Source of the DNA: Raillietiella orientalis | Taxonomy: Eukaryota | DNA: 64,000 bases | Assembly: GCA_036172245.1 (NCBI GenBank) | Contig: JAYWIR010000034.1 | Span: 1,488,001 to 1,552,000, forward strand | Direction: 5' to 3' | In this document: positions 1 to 64,000 of the stretch, piece after piece | How the letters are laid out: every line of letters begins with the position of its first letter | How positions within the stretch are numbered: position 1 is the stretch's first letter | Made by a program: the position numbers and the translations under genes | Notes under the pieces: model-generated | What the model saw: the letters and a program-made list of their open reading frames with translations, nothing else | Told to the model about the DNA's origin: nothing | The model's database searches: none

Positions 1-570
1 CACGAGGCTCCGAAGAAAGACATCTACTCCATGCTCTCGCCCCTTCTTCACCGTCCCGGAGGAGCAGGAACGAACATCTTCCTATCCCACTCGGGAAGGG
101 AGGCGAACGCAGATTCCGTCGAATAGGCGTAGGGATTCAGGGAAGGGTTAGAGAGATTCTCCATCTTTCCCGCGGCCGCTGAAGGAGGAGGAGAGCTAAA
201 GAAATCCATTCCATCCTATCCCGCTTTTCGGGGAGGCGACGTGCCCCTTGAGATTTCAGGAGAAGCAGGGGGAGAAGGGAGGAGGGAATTCAGAACTGCT
301 CGAGGGAGAAAGAGAAACAGGAAGCGGGAAAAAGAGACGACGGAACGTCCAGACAGAGAGAGACCAGACGCCATCCAGAACCCTAGCTCCATAGGATCGC
401 GGACCTCGCCCTTCAGGGGAGGGGAGAGCTGACTACTCATCTGGAATGCACCTTCCCTTTCCCCCCAAGGAAACAAGCTCATGGGATTGCCTCTGCGGTC
501 GAAGGTGGTCCTATCCAACCTGCTACGCGGGGTTCTCACCGCTGCCAAAGAGGTCTAGGGAGCGTGTCTC

Positions 571-3500
571 TCCTGGAAAGAAAGGCAGTGGCTTCCCGTC
601 ACGGGAGGGTCTCCTGAAGAAACCACATGGAACTTGGGATATCCCCGGCATCGGAGAAACGTCTTCTGGGATACCAGGAGAGGGTGGACGGGCTAGGAGG
701 AGGAAAACGGGGAGTCTCGGAGGTCGGGGGAAGTTCGTCACCTCTTCTCACGCTTCTCAGACCCCTTCGCCAAGCGGAGCAGATCGCATCCTGGATCAGA
801 AATTTTCCCTGACACGTGTCTAACAGCCACGTTTCTCCTTTCCCGAATGGAGGGAGGATAGAAGAGGGGAGGAACGTTCCTGTTCGAGAGCACGCGTAAA
901 GGGAGTTCTTTTCTCTTGAAGGCCCACTAGGAGAGTTTCCTCCCCTCATCTGTCGCTAGGAGACTGTTTTCTCGAGGGGCCCCATCGCCGCTGAGGCGGG
1001 TGCACAATCTGGGGAAAAAGGAAGGAGGGCAGTGTCCTTGGAAACTCCAGGACGCCGCTTCACAGTGGAGAGAGATGGGGATGTCAGCAAAAAGTGGGGA
1101 GGAGGGATCCGGCAAGACGGTGGATGGAGGATGGTGAAGGAGTGGTAAACGGATGGGGGAAAGGAGGGAAAGAGATAAAAAAAAAAAAAAAAGAAGGTCC
1201 ATTGTCGTCGTGGTCAACTACCCCCTCCCCCATCTTTAGCCGTCGGCGCTCACATGCCTCGGAGCAGGCTGACAGCTGTGGGCTGCTTTCCTGAATGGTC
1301 CTGAGGGTCCATCAGAGGGTCGTACACGCCCCCGAGTTCGCTTTCCCGTCCGATGAAAAGGAGAATCACCGGCGCGTCCGGAACAAAAACAAGAGAGAAA
1401 AGGGTGAAGGGTGAGCGGAAACTTCTCATTGTCAAGGAGACGGAGGAGAGGAGGAGCGGGGGAGGGAGGGAGCGGCGGCGGCGGACTGAGGGGGGGAAGG
1501 TCTCCCTTTCTTCTCCCCCTCCATTGTCTCCCCTTCGGGAGCTCCTGCTCCTCCACCCAAGACAGATTAGAGAACCGGTTCTGGAAGACGCGTCGGTCGT
1601 TCGACGGGCCGCAAAGTTCGAGCGGCCGACAGCTGAATTTATCAATCACGGAGCCGTTAGGCCCTGGAGGGAAGAGCCCGCTCCATCCCCCTCCTCCTCC
1701 GACGGCCTTCGTCTCGAGCGGGAAGACGGAGAGGAGGAGGAGGAGGCGGTCTGCTCCATCGCGCGCGGCGGACGTCCGTCAGCCTCCGCTGTCATGTCAC
1801 GCGGGGGGTTTTCTTCTCCCTTTCCTTCTTTCTCCCTTCCCTCCCTTCCTTTCTCCAGAGATCAAAGGGAAGACCCTAACTCTCTCTCCTTTCTCCTTAT
1901 CTCCGCAGATCAAAGGGCCTTCCCCTTTGATCTGCTGAGGAAGAACCGCATAAATAATCCCCGCGTGCGTTGCGAGTCGCCGCTGACGCACGTCTTGTCT
2001 TCGGTAATTGCGCGCGACGTGGAGAGCAGTGCGAACGGCTTCTAAGTATCCCGTCCAGAGGAGGAAGTCAGGGGGACTCCGGGGGGAAAGGCCGGCTGAC
2101 GACAGACAGAAGACGGGTTGATGGGTCCTTCTTCCTCTTCTTTTCCTTCCTATCCCTATTCCTCTTTTTCTCCTTCCTTCCTTTCCTTTCCTGCTTCCCT
2201 TCAGAACATAGAGTCTCCAGGCAACAAGCTGTCAACTGCAGCGCCATGGGCTTTGTCCGCATTGCACGGGGAAACGCTTTCTTTCAGGCCGCTAAGGCCT
2301 CCGGGAAGTGTCCTCGGTCGGCCATCGCTTTTCGCGGATCCTTCCAAGAGAGAAGGGGGAAGAAGAAAAAGCGAAAGACAAAGCGCGTGCGGCGAACGAA
2401 GTGAGAAACCGAGCATGAGAAACGAGGGGCAGCGCCGCCCGATAAGATCTGCGGGCTGCTCGTCTCACACTCGTCCTCGGGTTTGGTCTCGGCGACGATA
2501 GGCGGGAAAGTGCACGGCTGTACGTGGAGGCCAGGCCCCAGGAGCAGCAGCTGTCTTACGTACATGCTGGGAATGCTCCCCCTATCCCCTGGCTCGCTCC
2601 TTGCCCGGAAACGCGCGCGTCGGATTAGTAGGGCATCACCCTCACTTCTGCAAGGCCTCTCGCCTTCCGAGCTCCTCTCGCTTCCAGGCCCTCCGTCCTC
2701 TTCCCTTCACCCCGCCTCGCACCCCCAGCTCGGATGGCGCGCCCCGATGCCTCATTGTCAAGGTGCGTGCAGTCTCCCTGGACCTCCGACGCATTCGAGC
2801 GCTGCAGGAAACTTTCCCGTGGTTTGCCGCACTATTCCCGCGGGCATGAAGGCAGCGGGCGAATTGCTGTGGCCCAACAGCGTCTTCGCAGCTTCCGTGT
2901 TCGGGCACGACCGGGTTCCTTTGTTGCCCTGAGAACGGCCGGGGTGCCCGGACGCTTGCGGTGCGTACGCCGGCGGCCTTCTCTCCCGAAGTTTTTTTCC
3001 CCCGGAAACGCGGAAGCGCGAGGGGGCTCAGCGGGCGGCGAGGAGCTCTCTTGCTGATGATTGGCGCAGCGTTTCCGGCTGCGCCTTCGGTCATTTTTCT
3101 CGGTGCTCTCCGCGGTGGTTCCTCGAGGGTTTCCTCGAGCGTACGCGGAGACGGCCACAGTGCATTCGCTACGGCGAGACGAACTAGCGGGTTCTTCCGC
3201 TTCCGCATCTCCATCGAGCAGGGCAGGAGGCATTGGCTGGGTTGCTCGGGTCCCTCCCTGTCTCTGGCGTCCCATCGCGGCGGCTCCTCAAGGCCCTCAC
3301 GGATGCGACCCGACAGATTATTCCAGATGTGTCTTTTCTCGAGTCGAGACGCTAGGGCTGCGAGGATTAGAAGTAGCATCTCTCGCTCTCTCCGCCCACG
3401 CAGCCCTCTGTGGATCTTTGCTGAATTGCTGAAGACGCCGCCAGGCCTATGGGGAATTCGAGGGTGAGGAAGCTGGACGCAAGAGAGGGATTGCGCTTCT

Positions 3501-4100
3501 CGTTAGCTGCTGCTCCGATACGCAGAACCGCGCGGATCCGAAGTTCAGTCATCGTGGAAACGCCTCCAAGGGCGAGGCACATGGTCGCTCCTCTTGGCCC
3601 CTTAAGCTTACCCCATATTACGTTCTCCCCCTAGGAATCTGCTGAAATCGCACGGGCTTCTAGGAAGAGGGATCTGCTGTCGCAGGGAGTCGATCATCGA
3701 GAGAAAGCGGAGCGATAGCATCCCTAGACGACCTTGGAAGGAAGGCAGTGCGCTCGCTTCCCGCCGCCGCTTCTCGGGCGCGGGAAGCGAGCGCGCTGTC
3801 GCCGCGCGCTCTCCTTTCTCTCCTCCGCTTCCTGTTCCGTTCGGATCTCTCGCCACCGCCGCCAGTCAGCCAGCCAGCCAGCCGGAAGCAGTAGCTCCCG
3901 AGGGAGATTTTTATCGCTCTCTCGGCACGCGGCGTGACGGTTCGCGCGCTTCCGACCGCCTCGATAAGATCGGGAAGGGAGGAAAGAAGGAAAGGGGGCA
4001 GTGGGCACGTGTGCGGCGGGCGCTCCCATCACCGGAGGCGTTTTGTAGCGCCTTCCTTCAGGCTGCCTCTCTATAAATGCCACCACGGTGCCGTCAGATC
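571..4100 (+). mobile_element. Highly decayed LINE (L1/Tx1-like) ORF2 fossil: APE endonuclease + RT + thumb
   Basis: Degenerate motifs appear in canonical order across frames. APE: SWKERQWL (~571, cf. SWNxRGL), GKRGV (~705), LGDC (~957, cf. GDFN). RT: EDPNSLSFLLISAD (~1870), VLSSVI..NGF (~1992-2042), HRVS..MGF (~2206-2253), FCKASRL (~2646, cf. FxxASGL), GRIAVA/NSVFAA (~2858-2893, cf. GRxxLxNS). Many stops and frameshifts; 3' end approximate. Confidence 0.55.
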
Positions 4101-4399
4101 CTGGCGGCTGCTCCTCACTGCCTCCTCCCCCCCCCCTCTCGGGAGTTTATTCCTGAGCCGCCGCTCGCGCCACGTCGGAGGGGAAGGCGCGCTGTTGCAA
4201 CCTGAGAACGGCGGTAGCAATCCTGAATACTGCGCGCCGGTTTCGTCTTTCTGCTGCTGCTCCTTTTCTTCTGGAACTTCGGATGGCACTCTTCCTTCAA
4301 GGAAGACGCGCAGAAACGCAGCCCTTTTCTCCCTCGCTTAGCCAGGCGGCGCCTCCGCCAGGTTCTCCGGCCCTCTTGAGTCACGACCAGGTGAGCCGG

Positions 4400-6950
4400 C
4401 GGTGGCGGGGCACTGGCGCTGGTGTTACTGGCACGCCGAGAGGAGGGAGACTCACCGCCTTCCTTGCGTCCCATCGGGTTCCACCGATAGGCAGTCTGGC
4501 CGAAACGATGGCGGAGGCAGCGGCAGAGCTTCCCTCTCCTCCTCTGTTCCGCGCTCTGCATCTCCACGTGCGCCCTTTTAACCCTTTGTTTCGTCCGTGA
4601 GCCGGCAGAAAGATCTCGACCAAAGAGAAGCGGACCGGTCGGAGGCTCGGATTACTCAAAAGATCGGCGCCCGGAGTGATGACCTGCGTAGCGGATCTCC
4701 GGGAAAGGAGGGGCGTAGAGTGGAACTCTACCGCTCAAGGAACGCTCTGTGTCAAAAAGCGAGCGCCTCCGAAAAGATCGACGCCATTGCGGAGGCGCCG
4801 AGTGACGGCGGCAGCTTTCGGCGACACCGAAAGGGGAGACAGAGGAAGGAGGAGCATGAAAAGGAGCCGAATCCTCCTATGGGATGCTGCTCCGACGCGC
4901 GCCCGAGAGAAATGCAGAGTCGGATGCTCTCTAGAAATCCCTCTCAGACGCAAGGAAAGCAATGGGACCCTCTTCGAGAGAGACCTGTAGGAAAACCTAG
5001 GAACTTCCAGGTAAGAATCCAGTGCCTTTTGTGTGGAAGAGTTTTCTGTGGATGAGCTTTCTCCTCCCAAGGAGGAAGCGAAGGCGTCTCAGCGCGGAGA
5101 GATGCGAGGGAGAGAGAGAGGCCTCATGTTCCGATAGCGCTGGGACATTCCTGGGACCCTTCAGCGTACATCCAGCGCGAAGCAAGCACAAAATACCCCT
5201 CAGAAGGGGATTCTGGGGTGGGGATGTAACCTTCGCGATAACCCTTCCAGGACCTCCTCCATCCCTTTCTTTTTTGCATGGCTCTGAGAAATGCTTGCTC
5301 AGCAGCTCCACAGCACTTCTTGGAGAGAATGCTCCAGGAGCAGCGGGAGGCGTTCCCTCCTTGTGTTGTACCCCTTCCTGATCGCAGGACACGTAAAGAG
5401 CAGCAGCAGCGCCGCGGTGAGCGAGTGGCTCGGTTTGGAGCTCCTGAGCCAACCGAAGAGCGTTGCTACCTGGAGTAACCTGTTGGCTGCCGACCTTCTC
5501 CCCCTCTAGCTTCCCGGCCACGCGCTTTCCCCTTCAGAGGAAGGACTCCATCTCTCCTTTCCTCCGCAGGGCCTTTAGCTGCCCGCCACCCTTCGGATCG
5601 GCGAACCCTTTGTGAGAGAGCGGAGGAGGAGGAAACGTGGGTCGCGTCTAGGCTCGACCCCTGCTACAAAAAACCAAATCCCAAAGTAGCGGTTCTCTTC
5701 CCTTTGCCTGTTTTTCTGGGAACGGAGAAAGGGCGGCCCGTCCGAGAGACCTCCCTCGTCCCGGCTTGTCAGAGTTCTGACGGCGGCGAATCAGAGTTTT
5801 CTCCTCTCCCCCCCCCCCCCCTCCCCTTCCCTATTCTACTTTCGCAGTTCCCTGTGCGAGCGCCTAAGCCTCATGAGTTCTGTTAGCTTGTCGCGGCAGA
5901 CGTGGTCCGTTTCTCAGCCACCAGAGGATGCTACGACCGCAATTCCCCCCATGCTGGCTTTGAGGTCTTCCTTTCACTTCCGGAGCGTGCATCGTAGGAC
6001 AAGGCACAGGAAGAGATCAAGAAAGACACCTCCGGATTTTCTGGGTCGGAACGGTCACCTCAAGCTGACCATCTCTTGAGAGGGAAGATCTAAGGATCGG
6101 AAGGAGGAGGTGGCTGGGAGATCTCGACGCCGAGGGTTCGTCCGTGAGGACCAAGGAAAAGAATAAAATACCAGTATTACAAGTCGAAACGAGGTTCACC
6201 AGCGACGAGCTCCAGCCTGCATTGGAGACTTTGTGGTTAAGGCTTCCGCGCGTGGAACCATGCGTCGCGGGTTCGAATACTTCGGCAGAAACTGATGCCA
6301 CTGCGTCGTTGGGTTCCGAGTTTCTCCTGCAAGATGGCGCTGGTGGGCCGAAACATTCGGGCGTGGCACCGGTGGTCGTTCAAGCCGGGAGGCCCATGAT
6401 GAAGGCCGGAACAATGGGAGTCGACCTTCGGGTCTTCCCAGGAATAAAGGAGTGGGGAGTTCCCTCTCCTGTCGTGCAACGGAGAGCGGACCCCCGTCAC
6501 CGGGGGGACCCTTCCGGTTTCAAGATGGAGCAGGAGCCTTCACAGGCACCTCTCACAGTTGTTTAAAGGAGCGGACTGCCCCCTGTTGCGGGGGGACCCT
6601 CCGAGTAGCCACCTCTCCAGAAGAGTGCAAGGAAGCAAACGAGAGCGATCCCCCTGCAGGAAGCTGCAGCGCCCCTTCTGAGTTTCGGAAGCGTCCCTTC
6701 GGGGTTCTCTTCAGAAGAGTGAACAGGAGCGGTTCCCTTGCGGGTTCCCTTCGGAGAAGTTCAAATGGAGAGGACCACCCCCATTAGGGGGGTGTCCCTC
6801 CGGAGAGAATGAGGAGGGAGATTCCCTTCGGAGACAACCAGGATGGGAGATGCGATCTCCCCCTCCAAGCGTGAGAGGAACGTACTCCGGGCTTTCCTGG
6901 ATTCCTAGGGCGGACCCCTTCCGGGGTGCCCCCCTATCTTGAAGAATAAC
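4400..6950 (-). mobile_element. Highly decayed LINE (Tx1-like) ORF2 fossil
   Basis: Minus-strand motifs in order. APE: LGIQE (~6900), KGISLLI (~6820), YSWEDPKVD (~6435, cf. YTW..SRID), NDHR (~6375, cf. SDH). RT: QQVTPG (~5480), VSCDQE (~5385, cf. Tx1 SLDQEKAFD), MYAE (~5165, cf. YADD), KFLGFP (~5000, cf. KYLG). Confidence 0.6.
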
Positions 6951-7799
6951 ACGCACCCTCCGCGGGTGGCGTGGAACAGTGTTAAAGAGCCACGTGCGCC
7001 GCAAGGCACACGACCGGCTCTTGAGGTACTTAGCGAACCAAAAAAAAGAAAATTCTAAAAAAAAAAACGAGTTCCAGGCGCGAGAAGGACTGGCATGCCG
7101 CTCGTTGATCCACGAGAACGCACACCCCTGCAGCCTGTCGGCACCCGGAGGAAGAGCTCGGGGAAGAGAGCTCTGATCCGCACGGTCTCACATGCGTTCA
7201 GTCAGGGTGCTCTTCTTCACCCTCCTCATGGAGCTTCCCTTCCTCCTAGGAAGGCAGGAAATTTCTTCCAGTAGCGTGCTGGTGCTAGGATCTTCCTGTC
7301 CTTCCGCGTCATCCACTGTGAGGCTCCCCTTTATGGAAGAAGGAGGAGAGAAAGCTGGAGGCGAGCTGAAACGGATGCAAGGAGCGCGCAGGAAATGCCG
7401 AGCTTAGCCTCCATCCCTCTTCTTTTAGGGAACATTCCTTAAAAGACTCTTGTGTCCAGAGAACACAGGCGAGCCATCCTGCACAAGTTCATCTCTCCTC
7501 TCCTCCTTCCTCTTCGCCGTCCCGTTCGGGGAGGCTGCTGATCCCGGGATAGAAGGGAACAGGAGGAGAACCCATTTCCAAGGAGAAGAAAGAACTTCCT
7601 TTTCCCTCCTACAACCAGATCGCCTCCTCCTCCTGACTCCCTCATCAAGATCACAGTCCTTCCCAGGATCCGAAGACGTCCAGATAACGTAGTTCGAAGC
7701 GCAGAATCTCAGGGAGGAGGAAAGAGGAGAGGGAGAGGTTTGGGAGTTTGTTGTCTTGGCCTTCTTACCGGATTCGCATGATCCCTCGACTCCGAAAGT

Positions 7800-9700
7800 T
7801 CCCGAAAATCTCTGAGTGAGGAGGGATGGGAGAATCGACCGCCGACGGGGAAGATCCTTTCCCGCCATTTCTTAGCGAGCGGCTCGAGTCCCACAGGAGA
7901 GGATCTTTCCCGAAAGTGGAAGGAGAGGCCGGACAGGACGAAACCCGAGAAGGCATGTTTGCACGGGATGAAGAGAAGGTGGGAGCCACCTCTCCGTGGA
8001 GTAGGCAGAGTCCTTCCGACCCTTCCCTGTCGTGCACACGACTCCAGGTCGCTTCGAGGCGGTGATCTGGTTGTAAGAGGAAATGATGCTTGGTTTCCGG
8101 AGGCAGGTCATCGAGCGATGGGGGACGTGCACACTCTGGAGCGAGATGCCTCCTTCGTCCACCGACATGGAAACAGGAAGGAAGAAACGAGGAAGTTCCA
8201 GGTTGTTGCCATCTGCTTGGCAACAGAAAGTCTAGCGCGGTTCCTATTTCTCACCTTAATCCCTTCTCCGTTTTCCGTGAAACGAGTGGACCGCAGCAGT
8301 GGAGTTCCCTCGCAAAAGAAAGAGGTCAATCCGATCCCCTCCTTGACCCCTCATCTTTCTCGCTCGCTCACGTTGGCGCCTGCTCTTCTACCATCGACGC
8401 ATTTTTCGCTGACTTGCTGGAGGATAGAGGAAGGCTTGCCGAAGGTAGGGAACGGAAGTTTCAGTGGGAGAGGGAGTTGTAGAGTGGGGTTTCAGTGGGA
8501 CCAGGGCTTCCCTATTCTCTCAGCTTACTTGTTGGTCTCCTTCTCTACTTGTCAACGGGCGAGAGGAGACAATCGAAGGAGAGAGCGACCCGACGGAGTG
8601 AGCGAGCGCCTCGATCTGGTCCAGGTAATGCACTTTCCCCGGGTGGTTTTGAACGCCGCCATCTTCGGAACGCGGGCGAACTGTCCTGTCTCTGCACGGA
8701 GATTGCTGGAGACTGCTGTCTTCTTGAAATAGCTAGGATGGCAGCTACGCTCAAACCTCAGAGACCACGAAATCCTCTCGTCCCCTCTCGGCCTACAGTC
8801 TGCCAATCTCGGGGATAAGAAGGTGGGAGGACGAAAGCATCACAAGCACTGTCTATACCAGGAGGCGGACGCCTATTCATATATCCGGGAGGCACGCGGG
8901 AGCAAAGCGAAGACCGCCGATCTCTCGCTCCCTCTCTTCCTCCGCGTCTCCACCACACCTATGCAACTTTGAAGAGGACTAGCATTCTGTGGGAACTGTT
9001 GCTCCTCTCGTGGCATTGCGCAAGCATTCTCACCCTCGCCATATCTTGGTACTTGCCCACCTCCCGGAAAAAACTCAAAGGAGAGAATGCGGATTTGCAA
9101 CTAGCCCATAGAAAAAAACTCTCAGGGCTCAGGATGACGCTGGAACTCAAGACGTCGCCCCCCTCTGCGTCCGTGCCACATGAGGGACTTGTTCGCGGAG
9201 CCGATCGAGTTGGTCCACCAGGGATCCCGGCAGATGAGTGCTGTCCTGAGCAGCTCGGGACCTTGCAAAAGATCTGCTATCATGAGACCTGCAGACGTCT
9301 CCGGTCGCTTGCACCCTCGAAGAGACCTTTCTCTTAGTTACTACGCCATTTGGGGAACACGAGTTCCAGGTGGCGCGTATCAGCGAGGGCGTTCCCGCGA
9401 CGATCGCCGATTTGGACCATCGTTCGCCCCTTCCAGAAACCGGATCACGGCAAACACATTGGCTCCCTTCTAAGCGACGAGGAAAAGGGGAGGGAGGGCG
9501 TCAACCCATTCACCCTTTCCCTTCCCAAAAGACTTTGTTAGGGAAGGACGCTAACAATGGGATGCTTCGAAAGGGTGTCATGCATTGTCTTCCCACTCGT
9601 CCTTGACCGGAGGATAAAGTTCGGGAGGTGGGAGGAGAGAGGAGCGGGAAAAGCTGGGAGAGCAGAAGGCACACGTTCTGGCGAAAAGGGACAGCTAGTC
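7800..9700 (+). mobile_element. Highly decayed LINE ORF2 fossil (RT, thumb, C-terminal region)
   Basis: FRPFPVVH-DSRSL (~8015, cf. YRPISLLNxDxKI), VVAICL (~8202), QGFPILS (~8502, cf. QGCPLS), LK*LG (~8725, cf. KYLG), LSIPGGGRLFI (~8849), ILW (~8985), AIWGTRVP (~9345), WEERG (~9629). Confidence 0.6.
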
Positions 9701-9899
9701 CGAAAGTTTCCTTTCCAAGAGTTGGTGAGGTCATCAAAGGCAGAAGAGCTCGAAATCTTTGCCTCCTTTAGGCAGACCTGAGTGGCAGAAAAAAAAAAAC
9801 GAATTTGTATGGTGGAGAGTAAGGGGTGGTAGTGAGTGAGTGAGGGTGCCTTTCTTGCCGTCCGTCCCATTCCTCCTCTGAAGAGAAATTTTCGTGGGG

Positions 9900-12620
9900 T
9901 CAAAGCGGACGGATTGTCGATCTCTCCGTCTTGTTTTGACTGCCGCCTGCTGCTCTCCACACCCATCCCTCTCCTGTCTTTTTTTCCTTTCTCTTCGCCG
10001 TTTCCGCGTTGTGCTTGTGAGGGTGAGCGCCCTCGATCCAGCTTGGTGACGTCACTGCGTGTTCCCCTCCACTCTTCCATGTTCACCGTTGCAGCGGAAG
10101 GGAGGGGATTTTGGGTCCAGCCGGCCAGTTGCACGGCATGAGTGAGACGAAAACCTCCCAAACCTTCCGTCTCGCTCTCTCCAGAAAGGCCTCTCCATGG
10201 TAACATGGAATTCTTCTCGAGCATCCACTGTGGCCAGAGAATAGCCCTCTTTCGACCCTTCGCAGCCCTGTCACCCATTCCCCGTGTTCCTGTGAAAGCG
10301 AAAAGCGAAAGAAAGCGGTAGAGGAAGGGGGAGCAGCGAAGAAGGAAGGAGGCACTTCCTCGCTGGACTGCCGGACGACTTCCCTTCGCCCCTTCTCCCA
10401 GACGACTGCAGAAAAGCAGGGTAGGAAAAAAGGAAACTACGGGTCAGTGGAAAGAGAGGGAAAGGGTGACGGATTTGGATCTCCCTGAAATAGGTTCCAC
10501 GTTCCAGAAATATGGTGTCCTGGGGCAACCTCCTGGATACCCCAGGAAAAAATGGAACAAGCAGGCGTTTTGTAACAGCGTACCATCTCCTCTCTCTCTT
10601 TCGCTAGTGCGGCCGTCGGACAGATCCCGTGTTGCACGCACAGCGCCGAGCGCCAAGGCACGTAGGACCCCAGACCCACTACAGAGATAGCGTCCGAGAA
10701 GGGGGAGGTCCCAACTCTTATCTCCCGGGAAACCGAATTTCGCTCTCCGGTAGACAAGCACTACCTCAACCCTTTTTGTTTGTTTGTTTTATTCCTCCCA
10801 CCACCCCTCCACCCTTACCTCTCTTAACCCTCCCCCCCCCCTTTTTGCCCCACCTGCCGTTTCTTGGGAGGGCGAATAGGCGATGCTGACGGCAGCGGCG
10901 CGACTGACTATTCACGACCCGCATATCTCCCTCTTTCTACTTCTGCAAACCGCGGGGTTTCCTGGAAAGCAAGGGAAGAGGATGAACCAAAGCGAGGGGG
11001 TCCGATACAAGAGGATGAGGAGAAGGAAGATCAGGGATCAGGAAGGAAAGGGATCCCTGGATCGTTATTCCAGCAGTTCCCGAGTTTGAGGGAGCACACT
11101 GGCCTGATGCTTCGAAACCTCCATAGCTACAGCATCAGCCAGAGCGGCGCCCCCTTCAAGTAGGAAGGGGAACGGAACCAGGGAAAAGCATAGTGGGGAT
11201 GAAGGGATCCTGATGCCTTGCCTCCAGATCGCCAAAGAGGAGGCGATTCGAAGACAAGACACCAGAATCGCTACTTGCCGCCGGTGGACCGAAAGAGGAA
11301 AAGGAGGCTTAAGAGGGAAGAAGCCCTCGTTCCTCCCGCTCTTCCGAGCCTCGAGAAACAGCGCTCCAATGGGCTCGCGACGTATGGCTCAGGGCGTTCC
11401 ACGAAGACACACGAGCGGAGAGAGAAGGCAAAGCGCTCTCCCGCCGCCAGCTCCGATGGTTAGCAGTCACGTTGGTAGGGAAGGCGGCAATCTCCTTCCC
11501 TCGCATCCTTTGAGGACGCTCCATCCTTAGGATGCTGAGGCTCGGAAAGAGGATGGCCTACTCTGACACACTGCGATGATCCGAAATCCAGCACCGTTGT
11601 CGTCTCCTGAGAGTTGCCTCCTCCTCTTCTCCCGATCCTTTCGTCCCTGTCTCGATGGATAGGGAAGAAAGGAAAAGTAAAAAGGGAGAGAATTGGAAAA
11701 GCTGCATCGGCGGCGCCTCATCCCTGTCTGTCCCCATCCACACAGCAGTGTCTTTGAAAGCAGAAAAGTCCCTAGAAGACTCGCAGCATCAACATCATCC
11801 GTGGTGCGCGCGAGACCGGCAGTCATGCCGAACCCTACAGAGGAAAAGGTCATTGAGGGTTCTAGCAGGGAAAGGGATGGGCATCCGGATGCAGTCGGCC
11901 CGCAGCACCTGGAAAGAGGTCGCTGGAGGGTCGGTGGCACCGCATCGTCCCAACGCCCACTCCTGGGAGCGCGCCGCAGGAGAGCCTCCCGCCTTCGGAA
12001 AGAGGGGAAGCGCACAAGGGCTTTGTCCAAGGATCTCCAAGCGGTGGAGAGGTCTTTTGTTGCCTTGAAGGAGTGGCGGGCCAGAGGACGGCAGTGTCAG
12101 GTTCCCGTTACGGTTCCCGGTTTTTTTTTTGGAGGGGTAGAAAAAAAGGAAGGGGAAGGAGGAGAAAGGGGCTTGAGGGCGTTTTCAAAGGACTCTGGAG
12201 GGCTCACAAAAGATCGGGGGAGTTGGTGCGCGCGCGAACAGAGCGCCATGGTCGTCGCTGAGGCGTCTGACGATCATGAGATCCCCACCTCGCTCGATCG
12301 GTGACCGTGACGTCGGTAGCGGAGAGCGTCACCTCAGGTGTTCATGTACAGAATCTCCCTCGTCCACTTCACCTTCTCTTTTCGACCGCGCCCCAGAGAT
12401 CCTGTCAATCTGGAGAAATCTCTTGCTACTTTGACCTGGAGCTCAAGTTGGACCAAACTGGAAGGAAAGAGAAGGAGCAATCCGACTACAGTTTCTGACT
12501 ACAGTGGTGCCTCCCCCTCTGGATGAGTGTCTCCTTCCCCGTGCCTTGCTTGAGCTTCGATTCTTCCGCGTAAGGCACTCCCTTTGGAACCCGCGCCATA
12601 TTTACCCTTCCGAAGCTGCA
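9900..12620 (-). mobile_element. Highly decayed LINE ORF2 fossil
   Basis: Minus-strand motifs. APE: YAEESK (~12570), GGGTTVV (~12510), GGDLMIV (~12280, cf. GGDFN), LDKALV (~12025). RT and thumb: LEGGAALAD (~11150), VNSQ (~10910), PFSDAISV (~10695, YADD position), RAILW..LPWR..GLGG (~10150-10250). Confidence 0.5.
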
Positions 12621-13149
12621 CTTGCCCGCTCGTCCCCCACCCTCATAGTCGGCGGGTCCAGCCGCAAGACCCACTTGGCACGCGTCGTTCTCCTATCTAT
12701 TCCTCCCCCTTATCCCCCGCCCGCGTCGCTAAAGGAGACGCTCTTCTGCCTGCCCACGCGTGAGCCTCCACCCTCGGTTGTTTCCAAGGAACTGACGCAT
12801 GACAGCGCAAGCCTGAGGGACTGGAAATCCTCCTAGCCTTCCTAGAGGGAGGGGAGAAAAAAAAGGAAAAAAAATGAGGGAAGGAGGATAGATAATCGGA
12901 TTGTGCCCCTTCACAAATCTCCCGCCAGCCGCCGAGGAAGAAATCTCAAACGAAGACAGCAGCAGCGAACGCCCGCTTTCACCCATTGACTACAGAAGGT
13001 ACGAAAAGGAGGGAAAGACGGAGAGCACAACATGATGAGGTGGAGAGAGGCAGGTGAACGAAGACCCCCTTCCCCCTCCCCCCCTTAAAAAAAAAAAAAA
13101 AGCATTTCTACCCCCATCTTTTCCCTCCTTCGACGGATGAGAAAGCCTC

Positions 13150-13750
13150 AACATGTGCCTCTTGTCTCCGTGAGACTGCCTGGCTCAGTACAGCTTCCAG
13201 ACTCCGTTCCCATGGAGCGAAACTGAACGGGGCCCTACGCGAGAATTCTTCGTCACACCTTTTTTCAGAGCGCCGTTCTCTCCGGACGACCCCGCGAGGC
13301 GACTGCTGCAAGCAATTAGAGATCGGCAGCGGACCGGACGGACGCGCCCTGCCCGCCCGCCCGCCTCCGGACGGCGAGATTTACAACAGCCGCGGAAATC
13401 CCGAGAGTCCGTGAACCCGGAGAGGAAAAATCCTGAGGAATCTCCCCGCAACAGAAGGATCCAGCGCGCCATAAAGAGCGGGAAGCCTCGGAATCTCCAT
13501 AAATTTCCATTAGCTGCGTTCTCTTCTTGGCGGATGCTGATTTTACGCCTCTTCCTCTCTCTCTTTTCCTTCCCCCCCCCCCCCAGCACCCGCCCTCCCT
13601 CCCTTCGCTGCGAGTGGACGCGATTGGCCGGAAGAAGCCGGCTATGGACAGCGGCGGCCCCACATCGTCCGAGGGAAGCGCCGAACACGCGCATTCGCCA
13701 CGGCATTCGCGTTTGAAAGGAGCCGAAATCGCTCGGGAAGGGCCTCAAAA
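13150..13750 (-). mobile_element. Decayed LINE APE-endonuclease fragment
   Basis: SFQTR, ASLGRCGAAAV, EIYGD..RSLW and FCCGEI occur in APE order; no RT recognised downstream. Confidence 0.35.
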
Positions 13751-13869
13751 GAGAAAAGGGGGAGAAGGGGGGAGGGGAACACGCGGGATCAGAAGGAACA
13801 CTTGCTACAGTGATTTACAAGAGGAATGGATCGGGAGGGAGGGCCGATGGGGCAAATAGAAGGGAACTC

Positions 13870-16800
13870 TGGAAACGTGCTCGTCATGGCGAAACAATCG
13901 ATGATGGGCGCGCATGTGGGTGCGTGCGTCATTTTTCGTCCCAGGCACCCCCACCCCCCCACACACATGCACACTCAGCCTTCTCCAACTCCCTGTTTGT
14001 TTCCCTTCACGGTTCTTTTACCTAGAAATAGTGCGCAAGTGGCTTCGAGGACAGCTTGCAAAAGGACTAAGGGTAACAATTATCCTCCTCGTCTCCTAGC
14101 GAAGGGCAGCATGGTAGTTTCCCCCTTACCATTTGGTTTTCCTCTTTCCCGGAGGACGAAAGAGGATGAGAAGTGAGAAGGGCGAAGTCGGCTACAGCAG
14201 TCTCCAGGAAACGCCTTCCTGGAGGGGCTGCTATCGTCGCCTCCTGAGGAAAAGTCTGGAACTCTCCGCATCTGAGAATCGGCGAAGCCTCTTCCCTTCC
14301 CATCTCCCTCTTCCCTTTCGCGGTCCCTCGAACCTCTGTCTCCTCGAAGAATGTCTCCCGCTCCATTCTGCGCGCACACCTTCTCAAGGGGTTCTCCAGC
14401 TTCTGCAGAGGGAGAAAAGATGAAGTGGAGCAAGGCGAGAGGGATTGAGCTTTCCTTGTTTTTTTCGGGATTTCTCCCGGAAGGCGATGCTTCGCGCAAA
14501 ACAAGCAGGCGGTCTTTCACAACAGGAGGACAAGAAGGTGGGAGGAGTCAGGTTCCAGGACGCAGGATGGGAGAGGGGAGGGGAGTTACTCGTGCTGAGG
14601 GCGCGGACGCACACCCCAAAAAGACGACAGTCCTTTCGCTGTGACTGACAAAACAGAGAGGGAATCCCTCTTATCAGACATAGAGGAGGAGATGAAAATC
14701 TTAATCCCACCGTTATCAGCAGATCTGAGATGAGAGAACCACTGAGCAGGTGGGTAGGAGGGAGAGAGACAAGAGAAACGGAGGGGAAATGGAGGTAAAG
14801 TGCCACCGTCAGCCAGCCTCTTCCGCAGGACTCTTATAGGGAAGCTTGCCGGTCACTCCCCGGTGCAAACGGGAAAGGGCGGAGGGCTCTCTCAGCTGCC
14901 CTCCACCCGTCCGAATGCGCACACAGTAATGCACACATGAAGCCGGAGATATGGAGCAGTGGCTGGCGCCGCAAGTACGGTGCCCAGTAAGCTCGGTGCT
15001 GCTACGTGGAACTGATCGCGCGCCCCCCTTTCCTCCTCCCGTGGCGGCGCTGGCAGCCAAAAAAAAAAAAAAAAAAAACAAGTGAGAAAGGGCACCCCTT
15101 CCGCTGAATAAAGGCGTCGGTGCTGCGATCACTCCCGGCGACTGCTGCTTTCCGGCACTGGATAACGCCGGCCGCATCGTCTGATCCTAATTCTCCCCGA
15201 GACCCTCCAGTCTCACTTCCCACTCCTTCCTTTTCCTTCGTTTGCTTAGGAAACGCTCTCTGATTTGTGCTGTGGCCGCCACCGCCTCTGCCGCTTGCAG
15301 ATGGGACAGATTCCCGAGAGTTGTGCGAGACTCCTTGCGTCATCTTTACGAAAGGATGGGGGGAGGGGGAGGGGGAAGCGGGGTCAGGGGCGGATGCCGC
15401 CTCCATCTCCTTTCTCGCAAGCAGAGAGCGTGCGGCACCGCCATCTTACACTACTCTAGGGACACATTCCCGAGATATCTTGCCCACTGACCAGTCACTC
15501 GGTATTGGATCTCCCTTCCTAGACGCAGAGAACTTCGGCCATGCCTTCCTTCCTCCTCTTCCCTCCCCATGTCCTTCGTTCCCTCATGTGCTGTCATTTC
15601 CCTTCTCTTTCCCTGTTGACCACCCCCTTGAAGAGCTCTGGATTCCAGTGCACCGGGGAAAACTTCTCGATAGAACATAAGAGTGGGGAGGGAACGAAAG
15701 GACTTGCACCTCACTGCCCACATCGCGACCCCGCACAGAACCCTCTCAGATGAGCACCCCGAGACTCCAAGCCACCCGCGGCTCTATCATTGCGAGGAAC
15801 ACAGAACTTGCACCTCGCAAGGGGGGGGTAAGGAGGGCAGGGATACCAGTGGAAGGAATGTGAGAACTACTCCGGAACCGTTTGGGTCCAGCTCTTCCAG
15901 GTCACCGGCTCTCCTCGTCCCTCTCTCGTTTCCCTTCGTGGTTCTCTTCGCTCCTGGGAGAAGGGGAAGAGATTGAAGCGCAGAGTTGGTCCGCCTATTC
16001 CTGGACCTGCACGACTTCCCGGGATATGCCCGAGCAAGCGCTTTGAGGACCGTGCTATTCTGGAAGCGGCTCTCCTCTGCCGGAGAGGACTGCACAAACA
16101 TTCCATCGCTGTTGTGGGCACCAGGAAACATTACTGAGGAAGGGGAGCGCTCCAACCGTACCCGCAACTCGCCTCTTTTTCCTTCCCTTCCCCCTTTGGT
16201 GCATCAATTAGGAAGAATGCTCAAGGCGTCGGCGAAACAGGAAGAATCCTCTAGGAGTGGGGAGACGGAAGGAGATGACTGCGGGATGCAGAACGGAAGC
16301 TAGAGTGTCGGAAGTACCGCGCCTCGGGGCACGGCACATCCGGACAGCGGACCGGAGGACAACGCTTCTCGCCCCCTCCTTTCCGGAGCGGAAGGCTGCG
16401 GTTCTGGAAAGGAAGAAAAGAGAGGGGGAAGACGAAAAGAAGGGAGAAGACGTATCTTTCCCTCTCCGGGACAAAACGGAAACAGTGTGGGAGAACCGGC
16501 GATCCGGGAAGGAGCGCAGGCTGAATGCAGGTCTCCAAGGGGACGAACATCTCCCCACGAGGTTCCGCTCCTCTGCCCCTTCTCCATCCCGCCCACGCCT
16601 CCGCACGTGCCCTCCTCTTGAGTAGGCGGGAAGTGAAATCAGCCCATCAGCAGGGTGCTATCATCGCCGCGAGGACCCGCACCGCCCCTCTCAGCCCTCA
16701 CCGCATCCTCTGCAGAAGCAGCAGCCCGACGAGGATGATTTTATGTCTGGCCACTAAGAGGAACTCTGCACCTCTCCTCTCAAACTCGCACCCTTCGCGA

Positions 16801-17050
16801 GTCCAATGACAATCGTGCAGGAAGGGAGCAGGAGGGAGGCAATCTTTTTCCTTTTTGAAGAAGGGGGATTTTCTGCAGGACCAGCGGGCGTTGTGAGCAT
16901 CAGACCGACCCTCAGTAAGGTTCCTAACACATCCTGGAGGACCACTGCTACCACCCACAGCTCCCTTGCCCCTCACCTCGACGTCTTATCCGACGCCACA
17001 CACTGAATCCCATGCAGCTGTCCCTTCCGGGGGTGGTGGGCAAGGACGCG
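13870..17050 (+). mobile_element. Highly decayed LINE ORF2 fossil
   Basis: APE: WKRARHG (~13870), WSKARGIE (~14425, cf. W..SRID), RFQDAGW (~14550). RT: GQIPES..VIFTKG (~15305-15355), SISFL (~15402), ILPTDQ (~15477), FLDAENF (~15515, cf. LDxEKAF), GVRRAG (~15826). C-terminal region: SCPF (~17017). Confidence 0.55.
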
Positions 17051-17149
17051 GGATTCAGTGTATGGCGATAAGGAGCGTGTTGGGAGAAGACCCTCCGCTG
17101 AAAGGAGGAACAGAACCACAGAAAGGATACAAGAGAACTGGGAGAAGGG

Positions 17150-19020
17150 GAGTCTCCCTCTATTCCGCGCATGCACTTGCTTATTACCGCGTTTCCTCCC
17201 TCCTGATCTCGGATGCCGCGTCCCTCGTGAGCCGGTGCTCCGAAAAAAAACTTCACCTTCGGATGGCGCACACGAGAAGATGCACTTTTCGAGGAATTCA
17301 CGTCTCAAGGTCTCCTTACTTTATTCCCACCTCCAGTGGCTCTCTAAGATCTTCCTTCAGGAGGATAAAGGGACTCTCTTCTGCCTTTTTTTTCTTTTTT
17401 AATCCCCTTCTCTTCGTGTACTCCTCCTCTATTCCTGTTCCAGTCCTTCTCCTCCGTCCCTCCTGCACGGATTGCTGGGATGTGCACTTCAAAAGCTCCA
17501 ATCGGATAAAGAAGCTGTTTGCTGCTGCTCGCCCGCTGAAACCAAGAGGAAATCGTGCGTCCCTCTCCTCCTCTTTGGCCGCCACCAGCTTTTTGACTGG
17601 AACCGCACATATGTCGAGATGATTTTCCTCTCCCTCCCTCTTTCATCTTCCCTGACTTCCGTCCTCTTCCCAGGGAGGGAGGATTCTAGGCACAGCCGGC
17701 TGCACCACGCACTCAGAGGCAGAGAGAGATGAAAACGTTCTGTTCTCAGTCGAGTCCGCGCTTGGGAAAGGCAGCGGAATCCCTCCTCTTGAGTGCTTGC
17801 GTTCAGAGTAACACCACAAGGCAAGATGCACACCGACGGGAACAGAGGGAAGGAGAGCAGAAGGGATCCCTTCGAAAGAGTGGCTCGGTAGAGAAAGGAA
17901 GGACTGGAAGGAGAGAAGAGAGAATGTGAAGGAAGCTGTGGATGAGATAAAAAATGGAAATCAGTGATGATGCTCCATTCTCAGAGGACCCAGCAGACAG
18001 CATCGCTCCTTCAAGATGACAAGTGGGACGTCGGTGCCTTTGTTCGCGATGACGGGTGCGATGCCGCGTCCGCGAAGATTGCCGTTGGAAACCGAGCCAC
18101 AGAAAGGAGAAGAAAAGGGAGGAAAGCGAAAGTGAGAGCTGCGGAAGGGGGGAGGACGCAGACGCAAGTGAGGGGCAATGCGGAAGGCAATAAGATGCGG
18201 CGGACTTTAGGAAAAGGTGCGCGAGGCGGAGGGAGTCGGTGCGAAGGTTCCACCACTTCCAGTCCGCCCCTCCATGCTGGAAGCGGCTTCACCCACGGCT
18301 GCTGCCGTTTCCTCTCTCAAGTGCCTGCGCTCTCCCTTCTGGAGGCAGAGCGAGAGGACCGCTCGCTAGACGACGGAATGGAGGGTAGCCGCAGGCAAAT
18401 CGGGAAAGCACGAATGGTGCATGGGAGCGTGGCGTTGTCTTCGTGGGGTACTGCCAGATGCTTCAGACGACGCCGTTCTTGCCAACTTTATCCCTTTCTT
18501 TTCTCCCCTCCCCCTCCATCTCCCCAGCCGCGCGTCTGCGCTTCTCGCCCTTCGATCGCCTGGGGCGGCTCTTCCGGCTCCGCGCCACGAGAAAAAAAAG
18601 GAACCTAAAAAAAAAAAAAAGGAAGTAGGAAAAAAAATAAAGGCCCGCGCAGGGCGCACCCCGACTTTGTTCCCTCCCTCTTTTCCTTTCCTTTCTGATT
18701 TTCCCTCCAGCTGCTTCCTGATCACGGCAATTCCTAGGAAAGAGCCGGGGTCGCTGGCCGGCGGCGACCATCTTGTGTGATGCGAGGGGATATATTGGCA
18801 TGAAAGTTATGGGACGGGGTGAGTAATGAACCACCATGCGTTTCCCTGCCATCCTCTCAATTTCTTCCCCCCTCCCCTTCCCCCATACCCCAGGGGTTCT
18901 TGCTCCGGGATGCCGCTGAAGTTTCAGTAGGAGCTCCTCGCTGCCGCCGACCTCGGATTTCAGGCCGTCCCCAAGTCCTGGACTTCTCCCCTCTGGATCC
19001 GCGAACAGAGCAGGACTGGA
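17150..19020 (-). mobile_element. Highly decayed LINE ORF2 fossil (APE + N-terminal RT, 3' truncated)
   Basis: APE: SCSVRGS (~19010, cf. SWNVRGL), ANISP (~18795, cf. NIYAP), QRHAPM (~18430). RT: EGRTIS (~17560), FFIRLELLK (~17500), RGIRDQ (~17210). Confidence 0.5.
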
Positions 19021-20099
19021 TGTGCCCTAAGTCACCCTTAGCTCCGCCTTCGGGAGCGGGAGCAGACCGGAGATCTTCAGTGGGATAGACATCTCGCCCC
19101 ATAGAGATGCTGGACTTCCCATCCAGAGCACCTGGAGGAAAAAAGAAAAGGCAAAAAGAAAAGAACATTTTCCTCCTCTGAGCCTTCGTCGAGTCCTCCT
19201 GCTAATTCGCAAGAGTTGTTTCTCGAGTTCGCCCCTATGACCAAGGGCAGCCAAGGAAAGGAAAGGAGTCTCTTTCTGGAATACTCTTTCTCCGGCCCTC
19301 AGAGCATCCCCAGGCTTCCTGGGATGAAGCGGAAGGAGGAGCCTTCCTTTACCGAAAAACGAGCTCCCGAGCGATGCCCGTGCCTCCTTTCCTCCTTCTT
19401 TCCTCTTCCTCTTCCCTTTTCCTTGTTCAGCAAGTAAGAAGCGCGCTCGAACTGGCGGGATTTGCAGGCGGTCCCTGCATCGCTAGCACCACCGCAAGGT
19501 CCTCCACTTCCAGTCGCTCCTGCCATCTGATCTGAGGGTGAGAAAGTCACATCTCTCCACATCGACCTTCTTCCTCTGTTCCACTTTCTCCTTTCCTCTT
19601 CTCATCATCATCCGTCCCCTCTACTCGTCCTCGTCCTCTTTCCTCCTCTCCTTTAGTCGCCAAAAGTGGCGACTCTGAAGGAAGTTCGCACGCACGAAGC
19701 TCGCAGGTGCGGGTTGGATGCGTTAAAGTTGCTGTGAACTTAGCCTCGTTACCAGCGGTTGAACGAGGATGCAGACAAAGAAAACATTTTGGGATGCGGG
19801 ATGGGGACAAAAGGTAAAACATGAGGCACGGCGAGCTCCCAAGTAGAATCCTGGAGCCATATCACAGTTGATGCTTCCAGGCGTTCCCACTCGTGCAAAT
19901 TTGGGGAAAAAACGAAAACTGAAAAATAAAAAAGATGGAAAGGGCTATCCCCTCCAAAGAGGAACGGAGAGGAGGCGTGGTAGAGCCAGCTGTTCCGACT
20001 TGGTGGAAACAGAAGTCGTTGAAGAATAAGACGCTCACTGAGGCTGCTAGGATGATGTCACGACGCAAAACTCAAGACTTCCCCATCTCCCTCCGCTCC

Positions 20100-23000
20100 T
20101 CGAGCCTCGCTAACAGCGGGCCCCACTACTCTTGCTATTCCCTCGTGTCACACCAATGTGGCATCATGCACTCGCACGGCCGCTGGCTAACGCTCTCGCG
20201 CGCGCGCACTGAGGAGGAGCACGTGACTTCCGCGCACCGCTCGTTCCTTTTTGCATTGCAGAGCGCACGCGCCTTCCCGAAAGATCAGGAAACGACAGCG
20301 GCTCTCCATGTGTTGTAAAAGCGAGCTTTCGTTTCGAGGGACCAACACCAGTGTCTGCCGCGAAGTCTGCATTTTCCCTCCCCTCTCCCCAGCGGTTCTC
20401 CCCCCCGCTTCTGCAAAAGCAGGAATCGTAAACGAATGCGCTTCATCTGGAGGTCCGGAGAGCTGCCAGCCTATCGCGACGGGAAGACTCCCACGCCAGA
20501 GGTCCTTTGACAGGAGCAGGGGTTGCTGACCACTAGGTACTCTGGAGAAGGAATGCAAGGGAGGAGGCTGTGGCGCAGCACGCAGAGGGCCGAGAAGCAG
20601 CACGGACGCGGAGGAGTTTGCACACGCACAGTCGGAAGTGAAACCACGATCGAACCAGCACGAGAGGCCTTCTTTGTTTCGCTGTTGTCTTTCTGCTGGA
20701 AGACGGCCGCGAAACAGCCGCACGTTATTTATTTTGGGATCCCGGTTGCCAGGGGGACGCTGGTTATGCAGTGGTGCACCGGAGCCATCCATCACGAAGG
20801 AGTTATCTTTATTGCGGAACTCCATGCAAACTCGCATCTGCTAACCTCTCTTTCTCTCTCCATCTCCCGATTCACGACCGTGCGGATTCTTTAATGGTCG
20901 CAATAAACAATGGGGCAAGAAAACGTCGTGATGGAGGGAGTCACTACCAATTGGTCATGAGTTTGCCATCGCATCTCCTCGGCATCCTCGTCACTTAATC
21001 AATGATGTGCAGGTGCCTAACTTTGTCCACAAAGAAAGGAAGGCAGGCACCTCCGCTTTCTTTTTCCAAGGGGTGCCCTGAGAATTGTCATCACGATTTA
21101 CCTTCACAAAAGGATGCCTCTTGCCTCGCTAAAAAGGCGACAACCACAAAAAAAAAAAAAAAATAAGGAAAGAGGAAAGCTCTCCATGCCTATGAAAAAA
21201 GGAAGAGTGCAGCGTCACCTGCACTCTTCTTTGCATGTGCAGGCGCTGCAGTCTTTCTTTTTTTTTTTTTTCCATGGTCACCGTTATCAACTGGTGCTCC
21301 TGTTCTAAGATGGTGCCTCCTCCAAGACGGATGGTTCCAAGTGAAGTTGAAACAGGCATCTTTCGAAAGCCGTGGTTCGATGCGTCTCCTTCCAGAAGCA
21401 AACGGCCGTCGGGTCGGTTGGCATGGCACGTGCACATTACTTTCCTGCAGACGGAGGGAGTCGCAGCTGTCCGACCAGAATTGTCAATGTCGGCGACCGA
21501 AACCCAAGAGCACATTCCGACAGGTGAGGCTGGATGCTCTTCGAAGAATACGAAAAGCCAGCAGCATTGCTGCCTACCCGACGGTGCGTCCTCGCTCGTG
21601 TTTGGTCACCCTGAGCGCTCCACAGGTTTTACCTGGATACGCACAGCAGCCCAGAAGCCTTCCCATGGAGGCTGTGCTCATCCCGGAAAGCTGTTGTGTC
21701 CATCAAAAGATCCGTCCATGGCCGGAGAATTCCTGCCGCCGCCGTCTCTTCCCTTCCGATCTTAGGAGGTCTTCGGGGTGCGAATGCCATCGGGAGGTGC
21801 AACTGGCGCCTGGGCTGCCGACTCTTGGATTCCGGTCGCCATCGGCGCAAGAGCTCAGGGAAACTCGGGCACCGCACTTTGTTAATCCCAGTGCCGAATG
21901 CGGACGCCAGACTGCATTCCGCCAGCTCCTTAGTCTCCTCCATCCTTACCCACCCACCCGAACATTGCTTCTCCTCCGTGTCCGGGTCCTTCGTCACTCC
22001 TGCATATTGTGGCCTCTTCCTCTTGCAAGCGAACTCGTTGCAGTGATCCCGTTCTCCCTTTCGAGCGCATTGGAACATCTGCTCATCCCACCAGACCCAC
22101 TCCTTCCAGATCTTCGATTTATCTCTCAAGATCACAGCTTCCTTTCGCTCTCTTTCAAGTCACGTGGTCTCGTCGAGAGCTTTGTCGTTTGAGGAACCCG
22201 AAGAAACTTCATGGCAACCATGAAGACCAGCGGGTAGCATTCAAGATGGAGTTTTGTTGGTTTTGAAGGAGAACAAGAGGAAGAAGAAAGTGCTCAGAAT
22301 ATGGACATCAATGAGCGGTAGTGGGAATGCTTTGATGAAAAAGTCCTCTGGAGAGGTGATGGAATAGGGGGAACACAGCAATCAGAAGAACACTTCCATG
22401 CGATGAATTCTGGGCTTCAGGGGATACACGCGCACGCGCAGGGATGAAGCTGCGGTAATCCCAAGTTTGACTGCCTAGTCGCTTTCGGGGATGCAAGGAA
22501 CAGCAGAGATCGCAGCAGGAGAAGCCAAGAGCGACAAGAAAAGCGAAGCTTGTAGGGTGACGGACCATGGAAGAGGACCGTGAACCGACTCGAACCCACC
22601 ACGTGGATTCGGAAGGTAGGAAGGGATGGTGAGGGAAGAAGGGAAGCCGGCCGCAGAAGAGCAGGGAGACGGACAAACATAGGGGCGGCTTGGGGGCGCT
22701 CGAAAGTTTGAGGAGGAAAGAGGGAGAGAGCTCTTTGTCGTCATCGCACAAATGCCAAAGTTTGGAGTCTTCATTCATTCTTTTACATTGGAAGGGATCG
22801 ATCCAGTGCGACCTCTCAGGAGAGCTTGGAAACTGAGCCGGAACCGGTTCTAAGCGTCTCCAATCCTCCATAGAGCCATCCTCTCCCTATTCCTCTTCGC
22901 TCCTCACAGAATAAACTGAATGGGGAGACAGAGAAATGCACAACCCCGGTCCATGTGCAGGGTCGAAGACAGACAAGAGCCGCGGAGACAGAAAAGAGCG

Positions 23001-23700
23001 GAAAGGCTGCCCTATAACCCAGAGCGGAAAAGGGATGCAGAAAGGATCCATCAGGAAGTAGGAAAATCGGCTCTGCTCATTCTCGTTACACACGTCTTAT
23101 GGCAAACGATCCGGACCTCCTCGAACGCGGTGGTCCACACAAGCAGCATCTGCTTTATGATAGCTCCATAGCTAAGAACCGAGATCATGCAGGAATTGCT
23201 GCCCTCACGCTTGATAAATGCTCAACGGGCAGAAAAAATTCGGGGCATCCGAGCGAAGAGAGAAGCGATTCGTAAATGGGGCGGATGGATAGGTTGGAGC
23301 GAAGGTCAGCCCGTGCGCGCGCGCACCGCCGCAGCATCGTGGAGGTCGTGAAAGCCCGAGCTCCGCAGCGGACGCGCGCGCGTTCCCGGAAATCCCCGAA
23401 CGACACGGAGTAAGGGGAACCCGTCCGACATCATCGGGCCCTTCCCTCTTGAATTCTGGAACCCGCCCTTCCTCCACTCGAGGGACATCTAATAGGACGA
23501 AAATCGCGCGACAAACCCGTAACAAAGCGGTCCCGATGACTTTTTTTGGATGTGGCAGAATCTGAAGACTTGGTGTCAGGACTCAGCAATACTCCCTTTC
23601 CCTCGTCCATATTCTTCTCCGGCGTCAGCTGCGTCTTGCATCTCAGTGGTTCCTGGATTCGAAACATTATCCACAAGAGAAGACCTCGTGACTCAAAGTA
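20100..23700 (-). mobile_element. Highly decayed LINE ORF2 fossil (APE, RT, CCHC)
   Basis: APE: SFGDF (~23400), SYHK (~23160). RT: LLMDTTAF (~21700), GRQQCCWLFVFFE (~21560, cf. RQGDSLSPLLFSIFFE in the young element at ~61345-61391). C-terminal CCHC remnant CALQCKKE..HVLLLSARAR (~20200-20270). Confidence 0.55.
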
Positions 23701-24705
23701 AGATGCTAGTGAACGAGGAGTGTCCTCAGTAGCACCTCAGTAGATCCCACCCATGCATTCCACCCTCCTCGCGCTGCAGTCCCAACTCTTACCCCTAGAT
23801 TGAGAAGCCAGGGTGCCCACAAACAGCGGGAAAGCGTTCTCCTTAAGAGGGCGGTCTCCTAAGAGAAAAGGGAAGGGAAGGGTGAGTGCCCTGGTTGCTC
23901 CGCGTCATGGTTCTGGAAAGTGCCTAGGGGCACGATCCTTCCCCCTCCCTTATTTCCCCGAATCTACGCAGACCCTCTCGTGGTAAAACGGAAGGGGCAC
24001 GACATGGCTGGGAGGTCGGGGAACCACCTTAAGTCAGGATAGAGGGCATCTGGGAAGCATCCGCTAACGGCAGTCTGGATCGGGAAAAGGCCTGAGAGAT
24101 GTAAACGTTTAGCCACCTTGGATGGGCGGAGGGGGAAGGATAAACGAGAAAGCGGCATGGCTGAGCGGTCGTTCCAGGAGATGAGATGAGAAAAGAGAGC
24201 TTCGAGGCCGGACCTGACCTCATGACAACGTCCAGCACGCAATACTCCACGTTGCTGACGTTGTCACTCCTGGAACCCTTGTGGTCTCTACTTCAGAAAG
24301 CAGGGAAGCCTCCAGGCTCCCTTCCTTCGACCCCGTACCGCGTCTTCCTGAAACAGCAGCGCAAACACACTTGCCCTTGCCAACAGCAACAGACGCTGGA
24401 AGTGCAGAAGACGAAGGAGCGGAGATGACGAGGAAGCAGCTGACCGAGCAGAGCAGCCTTCCTTGAAGGGGCGGAAAGCTGTTTTCGGCTCGCTTACCCC
24501 TTCATTTTCCTCGCCCTCCTTCCCCATGGACCTCACTTTCATCCCCTCCCATTCCATCCGTAGCCCACCGCGCCGTCGGCACTTGAGCAGGAGAAGGACG
24601 AACAGCCCTTCAAGTCTCCTTTCCTGGTAGAGGGACTTTCTGAGCTTCAGCTTTGCGCAGAAGAGAGGGACCCAACAATAACAACTGACTACCCATCACG
24701 GCTAA

Positions 24706-25800
24706 GCAGATCCTGGACCCTTAGGGGGCTCTGTAACCTAACAGTTGCAAGAGGAGTGTCCGGTCGAGATCATTTGCAAGAAGCTGTTAGGAACGATCAG
24801 TCAGGGGCTTCGAGAAGCCACCGGTGCACGTGCAGGATTGGGAGGGGGGGCGACAGCGGTGAGGAAGACGCGACGAAAACCTGCGCGCGGCCGTATTTGT
24901 TCACAACATGAGCGCGGATCTGTGTGATGATGCGTTTTTCGAAGACCACTCCACTTCCGTCCTCATTATAACCTCACACTCTGCTGGTTGATTTTTCGGG
25001 AATCCCTTCTGAGCATGCGCAGTGTGGCGCGAAAAGCTTTCGGTTCGCTGAAGGTGTATAGCATTATGAAAACTTCGTGTCACCACCTGAATGGACGGGG
25101 AAGCCCGAAGACAAGGAGCATGGTCTCTTGGGAAGGATGCGGAGGTCGCAGGTGAGGGAAAGATTAAAATAACAGCATTGGGAGCATCCGAGCGGGAGGA
25201 TTGCAGAGAGGTGGAAACGAAAGGGGACCCTTGGCGGGAGCCGAAAAATTGCCTAAGCAGCTTTGACCGAGAGGACCAAGCCAAGCAGAACCAAACAGCA
25301 GCAGCAGCAGCGGGCAGACTCGTTGGAAGAGACTCCAAGAGCGCAAAGGCGGTTACCAAGACATGGCAGACGAATCCAGGCGCTCTCCCTCGACGAAACG
25401 TCTGTGCCGGATGAGATCGCGGAAGAAGATGGAAGTCACTCCTCTCACGCCCGTTGTGGACCCCTCCGGGGATGAGGCACGAGTCGAACAGTGCACAGCG
25501 CGAAGCCACCACGAAGGAGAAAGAATTCCCTAGGCATTCGCACGTACCGATGTCGGCGGCGAACATGCGAATTTCTCCGAATGAACGAAGGGACCAGGGG
25601 CCAGCAGCTACCCACGGCAAGCGGCAAAAAATCTTTCTTTTTCCCCGACCCGAGAGGAATATCCAGGCAGCAGTAGCGAGACAGAGTGCTACAAGAGCGA
25701 GCTCGGTACCTGGTCGCGGGCCTCTTTTCGAGCTCGATACTGGACACTAGGCAAGGATCAGATGCAACGACGTCGGCAAGCAGTCTCCTACTCTGGAGCG
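24706..25800 (+). mobile_element. Decayed LINE APE endonuclease and linker fragment
   Basis: A single frame reads SWTLRGLCN...DHLQEA (~24711-24785, cf. SWNxRGL...DxxxLQE). Then GGGATAVRK (~24841), LLVDF (~24981), AWSL (~25118) and DPWREPK (~25226). Confidence 0.55.
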
Positions 25801-28094
25801 CAGCCGCAAAGATGGATTGCCTTAAGCTGAAATGCTTGGTGCCAGCAGAACAAACACATGTTTCATAGGCATATTATATTTCTTGCGTGCAGATGTATCT
25901 GTACACATATGAAGTAGTGTCGCGCGGAAAGATATGCAGAGAGCAACAGCGAAAGAGTTTTCTGGAAAAAAGTGTGCGACGGGAAACAATAATTAATTAC
26001 GACGCTGGTCCCAGAATCCTCGATTCCTCCTAACCACCACGTGATGTGGTTGGCAGCAAGACCTCGCCTTGTTCGAACACCTTGCAGGGAGGATGATCAG
26101 CTAGAAACGAAGGCGGTGCTGTTCTTCGTGTTGCTGCTGCTGAAGATGTAAGCGATGTTGCTGGAATCGCGTTTCACATGCGACCGAGATTTTTGTTTTT
26201 TTTTTTTTATTTTTCACCTCCCTCGAACGTGAACCACGCGTCCGCCTTCCCCCCTTTCCACGCCACTGGTTCCACCACCTAGAGGAACGAATCCCGCGGC
26301 GACATCCACGTGAGCGCGCACGCTGGCACTTTGGCGCGCATCTGAGTTCCACGCCCGGTTCCTGCTCCAAACAAGTCGACCTCGTAAGAGTTCATTCATC
26401 GCACCCGACACACACAATTCCCTCCCTCCACGTTCCAAAACACCACCGCCAACAACAACAACGACGGCAAGAGGAGCATAAAATTGAAGGAAAAGGCTTT
26501 GCGCGCGCGCCAGTTGGCGCAGAATTTACGAGGTCCCTCTCGCGTGAACGAACAGCGCGCGCACGGAAAAAAGGTACTGCAGCTTCCTTCCTGTTCCTCC
26601 CTTCTCCGACTGGCATCGCTTAAACGCAAGTTTACACCTTCGGCGCAGTACGAAGAGGGTCGTTCTTATCCACCGGAATTTAATTACGCGCGGCGAAAAG
26701 GAAATTCTTGGAAGAGAGGGGACAGGTAGGGAGAGGGGGCAAACGGCTGCAGAGCTCGTAAACTCGTTTCTTAAACGGGAGCAGCAGCAGCACCCAGACG
26801 TTTAGGAAGGCAGGGAAAGAAACAGATTAGAAAAGCACCTACTCTTGCATGCTGCAAAGGAGAAGCGGAACGAACCGCAGGCAGCAGCAGCAGCAGCACC
26901 AATGCCTGCTCAAGCGCAAAGGAAACTCCCGAATCCATCACGATTCGATAGATGCGCCCACGTTGCTTCAATGGTTCGCCATCCTATGGCGCCAAAGCCG
27001 ACAGCAGGTGCGTGGAAAAACGGGGGGGGGGGGGGGGAAGGTCCGCGTATTCATCCAGCCCTCTCATAGCTGCCGCCCGCACTCAACCCAACCACTTGAT
27101 TCCGCGCAACTCGGATGCATGGACCACCACCGAGAGAGTGACCGTAGGCAATCACGAACTTCGCTGGAACCGGAACTCTCTCCAGAAGGCGAGCTCGCGC
27201 GAGTCCCATCTGACAGGCAGTCGAGAAACAGCATCTCCCCCGGTTGACAAGACAAAGGCAAGCGGGGCAGAAACGCGGAGGCATCCGTGTGACAGTAGTG
27301 ATCAGCCTCCCATCATCTCCGTTCGCAGCAAGATGCTTGCAGCATGTACGGTTGATGAACAGCCTCCATCCGTCCATGCCATCATCGGAATCCTTGCGTG
27401 CTGCTGAGCGCAGGGGGACATCAACGTGGGATCATGAGCACCAAGTGATGCGACCACGACCGGCGCGCGCGGTGAAAAAAGAAATCAATGGTCAGGAGGC
27501 CACTGGTCAACCACGACAGAGGACTGCTAGCCGCTGCGACTGCCTGTGTCGCTTTCTCTGAGCGAATCGACGCGTCTCTTCAGGATTTGTTAGCTGGAAG
27601 GCACGCTTCCCAGGAAGACAAAATGGTGAAGGCTGCCACCGTTGTTCCAACAACCCCGTGGAACAGCATCCATCAAAGAAAACAGATAAAGTGATGTGAA
27701 GAAACGGGGGATGGAGGAGAGGAAGAAATCGCCAAGGTGGGTCGAGAAAAAGGCGGAGAGGCCACTTGGCGATTGCCACGATGTGTGCGCCAGGGGAGCC
27801 ACGCCTTAGCGCTGCTGCTGCCTTCCTCCGATCCTCGAGCGTTCGAGGGATGACCAGCGCTGGATGACCGGTCCGGGTTCGGGAGAGGATGCGAGAGCCG
27901 CGCTTGTTCGATTCGTTGAAGCAAGGGAAAAGGGGGGGGGGGGGGGAAAGAAGTGAGCATCCCATCTTGCGCATGGGTGAGCACGATGCGGAAAGGCGTG
28001 ACGCGTGTGCGATCGCACGTGTGCTCAAAGCGCATCGATCCGCCTGCGCACCCACCGCCCAACTCTTCGCGCGATGCAGGGGAGGCGGCGCGCG

Positions 28095-28115
28095 GACGAC
28101 GACGACGACGACGAC
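28095..28115 (+). repeat. (GAC)7 microsatellite
   Basis: Read directly from the sequence. Confidence 0.95.
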
Positions 28116-28423
28116 CATTGGTGGTGCGGCGACTTTGACCACCCGCTCGCCTCCCCCCCCCCCTTCGTCGTCCTCCTCCTGTCCTCCGTTCCGTCTGCCT
28201 GCTGGGCGAACAATCCGCGGGATGCTTTTCTCTGGAGCAGCACCGTCGGCCCGTCCTGCGCTGGCGCCGGCGGAGGAATGGGGTGCGTGCGTGCGCATTG
28301 TGACGCGCCTCCCCGTTCGGGGGTGTCTCTGCTGCTGCGCCCCTTCCATCTGCCATCATACCGTCCGGATTTTGTGTACAACGGAAAAACGCGCTGTGCA
28401 ATGAACAACCATTGTCTAACCTC

Positions 28424-28436
28424 CGCGCGCGCGCGC

Positions 28437-28474
<38 letters not shown>
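28424..28474 (+). repeat. (CG)7 directly followed by AAA and (GA)17
   Basis: Read directly: cgcgcgcgcgcgcg at 28424-28437; GA repeat at 28441-28474. Confidence 0.95.
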
Positions 28475-28480
<6 letters not shown>

Positions 28481-30799
28481 TTCTTTGCATTCTGCTTGTC
28501 ACAAGTGGCAGTGCAGTGGGGGGGAGAGAAAAGCAATCCGGATGAATAATGAGGGGCAATCCATTCATTCTTTTACGGCTTCGATAACTCGCCAGGTTAA
28601 ACTGATAAACTTCCAGCTAGTCAGCAGAGTGCATTGTCAACACAGAAATTGAAACGTTCATCTCTTTTTTTTTTTTTTTTTTGCATCCTTCCTCTTCCAA
28701 AAAAAGATGGGGGTGGGTTCGAGGAGGGTGGGGTGGGGGAAGAACACAGGAAAAGGAATGAAGACAACTTCCCCACTCTCTCTCTGTCTGTCTCTCTCTG
28801 AGGCAGAAATTTTCTCTTTAATTACCAAAACCCAGGTATGCTAAGGCCGAAAACAATCAGTCAAGCCAGCAGAATCAGTGGGCGCAAACTTGTAGGGGAA
28901 GGGGGGGGGGAGGGGGAGGGGAGAGTCGTACGATCCTGCTCCCCCTCAAACGAAAACAACTTCAAGGAGACTGCAAAGGCCCACCTTCCCTTCAGCCTCG
29001 GGAGACTGCACATCTCGCATTCCAGTGAACCGAATGATTCTCATTCTGCAGCACCGTCACCGTTGTGTATTTTGTATCATTTTATGCAAATGTCGGTAAG
29101 GACGCCTAATTTACAGCGGGAGCATTCGAGCTCGGTCCCCAAACAACAAATAAATATGGCCTGTTCCTATGGCGACAAAGGATACCGAACGGTCAAAACA
29201 ACCCTTTGGAAAATTTCCGTGCTTTTGTTTCCGAAAACGCAATGGTAATAAGAGGCAGAGCCAAGACCGAGGCAGTGATTTTATTGACCAAAGCGAATCT
29301 GCCAGCTTCGGAGGGATAATTCGAAATGGTGCGTTTATTTATGCGAAGACCTCTTCGTAGGTCTGCACGGTGCACTGGAGAGAGCGCACGGGCAACACGA
29401 AAAAAGGGGGGAGAGAGAGGGGGGAGGGGGGAAGGAAAGAAGGGAAGGCTGGGAGAACGAACGGTGAGGAAACGCGCGCCCCGATGGGCGGTGGTTCGCT
29501 TCTGCGGCGGCTCTCGTCGGGACGTAGCGAGGGGTGGGTGGGTGGGGGGCGCCATCAGCATGGTGCCGTTGCTGCCGTCCCGCCCCAACCGAACCAAAGA
29601 GCGCGTCATCACGCGGGTAAGAGCGCGCGTGGAAAACGGAAGCGAACGGCCGTGAAAGTCGACGGAGATTCTGCTCAAGCGCGGGATTTCAGGGCGTGCT
29701 CGATAGGGGGGGGGGGGGGGGGGATCCTTTCGTAGGGCCGGGGCGCGCGCGGCGCGGCTGCGGTGGCGCCTTCCCCCTTCGAGTGCTGGACTTGCCCTCT
29801 CCCTCTTCTCAACCCGGTTGCCAGCCAACGGTTCCTCTCAAGAACTCTGCCGCGTCACTTGGAACGGACGAAAGGCCGACGTCAGCGAGCGCCAACACCT
29901 CGGATCTGGCGCACTCGTTTTCGCCAATCCCATGCTGTCTGCCGCACGTTCGACCACACGGCCTTCTTCCGAGCACATCCTGCTCTGCCCGGCGACCAAC
30001 TTATTTTCGTTCCTTTATCTCAACCTATCTACAGATTACACTTCCGATAACGAAGTCTGCTCGCAGGTTCCACGAACACCTCATTTTTTCTTTTGCTTCT
30101 TTTCTCTCGTTCGTAACGACAACTTGGGATGTTTTATTGTTTCGACGCCATCGCGAACAATAAAATTGCAGTTGTAACTGCGTTGATTTTTTTTTTTTTT
30201 TTTTTTTTTTTTGCGTTCCGTTTTTACGACTTCTGCACATTGGTAATTTGTATACCGATCGTCCTGGTCGATAAAAGGTCGTATTTTCTGCTTATACGCA
30301 TGCAAACGCTGATAAAGATCTACATAATTCCGAGCATGCAATTAAAGGCACAAGATGAAGAATTTCGAGTTTCCACGGGGTGACGAACAACCAAATCTGT
30401 TGTAAATAGGCAAAGGAGCATTAACTAGAGGAAGGGCGTGCACGAAAACTTGGAAGGGATTGTCGTATAATTGAGGGTTCCTCTCATTACATTCAATTAC
30501 GAGAAAGCAAAGATCGAATGCCAAGCCATTACCGCTTCCATTAGTGCGCGCAAGAAATCATTCGAAATTCGACCAGAAAACCAGAAAAGCTGCTTCGAGC
30601 GAAACTTTTACACTTTTCGTACACCTTCGAAGCTCCGTGCAAATTTTTCGAGTGGAAAGAGAGAGGAAGAGCGCTGGAAGAACGGTCAGCTGCCATCGAG
30701 CGCGCCATTATTCTTCCAACCGTCTCCGAGTCCACTTGCAGTGCTTTTGTCCACTGCGGCATAAACATAAAATTCCCGTTGCATGGAGAAATTAAAAGG

Positions 30800-31270
30800 C
30801 ACGTGAATAATGGGAAAAAGCTTATTCTCTAGGATCGGCCATATGCGAGCCATGCAGAGTACCACTTGGAAACAGGCAGTACTCCGAATGCCCCCGAGGC
30901 TGCAGCGCAAAGACATAGACATCGGAGCAAAAGACACGGACGTCTGCGCGTGCCAAGTCGCTGACTTTCACACATCTCACTTGCGTAACGCAGGGAAAAA
31001 AACGAACAAGAGAAGAAGAAAAAAAAAGCATTACAACACGTCAGAAAGCATGCAACCGTAACATGGCAGATTTTCTTTTCTTTTCTTTTTTCAGAAAAAT
31101 CATTTTCTGCAGGACTCATGAAGACATGCAACGGAAACCTACCGAGACGTTTACCTGTCACGAGACCACGGAAAACCCTCTCTCCCGCACGGAAAGGTCG
31201 CTGCGCAGGCAAAGTGCAGCGATTTCCGGCAACACCATTCTGAAGCTTCGATTCATAAGCCACGTTTGTT
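30800..31270 (+). mobile_element. Decayed LINE RT fragment
   Basis: KSLFSRI..TTWKQAVLRMPP (cf. LFNxI..PxxWKxAxIxxIPK) and a KA-FDS-SH remnant near 31245. Confidence 0.45.
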
Positions 31271-31639
31271 TTCGTGAAAATAATGACGAACCGAGCTGCT
31301 CGGCATCAGTAAAAAACCCACCACCTCACCTACACCAAGTACATCTGCTCATGTAAGTATGGGTAAATAACTACATGGTATCTTCCTTGCAGCTTTTATT
31401 GCTCATACAGTAAAGTCCAAAGTGGAACTGTAGCTCGCGGGGTTTCGCATGAAAGCCAAGGAAACAGTACTTGGATGGAGGAGCTGATAAGAAGGAATTT
31501 GAAGTACGTTTTTGCTCACCACGATCCAATTGTATTCCATGCACTGGAACAAGAAAAAAAAAAAACACTGTCTTCCTTGTTGCTGCTGTTGTTTGAGCCG
31601 ATGGAGCCTTTCGTCATTCCCCATCGAAAGAGGCACCGT

Positions 31640-32230
31640 GCAAAATCGAGATTTCCACCACGGAAATTTCAGAGGGGCTTGGAATTTGAGATAAACTGCG
31701 GCAAACTTGACTGGCACGTAGTCGGTGCAGAAACACATGTACTTCCACGTGACAAGTACATTTTGTGTACCTAAACGCTTCGGGGTTCACCTTTGCACGT
31801 ACGTCTCCACGTTGTTCTCGGTTAAGGTCGTTTACTTGAAAATGGATATCGTGGTACAGAATTTGGTTCCATCTGATGCAGAGGCGTGTGTACTTTAAAG
31901 GGATTCCGCAAGTAGAGGAGGTTCTGGAGGAGACTTCAGACAGGGAAGTCTCGAGAACAGGCACCTGCTGATCAATATGCAATTCAGTAAGCACACCCTA
32001 CTCAGTATAAGGCTCGAGCTCATACATGAATTTGCCCATAACGGTGTTTTCCTGTAATATCCAACACACCTCCGACAGCTTTTGGAGTTGGACGACCAAG
32101 CTGGAAACGCTGCTCGCAATAAAACACGCACGAGAATTTTTGTGCTTCTGCTCTCAAATGGCTGCAAAATTGCTTTATTTTTGCCTTACTTTTTCCATCA
32201 ATGCCACAATGCCTAATAGAACTATTTTTT
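31640..32230 (-). mobile_element. Decayed LINE APE fragment
   Basis: GIDGKSKAKIKQF, GGVLDI and TDYVPV (cf. SDHxPV), followed by PWWK. Confidence 0.35.
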
Positions 32231-35200
32231 TTTTTTGCGTGAATTCCTTCAAAAATGCAGAGCCCTTTCAACGAAACCGACAGATGAAAGGATATATGCA
32301 GGTCCAAGGCAAGAATTGGAGAAGGCACGTGTCCGATGCTGCACAGCGAGAACGATTCCGAGATTTCATACATAACACACCTTTTCAAACGAAATTTCCG
32401 CCACTTCCTAAAAATGATGTGAACATAGAACTCAGTTAGAAGCAAATCAGTGCCAAAATCTCACTTTGGCACTCTGTTGACTTTGCATTTAGGGAAAGTT
32501 TAGTTTGAGTTTTAAATACGAAAAAGCTATCTTTATTTATCTTTCCAATAGGAATTTTTAAATGAAATCTTCCTGAAAAAACAACGAAGTATACTATTGC
32601 ATTCCATATAAAAAAAAATCCCAAGGAGTACATCCGCTTATCCACATCAACCGAACTGGAGTATCTACTTGCAAAACAACATAATAGGTTTAGTGTGAAA
32701 AAAAAAAAAAAAACACTTAAACAACACACTGATTTTGAAATTTGAAAACCGAGAAGCACAAAGGGAGTTTGCAACTCTGAAAGGCTTTCTGGAATGATCC
32801 AACATGCGCCGCAAGGCATCGGAGATTTCACACGAAATGCATATAATTGTAACACGCAGTAAAAATGGCCAATTCGTGGAACTGGGAAAAAAATATATAT
32901 GGAAGGTGTTTGAAACACTCCTAACAGCAGCTCGGATTTCGTGAAGTCCAATGAATTTCAGCTTTGTGGAAAAAAGTCATCACTTACCCCACGGTCACCG
33001 TCACTTTCGGGATTCGATTAATCCTTTCGAAAGCGAAGTGCCAATTAAAACAGCTCGCCGCGCGCTCGCACAGAAAGCGACCACTCAAAAGGCAATGCAT
33101 TTACCAGAACGAGAGTGCACTGATTGCAGGTCATTAAGAAGATTGTCTTATTAGTGAACAACTGAAACAATCATTTTAATAGAAATCGCATGGTTCAGGC
33201 CAATAAACCACACCAAGTGGTTGAGGGGACGAATGGGAACCAAACGCGTCAGTTAACATGGGAAAATTCGGACTGGCACATCCAACTTACTTTGATCCTG
33301 AAGAGGTCACTTTGTGCTGCGATCCAAAAAACCATCCTCTTGCCATTTACTTAAGTTCAGCTAAGCAACGCCTAAAGGGCAACTTTTTCAACTTTGTGCA
33401 GGTACGATAACTTTGACACGTAAGAGTTCTATAGGCACTTCCAATGTGCCTGCATAAAAACCTTACGCGTGGAAGCACTATCTCTTCCAAAAAACAAATG
33501 CCAACGTACTGCACAGACACTTCTTTGCTTCTGGAATTTATTCGCCGAAAATCGATGCCACGCACCTAAGAGAAAACACGCGTTTCCTAAGGTGGTCCAT
33601 TGCTTATAGGGAGGAAACGACAGCAGCTGCCTTTTCCGAATGCTCCGCGTTGCTACAGCGAACCTGAAGATTTCCTCCGAAACAACGACACACCCGACTC
33701 CGACGTCGTCAAGCTGTTCCTTCCCGAACAGAAAAACACACCGAAAAACAGTTCTTACGTACACACGTTAAATGGCAGACGGGTGAAGGTCCCATTCGCA
33801 TCGGTTTCCATGTACCTTCCAAAACCGCGAAATGGTCAGCACCCAGCTGAAAAGCTTTGTGCTACAAATCGCAAACAGAAAAATAAGTGCTGCGAACCCA
33901 ATTTAACTGAAGTTTACAACGGGCACAGTTTGATGAAATGTACGAAATCAATCAATCAACGACACGCGGCCGCAACGGCAGAATAACTCACCCCTTTGCA
34001 CACGCCACTCCTCATTGTGCGCACGGCTCGCACCGCATAAGGAAAGAGTCGACTTCTATTCGCAGCACATCGTCGGCACACAAACAATACTTTGAATTAC
34101 AATTTGTCCACTGCGTGGGAAGGCATTTCCGTAGAAAAGCATCGTTTCGGATCGTACTGTACATTGACGACTGTACAGAAAAAGCCCAAAATTCAACTCT
34201 TCCAAAATCAGCGGACTGAGGTCCGTCTTCACATGCATGTACACATATACACCATAGCGCACAATATGGAATCCTGTTACGAGCATAGTTTGCAAGTACA
34301 TTTCATATACAGTAGTACTATTAGTGTGGATCCTGATCCAAATCACATCAATAAATAATAAAAAAAGAGAGAGAGATAGAGGAGGGAACACATTCAGCAA
34401 TAATTTGCGAACATACACGATTTTCGCCAAACTTTTCGTGTTTTAGTCAAACCATACGATTCGTGAAATGTTTAGTTGCATTCGCCACGAGGCCATCAAT
34501 TCTTTAATTGAAATAAAATCTACACGTGGGCTTTTTTTCATTTTAATGATGGATCGTTCCTGGCACTTTGCGCATGGTACACACAAAGTAATGGTTTCCT
34601 AACCTCAGATTCTAATTAAAATGTGGTGAGACATGCAGGTTCGAACATTTACATTAAAGTAATTACCGAAATATGCTGCTTTATAAATAGAACCAAATGA
34701 AGCCTCAACACTTTAACTGTAACACACGCAGATAAATAATACAATCAAATTTTCTGCATCAAGAATTCCAGATGTGCTAAAAAAAAAAAAAAAAAAAAAA
34801 ATGACATTTTTCCAGAACCTGAAAAGTGAACCCATTTAACAAAATCTGATTCAATTCGGCAACAGACAGCCCACAACGCCTCAATTATGTAATGTATAAA
34901 TAACGCACACTCGTGCTGCGACGTGCACTTCCGCATATTAAAAGGACACTGAACCGCACAAACATTTCGACTGCTATGCATTTACTATTTGACTTACTTC
35001 ATATGAGCGATTCGCGATCCAATGTGTTTTTTTTTTTTTTTTGGGGGGGGGGGGGGGGGGGTAGGGGCTGTCAGCAGCCGATGAGTCTAAAGTATTGCGT
35101 TCCGGTGCGATACATAAAAGTTCCTACATATTGTATCTCGCTGTTTAATTGACGTTCTGCAAATTCAAACACATCAGGCGAATACGCGTATCATAATTAG

Positions 35201-37527
35201 CCCTTCGTTTAAAAAGGGAATGCCAGATTTAAGATTAGCATACCAAAACCACAAGTAAACAACGGTTCCGGATGGGCACGACACAGAATTTTTCTTCTCT
35301 TTTATATCTTGAAGATCCTTTTAAAAAAACACGGAAGAAGAAGAAAAAACTTCAAACTGAATAACTTGCACTTCCTGTCTACAAAACACTTGAATGCTTG
35401 CTCACAAGTAAGCACACGAGCATCCTATTCTGCAGACACTTGAAAGTGTCGAGGTAATCTTGATGAGACAACAAAGAACGCTCTTCAACACGTGAAAAGT
35501 GTCGGTGCTCTCTTCATTCCCATGAATGGCAAGACCCTTCCAACGCTCCACACAACTTTATGCTGTTGTAATGTTTGAATAATGTATATTGGGAATTCAT
35601 TTACCGACGCATCATTTGTATTGAAAAATTTTGTTTAGGGAGCAACCTTTATTCTGGTTTTCAAAACATCTCAAACCTTTACGGCGAATTGTCTCTTCAG
35701 AGAAAATGCAATGAGCTTTCCTTCGCAATTTACTTCCTTGCACTTTCCGTGCAGTTTCTTCTTTAAGTCTGAACTATTACTGCAGTGGAAAACATACTTG
35801 AATTGCAGGAAAAAATCTTATGGAAAACAGTACCGAAAATTCTGTACAACGTATTCATTACATTATTGCAAACAAAGTTACCGCAAAATTCGTCAGCGCA
35901 ACTTCACAGCAAACATCAACATAACTTTTTAAAATGTAAACTGGTACATTTCTAATCATAACTGCAAATCCTTCCTATGGAATTGACTCTGAAAATTTAC
36001 AAAAATGAAGCGCAATACAGCCAATCAACACCTTCAAAAACTTTGCTGCTCATGGAGAAAGAAAACGTCTTCCTGATTCAAAAACAAATTTTACACAAAC
36101 AGTTGATCCTAAAAATCATCGAATAAAATACTTCTGCAAGCATCACATAAGTATGATGAAAAAACGAAATCACCAACATGAAACCCCATGACTAACCATA
36201 ATCACAATAATGACAAATAATGATGCACTGCTAAGGAAATACTATCAAATAATATTAATGTTTATTGAACAGTCTGAATCTTTATTTCAAATAACACACA
36301 TTCTTATACTATTAATTAAACACAGAAATGAGCACATAATTAACATTACAAGTGAGTCATAAGGTATAAGCTTGAAGAATTCTACCTTACCTTCAGAAAT
36401 ATTGATATATCAAACAAGGATACAATAAATACCATTGATGGCTATTTTTTTTTGTTAACAGTTAAAATGAAATGTAGGCATTATTAACCACAATGCTACA
36501 GAAATTATTTATGGCAAATTTTATTACTTTCAAAAGCATCGCAACTTTTGCATATTTTCCAACATCTTCTATGTACTACCAATCACTAAAGATAAAGCTG
36601 GTCATTAATGTACAATCTTTATTGAATTCTAAATACACGTACAATTAAAACTATTCAAAAAAAGTTATTGGATAATCGCCAAATGAAATACATGCGAAAT
36701 GCATTTGCATTATCAGAATACCAAATTATGTTGCTTTGAACTTCAATGTGATGACTCTCAAAATATATGCATTTGGCATTTTAGTAAAGAGGTCTCACTA
36801 GGGACCAAACGAATTTTGCCAGTAATTTTGCCAACAATTTAGGGTATCTTGCCAATATCCATCAGTATTTCAGACAAAGGTCACTTTTGGAAATCATTAC
36901 GCAAGATTTCTCATTTAATATATTGATTGGTATTGTGCATACTTTAAATTATAGTGCAATGTAAGCATAAATATTGAGGGTTTCATTGCACAAAATTCTT
37001 TATTATCCAATCTGTCAATCTTATAGTTAAATCACTATGTCACAGTCACCACCAAGTCTAATAGTTTTCAAGTATGCCAGTTTGGTGGTGAATTGTTCTC
37101 TTCATAATATTTTAAATACTACTTCAACCATTCAATGATTAACGCCAAGTGCTACCTGGTGAAAAATTGCATAAGTCAATCACAAATATCAAGTATTCAT
37201 AATCAAGTATACACTGCATGATTGGCTTTGTTTTATGTTTTTTCTCTTTTTTGTTTAACTTATATAATAACAACTTGCAAGGAAGACTTTGGTTATTGTA
37301 TGTAAATTTCATTTTTTTCTGGTAATTTGGTAAAAGATTTGATGGAAAGATGCATAGTACACAGGAAGATTTGGAAAATTAACTGTTCTTCCTATCAAGA
37401 GTAAATATTTCCTAACACTGCACCTTAATGAAGGAGCCATCATAGTTTATAATTCCCAAAAATGAAGGCAAATCAACTCATGTTTTTCATTTATTCATGT
37501 TCAAATCATCAACTTATAAATAATCTC

Positions 37528-40049
37528 TCAATAAATCTTACCAGGATAAGAGCTGGACTGCCCAATGGAATAACTTTTGGCATCATACGAAGTGTATCCT
37601 TGGGAAGAATACCCAGAAAATGAAACTCCTTCAGCTACAATAAAATAAACAAACTAACAATGTATAACAAAATAGAAATGTGCATTAGCCCTCAGATCTC
37701 ATAATCTTTGCCCATTGGGAACTTCCTCAACAAAAGATATTGAATGACTATTACACCAACACACAATAGTCTGAATTAAGTAATGGCTATAAGCCATCTT
37801 GCTATCGAGCTAAAATAGCCAGCCAGGGGGCATTCCCAACCTATGACAGAACATCCCTCAATGTACCTTCAAAAAGGTACATGTCATTAGTACATTATCT
37901 CTGTCAAGGGACATTTCTTGTACCCCCTTCTCCATTACAGAGATCTCCAGCAGGGAGAGAAAACAGCTCTTGTCTCAGACCTTCCCAAGGACTAGATGAG
38001 TAACAAAGCACTCTTGTGTTGTCCCTTAAGCAAGTATGCATCAGTAAACATTCAATAATTATATCAAGGTCTCCCTGGCATGAATGGCTATCATCATAGG
38101 GCTACTGATGCACTCGGCACTAGGAACTACTGACCTGGTTTGCTTGAATCAGCCTGATATAAAAGTCCTCCATAGTTAGGTGGAGGAGGTAGTCCTGAAT
38201 AAGCTCCCACATTGGCAACCCCTACATACATAAAACAAACACTTGAATAATAAATTCTTGATTTTACCTGTTTTTTCGTAAGACCCATATGGTGGTACAT
38301 AAGAATGAGCTCCATAACACTGGGAACCATATACCTGCGCACGTTCTGTACCCTTGTCAACATGATCACCAAGAGGTTTCTCAGAAAGCGCCGACTCTTC
38401 AGGATTATCAACAGATCCAACAGAATTATCATAGTTCTTATCAGCAGCATATGTTTCTTCTGACGCATTGGGTACAGGTTTTTCAGGCTGACTACTGTCT
38501 AGGCTAGGATTATTATATGTTCCAGATTTATAACTTCTATCTGGTACAAAACTAGTATAAGAACAAGTAGCAGAGTATCCAAAGTTTCTCTCTGAAGAAG
38601 TGTTCCCATAACCACCAGTTACTGGGGTATTGTAACCTCTTTCGGATGGAGAGTTCCGATAAACAACTGAATTAGGATGATCAAATCCCCTGTCAACAGG
38701 AGGATTTGCAAAATTATTGTTTGAATGAGGACTACCAAACTCTCTATCAATAGAAGGACCACTATAACTGCTACTTATGGATCCTGCATATGGCTTCTCC
38801 AATGGATTCTCACCATAGGTATTTCCTGGTCCACTAAAGGATTGGCTAGGATAGCCACCGTAGCTTTGTTCTTCAGAACTAAAGGGTCTACCAACAGATC
38901 CAGGATATGCACGGTTTAAATTATCATCATATCCCACATCAGGGGCACTAGCTAAACCACAATTCCTATCTCCTGATGATCTATACATTCTGTCCCCACT
39001 ACTGCCATAACTCATTTCTCCAGAACTATTGTAGCCACCTCTCATATTAAAACATTTTTCTGGATTGTAACTTCTGTTTCCATATCGATCATTGGAACCA
39101 CAAAATGGGGGATCAAGAGAACCATCACTTCCTTGCTCTCTACCACCACATCCTCTATCTCCTGAACTATGATCTCTTCTATCATCTGGACCATAGCCTC
39201 GATGTCCAGAACTACTGTATCCCTTTTCACCAGCAGCATGCTCCCTACCATGTTCTCTGTAATCTGATCTTCTATAGTCTCTGTCATTCCCACGATCACT
39301 CCTGGAGTTAGAATAAGGTGAATTGCTGTATGCACTTCTTTCTTCAATTGGTTCTCCTCGACTGTAACTAAAGTGCAGTTAAACTTGGCACATAAATAAA
39401 AAACATAAGTACTTTGAATGAGATCGGTAGCCACCTCCAACATGATAATCATAAGGTTTCTTGTATGGAGATCCACCTCTGAATCTTTCACCAAAGCCTC
39501 TGCAATTTTGTGAGCGAAATTAAACTTAAAACCATGTTAAAGTTATTACCGTCCACTTCCTCGAGCACCAAAATTTTTACTAAATCCCCTATTTCCTGAG
39601 CACACAAAACTTTCAAAGTATACTTGTAATGTCCAGCTTACCTCTTGCATTCATCCTGCCTCTAGGCACACCTCTACCAAAATTTCTAAAAGCATAGTTC
39701 AAAAACGAAACATATAAGTGTGAAACTCACCTCCCATGACCAAACCGCCCTTCAAACCTTCCTCTCCCCGGAGGTAAACCCCTCATTCTTAAAAAATATT
39801 TTAAAACATGAAAATTTGAAACGCAAAGAATGTTACAAAAAAAACAACGCAGAACATTTTAAAGTTCAATTTCCAAATGTTCCAATGTACAAAATTCTGT
39901 TACTTCGTAAGATGCGCGCGTAAAGTTATGCATTATTACCGACTCCTAAATCCTCCACGAGGCCCTCTTGAAAAACGATCCGAGTCCCCCTGCTCATGTG
40001 TATTGCTTGGAGCTTCACTTGGTTCAGGTAAAAACTGAGATGCATCCAT
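37528..40049 (-). CDS. Unnamed RGG/RG- and S/Y/G-rich low-complexity protein, ~545 aa; host gene of RNase P RNA
   Basis: Frame-consistent model: complement(join(37528..37634,38135..38221,38268..39367,39413..39499,39550..39595,39642..39685,39731..39787,39940..40049)). All introns are GT-AG (152, 45, 46, 50, 45, 46, 500 nt). Protein reads MDASQFLPEPSEAP..RGPRGGFRSRMRGLPPGRGRFEGRFGHGRNFGRG.. and joins ORF 38176..39045 in frame. A GTAAG donor at 37541 could add a short last exon ending NIYS* at 37395. No globular domain recognised. Confidence 0.8.
37755..38045 (-). ncRNA. RPR: Eukaryotic nuclear RNase P RNA (RPR / H1-type), intronic, sense to host gene
   Basis: Conserved regions: CR-I GGGAAGGUCUGAGAC (37972-37986), CR-II AGAAA, CR-III UGGGA, CR-IV AGCUCGAU, and CR-V ACUUAAUUCAGACUA (37767-37781) which pairs with CR-I to form P4. 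Helices: P1 actgatgcata/tgtgtgttggt (extendable by tattgaatg/cattcaata to 37738-38057), P2 cttgct/agcaag, P3 with internal loop, P8 tctcc/ggaga, P9 tctct/ggaga, P10/11 gggggta/tgccccc, P12 atgtccct/agggatgt, P19 atggct/agccat. Confidence 0.95.
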
Positions 40050-40257
40050 ATCTTTGGACAAGCTGAAGTATCCGTAAAATATTAAAACTATACCCAATGC
40101 AAGTGTTCACGCAACTTAAGGATTTAAACCACTTCGAGGTTATCCATGCACCACAAATGGCGATCACTACACCGGATGTAGTTCTCTGCTGCACTCTATG
40201 AGGCTATCTGCCATACAAGAAAGAATTTTAGTTTCCGCAGCAAGCAAACACCGATAC

Positions 40258-40355
40258 CTTAAATTCTTTTTGAGCAATTTGGAAATTGTTCCTGCTTATA
40301 TCCTTGAAAGAAATGCAAGTGCATATCTTCTGCTGTCATATATACAGCTGCTCTC
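40258..40355 (-). other. Probable 5'UTR exon of the RGG gene
   Basis: TAG acceptor at 40356-40358 and AAG|GTAT donor at 40257. Stops occur in all three frames; contains an ATG..TAA uORF at 40259-40339. Confidence 0.4.
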
Positions 40356-43300
40356 CTACGATTATAAGTAAAAGTATTTTCAATTAAATATTTTCAACTG
40401 ATAAGTATCTAACAAGCTTGATACCCAAAGCAGTATCTGCATCGCTGCAATCTCTACGAAATGTTGTCCGTCTGCTTAATGGACATTGAAGTGACATTAA
40501 AGAGTTGAAACGAACGACTGCAATACTTCGGAATACAAATAGTCGTGTGCAAACTAAATTTAGCCCAACAATAGCTGCTATTAATTTTTGTTACCATCAT
40601 AGTCATATGGTATTTTTCCTTTTTCTTTATAAAAAAGGCACACAAATTAGAAAACTAAAGCAAGAAAGAACAAAGTTTTTAGAATGAGAAGATTTGTATG
40701 CAAAAGGGAAATAAGCTCTCTATAATTCATGGATGAGTATAGTAAAGCACTAAAATATCAATACATAAATTGAAATTACCCTGAATGAATTAATGAAATG
40801 AACTCTTAAATACATAGCATGAAATGCAATACATGAATAAATGTGAAAAATATAATGCAACTATAATAAATGTAAATATGATTATTTCCTTTATTGTTGT
40901 TTTTATAGGTGACAAACTTTTGCAATTAAATTTCATTATCGATTAAACTGAAAAGCATACCAATAGTTTCGTATTACCGTTAAAATGTCGTAATTAATCA
41001 TAAACGTAACAAGTAATTTCCACATTAACAAAACCTGATACTGTTTTAAGATAATCAAGAATTCAAAGATCATGAATAGCAACACAAACTATGCAAAAAC
41101 TCTCCTGAATTCTCATGGCTGATATTCCACCCCAAGGGCTTTTCACAATTTAGAAAAGGTTTGACTTTCAGTGAATCATGGAAACAAAAACTAAAAGCAA
41201 ATTTTTAAACTTCAAACAGCTTTTGAAATTTGTTTACCAAGAATGTTTAAGATAAGCATATCAAGCTCCTTTTTATTAGAGAAATTTTGTGTGAAACTTC
41301 ATTGGGAATCCACATTCTGGTACACTGCCTAGACAACCTACGTGTTTATGCGTCCCGATCTTTTCTTATACAGTCCATAAAAAAGGAAGACTAAATTCTG
41401 TGAGTGCTCTAGGAGTCATCAGAATAACATCATAGTTCTATAGGAAAGAAAAAGGCACATGGGTCGCTGCCTAATGTTTACTAAGTTAAAAGTTAGTTAT
41501 CATGCTGAATAATAAATTAGGTTCTATTATCAAACAGTGAATAGATCAGAATTCAAAAACTGAATCTCTTGAACGAAACGAAATTTGGCTATAAATACGG
41601 AGAACACATACAAGTTCATATTACACATAAAGCGAGAAGCTGTTCTCTAGCATAATATAGAAAATTTGCAATTATTAATAATAAGGAATCATGAAATAAT
41701 TCCAAATAATAAGTTGCCTTTCAGAAAAAGGGCTTTTTTTGCTATATTTAAGATCAAAGCAAATGAATAATTGAAACATAAAAGTAACTTGGATACAGTG
41801 CGAATTGTTTCAAAACTCTCAAAGATATTGTCATGTTTTCACGTTTGAACATTACACATTCTCTCTCATCCGGTATCGATATAAGTAAAGAAGTCATATC
41901 ACTTTATGGGAAATTCTTCCAACGTATTGAAGTGAATAGTCTCAACTCTCCTCCTAACTGCTTCAGTTTACATTTTTCTTGGTATTGGCAATATCACTAA
42001 AAGTATTTTCGTTTCGCCACGAAATCGCAGAGACGTGAAAAGGATGGCCGGTTCTTCTTCAAAATTCTTGGAAGGAATAAAAACCATATTCCTTTATTTT
42101 ATTGGTCTAGTTAAATGAAAAGAGTTGCACAAATTTTTATTCTGGAAACAGAATCTGTCAAATCCTTTCATTGAAACGTAGTACGGATTTTGTTAAGATC
42201 GTTTATTAGTACCAAATGAACTTTGAAATATCTAACTTTTTAGATTTCTATAACTATCATCATGGGAACAAAAGTCACATGGCTTTTGTTCCCAAATATT
42301 CCCTGGTTGAATTCTGGGAAACTTTCAAATAAAACATTCAAGGTACCGGAAAAAAATCGTTCTCGAATGAAAACGTAAATCAATGAAGTCCACGATATTT
42401 TCTTCAAGGTGAATCAACAAATTTGGAAAATGTCAGTACAATGCATTCAATTCAGACATGCATAATTTCCTTATATTGATACTGAGTAAAGGATATTTTC
42501 TTGTTTTCAGGCATGACGAACAATACGACGCCCTGTATTCGAAGCTTCTGAACTTCATCAATGTGAATCTGACCTTCCAATGCCTGCCAATGGGAAAATC
42601 GCTGCTTCCAGAGAACAGCCTTTTTCAATAAAGTGAAATAAATTTATTATTTACACATAGATATTATCCATCTTTTAAAGTGATTGCCTTTGCTAACTGA
42701 AATTGGAATGTGATATTTACACTGCCTTAAGTATTGTGCTCATCATTACTGAATGCATACTTGATTATGATTCTATAGTTAGAATCAATTTTTTGATTAA
42801 GCTTTCGTTTTCTTGCCTTCGGGATTGCCATATCCAAATTCGTATCACAAAGAATTTCGAGCCATGCCCAATACCTCTTCACTTTCTTTGATATGTCTTT
42901 TCGATGTTGAATCGTTCAGAAGATAATCTTTTGCTGAAATCTCGGTCCTCTCCAAGAGTGAATGAGGAACTTTGAATTTTTGCCTTGATCGGGGATCAAA
43001 TACCGTATTCTGTAACTTCCTGTTTCCAAACATGAGCAGTATACTCTTATGACTAATAACTTGAGAATTCACTTTGTTAAGCATTTTCTCCAGCTAATAA
43101 TGAATGAGTTAAACCATAGTGCTCCAGCAGGGCATTATCTCAACTGCTTCTTAGAAGAGAAACCAGCTGTAACTGCCTAGTGTTCCATGTCAATTCATTT
43201 TGCTCCGTCATTTAACAACTTATGGAATGCATCTTTCCAATTCAGCATTGTTTCTTTAAAAAATAGCTGTAGTTTATATCAGTTCTTTATTTTGCTCAGT

Positions 43301-46300
43301 TTCTATCAACAATTAAGTGCGTGTTCACGTAAATAGATAATAAACTCAAGCGATATTATGAAAAAATGATAGGAAATTAACAGAATAAAATTAACAATAA
43401 TGGAGTAATCAAATGCTCCTCCATGTTTTGCTAATCCCCAATTTGGGTTCACATGGATCTCAAGCTTAAAAACACCCTTTCAAACCTAGGTTTCAGTTTT
43501 CAAGTAGTAACTTTTATTCATATGTGTTCATTTTTCCCTTTATGTCACTTTCCATAATTCAGGATCAGAAAAACACCTAGAAAACCAGACCTGGGTCTTA
43601 AGCTTGCCTGAATTCTCAGAAAAGAAATTCAAGTCAAACTTCTCTAAATAACTAAATAAAAACTTTAGAATGAAAGAATTTAGCTTGCAGATGAAGTAGC
43701 AATGAGACTTAGGCTTGCAAAATGTAAGACACAAGCAAAATGAAGAGCAACGAAAACACTGGTCAATTTTCTCAAAAGAAACGCATGTGAGGAAATGAGA
43801 CGAAGACTGTGTTCATAACTGTGAATTTATTTATTAATGAGCAAAGATAATCCAGAGAGAACAAAATGAAATATAGGTTGAATACACTTAAAATTCATGA
43901 AAAATTTCCAAACCAAAAACATAGGATGCAGATCACTTTTCTCTCTGAAATTTTCCAAACATTAATTTGCATTTATAGTTGTATCCATAATCTGCAAATA
44001 ACCCGAACTCGTTATTCGAGACCAGCTCATGTCTACTTTCATTCCACGTTCGCTAAGGTCTGCCTTTTATAGTTTTTATTACAGTCGGATTTTAAATGAT
44101 TATTTCTCAGCAGTCGCTTTCGTTTTCATTGAAGGACTATGATTCACCATCATATCAATCCTATGGAGAACGAATGTAAATTCAATACAGTATATTAAGC
44201 GAACAAATTCATGAAGAGACACAATTCAGAATCACTGTGCGGCAATCTCATTTATGAAACTTGGGGTATATTGCTATCATACAGGCTGTTCCATAGTATT
44301 GGATTTTTTCATATGAACAAGAGATACTACACGATCATCGCACAAGAAAGCAATTGAAAACTAATTTGGACGATTAACGCACCGCGACCAAATAGCATAT
44401 CTAGGTTTAGAGATATGTCCTAACTCCCGATAGCACACTGTTAATATGCAAATCATGGATCATGCTTTTTGGAGTTTCTATTCTATGATTTTTGGCCTTT
44501 TGAAGGATGAAGATTTAGGATCATTGAATCAGTTTTACATGTGATTAAGACGGAAGTGCTACACCAGCAAGTGTACAAGATTTAAGACAAAATATTAAAC
44601 TACAGAACCTCCAAAGATGAGAGCGGTGCCTCATTACTGTCAAATCAATAACAATTAATACAAGACAAAAATACAGAACCTATTTCGAGAACTTTGAGCA
44701 CTGATAGATGTGATGAATTTGATAAAAATTTCTCTACAAGTAAATGCTCTGAGGTCTCTTAGATCACTATTGGCCGAGCTCTGTTACAAAAAAAAATTCA
44801 TGTCAATCCTTTATTTTTCGCAAGAATGATTGACAGTCACTTTTCAAGATGGAAAACAAAATATAAATCTGATCTTCCAAGCTTTTGAAGCAAGCATTCA
44901 CACTGAAAAGATCATATCACTGTCTCGGGATGTTAGAATGGTTTTGACTGATTTCACCAGATTAAAGATATTCACTAATGCATTGAGACACTGTGGGATG
45001 TCACCGAAATTTGGAGTCCGAACAAGAGAAAGAAAAGCTGAAGTCGGTCGCTTTCTGTATCTGTCATCGTATATAGATAATTCGGAATAAAAGCAGTTGC
45101 ATTCAACTTTCAGAAGACTGTGGTAACACACTTTGTGTATACTCTATCCTCTTTCGAGCTTTAAGTGGTTTGTTGAATGAAATCACAGCTTATAGAAATA
45201 TTTTTCTCCAGAGAAAGGGTATTTTAAATGCGGCCTTCAGAAAGCATGGAAGTTTTGAAGGGAAGGATCAGAGTATTGAGCAAATAGAACAATGTTTCGG
45301 TTTATGAATACATGGATTCCTAGATGAATGCATAGATTCCCAGGTGGCAGTTTTGCTCTATCACCTTACTTTTTGAAAAATAATTTTCAAAAGAATTTTT
45401 CAGATTTTTACTATTTCAGAATGACACCGCTGATGAATGGAAGAACAAACTCTCAACTGATGAAATTTTCAAGAAAATAGACTTATCTTTTTGTAAAGCT
45501 CTTCTTTCGATATCTCTGTATTTCATAAATTCAGCATTTTCTACTTTGCTTCTATAATGCCATATACACATCTTCGTTTCAAGCATTTCAGCCTGTCCCT
45601 AAGGATTCAGTTAGACTTTCCCAGGTTTAACTTTTGGATTCAAACATAAGTAATCAAATAAGACACTAATCGAAAATCTCATAGATTATATGTTAACATA
45701 AACCTAATGATAATTAATGCTGAGCGTATCATTAAAATATAGAATAAGAATAAGAAAGGCAAAAAGTAATATCTCATAATGAGTCACTTACTTCAAGTAA
45801 CCCTCCTTTTAAAAATGTAATCAAACTGTATATCCCTTTCCAGCTTAAAACAATTTGCAAATTAAAGTACAATTTAAAGCAGTTCTAATTCGGGTGTGTA
45901 GAGCGACAATTTCTAATATAAAATTCAAATAAACAGCAAAACCTTGATTTGGTTTGCAGAAACTGTGAAATATTAAAGGATATTTTAGATGACTGTTGTA
46001 AGGATATTTGGAGGCAAATTTTGCAGAGTCGGAGAGGCAAGTCTTAGCTTTAAGTCCATGAAGATTATTTCAAGGGAATAGAACAACATTTCATCTTCAA
46101 GACAGTATCTGGTCCAGTGATTTCGAGGTCCATTGTTGACTACTTCGTTAAGCAAATAATAGCACTAAACTGAATGTAAAAATAAAATAGATTTAAAGCA
46201 CCGCATTCAATTTTAGAGCTTCATATGCTAAATGTGTTCCTCTGTTTCTGATGTCACAAAAAATTAGTACCATTTTTTGTTAAATTATTACGTAAGTCAT

Positions 46301-46399
46301 TTGGAAATTTACAAGTTTCAAAAATGTGCTACTCGAATTCACATTCTGTGTAATGGTGGATTTTGTTTCACATCAAAAGCTTGAAAAATACAATATTCT

Positions 46400-47450
46400 T
46401 TTTCCAGTCATCTCATTCTCAATTTTGTCTTAGATCAATTTGGGTGCCTTCCTTCCAGAATCTGATGGCAAAATATTTGCTAATTTCCTTTGCATCGTAT
46501 TTTAATAATTGGCAACTCCAGCGGTGATTCTTCATGACATGAAAAATATCGTGTGTTGTCGATTTGAAGTGCAATGGAAGTGTGTAACCTTTCTTCTGTT
46601 CTATACGTTCACAAATGTTTCGCTACCGTTACGTGTTTGTTGGGCCCAAGGTGTCCAGTTTGGTCCGTTCTTGGTGTTGGGATGTTTCCTTAGCACATGG
46701 GGAACAGTATTCCGTGTGTGCGCTGAAAGGCTTGTGATTCTGAGTATCCCAAATGTAAAACACCTAGTTACATCACAAAAGCCATGGATAATGAGTTTAT
46801 GTTGTTTCCGAATGACCTAAGGTGGTTTCACATTTTCCACTAAGTTTCAGGAATAAGCTGATATGTAAATATTCTCTTTTTGAGTAGTAAGGCACCCAGG
46901 TGTCTGGTCTGTGTGCGTGAAGCACGCGTGTTTGGCGATTGCAATGTATTTCCGTCGAGGATTGAGAGAGTATTAAGCATTCTTTAATGTCTCATGAATG
47001 AAAGGTTCCTTTGAAATGTTATTTCTTGTTTTTGGAGTTTATGTAGTAACAAGGGTGAATTTCATAGAAACTCAAGGTGAATGTAATGATAGCCCTGGAC
47101 AGTGTTTCCTTTCTGTTGTTTTGGGAAATCCTGTTTTGCATGTTTATTAAATCTAGTCACAAATCTTTAAATTTTATAACTGTCTGGTGCAGTTCATATC
47201 ATTATATCGTCGCTTCTATGCCACAACAGTTATGTATACTTTGTGACCTCTTACTGTGCATGTTTGCATATTGAATTCAAGTACCGTATATCCGCCATCG
47301 GTTATTAGTGTATTAGGAATACGTTTCTTGATAATACTATATCAAAGATAATAATGAAGTGTGATTTCAATATGTTCATTTGGAAAATGCAATGTGATAA
47401 ATGAACCTTGGATATTGTAGCATAAGCAGGTAAATTGAACGATTTAAACT
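46400..47450 (-). mobile_element. Decayed AT-rich LINE RT fragment (CR1/L2/Jockey-like tail)
   Basis: IQGSF (~47405), SDDIMI (~47205, cf. YADDI), LDGNTL..RHLGALL (~46890-46960, cf. KYLG), HTEYCSPC (~46705, cf. LEYCSPVW). Confidence 0.5.
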
Positions 47451-47960
47451 GCATGTGTATTATGTATAATTCACTGGTCACAATCTTTCAAGTTTCATAA
47501 CTTTTGATCTATACCTTGTTTGCTCATTTCTTTTGTGAAAAAGCCTGGTTTGTTGTGGGAGTGCATCAAAGTTAGATCTCAATTCAAGAGCAGTTTTAGA
47601 GTTCAATATCACATGTAGGATAACATATTACCTATTTCAATTAGATGAGAAAAGATATTTGGAGCTATGACCCAAATGACCCATCTCCTGCTGAACTTTG
47701 CTACTCACATCTGTGATCTAGACAAAAGTTTACATTTAATTGTCAATTATAAGAAAATTTCATCAGATTTTGGGCACCTTATAATTATCACTTATTGTAG
47801 CCAACTTAATTACACTCATAGTGATCATGAGCCAGCTAACACACATTACAGTTTAAACACTGGTTTAAGTGTTCAAACTGCAATGATTTACGAATAAAAA
47901 TGATTTCCTTCAAAAAATACAATAACTTTAATTGCAGGTATTTACACTAATTAATAAATG

Positions 47961-49198
47961 TCATGTAGTGACTTCTTCAGCACCAACATCAGGCTCATCT
48001 TCCACACTGGGATCAAATTCTAATCTTTCTTCGTCATCTAACGTTTCTTCCATTTCACTAGCATTTAAAGCATTCAAAGTCACATCTGCACATTTACTCA
48101 ATAAAGTCTGTTTTCTTTTAATTGATGGTGGCAGCACGGAATTTTTTTGGGATAATCTGTCTTCTTCTACATCTGCATTTTTTTTTGGAGATGAAGGCAT
48201 CTCAATTCCAGCAACCTGATATGATTTTCTTTTCAAACCTTGTTTGATTTGAGATCTGTAAATTTGAATAAAAACTTTTAAGGTACATTACCAATATTCT
48301 ATTACTTTATTACTAAATGTGAGGATCTGGTGCCCTAATGATTAATAATTAAAATTTAATATATTCAAGTAACCACATCCTATTTTATTAAAAACAATCT
48401 AAAGTAAAAATAAAAATAAAATCAACATTCAATAATGTAATTTTTATTTATTTATTTGTACAACTGTAAATTACATTGAAGGCATCTTATGATTTTAATT
48501 AACTCACATATTCCGTAATTTTATGCTCTCTGTTATACTACTCAGTTCATCAGCAAAATGCTGTAATGCATTATGCAGCTGATTTAACTCAGATGTGGTC
48601 CACTTGCCACTAAAATAGTATCATTACTTAACCCTCAATTATGATGCAAAACAACACTGAGATCGTATGCATCACATATTAAATTAATATAACAAAGTAT
48701 TTACATTCATATTTGCTCCCATACTGACCCTGAGGTATTATCTGCTGATGAATGCAACTGCATTGTTAATTCTGCAAGTTGTGTAAAAGCTAATCCTGCT
48801 GCATTAAAAATTTCTCCAACCTGCAATTCGAATGAACATTAAATGCCAAGAAGTAAAAACTTTCATTTGAAATCAACTGATTTGACGGAAAAATCAGCCT
48901 GTATGCCCCCAAATGTACAATACACATGTACGCGTTACAAAGTTAGCCAGCACAATATGAATTCATTTCGTGATGCTATCTGAATGAAAGATAACTGACT
49001 TCAGCTTGTATACGGCACGCTGACAAAAATGTCTTAAAACATCTGTAACTGACATCAGATATCTTCACCGTTTTCGACATATTGCAATAACAAAGCAGTG
49101 TTCTATAACTGATATACACTATAAATAATAATGAGTTCTACGAAGACAATGTGTTCTACAATTGATTTGGGAATACCTACCTTGCTAGTTGCGCTCAT
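47961..49198 (-). CDS. BAP18: Chromatin complexes subunit BAP18 (SANT-like), 168 aa
   Basis: complement(join(47961..48255,48508..48609,48729..48820,49181..49198)), all GT-AG and in frame. Protein reads MSATSKVGEIFNAAGLAFTQLAELTMQLH..GKWTTSEL..SQIKQGLKRK..DVTLNALN, matching the recalled BAP18/C17orf49 motifs. Confidence 0.93.
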
Positions 49199-51725
49199 GA
49201 CAACCTCTTATACCCATCAATCATAAAAATAGAGCTGCACGCACAGTCACCGAGTTGTCAGGAATATCAAGTCATCTGTACATTTTACATCAAATGAAAT
49301 TTGATTAAGCACATGTGATGAAAGAGAAAATTCCCAGTTAATAATATCTAAAGGGTCGAGCACAAAAACTTAAAGTATTATTATATAAATAAGAGAACTA
49401 ATATTCAGAATACTGTGGATCTATTCTAGGACTTTTGCCCAATATGTATTTTTACTGAAGTGCTAAACTATAAAATATATACAAACTCTATACTTAAATT
49501 TAAGAACAAACCACGAGCATACAAGATGTGAAGTTTTTAAATAAATATCTGGGCATTTAAAAAGAAAGTACGAACAAAATGCAGAAGTTCCTGATAATAA
49601 ATCTACTACGGATGGGATATATGTACTGATAAGAGTCATATATTAGCAACTTTAAAATACTACTGGCAAACTTGTTAAGCAGTTGATGCATGATGAAAGA
49701 TTGGGTATTTGAAAACAAAATTTCTTTCTTTTTCCATTTATTTTCGGCTAATTCACCTATTACTTTATACTGTTCTTAATTCAGGCGTTTTTTGTTCTTC
49801 TATCTTTGACATGAAATTATTTTGTATCAGGTTCTAAAAGAATATAAATTATTGTATCTACGCTTGTCATCCAGCTCATAGGAACCCATCATGGCTAAGA
49901 ACTGTATTGTAAAAATGAACGGTCTACCTGTATAGCATTAATGCTTATAAATCCGCTAATGTTTTTGTTAGGGAATTTATGAACACTAAAAAGATTATTC
50001 TTTACAAATAACTGCATTTCTCACATGCTGTTTAATTTCCATATGGGATGCAGATATTATATCCCTACATTGTATTCTAAGATTATAAACACAAGAAAAA
50101 TAATTACAAGGAAAAATGTTCACATCCTTTTAGTTCCTATTAGACAATTGATCAGAGGAATATTTTTTTTAATAAAAAGAACAAATCTTTCTTTTAAAGA
50201 AATTTTAAACTCAATCCGATTAATATATTGCTATCTATTTGGAGCATATACTTTTGAAAATGGACACTAACTTTCATATTTGAAATCCGGTAACGTTGGT
50301 TTATAGGTCTTTAAAAAATAATTTTTTTTTTAAACCAAATTACCTTATGCTTCCTCCGAAAATGCTTTTTCCAGTTTATTTTTCTTTCAATCCTAGTATC
50401 CCTCCCTAATGACCGCAAATCCTATTTGTATTTTGAAATTTTTCAGTTCATCAATAAATCCTATTATCAAAATTCACAGCATGACTTACTAGTATCGCAT
50501 TTATTACCTTAGAAAATCGCTTATCAAGATATATATAATGCACATACTGTCAGTTACTCCAACTTTCCTTCCTTTTCTGCAAAATTGATATTTAATGGAT
50601 ATTTAATGAATGTCAATGGCTGCCAATGAATAGTTATGATTTAAAACCAGCTTTCTTTGCAGAACTGCTTAGTCGTGCGCTGGAATAAAAAGAAGAGTCG
50701 ACAAGTTGGCATCCATGATGTCCGAGTTTCGAGTCCTTACAAAAAGATATACAAGTGGAAAAAAGAGAAATGGAAGTTCATCCCAATACGCATTCTCAAA
50801 TATGATAGCATCTAGATATATGCTTGAGTCTCATAAATATTCCAAAATTCGATTTTTTTTGGCTTTATCATAATACTTGGATTGCATCATATAACTAAGG
50901 TTTCCTGTGTTGTTAAAATTAGAAACGTTTACTCACTTTCACAAACAAAACTTTCACTTAGAATTCGCTGAGCACTTAAAAATTTTCAATTCCTAAAAAT
51001 AATTTGATTAAAAGTTTCCTTGTGTTGGTTGGTGAACACAAACTTTACGAGGGCAATTTTTATAATTGACATAGGTGAAGTATATTTCATACACTTTGCC
51101 ATTCGAACTCACAAGTTTTCCCCTGTTTAGTCTTCGAAACGCACTAATATATTCGAAAATAACGAAAGGTATCATGATAATTTGACATTTATTTGCATTT
51201 TGCATACTGGATGATCTCCAAAGGAAGCATAATAGAACGATGAATGAGCTGAAGAGTCAATCTAACAAAATATTTATTAAACAGAAAGTTATCGATCCAA
51301 TTCTGGTTTTACAATACAATTTTATTATTGCACAATGCGGTGCAATGGACAAACGAAATTTCACCCATAGCATAAGTCATCACTATTATGCTGTTAAGTT
51401 TACCTTTGGTAAAAGTTCTCAGTCACATTTTTCATTCATTACTTAATATATCATTGTAAGTTGTGAACGTATTGTCTTACTATATAAAATAGCTCAAAAT
51501 CTACAATAGTGGATTACTATTTGGTAAACATTTTTGTTTTGAAGCGTTGCGATTTTTTTCGAAGTGACTTCTATGGTAAAGAGTATTGGCCGAATATATT
51601 TTGATAGTGATTTTTTTTGCAGTTGCTTACCACTAATGTATAAAATAATTTAAGTAGTATCACTCCCGATGTTGCTTTAAATAATGTTTATTCGATGCAA
51701 TAACCGTTGCAATTGCAAAGAATAA

Positions 51726-53705
51726 ATGGATAATAGAAGAGGAAGAAAAATTCGTGGGAAATCAAAAACACTTTCAAGAATAAAATCAAGAGGAAAAGGA
51801 AGAAAACTGAACGTGGTGAGTCAATAACATACAATTTAAATAAGATGTTTGTCTCTTGTAAATTTTCACATTCCTATTTCAATATGTTTATGCGTGATAT
51901 TGTTCTTAAATGCTATGCTGAAACATCTTATGAAACAAACGATCATTAAATAATTGGGACAGTGATTTCATGCGATCAATTTGAAGACTAAGCAACAAAA
52001 CCTTTTTATATAAGTACATGAACAAACAAACAACTGTGTAATTGTACTGCCCATTTTGGGAATATTATAAGAACTTTGCTGACTGTCATTCTTGTAGTTG
52101 TTTTAACGAAGGAAATGCAGAAACTCACGCAACTAGTATTCATTTCAGAATTTTAAGCGTCAATTCTTCAAATAGTTTCAATTTCATTGACTTTTTAGAA
52201 ATACTGATAATTGCTTTTTTTTTTTTTGCAAACCGAGGTACCTATTTGATCGTACATGATCGGTTTTCAAAATTGAAGCACAATTCTTGATAAGTTACAC
52301 AGGTATCAGTATGCCTGTTTTTGTGAAAGGGCTTAGAGTTTTATAAGAATCAGTTCGAACATTTTAACTAAGTGGATCAAGTTTTGACACTGATGCATTT
52401 TGTTAAGCTGTTTTGTGATTGTTACAACTCACATAGCATCTTTTAATTAATGCAAAATTAAAAAATATGGTTTTCAGTTTCCTAAATGTGCAGACTTTGT
52501 TGGTATTCATCTCATTTCAAAGCAACAATTCTATTCTTTACGAAGCAAATAATTCTATTTTGAATTTAATATCCATAATGGCGATTGTAAGAGATGGTGA
52601 ATTTTAAATTTCATTTAGGATGAGAGCCCAACAGAAGATGATGATGATCAGTTATCAATTACTGCAGAAACTGAGGAGGAGGAAAAGCCACAGGAAGAAA
52701 TGATTATTCCAGAAGGTATAAGTTGTAATAATAATTTGATAAACTAATATGAATGTTTAGGAATTAGTCTAGAGGAAGACATCCTTCAGTTAGAAACACC
52801 TGTTTTCACAACTATTGATAGAGGTCCTCCTGAACCCATGCTTCGCCTCAAGTGGGATCATTGTGTAAATCTGTTGGGTGAAAAGGTCCTGAATCCCATG
52901 ATTCATGTTTGTGAGATGTGTCACAAACCTATACTGGTATATGGTAGAATGGTAGGCATAGTTAGCATTATTTTGGTGGTATCTCACATGAAGCTTTCAG
53001 ATTGCATGTAAGCATGTGTTTTGCTGGCCATGCACACAAAATGATCTGAAGACCTGTCCTCGTTGCAAAGAAAAGGTGGAGCGAATTGAAAAGGCTGTAC
53101 TAGGCACAATTTTCATGTGTACACATGGAGGCACAAGATATGGTGCTACAGGTTGTCGGCGGACATATATGTCTTACCGAGATTTGCAAGCCCATATCAC
53201 TCATAGACATTTTCGGGCCCCCAATCGTGATATGTCCGAAAGCCGCATTACATCTAAATCAGATGTGCAAAAGGAACCCTTAAGAGCATTGGAACCCAGC
53301 CCTCGGGATCCCAGACATCATCATTCAGACCATTTATTTGAGGGACATGCAAATTATCAGCAAGGATCACATATTCCTGTAGTGAACACTCGCACCAGCA
53401 CACTTATCACAGTGCCTATTCATGATAGCCCACTAGAATCCCAGTCTTATAAGCAACCAGCACCTTATGCAACCCCACTGAATTTTGCACCTTCATCATA
53501 TGCCTACCCTAAGAACCCATCATATGCACAGGCACATTTAGCACGTTATCCTCCACCTAGTTTGAATTTCCCTCCTCCCCGTCTTCCTTCCTATACACAA
53601 GGTGTTGCACCTTACTCAGAAGCCAGCTATGGTACTCAATGGACTACTCCACCTCCAAGACATCATCATCAACAACCTTCTAGCTCTCATCAATACTACC
53701 GTTGA
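51726..53705 (+). CDS. CBLL1: E3 ubiquitin ligase Hakai (m6A writer-associated), 360 aa
   Basis: join(51726..51815,52619..52715,52761..52951,53001..53705). Basic RG-rich N-terminus, [48 protein letters not shown]2H2 [31 protein letters not shown], Pro/Tyr-rich tail. Close to recalled arthropod Hakai sequences. Confidence 0.96.
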
Positions 53706-53716
53706 CATTATAAATG

Positions 53717-53722
53717 AATAAA
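53717..53722 (+). terminator. Probable polyadenylation signal of Hakai
   Basis: AATAAA 11 nt after the stop codon. Confidence 0.5.
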
Positions 53723-53767
53723 CAATTCCCAATTGTTACTTTTAAGAATATAAGGGAATACCCTTAT

Positions 53768-56700
53768 TCAGATCCCATTCATTAGGCTCAGTGGTGGACT
53801 AAGCAAATCTTTGTACTGATGCAATGCTTCCTTTAGATATTGAGCAACTTGACTGGAGCAAATGACAGTGCAGTCTACCAAATAAGGGTACAATTTGATA
53901 AGCTGATCCCATGTGAATGCATCCACTGATGATAGAGTGAGAGTTGATCTTAGCAGCCTACTTACCTTTTCCATGCTGGCACTTTTTCAGAGAAGCAATG
54001 AGCGTGGCTATTGTTTGCAGCACAAAGGAGACTTCTGCCATGCGATCCCTATAAAAAGTTGATTAAAAAGCATATTAGGTATTGTCCTTACCGGGACAAT
54101 GGAAACTTTCCACTTGAGTGCTCATCTGTAATGTACTTTTGCAATACCTCTTGGAATCTATGCAATAGAGAAGTAATAGCCAGATGACTGGTTACTGAAT
54201 TTTCATCTTGTGTCACCAATCCATCTTGCAAAGAAAGCTGCAAGAGTGCCTCAAAGCAAGTTCGTGCTAATTCTTCTCTCATCCAATAAGGATGCTGTTC
54301 AATAGTTTCACTACAGCTCAATTGGATAGATCCTTTGTTTAGAAGCAGCATGATCTGTATGAGAAATTCATTTGGCAAATATTCAGGCTGCTGTAAAATC
54401 TCATCCCTCAATAAGTGAATGAGTTGACAATCCAGAGCTTCATCAGAACGACTCTCTTCTAAGGATTGTGAAGGGGGTGATGGACTAACCTCCAAAATGA
54501 GATATGCTCATGTCAATTAGATTACCTTTGAGGAAATAAGAATTCATCCAAAGTTGCAGCGATTTCCAACCAGGTGTTACTAAAATTTTCTGGAGTCTTC
54601 CTCAGAACAGAGAGTGAAGTTCTGATGACTGATTTCAGAACACTGATGGCTACATGCCATGTAGATTGTGCAGGACAACTATACTTCATTGACAAAGGCA
54701 CCCTGAGCGTGCTAATGATCATGTGGAATACACCACCTTGGATAACAGCAGGATTAGCATGCCATTTCTGATAGGCCAGACATGTTTCTTGAAGGATTTT
54801 CTCAGCAAATGGCACCAGATTTGGATACACCCATCCCACCTAGTACATTTTTATAAATAAAAGCCATGGATATATTTACGTTTGAAGATTTCAAAGGAGC
54901 TAATGGAGGACACTTCAGGGAACCAAATGTTGGTGGATGGCAGCCCCATTTGCCCAGTTCCAGCATGAGTATAAAGATGTGAGGTAAAAAAGAGGTTTCT
55001 TCATCTCTTTTGTCCTCTTCCTAAGTTGAATAAGCTTAAAACAACAGCTTGTTGTTCATTACATCTAGTATAAGCTGCAAACAGCGTAGCACTCCTTCCT
55101 GTACTGATGTTAGAGAACCATCAAGAACTGATGGTACTAGGAATGGTATAGCATCACTGTGAATGGGAATGACAAGCACACCCCTGAGAATATGTCCCAG
55201 TTTCATCAGGTCATCACCCAAAAATCTAGGCAAACGAAAAAATAAAGAACGTACATGAATATAACTTACCTTTTTTTTATGCCAGGGAAAATATCAGCAA
55301 ACAGTTGCATAAGTAAAGTCAGAAATGGTTGAGAAGGTAAAATCAGTGTATCTTCTGCGATGTTTTCTGGTGGGACTTCAATGGATTTCATACCAATGCG
55401 GCACCATGTTTTCCATGCAGCATCATTCTGTTTTTGCCATTTTTCATTCTGCACTTGTTCATGATCTGCATTCAGTTCTTGAAAAGCTTTCAATGCTGCC
55501 ACAGATAACTGCTCAAAAATGCCATTATGCTATCAGTAAGTGTTAATTTCCATACTTTATTGTTCCTGCTGAGAGCATAGCGCTCTATATGCTCCAAAAG
55601 CAGTACCCATGCATGGTGGAAGTCATCCAAGGAATACAAAAAGCTTTTTTTTGAGCCAATCACACGAGCTACTCCAGTGAGGGATAGAATCTGTGTCTCT
55701 GACCATTGCTTCTGTGCTGTGTTTCGTGTATGATGAATGAGAATATTTTCTGTAAGGTCCAATTTGTCAGTACTAGCTGCTGCCGCCAGCTTAGCCACTT
55801 TTTCCAACAGGGGGAAAAGCACCTGCCAGCAAAGCAACTGCCAGGTAGACAGCTGGAGAAGTTGACCATGTGCTGCGATAGTTGAGAAAAGTGTTTGGCT
55901 GGCTGATTTGCGCACTGCTGCCCTCTCATCAATGCACAATTCTCCTATGATCTAAATTTTTCCTCCAAACTATGAGACTTACATACCCAACTGAGTGTAC
56001 AAGCACATCCACAATCTATCAAAAGGAGGAACTTCACAAATCCCTGGAAAGGGAGGAAGTCCATCTTCTTTTGTCAAATTCATTTGGATACGTTCCTGAT
56101 TTCTAAACAGAAAATCTGAAATGCTCCACTAATGATGAATAAGAGAATGATAGCATTATAATTAGTTTCTTACCATAAGACCCACTGCTGTCAAAGACAC
56201 GTTAACTTCCACATTCTGATTTCCAAACTTAGTAGTAACATCAATCAACTGTGGGAGGCAACCAAGTGGTAAAATTGGTAGAAAATCAGTAACTACTAGC
56301 TGTAGGCATTGGAATGCTGTTCGAATGAGATTCTCTCTACATGATATAAAGAAAAATAATTTTTAAAAGTTTGTTAGAAATATTAACCCATGAACACTAT
56401 TGAGAGCTCCAATCATGCTCAACAATAAAGGCCATCCTTGAACAAGAGACTCTCCAAAACTATGAAGGATTTGCATGACACACTCCAACTGCTTTTGACG
56501 AATATCCAAAAAGGGGAAAAAAGATAATTCAGACAAGGGAGACAGCAGAAATGTCTGTGGAAATGAATTTGGATAAACTAGTTCCAACAACGCTTCTTAC
56601 CAGGTTGTTTTTGAAAAGGGAATTGTAAGGAGGTTGCATGGTTTCCCGTACTAATTGGATGATTGCTTCAACTCCTGCTTCTCGCATTTTGAACTGTGGA

Positions 56701-59700
56701 TGCTGGCAGACTTGCAAGAGATGACTGCTAATGGGTTGCCACAGTTGTTCTACACGTGCTAAGTTTACCAAACCAACTTCCAACAGTTTAGTCACCGGAA
56801 ACAAAGAGGGTTCCTGATATAGTTAAGCAAACAGAAATTACAATTTCATAATGTATACATGATTATTATATGCCATATCCATGTCTTCCTGGGAAAGCTG
56901 ACAAAGAGCATTTATAAGATGTTGCAAAGATGGTTCATCTAAATTGCAACTGAATTCAAACAGCTGGTTTAGTGATGTGCAAAGAGCTGGTAGAGATTCT
57001 AACACAGCAGTTGTCAGCACAGGATTTGCATCAAGCATATTGCGTTGTGTTCGTATGTTGTTAGAAGAGCTGGGCTTCAATTCTAATATCCAGGCAAGAT
57101 GCTGCAAGGTGGTCAACACCAAATGCCATGAAGAACCCAGAATGGCACCATGCTCTTGTGCTAAATTGAGCAAAGCACTCATACAATGGAGATTTTTAGC
57201 TGTCAACATGACTGGTCCCTGATGTGCACCTATACATGATATTTGACAGAAAATTTTTATGAATACTTAATCACCTTGTGATAAAGATGATGTAGGCAAT
57301 GCTGATCCAACAGCCACTACTGGTTGGCGAAGCTCTCCTTCCTGAGACAAATAATTTGGTGCAGATGGTCTTGAACAGCGTGCTTCATCTAGCAAAAATA
57401 AAAAAAAAGGAATACGATAACGACGTACTTTGATCTGCTGGAGAAGAGGGACTGAACACAGAAAGCATGTAATACGGAGGCAAACATGCTCTGCAGATAG
57501 CAGTAAGAAAAGCATCTCTTGGGGTAACCAGGTTAAGCCGCCCACATAATCCTACTAATTTTTGCATCGCTTTTAATATCTCATCGCAGACAGAATCTGT
57601 GATACTGGAAAAACCTGCTAAAGTCCAAAATAAAATGCTCACCAGGCATCAAGCAATATATTAGAGGCACATAACAAGCCATTCCAAATAGAACCTATCA
57701 AATGAGGCCAGATATTTTCTTCATTTGAAATATTTTCTTTTTCTTTATCTCCGTCTACAACAACAATCAGAGAATTAACCAAGTCCAAAAAACAGTGGAA
57801 CGCCAGTGTGATTCCATAACCATCTGGAATGACAGGAGTTTCCCCTTTATCCAAATAATCCAAACTGAAAAAACCATGGGCAAGTAGATTTAACACAATT
57901 TTCTTACAAGACTGATTTGGCCTGACCAATTGGTGGTGCAGATGTCAATGTTAACCATACACCATGATAAAAGAATATGGATGGGCAGTTAATTCCTGAA
58001 CCTAATGGAATGCCACCTAATAATGGTGGAGGCTGACCTGGATCAGGTCCTATAAAGGTATACATAAGATCTAGATGATGATATTAGAACCAACCAGGTG
58101 TAAAATACGTTGGCATGGAGGTATCAAAAAGCGAATGAATATAACGCCCCAAACTATTTGAGATCTCCTGCACAATTTTTGTTGAGTGTTGTTTCATATC
58201 ATAAGAGCTGCAAAGAAGTATCAAGAAAGAGGGCTGCACAGCTAATTTATGTAACACTTCCAATGCTAAAGCCTTTTGCCATGGAGACTTATCTGGACCA
58301 AGGAACTTCAGAATCAACGACAAAAAAATCTCACACTGTGTAGTCTGCAAGACATCAAAAAGTCAACAACTGTCAACATAAATTGAAAATTACATACTTA
58401 CCAAAAGATCAAAATAACTATTAAGAAGCATTACCACAAGGCGCAACAACCTTACACAAATGGGAAAAGTAGGCCTATCATGAAATCCATTTTGCTGAGC
58501 ATTTCCAGGAAGACGAGGCTTGTATTTAATGTTGGGAGAGAACAAACGAATGATCAAAGCACATACTTTCTCTTTGAGAAGAAAACAAAATTCTTGATGC
58601 TACAACAAGATGAAATCACTGATACTACTAAAACAATCATACTTGTTTAAATAAAGATGAAAACTGAAATAAAATAGATTCCAGAAGTTCCAGTCCGAAT
58701 GTTACGGACATCTGTATTAAATCTTCGAGCCAGAATGTCTGTTCTCCACTTATTAATTGAATAAGATCCTATATCAAATAAGGAAAAAAATAACTTGCTA
58801 GAACAAATAAAAACCTGAAGGAGCAAATATTTATCCACCAAGCTATCTTTCAATGTGTCTGGAAGACAACCAGCATTTCTTGAGTCCTCATAACTTGCAT
58901 CTTCACACACATAATTATCCTCTTGTTCAAATACAAAGGTAACTAACTGCTGTACAGTAGCACAGGCAGTACTGCTAATAGTTGAATCCTTTGATAAGTG
59001 TAGGAAAAAGCAAATCCCTAGGACCTACAATGATTGATTTTAGTTACTGACTTTCATTGAACACAAACCTTGGCTAAAGTTTTTCCATGAATAAAGTGGT
59101 TGTTAAAAAGAAGCAATGTGACTGTTTGAAGGATTTTGATTTCCTCAATTCCAGACTGCATGAGCAATAATAAACCATCTAAGATAACAGCAACTGCTTT
59201 TTCATTCAAGCACTGCACAAAATGTAAAAACCTATGTTTGGAAATGAACTTTAAACTTACATGTGCTAAAATAAGTCTTTGTACTGAAACCATAAAAATT
59301 TTGCTAATTTTTGGATCACGCAATTCACAAGCTTGAATTAGTGTCATCAAGACTTGATCACTTATAGAATAAAGAAATTCTTTGTTCATTTCAGAATTTT
59401 TTATTTTCTGTATTGCATCTTCTGCATTCTAGGTAAAAGTAAAACAAGTACGTAGCTGTAATACAATATCATAATAATGGGGGGAACATTCTTCCTCATT
59501 TAAAAGAATTTCCAAATGCTTGCTTGTAAAATATGAATCGAAAATTTAATTACCACATGCCATTTCCTATAAATGCATTCACATGCAATTATGATATTTT
59601 TTATACTTCCTAATAAGATTTGCCCAAACTTATGCTATTGTTTGTGCATAAATAATAAAGGTTTGTTTATGATATATGCAGTTTACAAAAGCTTTAAATT

Positions 59701-59847
59701 TATATTGGCCTGGGTCACAGTGGATTGTAATTGAAATACCTCCTTAATATGATGATGCTTCTTTCTGGTTTCTAATATCAGAAGTTTCATATCGTTTTGC
59801 AAATTTTCATATAATTTGCTTATTTCTTCGGTTCTTTCTGAGATCAT
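53768..59847 (-). CDS. MON2: Protein MON2 homolog (ARF-GEF-like endosome-to-Golgi trafficking regulator), 24 exons
   Basis: Traced 24 in-frame exons with GT-AG introns; first exon 59740..59847 ([29 protein letters not shown]), last exon 53768..53925. Motifs: [104 protein letters not shown]. Confidence 0.96.
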
Positions 59848-60887
59848 ATCGCATTCCTATGATGGATTAGCATCAAATTACAAATGATATTTCATGTTCT
59901 TTTTGATGACCTGATTAACGCAGACTACATTCTATATTCATCCTGTACAATTTCACTGGATATGTATGCACACAATATTCATCAGCTAAACCAGTATAGT
60001 TATTTTTTTCCTGTGCATCAATGAATACATTAATGATTACAACAAAAACTTTTATTTGACAGATCGTATTCACAGTTTCCACTCATACACTGTACTGCTG
60101 CCATGAGTCACAGATTCTAGGATGAAACACCTCATAATAACAACACCACATGAAAATCCATCTTCTACTACCTAATGCATCTCCAAAAACGCATAAGAGC
60201 CTCTTCGTCAATACGTAAATAATACCAATTGTAATGCCAATTTATAATTAAAAGCCATTTTTTCCCCTATAAAATACCTTTAAAAGCAATAATATTTACT
60301 CTATCATCATTTTAAAAAACACCTGAAAATAGATCAAAAATATAGCTCCTATATTATTAACTATTTTTCATTACTAAGCAATAAATGTATAAACTATTAA
60401 TTTTGTAAATTATAATCAGATTCATTAAGGACCAAATGCGTCTACAATTTAGAAAGCTAAGAGTTAAATTCAGACCATATCAAGATTAATTTCATTTATT
60501 TATTTCAATAACGAAGTTCGCAATTTGAATTGTAATACTAATTTCACTCCAGAACCTTTCTTCTCAAGCCTAGGGTTTTTGTAAATTCTTCAGATCTCTT
60601 TGATATCAATGTCGGAAAACCATAGTTTATCGTGGTTTCATTTCCACATTTCAAAAGCATTCCCGACAAGAAAGATTCTTATTTTTACATTAGACGACAT
60701 CCATTTTTAGTAAGTACCTAACTGAATCGTCATATCAAGAATCTGATTATCATTTCAAGAATTCTTCGGAAGTTTTCGTCTTCATATCTTAATATCCTGG
60801 ATATTCATTCTAAAGTTTTGAAAAATCTAAATTAAAACAAAAATACTATCTCTTTATTGCTAATAAAATAAATTTTACTGTTTCAAC

Positions 60888-63335
60888 AACTGGCTTCCGA
60901 TCACCTTGGTGAACTCGGACGTGAAGTTGTTCTCTAAGCTGCGGGTTGTGCGGTTAGGGAGGGTCGTCGAGTCCTTGGTAAGCCCGGAACAGCCTTACAC
61001 TGTTCCCGGGCGGTCCATGGACGAGAATCTCCTGTTCACCCGCTCCTGGATGCAGCTCCAGGAGCGCGTCGTGCAGCAAAGCCGGGCAGCGGCAAAGGCC
61101 GCTGCCGAAGGCAGACGGTATCGGTAGAAGCGGCAGGATGGTACGTCGGGTGCCTTGGCGGTCTCAGTCGATCTCCACAAGGCGTTCGACTGCGTGAACC
61201 AGGAATTCCTCTTGGAGTTTCTGGAACACCTCGGTCTCCCGGTGCAACATCTCAACTACTTGCGCTCTTGCTGGCGTCACGCGCTAACCTGCGTTACTTT
61301 CAGCGGTTGCCACGTGTACGGTATTCCCGTGCGTAGGGACATCCGGCAAGGGGATAGCTTAAGCCCGTTGCTCTTCAGCATCTTCTTTGAGTTGGTGCTG
61401 AGAGCATACAGGCCGAGGTCTCACCTTATTGCTATCGGAACTGCTGGAAGCTCCTGCCCGGGAACGCCTGTCGTGGCCGCCTACGCAGATGACCTACTTC
61501 TGCTGCCGCCCATGTCCACCCCGGCGTCCAGTGTCGAAGATTTCTTTGACCTGATTCGTCGGGGAGCGGGCGTGAGCGTGGACAGGAAGAAGAGCGTGGT
61601 CGTTCCTGTGGGTGCGTCGGGGGAGGAACTGGATCCGCCTGGGTATCCCCACGAGCGGGTACTTCAAGCACCTTGGCGTTCCGTTAAGCGCAGCCGAAGC
61701 GTGGTCGGACTGCCTTCAAAAGCTAGAGTTGGCCGCCAGCCCGTTCATTGATGGCAAGTTTACCTTGCCAGAACAGGCGGCTATCTGGAATACCTTCGTG
61801 CTCCCCCTCCTCCACCCCTTGTTTTCTGTCTTGGACACCCCCTACGCGGCGAAAGAGCGGGCTAAACTCCTGCTAAGGAACACTCCCTGGGGTCCGGAGC
61901 GATCCAGGATCCACCTGAAAGACCTGACCGCTCCATGTCGGGATGCCGGCCTGAGCATCCTGACGATGGAGCAGATCGGACTGCAAGTGTAGTTCCGGAT
62001 GCTGGCACTGTGTGCCAAGCTTTAGACTTCCCCGTTCTGTGCTTCTGCTCTCATCCTCCTACGTAGGTGCGCCGGCAGTGAAGGACTTCTTTCGTTGATA
62101 CCAGGCAGGCGCCACAGAAAGCAGGGGTTCGGCTATCCTTCGAGGCAACTCGCCCCACTGCTGGAAGCCCAATCGTGGATTTCCTGCCTCCCAATAAACT
62201 TTAATGCTTGGCGGCAGGAATCTGTTGAGTCTTGGGTTGCATTCCAGGGAATGCGCCACGAAGATCTTCGCCCCTTGAGTCAATTCCTACCTCAGTCACT
62301 TCAAGAGGTGATGCAGGACGAGGTGAAGTTTTCCACCCTGACCGCCACGCCTCTTGCCGCAGCGCTGCCTCAGGGCAAGAGACGACAGCAGGCGGCGAGG
62401 TGTAAGGTTTCTGCACCATCATGGGAGACGAGCGAGCTGGCGGATGCTGCTACTCGGGCTGCGGTAAAGGGACTTCTTCGGTGGGGAGAAGTTCTTGGTG
62501 TTGTCCCCGAGGAACTAATAGTCCCTTCCTGCTGTTTGGACAGTTCAGTGTTTCCCCTTGCCTGGAAGCAGGACGTTTTGCTCTTGCACTGGGGTTTGCG
62601 CTACAATGAGCAGCGGCACCGAGTTTCCAGTGAAATGGCTTCCCCCTACTGTGCCCGGTGCGGGGCGGCGGAGTCATTCCTGCACTTCTTTTGGACTGCA
62701 ATGCCCTCCACTAACTCTGGCGGAGGTGAGCAGCAGCACTCCTGCTACCGGGGGGCACTGCTCGTGAAATGCTGCGACGATTCTTCCAATCACAAGGACT
62801 TTCGAAGGCAGAGATGATCTCGACCGTTGGTTGCATCCGCGCCGTCTTCACGGTCCAAGGCGTGCTGGAGAACACCGGGAAGCGTTGTCGTGTAACCAGG
62901 AAGGCAGCCGACTTCATCAGCGCAACTGCTAGGTGGTATCATTTAATCGAAAACGTAACAGAAGAACTCACCAGCATCCATCTCCGGATTTCCTACGGTT
63001 TGGAACGACGATCCCAGTGATCTACGTCCATTCCCCTTTAATTTCATTTTTCTTTTCGCGCCCCATCTTCCATTCGCTCCGTAGCGTTTTTAGTGCTTTC
63101 ACTCTTGGTCTATTCCGGTGACTGCGGAGCGTCATCAAAGATCCCTGGCCCTTTCCTCCCATTCAGACTGTTCTTCTTTGTTGGTAGTCCCCTCCTCCCC
63201 CACCCGTTCCGCACCTTCCGTTTTCCTGGCCTGCGTGCCAGTTGTGTATTTCCGTTGTTTTTTGTGGTCATCGACTGGAAGCAACTGTTTCCAGCTGGTT
63301 TATGAAAATAAACGTCCCGGCATGACCGGGTAAGA
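60888..63335 (+). mobile_element. 5'-truncated, relatively young L1/Tx1-like LINE (RT, thumb, CCHC, 3'UTR); pseudogenised
   Basis: NWLPITLVNSDVKL, EQ..VPGR, VDLHKAFD, IRQGDSLSPLLF, YADD (61482-61493), KHLGVPL, CARCGAAESFLHFFW. In-frame stops at ~61125 and ~61990 plus several frameshifts. T-rich 3'UTR with AATAAA at 63307. Abrupt AT-to-GC switch at ~60888. Confidence 0.92.
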
Positions 63336-63339
63336 AATT

Positions 63340-63675
63340 TTAACGTTCGCCCGCAACTAGATGGGCGGATTCATGAAGACGATCTGGTCAACAAGGTGCT
63401 GCAGTGCACACATGTAACTTGTTGACCAGTGAACCGGGAATGGGTGACGGCATCGACCACGTGTTCCTTGACCAGCACCTGTGCTCCCGTGAGGGCAGGC
63501 ACGGCAAGTTACCGTGGGAGCTGTCCAACCATCGCCCGATCGTGCTCGAGATTCATCCGCGCGACAGGGCCCCCTCTCGTCAGCGTGCCATCTTCCAGGG
63601 GACTGGCTGAAGCTCCCGGACGCTGCGGAACACCTCCGCGCGTTCATACGGAGCTTCAGGATGCGGACGCTTCCT
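63340..63675 (+). mobile_element. LINE APE-endonuclease C-terminal fragment
   Basis: GIDHVFL..LSNHRPIVLEI (cf. IDHIF..SDHxPI) in ORF 63404..63610. Confidence 0.8.
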
Positions 63676-64000
63676 TTACACCCGGGTGCGCCGGGGCGTT
63701 TATTCTTTCGAATAAAATCTCTATATAAATTCTGTGATTGGACCACTGGTCCAGCCACGCCCTAGATGTTGGCTGCCTGCCGGATCCCCAGTGCACAGAC
63801 CGGTGCGATTCACCTCGGCAGCAGTGGGGAGGGGGCAAAAAACAAAACTGGGGAAAGAGCGGGAAGGGATCGCAGTCTGCTGGGAGGGTCCGTCACATCC
63901 TCTGGAGGATGCCGGTAAGCTGTTGCTGGATACTGGCTTCCAGATGGGGCCATCGCATCGCCATCCTCAGGAAGCGGACGGCGTATTCACAGGCATCCCT
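63676..64000 (-). mobile_element. 3' end of a related LINE in the opposite orientation (continues beyond the window)
   Basis: Minus strand reads ACEYAVRFLRMAMRWPHLEASIQQQLTGILQRM, resembling the ORF2 end of the + element (AADFISATARWYHLIENVTEELTSIHLRI). It has the same tail: AATAAA-cg(c/t)-cccgg-N5-ccggg. Confidence 0.75.

Follow-up and report, generated by a model that had tools for sequence, protein, structure and literature searches.

The window analyzed here, a stretch of DNA of 64,000 nucleotides, carries on its minus strand a complete nuclear RNase P RNA, situated inside an intron of a predicted protein-coding gene. When all 64000 bases were searched against the 4227 families of Rfam with cmscan, the single match at gathering score in the window was RNaseP_nuc (RF00009; gathering score, 28 bits), found at 38045..37755 with 123.9 bits and an E value of 3.7e-35, while the same scan found no other type-3 gene in these 64000 bases. 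The match spans model positions 1–301 of 301 and is not truncated. Both CR-I (GGGAAGGUCUGAGAC) and CR-V (AAUUCAGACUA) are present in the cmscan alignment, and the P4 strands that they contribute—GUCUGA from CR-I and UCAGAC from CR-V—are reverse complements, such that the P4 pseudoknot can form. A complete RNase P gene had been proposed here in a preliminary description of this DNA, and the full-length match, together with CR-I, CR-V, and P4, bears this out. As between RNase P and its sister RNase MRP, a choice raised at the same time, RNaseP_nuc was the family preferred by cmscan, which retains only the best overlapping family of clan CL00002 and does not display the MRP score.

Both the MFE and the centroid folds extend P1 by a perfect 9-bp helix (38057-38049 with 37746-37738), the outer ends of which coincide with the limits of the RNA, 37738-38057, given in the earlier account. 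Slightly wider limits come from an RNA run (X1), a metatranscriptome in which the RNA is that of a ~97% relative and does not demonstrably derive from this locus. The RNA and its parts are as follows:

37736..38060, minus strand: RNase P RNA with the limits given by RNA data, 325 nt (X1 contig, ~97% relative)
37755..38045, minus strand: RNase P core, RF00009 (cmscan, 123.9 bits)
38049..38057, minus strand: 5' arm of the P1 extension (UAUUGAAUG), from the MFE and centroid folds, pairing with 37746-37738
37738..37746, minus strand: 3' arm of the P1 extension (CAUUCAAUA), from the MFE and centroid folds

The intron that carries the RNA (38134-37635, minus strand) is 500 nt long, begins with GT at 38134-38133, and ends with AG at 37636-37635; at the level of sequence, the reading frame is preserved across its junction, and the RNase P RNA lies on the sense strand of the host gene. 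As modeled, this gene occupies the minus strand with eight exons, seven GT-AG introns, and one open frame of 545 codons:

39940..40049, minus strand: host exon 1, counted from the first ATG in the frame (MDAS...RGPRGGFRSR); a further upstream 5' exon is possible
39731..39787, minus strand: host exon 2, RGG repeats
39642..39685, minus strand: host exon 3, RGG repeats
39550..39595, minus strand: host exon 4, RGG repeats
39413..39499, minus strand: host exon 5, RGG repeats
38268..39367, minus strand: host exon 6, 1100 nt, an open frame rich in Ser, Gly, Tyr, Arg, and Asp, with no Pfam match and no homologue
38135..38221, minus strand: host exon 7, ending ...SSKP, directly 5' of the RNase P intron
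37635..38134, minus strand: host intron 7, 500 nt, GTCAGT...TTGTAG, with 74 nt 5' of the RNA and 101 nt 3' of it
37528..37634, minus strand: host exon 8, coding part and TGA stop (37530-37528)
37294..37495, minus strand: probable host 3' untranslated region, transcribed in the relative (X1 contig)

The host gene reaches its stop codon 104 nt into exon 8, which makes the RNase P intron probably its last. The remaining six introns measure 152, 45, 46, 50, 45, and 46 nt. Thus, the intron structure is as previously claimed: the 500-nt intron has GT and AG ends and preserves the frame, and the others are mostly of 45–50 nt (five of six, the exception being that of 152 nt). A possible GT donor was also noted within exon 8 (at 37541), although the open frame does without it. 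The X1 contig over the probable 3' untranslated region (37294-37495) is 201 nt long at a depth of 2.4, with three other letters and one gap, and is blind to strand. Taken as a gene model, these features put the RNase P RNA, in sense orientation, within an intron with canonical ends and of unusual length, in a gene for an RGG-rich protein.

We then considered the RNA data for the ribozyme itself. X1 and a DNA run (X2) were the sole two runs matched, both weakly, each sharing 0.06 of the words. A second X1 contig, 294 nt long at a depth of 435, covers 37869-38060 followed by 37736-37834, with no differences from the locus over the 99 nt of 37736-37834 and six over the 192 nt of 37869-38060. At its internal joint, the sequence passes from 38060 to 37736, going back 325 positions with no shared or inserted letters, such that a 3'-to-5' joint, 37736/38060, delimits the X1 cover of the RNA (depth, ~400), and the ends so joined sit 2–3 nt outside the extended P1 helix. 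These data suggest a discrete and abundant RNA with ends at 38060 and 37736, in the close relative rather than in this genome. Over 33000-50000 as a whole, X1 gave 10 contig pieces, none of them on coding exons, and the 62 pieces of X2 gave no cover of 37536-39236; in both cases, absence is not evidence either way. Several variant X1 contigs were also seen over 37805-37895, a pattern consistent with multiple alleles, copies, or organisms.

The organism was placed using MON2. In all three MON2 trees, the window falls on the pancrustacean side and outside the insects, the branch that separates a millipede, chelicerates, and outgroups from pancrustaceans plus the window having supports of 100, 99, and 100 (SH-like or SH-aLRT). 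The sister group varies by tree, being an ostracod, a copepod, or unresolved with a collembolan and an ostracod, and searches with MON2 exons returned nothing above 67% identity. By this gene, the organism is a long-branch, non-insect pancrustacean.

In its ancestral animal form, the RNase P RNA gene is a type-3 RNA polymerase III (Pol III) gene, with a TATA element at -21 to -27, a 3' run of four or five Ts, and no internal terminator. The signals found at the locus are the following:

38058..38063, minus strand: TATAAT hexamer, overlapping the RNA 5' end and not in the type-3 position
37732..37735, minus strand: T4 run directly 3' of the RNA end (from the sequence)
37871..37875, minus strand: T5 run inside the RNA, in the P12 region (from the sequence)
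37963-37960 and 37815-37812, minus strand: further internal T4 runs (from the sequence)

Of the type-3 features, the 3' T4 alone fits; the TATA is out of position, and the RNA contains three runs of at least four Ts. TATAAT, the sole TATA-like hexamer, lies at -18 to -13 relative to the Rfam start and overlaps the 5' end seen by RNA-seq, whereas the interval from -21 to -27 relative to 38060 (38081-38087) reads CCATTCA, with no TATA there. Both the hexamer and the T4 had been pointed out in the preliminary description, and both are present, the former off the type-3 position, as had also been said. The three internal T runs (T4, T5, and T4) compare with a background of 3.65 per 325 nt, and, since the count is near the background rate, T runs have not been selected against. 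Since the splice donor is only 74 nt 5' of the RNA start, any proximal sequence element would overlap the donor and the exon.

As controls, RNase P RNAs were sought in metagenomes. An exact 21-mer of this RNase P RNA had no match there, while a universal 15-mer marked at least 116 metagenome loci, of which 20 were scanned with Rfam and seven contained RNase P RNA; the six full-length ones were compared. Those with an upstream TATA (n = 3) had no internal run of at least four Ts and carried T4 to T11 downstream, and two controls with no TATA and with internal T runs (L081 and L103) were without a downstream T run. No close relative was found among the 20 scanned loci (nhmmer best, 41.6 bits), and a tblastn search of the metagenome loci with the host protein gave one match at chance level (E = 3).

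Our preferred reading, to which we give a probability of about three in four, is that a pancrustacean other than an insect has its RNase P RNA gene at this locus, that the gene lacks its own promoter, and that the RNA is made from the host pre-mRNA. RNA polymerase II (Pol II) would transcribe the RGG/Ser-Gly-Tyr-rich host gene, and intron 7, of 500 nt, would be spliced out and debranched. Exonucleases would next remove the flanks (74 nt on the 5' side and 101 nt on the 3' side) as far as the folded, protein-bound RNA, with the long P1 and its 9-bp extension serving as the trimming stop, and the 325-nt RNA (38060-37736) would remain. Pol II dependence, splicing, and debranching are proposed by analogy with the Drosophila system, as are the roles of Rat1/Xrn2 and the exosome in trimming and of Rpp proteins in protecting the RNA (PMC4287351 and PMC6797745, in the parts cited here).

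The RNA could instead be an independent type-3 Pol III gene within the intron, starting at A38060 and stopping at the T4 of 37735-37732, with its U tail trimmed. We regard this as unlikely, although several features speak for it. The T4 directly abuts the mapped 3' end, where TTTT has a chance of 0.019 at one given position (5.2% within 0–3 nt), and this is the remnant expected if Pol III termination were followed by trimming; the first base of the RNA is A, a purine, as is usual for Pol III, and a TATA-like hexamer is nearby. An intronic Pol III gene for RNase P RNA is, moreover, known in the centipede Strigamia, though in antisense (PMC4287351). However, TATAAT overlaps +1 rather than lying 21–27 nt upstream, the polymerase would need to read through the internal T4, T5, and T4 runs, all three TATA-bearing metagenome RNase P RNAs are without such internal runs, and the splice donor is only 74 nt from the RNA start. 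The clade also argues against it: in the cited parts of the 2015 study, every insect and crustacean examined carries its RNase P RNA genes embedded, in varied recipients and with no Pol III signals (PMC4287351). Some poly-T stretch is found in about 40% of the embedded genes (PMC4287351).

It is quite unlikely, in our estimation, that the genome has several RNase P RNA paralogues, of which the one at this locus makes little if any contribution to the enzyme, the functional gene being elsewhere. The five crustaceans examined each had at least two copies, with numbers of 2–10 each and ten in Daphnia (PMC4287351); since the crustaceans examined carry this many, the copy found here is not necessarily the functional one. 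The variant X1 contigs at 37805-37895, which fit multiple alleles, copies, or organisms, would also agree with paralogy. Against it, the match is high-scoring and full length with its conserved regions intact, and the abundant X1 RNA differs from the locus at 0 of 99 nt and 6 of 192 nt.

The 3'-to-5' joint invites a further question about the RNA made by the preferred route from the host intron. Part of the RNase P RNA might be a covalently closed circle, with 37736 ligated to 38060 after release from the intron, an idea that we consider doubtful. The extended P1 helix would hold the 3' and 5' ends side by side for ligation, and a closed circle would be resistant to the very exonucleases that had trimmed the RNA. 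The joint is known from a single assembled contig in a single metatranscriptome, and it may also stem from template switching by reverse transcriptase. A tandem DNA duplication is an unlikely source, since the ends of the unit lie within 2–3 nt of the ends of the terminal helix. A lariat was rejected as the source, for its joint would run between 38134 and a branch point around 37660-37690, not between 38060 and 37736. Circular RNase P RNA has been described in some archaea (PMC4238349), where, as here, a joint of the 3' to the 5' end appears in RNA data, whereas the present joint is seen in a single contig; a limited literature search found no circular animal RNase P RNA. Weak evidence by itself, the joint nevertheless supplies mature ends that can be tested and raises the question of circularization.

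We also examined the host protein, which abounds in RGG repeats and in Ser, Gly, and Tyr, with very low complexity. No Pfam family was found in any host exon frame, none of the 1214 word-sharing candidates in a word-index protein search reached E<=0.001, the ESM Atlas offered no usable match for the host exon, and the 366-residue exon 6 had no match among 1,835,955,588 representatives. These searches were made exon by exon, such that a faint resemblance distributed across several exons could escape them. No domain-coding exon was found upstream among the 109 open reading frames of at least 38 aa on both strands of 36.3–37.6 kb and 40.0–48.2 kb. The sole Pfam match in the scan of these 109 frames was one to MASE2, weak and at chance level.

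One known insect recipient of RNase P RNA, eIF-4B, has a region rich in Asp, Arg, Tyr, and Gly. It was rejected as the host here, with no RRM in the host exon frames or in the 109 frames of at least 38 aa. More broadly, the host gene matches none of the recipients named in the cited parts of PMC4287351: ATPsynC, eIF-4B, Rcc1, Mbs/PPP1R12B, and a USP43-like hydrolase. The earlier suggestion of an unnamed RGG-protein host, not recognized as a reported one, is supported: the host is RGG-rich, has no Pfam domain and no detectable homologue, and is other than these five. The lack of a homologue, rather than comparison with a full list of crustacean recipients, suggests that this host was previously unreported. 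That it is instead a non-coding host transcript, like snoRNA host genes, with a functionless open frame is highly improbable: the very low complexity of the frame and the want of any Pfam domain or of a homologue for the 366-residue exon would suit such a transcript, but a stop-free frame of 400 codons in DNA of ~40% GC has an estimated chance of ~1e-11 (assuming ~6% stop codons expected per codon), and all seven introns preserve the frame over 545 codons in total.

An intronic RNA of this kind can be compared with several known systems. Intronic snoRNAs are released by splicing, debranching, and exonucleolytic trimming, and the route proposed here would be the same, with an RNP-protected RNA freed from an intron and its ends set by the terminal helix and proteins; the cargo, however, is a ribozyme of 325 nt rather than a guide RNA. 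In Drosophila, ATPsynC carries the RNase P RNA in its last intron (PMC4287351, PMC6797745), a position that is probably shared by our locus; as here, the RNA is in sense orientation within an intron of a Pol II gene, has no positioned TATA, and is surrounded by intron flanks that need trimming. In contrast to Drosophila, the host here is a different gene without detectable homologue in a non-insect pancrustacean, a T4 abuts the 3' end, and the dependence on Pol II, splicing, Rat1/Xrn2, and the exosome that was shown in the fly is here drawn by inference (PMC4287351, PMC6797745). The RNase P RNA gene of the centipede Strigamia maritima likewise lies within an intron, but it is antisense and has typical Pol III signals (PMC4287351), whereas ours is sense, with no positioned TATA and with internal T runs. 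Daphnia pulex, Lepeophtheirus salmonis, and Eurytemora affinis belong to the same broad clade as our organism, and their RNase P RNAs are embedded, without Pol III signals; their recipients differ from those of insects (PMC4287351) and could include the host found here.

The precedent invoked in the preliminary description, that insects and crustaceans place this RNA in introns, is found in PMC4287351, and MON2 puts the organism within Pancrustacea. According to the parts of that 2015 work on Drosophila cited here, in which the embedded, Pol II-dependent form of RNase P RNA was described for insects and crustaceans, the ribozyme moved from its own Pol III gene into Pol II introns in these animals, and the recipient gene changed repeatedly (PMC4287351). 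The locus adds a clean example, and its fast-evolving RGG/Ser-Gly-Tyr orphan would widen the range of recipients past conserved housekeeping genes. Should the organism be an oligostracan or an entognath, groups not sampled in 2015 (PMC4287351), the locus would also bear on the timing of embedding. The arrangement is thus already known from insects and crustaceans, and a host gene without known relatives is its new part.

When the window was scanned end to end with the Rfam covariance models, much as proposed in the preliminary description, RNaseP_nuc (RF00009) was the sole match at gathering score, on the minus strand at 38045-37755 and complete over model positions 1-301 (123.9 bits, E 3.7e-35). 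In the RF00009 alignment, both CR-I (GGGAAGGUCUGAGAC) and CR-V (AAUUCAGACUA) were present, with mutually complementary P4 strands (GUCUGA and UCAGAC), and two specificity-domain elements, AGAAA and UUGGGAA, were visible as well. When 38066-37730 was folded, the MFE and centroid structures alike contained a perfect 9-bp helix beyond the Rfam P1, pairing 38057-38049 with 37746-37738. The outer ends of this extension are exactly the 37738-38057 previously claimed for the RNA, a claim that the full-model match also bears out.

The surrounding host gene was read on the minus strand, with exon borders located by script:

40049-39940, minus strand, host exon 1
39787-39731, minus strand, host exon 2
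39685-39642, minus strand, host exon 3
39595-39550, minus strand, host exon 4
39499-39413, minus strand, host exon 5
39367-38268, minus strand, host exon 6
38221-38135, minus strand, host exon 7
37634 onwards, minus strand, host exon 8

All seven introns are GT-AG (152, 45, 46, 50, 45, 46, and 500 nt), and the spliced frame is open over 545 codons up to a TGA at 37530-37528. The RNase P RNA lies on the sense strand of the seventh, 500-nt intron, 74 nt from the donor (CAG/GTCAGT) and 101 nt from the acceptor. The description of a sense-strand RNA in a 500-nt intron of a gene whose other introns are mostly 45-50 nt was therefore upheld, five of the remaining six falling in that range and one measuring 152 nt. 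The stop codon is reached 104 nt into exon 8, which makes this the probable last intron of the host.

The only two sequencing runs found, both weak matches, were compared with window positions 33000-50000, where 10 contig pieces came from the metatranscriptome X1. Among these, a 294-nt contig (depth 435) covers 37869-38060 and then 37736-37834, going back 325 nt at a joint with no shared or extra letters; read in the direction of the RNA, the 3' end (37736) runs into the 5' end (38060). Because it differs from the window (6 differences in the 192 nt of 37869-38060, none in the 99 nt of 37736-37834), the contig must derive from another population or a close relative. Its joint falls just beyond the extended P1 helix, by 3 nt on one side and 2 nt on the other, as expected if exonucleases trimmed the RNA back to a protected terminal helix. 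Possible sources are a circular RNA or a reverse transcriptase that jumped from the 5' end of one molecule onto the 3' end of a second; a tandem duplication is possible, though less likely. An intron lariat was rejected, since it would link 38134 to the branch point. Since a few chimeric reads can close a path of this kind when an assembly graph is built, we used the joint to place the two RNA ends and not to argue for a circle. A 201-nt contig (depth 2.4) at 37294-37495 fits a host 3' UTR in the relative, and no host exon junction around the RNase P intron was seen among the 10 pieces.

According to PMC4287351, three signals mark type-3 RNase P RNA genes: the proximal sequence element, a TATA box (21-27 nt upstream), and a 3' run of four to five T. 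The insect and crustacean genes examined in that study all lack the element and TATA and all reside in recipient genes. As had been noted earlier, a T4 run follows the RNA: TTTT begins at the base directly after the 3' end mapped in X1 (chance, 1.9% of positions), the one feature that speaks for an independent Pol III gene. Yet 38081-38087, where a TATA would be expected, reads CCATTCA, and the sole TATA-like hexamer (38063-38058), rightly described as closer than a typical type-3 TATA, spans -18 to -13 relative to the Rfam start, overlapping the 5' end seen in RNA-seq. Moreover, three T runs lie inside the RNA (T4 at 37963-37960, T5 at 37875-37871, and T4 at 37815-37812), a count near the background of the window's AT-rich part (3.65 per 325 nt), so there is no selection against T runs. 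Independent Pol III transcription is, on these grounds, unlikely.

As controls, a universal 15-mer search of metagenome contigs yielded at least 116 loci, of which 20 were scanned with Rfam; seven were positive, six of them at full length, and the flanks of these six were compared. Coordinates of four loci are:

L081, 44-365, minus strand, RNase P RNA (with L103, scores of 122 and 132 bits for the pair)
L103, 50-365, minus strand, RNase P RNA (the other member of that pair)
L022, 789-1102, plus strand, RNase P RNA flanked by TATATA (~35 nt upstream) and by a downstream T11 run
L005, 5635-5948, plus strand, RNase P RNA, a near copy of L022 with no TATA and a T5 run only

Three loci (L022, L080, and L112) have an upstream TATA, no internal run of four or more T, and a T4-T11 run just downstream. 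In the related L081 and L103, a TATA is missing, T4-T5 runs occur within the RNA, and no T run follows downstream; it is with this second type that the window gene groups. GTAAGT occurs ~100 nt upstream of the L081 RNA, and both are probably further intron-embedded arthropod genes. Short complementary flanks lengthen P1 in the pair (GACCCA/UGGGUC in L103). The L022 and L005 contigs share an accession prefix and may represent a functional gene and a dispersed copy. At L097 (35-1015), the CR-I 15-mer occurs 14 times at ~75-nt spacing, forming a tandem array that has no relation to a complete RNase P RNA (nhmmer E 2.4).

In the P12 region (37805-37895), X1 has several short variant contigs (depth 357-600, 2-6 differences each), a sign that the sample contains more than one allele, gene copy, or related species. 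That the window gene is a minor paralogue among several copies would be compatible with an intronic origin, but we consider it quite improbable.

The host product begins with RG/RGG repeats, followed by Ser/Gly/Tyr/Arg/Pro-rich sequence (S 85, G 82, R 49, and Y 46 of 545 residues). Exon by exon, no Pfam family was found in any frame. With the 366-residue exon as single query, none of 1214 word-index candidates was homologous, the ESM Atlas gave no homologue, and an exhaustive HMMER search gave no match among 1,835,955,588 representatives. Nor did an RRM or other convincing domain turn up in the 109 ORFs (38 aa or longer) scanned on both strands of 36.3-37.6 kb and 40.0-48.2 kb. The known insect recipient eIF-4B, with a superficially similar Asp/Arg/Tyr/Gly-rich region, was rejected because no RRM was found and these single-exon searches came up empty. 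A non-coding host transcript is very improbable: judged from sequence, a coding gene is far more likely because a 400-codon frame is stop-free in ~40% GC DNA and seven introns keep the frame. Three short open frames at 47964-48838 (minus strand), namely VGEIFNAAGLAFTQLAELTMQLH..., GKWTTSELNQLHNALQHFADEL..., and a Lys/Glu-rich tail, are similar to BAP18, a chromatin protein, a tentative assignment with no significant Pfam match; this putative gene would be the next one upstream of the host.

Further along the window lie:

52992-53705, plus strand, Hakai E3 ligase exon (Pfam zf_Hakai, E 3.4e-16)
53792-59829, minus strand, MON2 gene (Pfam Mon2_C, E 5.9e-55, and DCB; tblastn pieces)
61128-61751, plus strand, reverse-transcriptase ORF (Pfam RVT_1, E 1.4e-13)

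MON2 has many short introns and adjoins the Hakai exon. For two MON2 exon queries, the best arthropod proteins reached at most 67% identity, so there is no close relative in the library searched. In all three MON2 trees (FastTree, 28 rows; IQ-TREE LG+G4, 18 and 26 rows), the window fell on the pancrustacean side of a branch (support 100, 99, and 100) that splits off millipede, chelicerates, and mollusc/fish/cnidarian outgroups, and a well-supported insect clade excluded it. Its branch is long, partly from intron-flank residues in the stitched sequence. Because its sister group shifts between trees (ostracod; copepod; unresolved with collembolan and ostracod), these phylogenies place the organism as a non-insect pancrustacean and no finer. 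Composition changes abruptly, from 53-61% GC over 1-30000 to 30-44% afterwards. Each of the six frames of the GC-rich block has long open stretches, but there is no Pfam match in its 16 largest ORFs, and neither tandem repeats nor an Rfam match occur; candidate explanations are an assembly join, old repeats, or a non-coding island of large size. A second GC-rich stretch (60000-64000, 46-56% GC), which bears the RVT_1 ORF, is probably a non-LTR retroelement.

The best-supported reading, with a probability of about 0.74, is that the RNA is made by the intron route shown experimentally in Drosophila, as set out in PMC6797745. Pol II would transcribe the host gene, and the intron would be spliced out and debranched; Rat1/Xrn2 would then trim the 5' flank and the exosome the 3' flank, with the folded RNA protected by Rpp proteins. 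The intron-embedded arrangement was published in 2015, and recipient genes were already known to differ by lineage (PMC4287351). A full-text search of later literature on crustacean recipient genes returned, in the text available, nothing relevant beyond PMC4287351 (2015) and PMC6797745 (2019). What is new is the recipient, an orphan gene for a low-complexity RGG protein; the organism, a long-branch non-insect pancrustacean; and the mature RNA ends mapped in a relative's RNA (X1), with their end-to-end joint. In its probable last-intron position, the RNA resembles that of Drosophila ATPsynC, where, according to PMC4287351, RNase P RNA likewise occupies the last intron.
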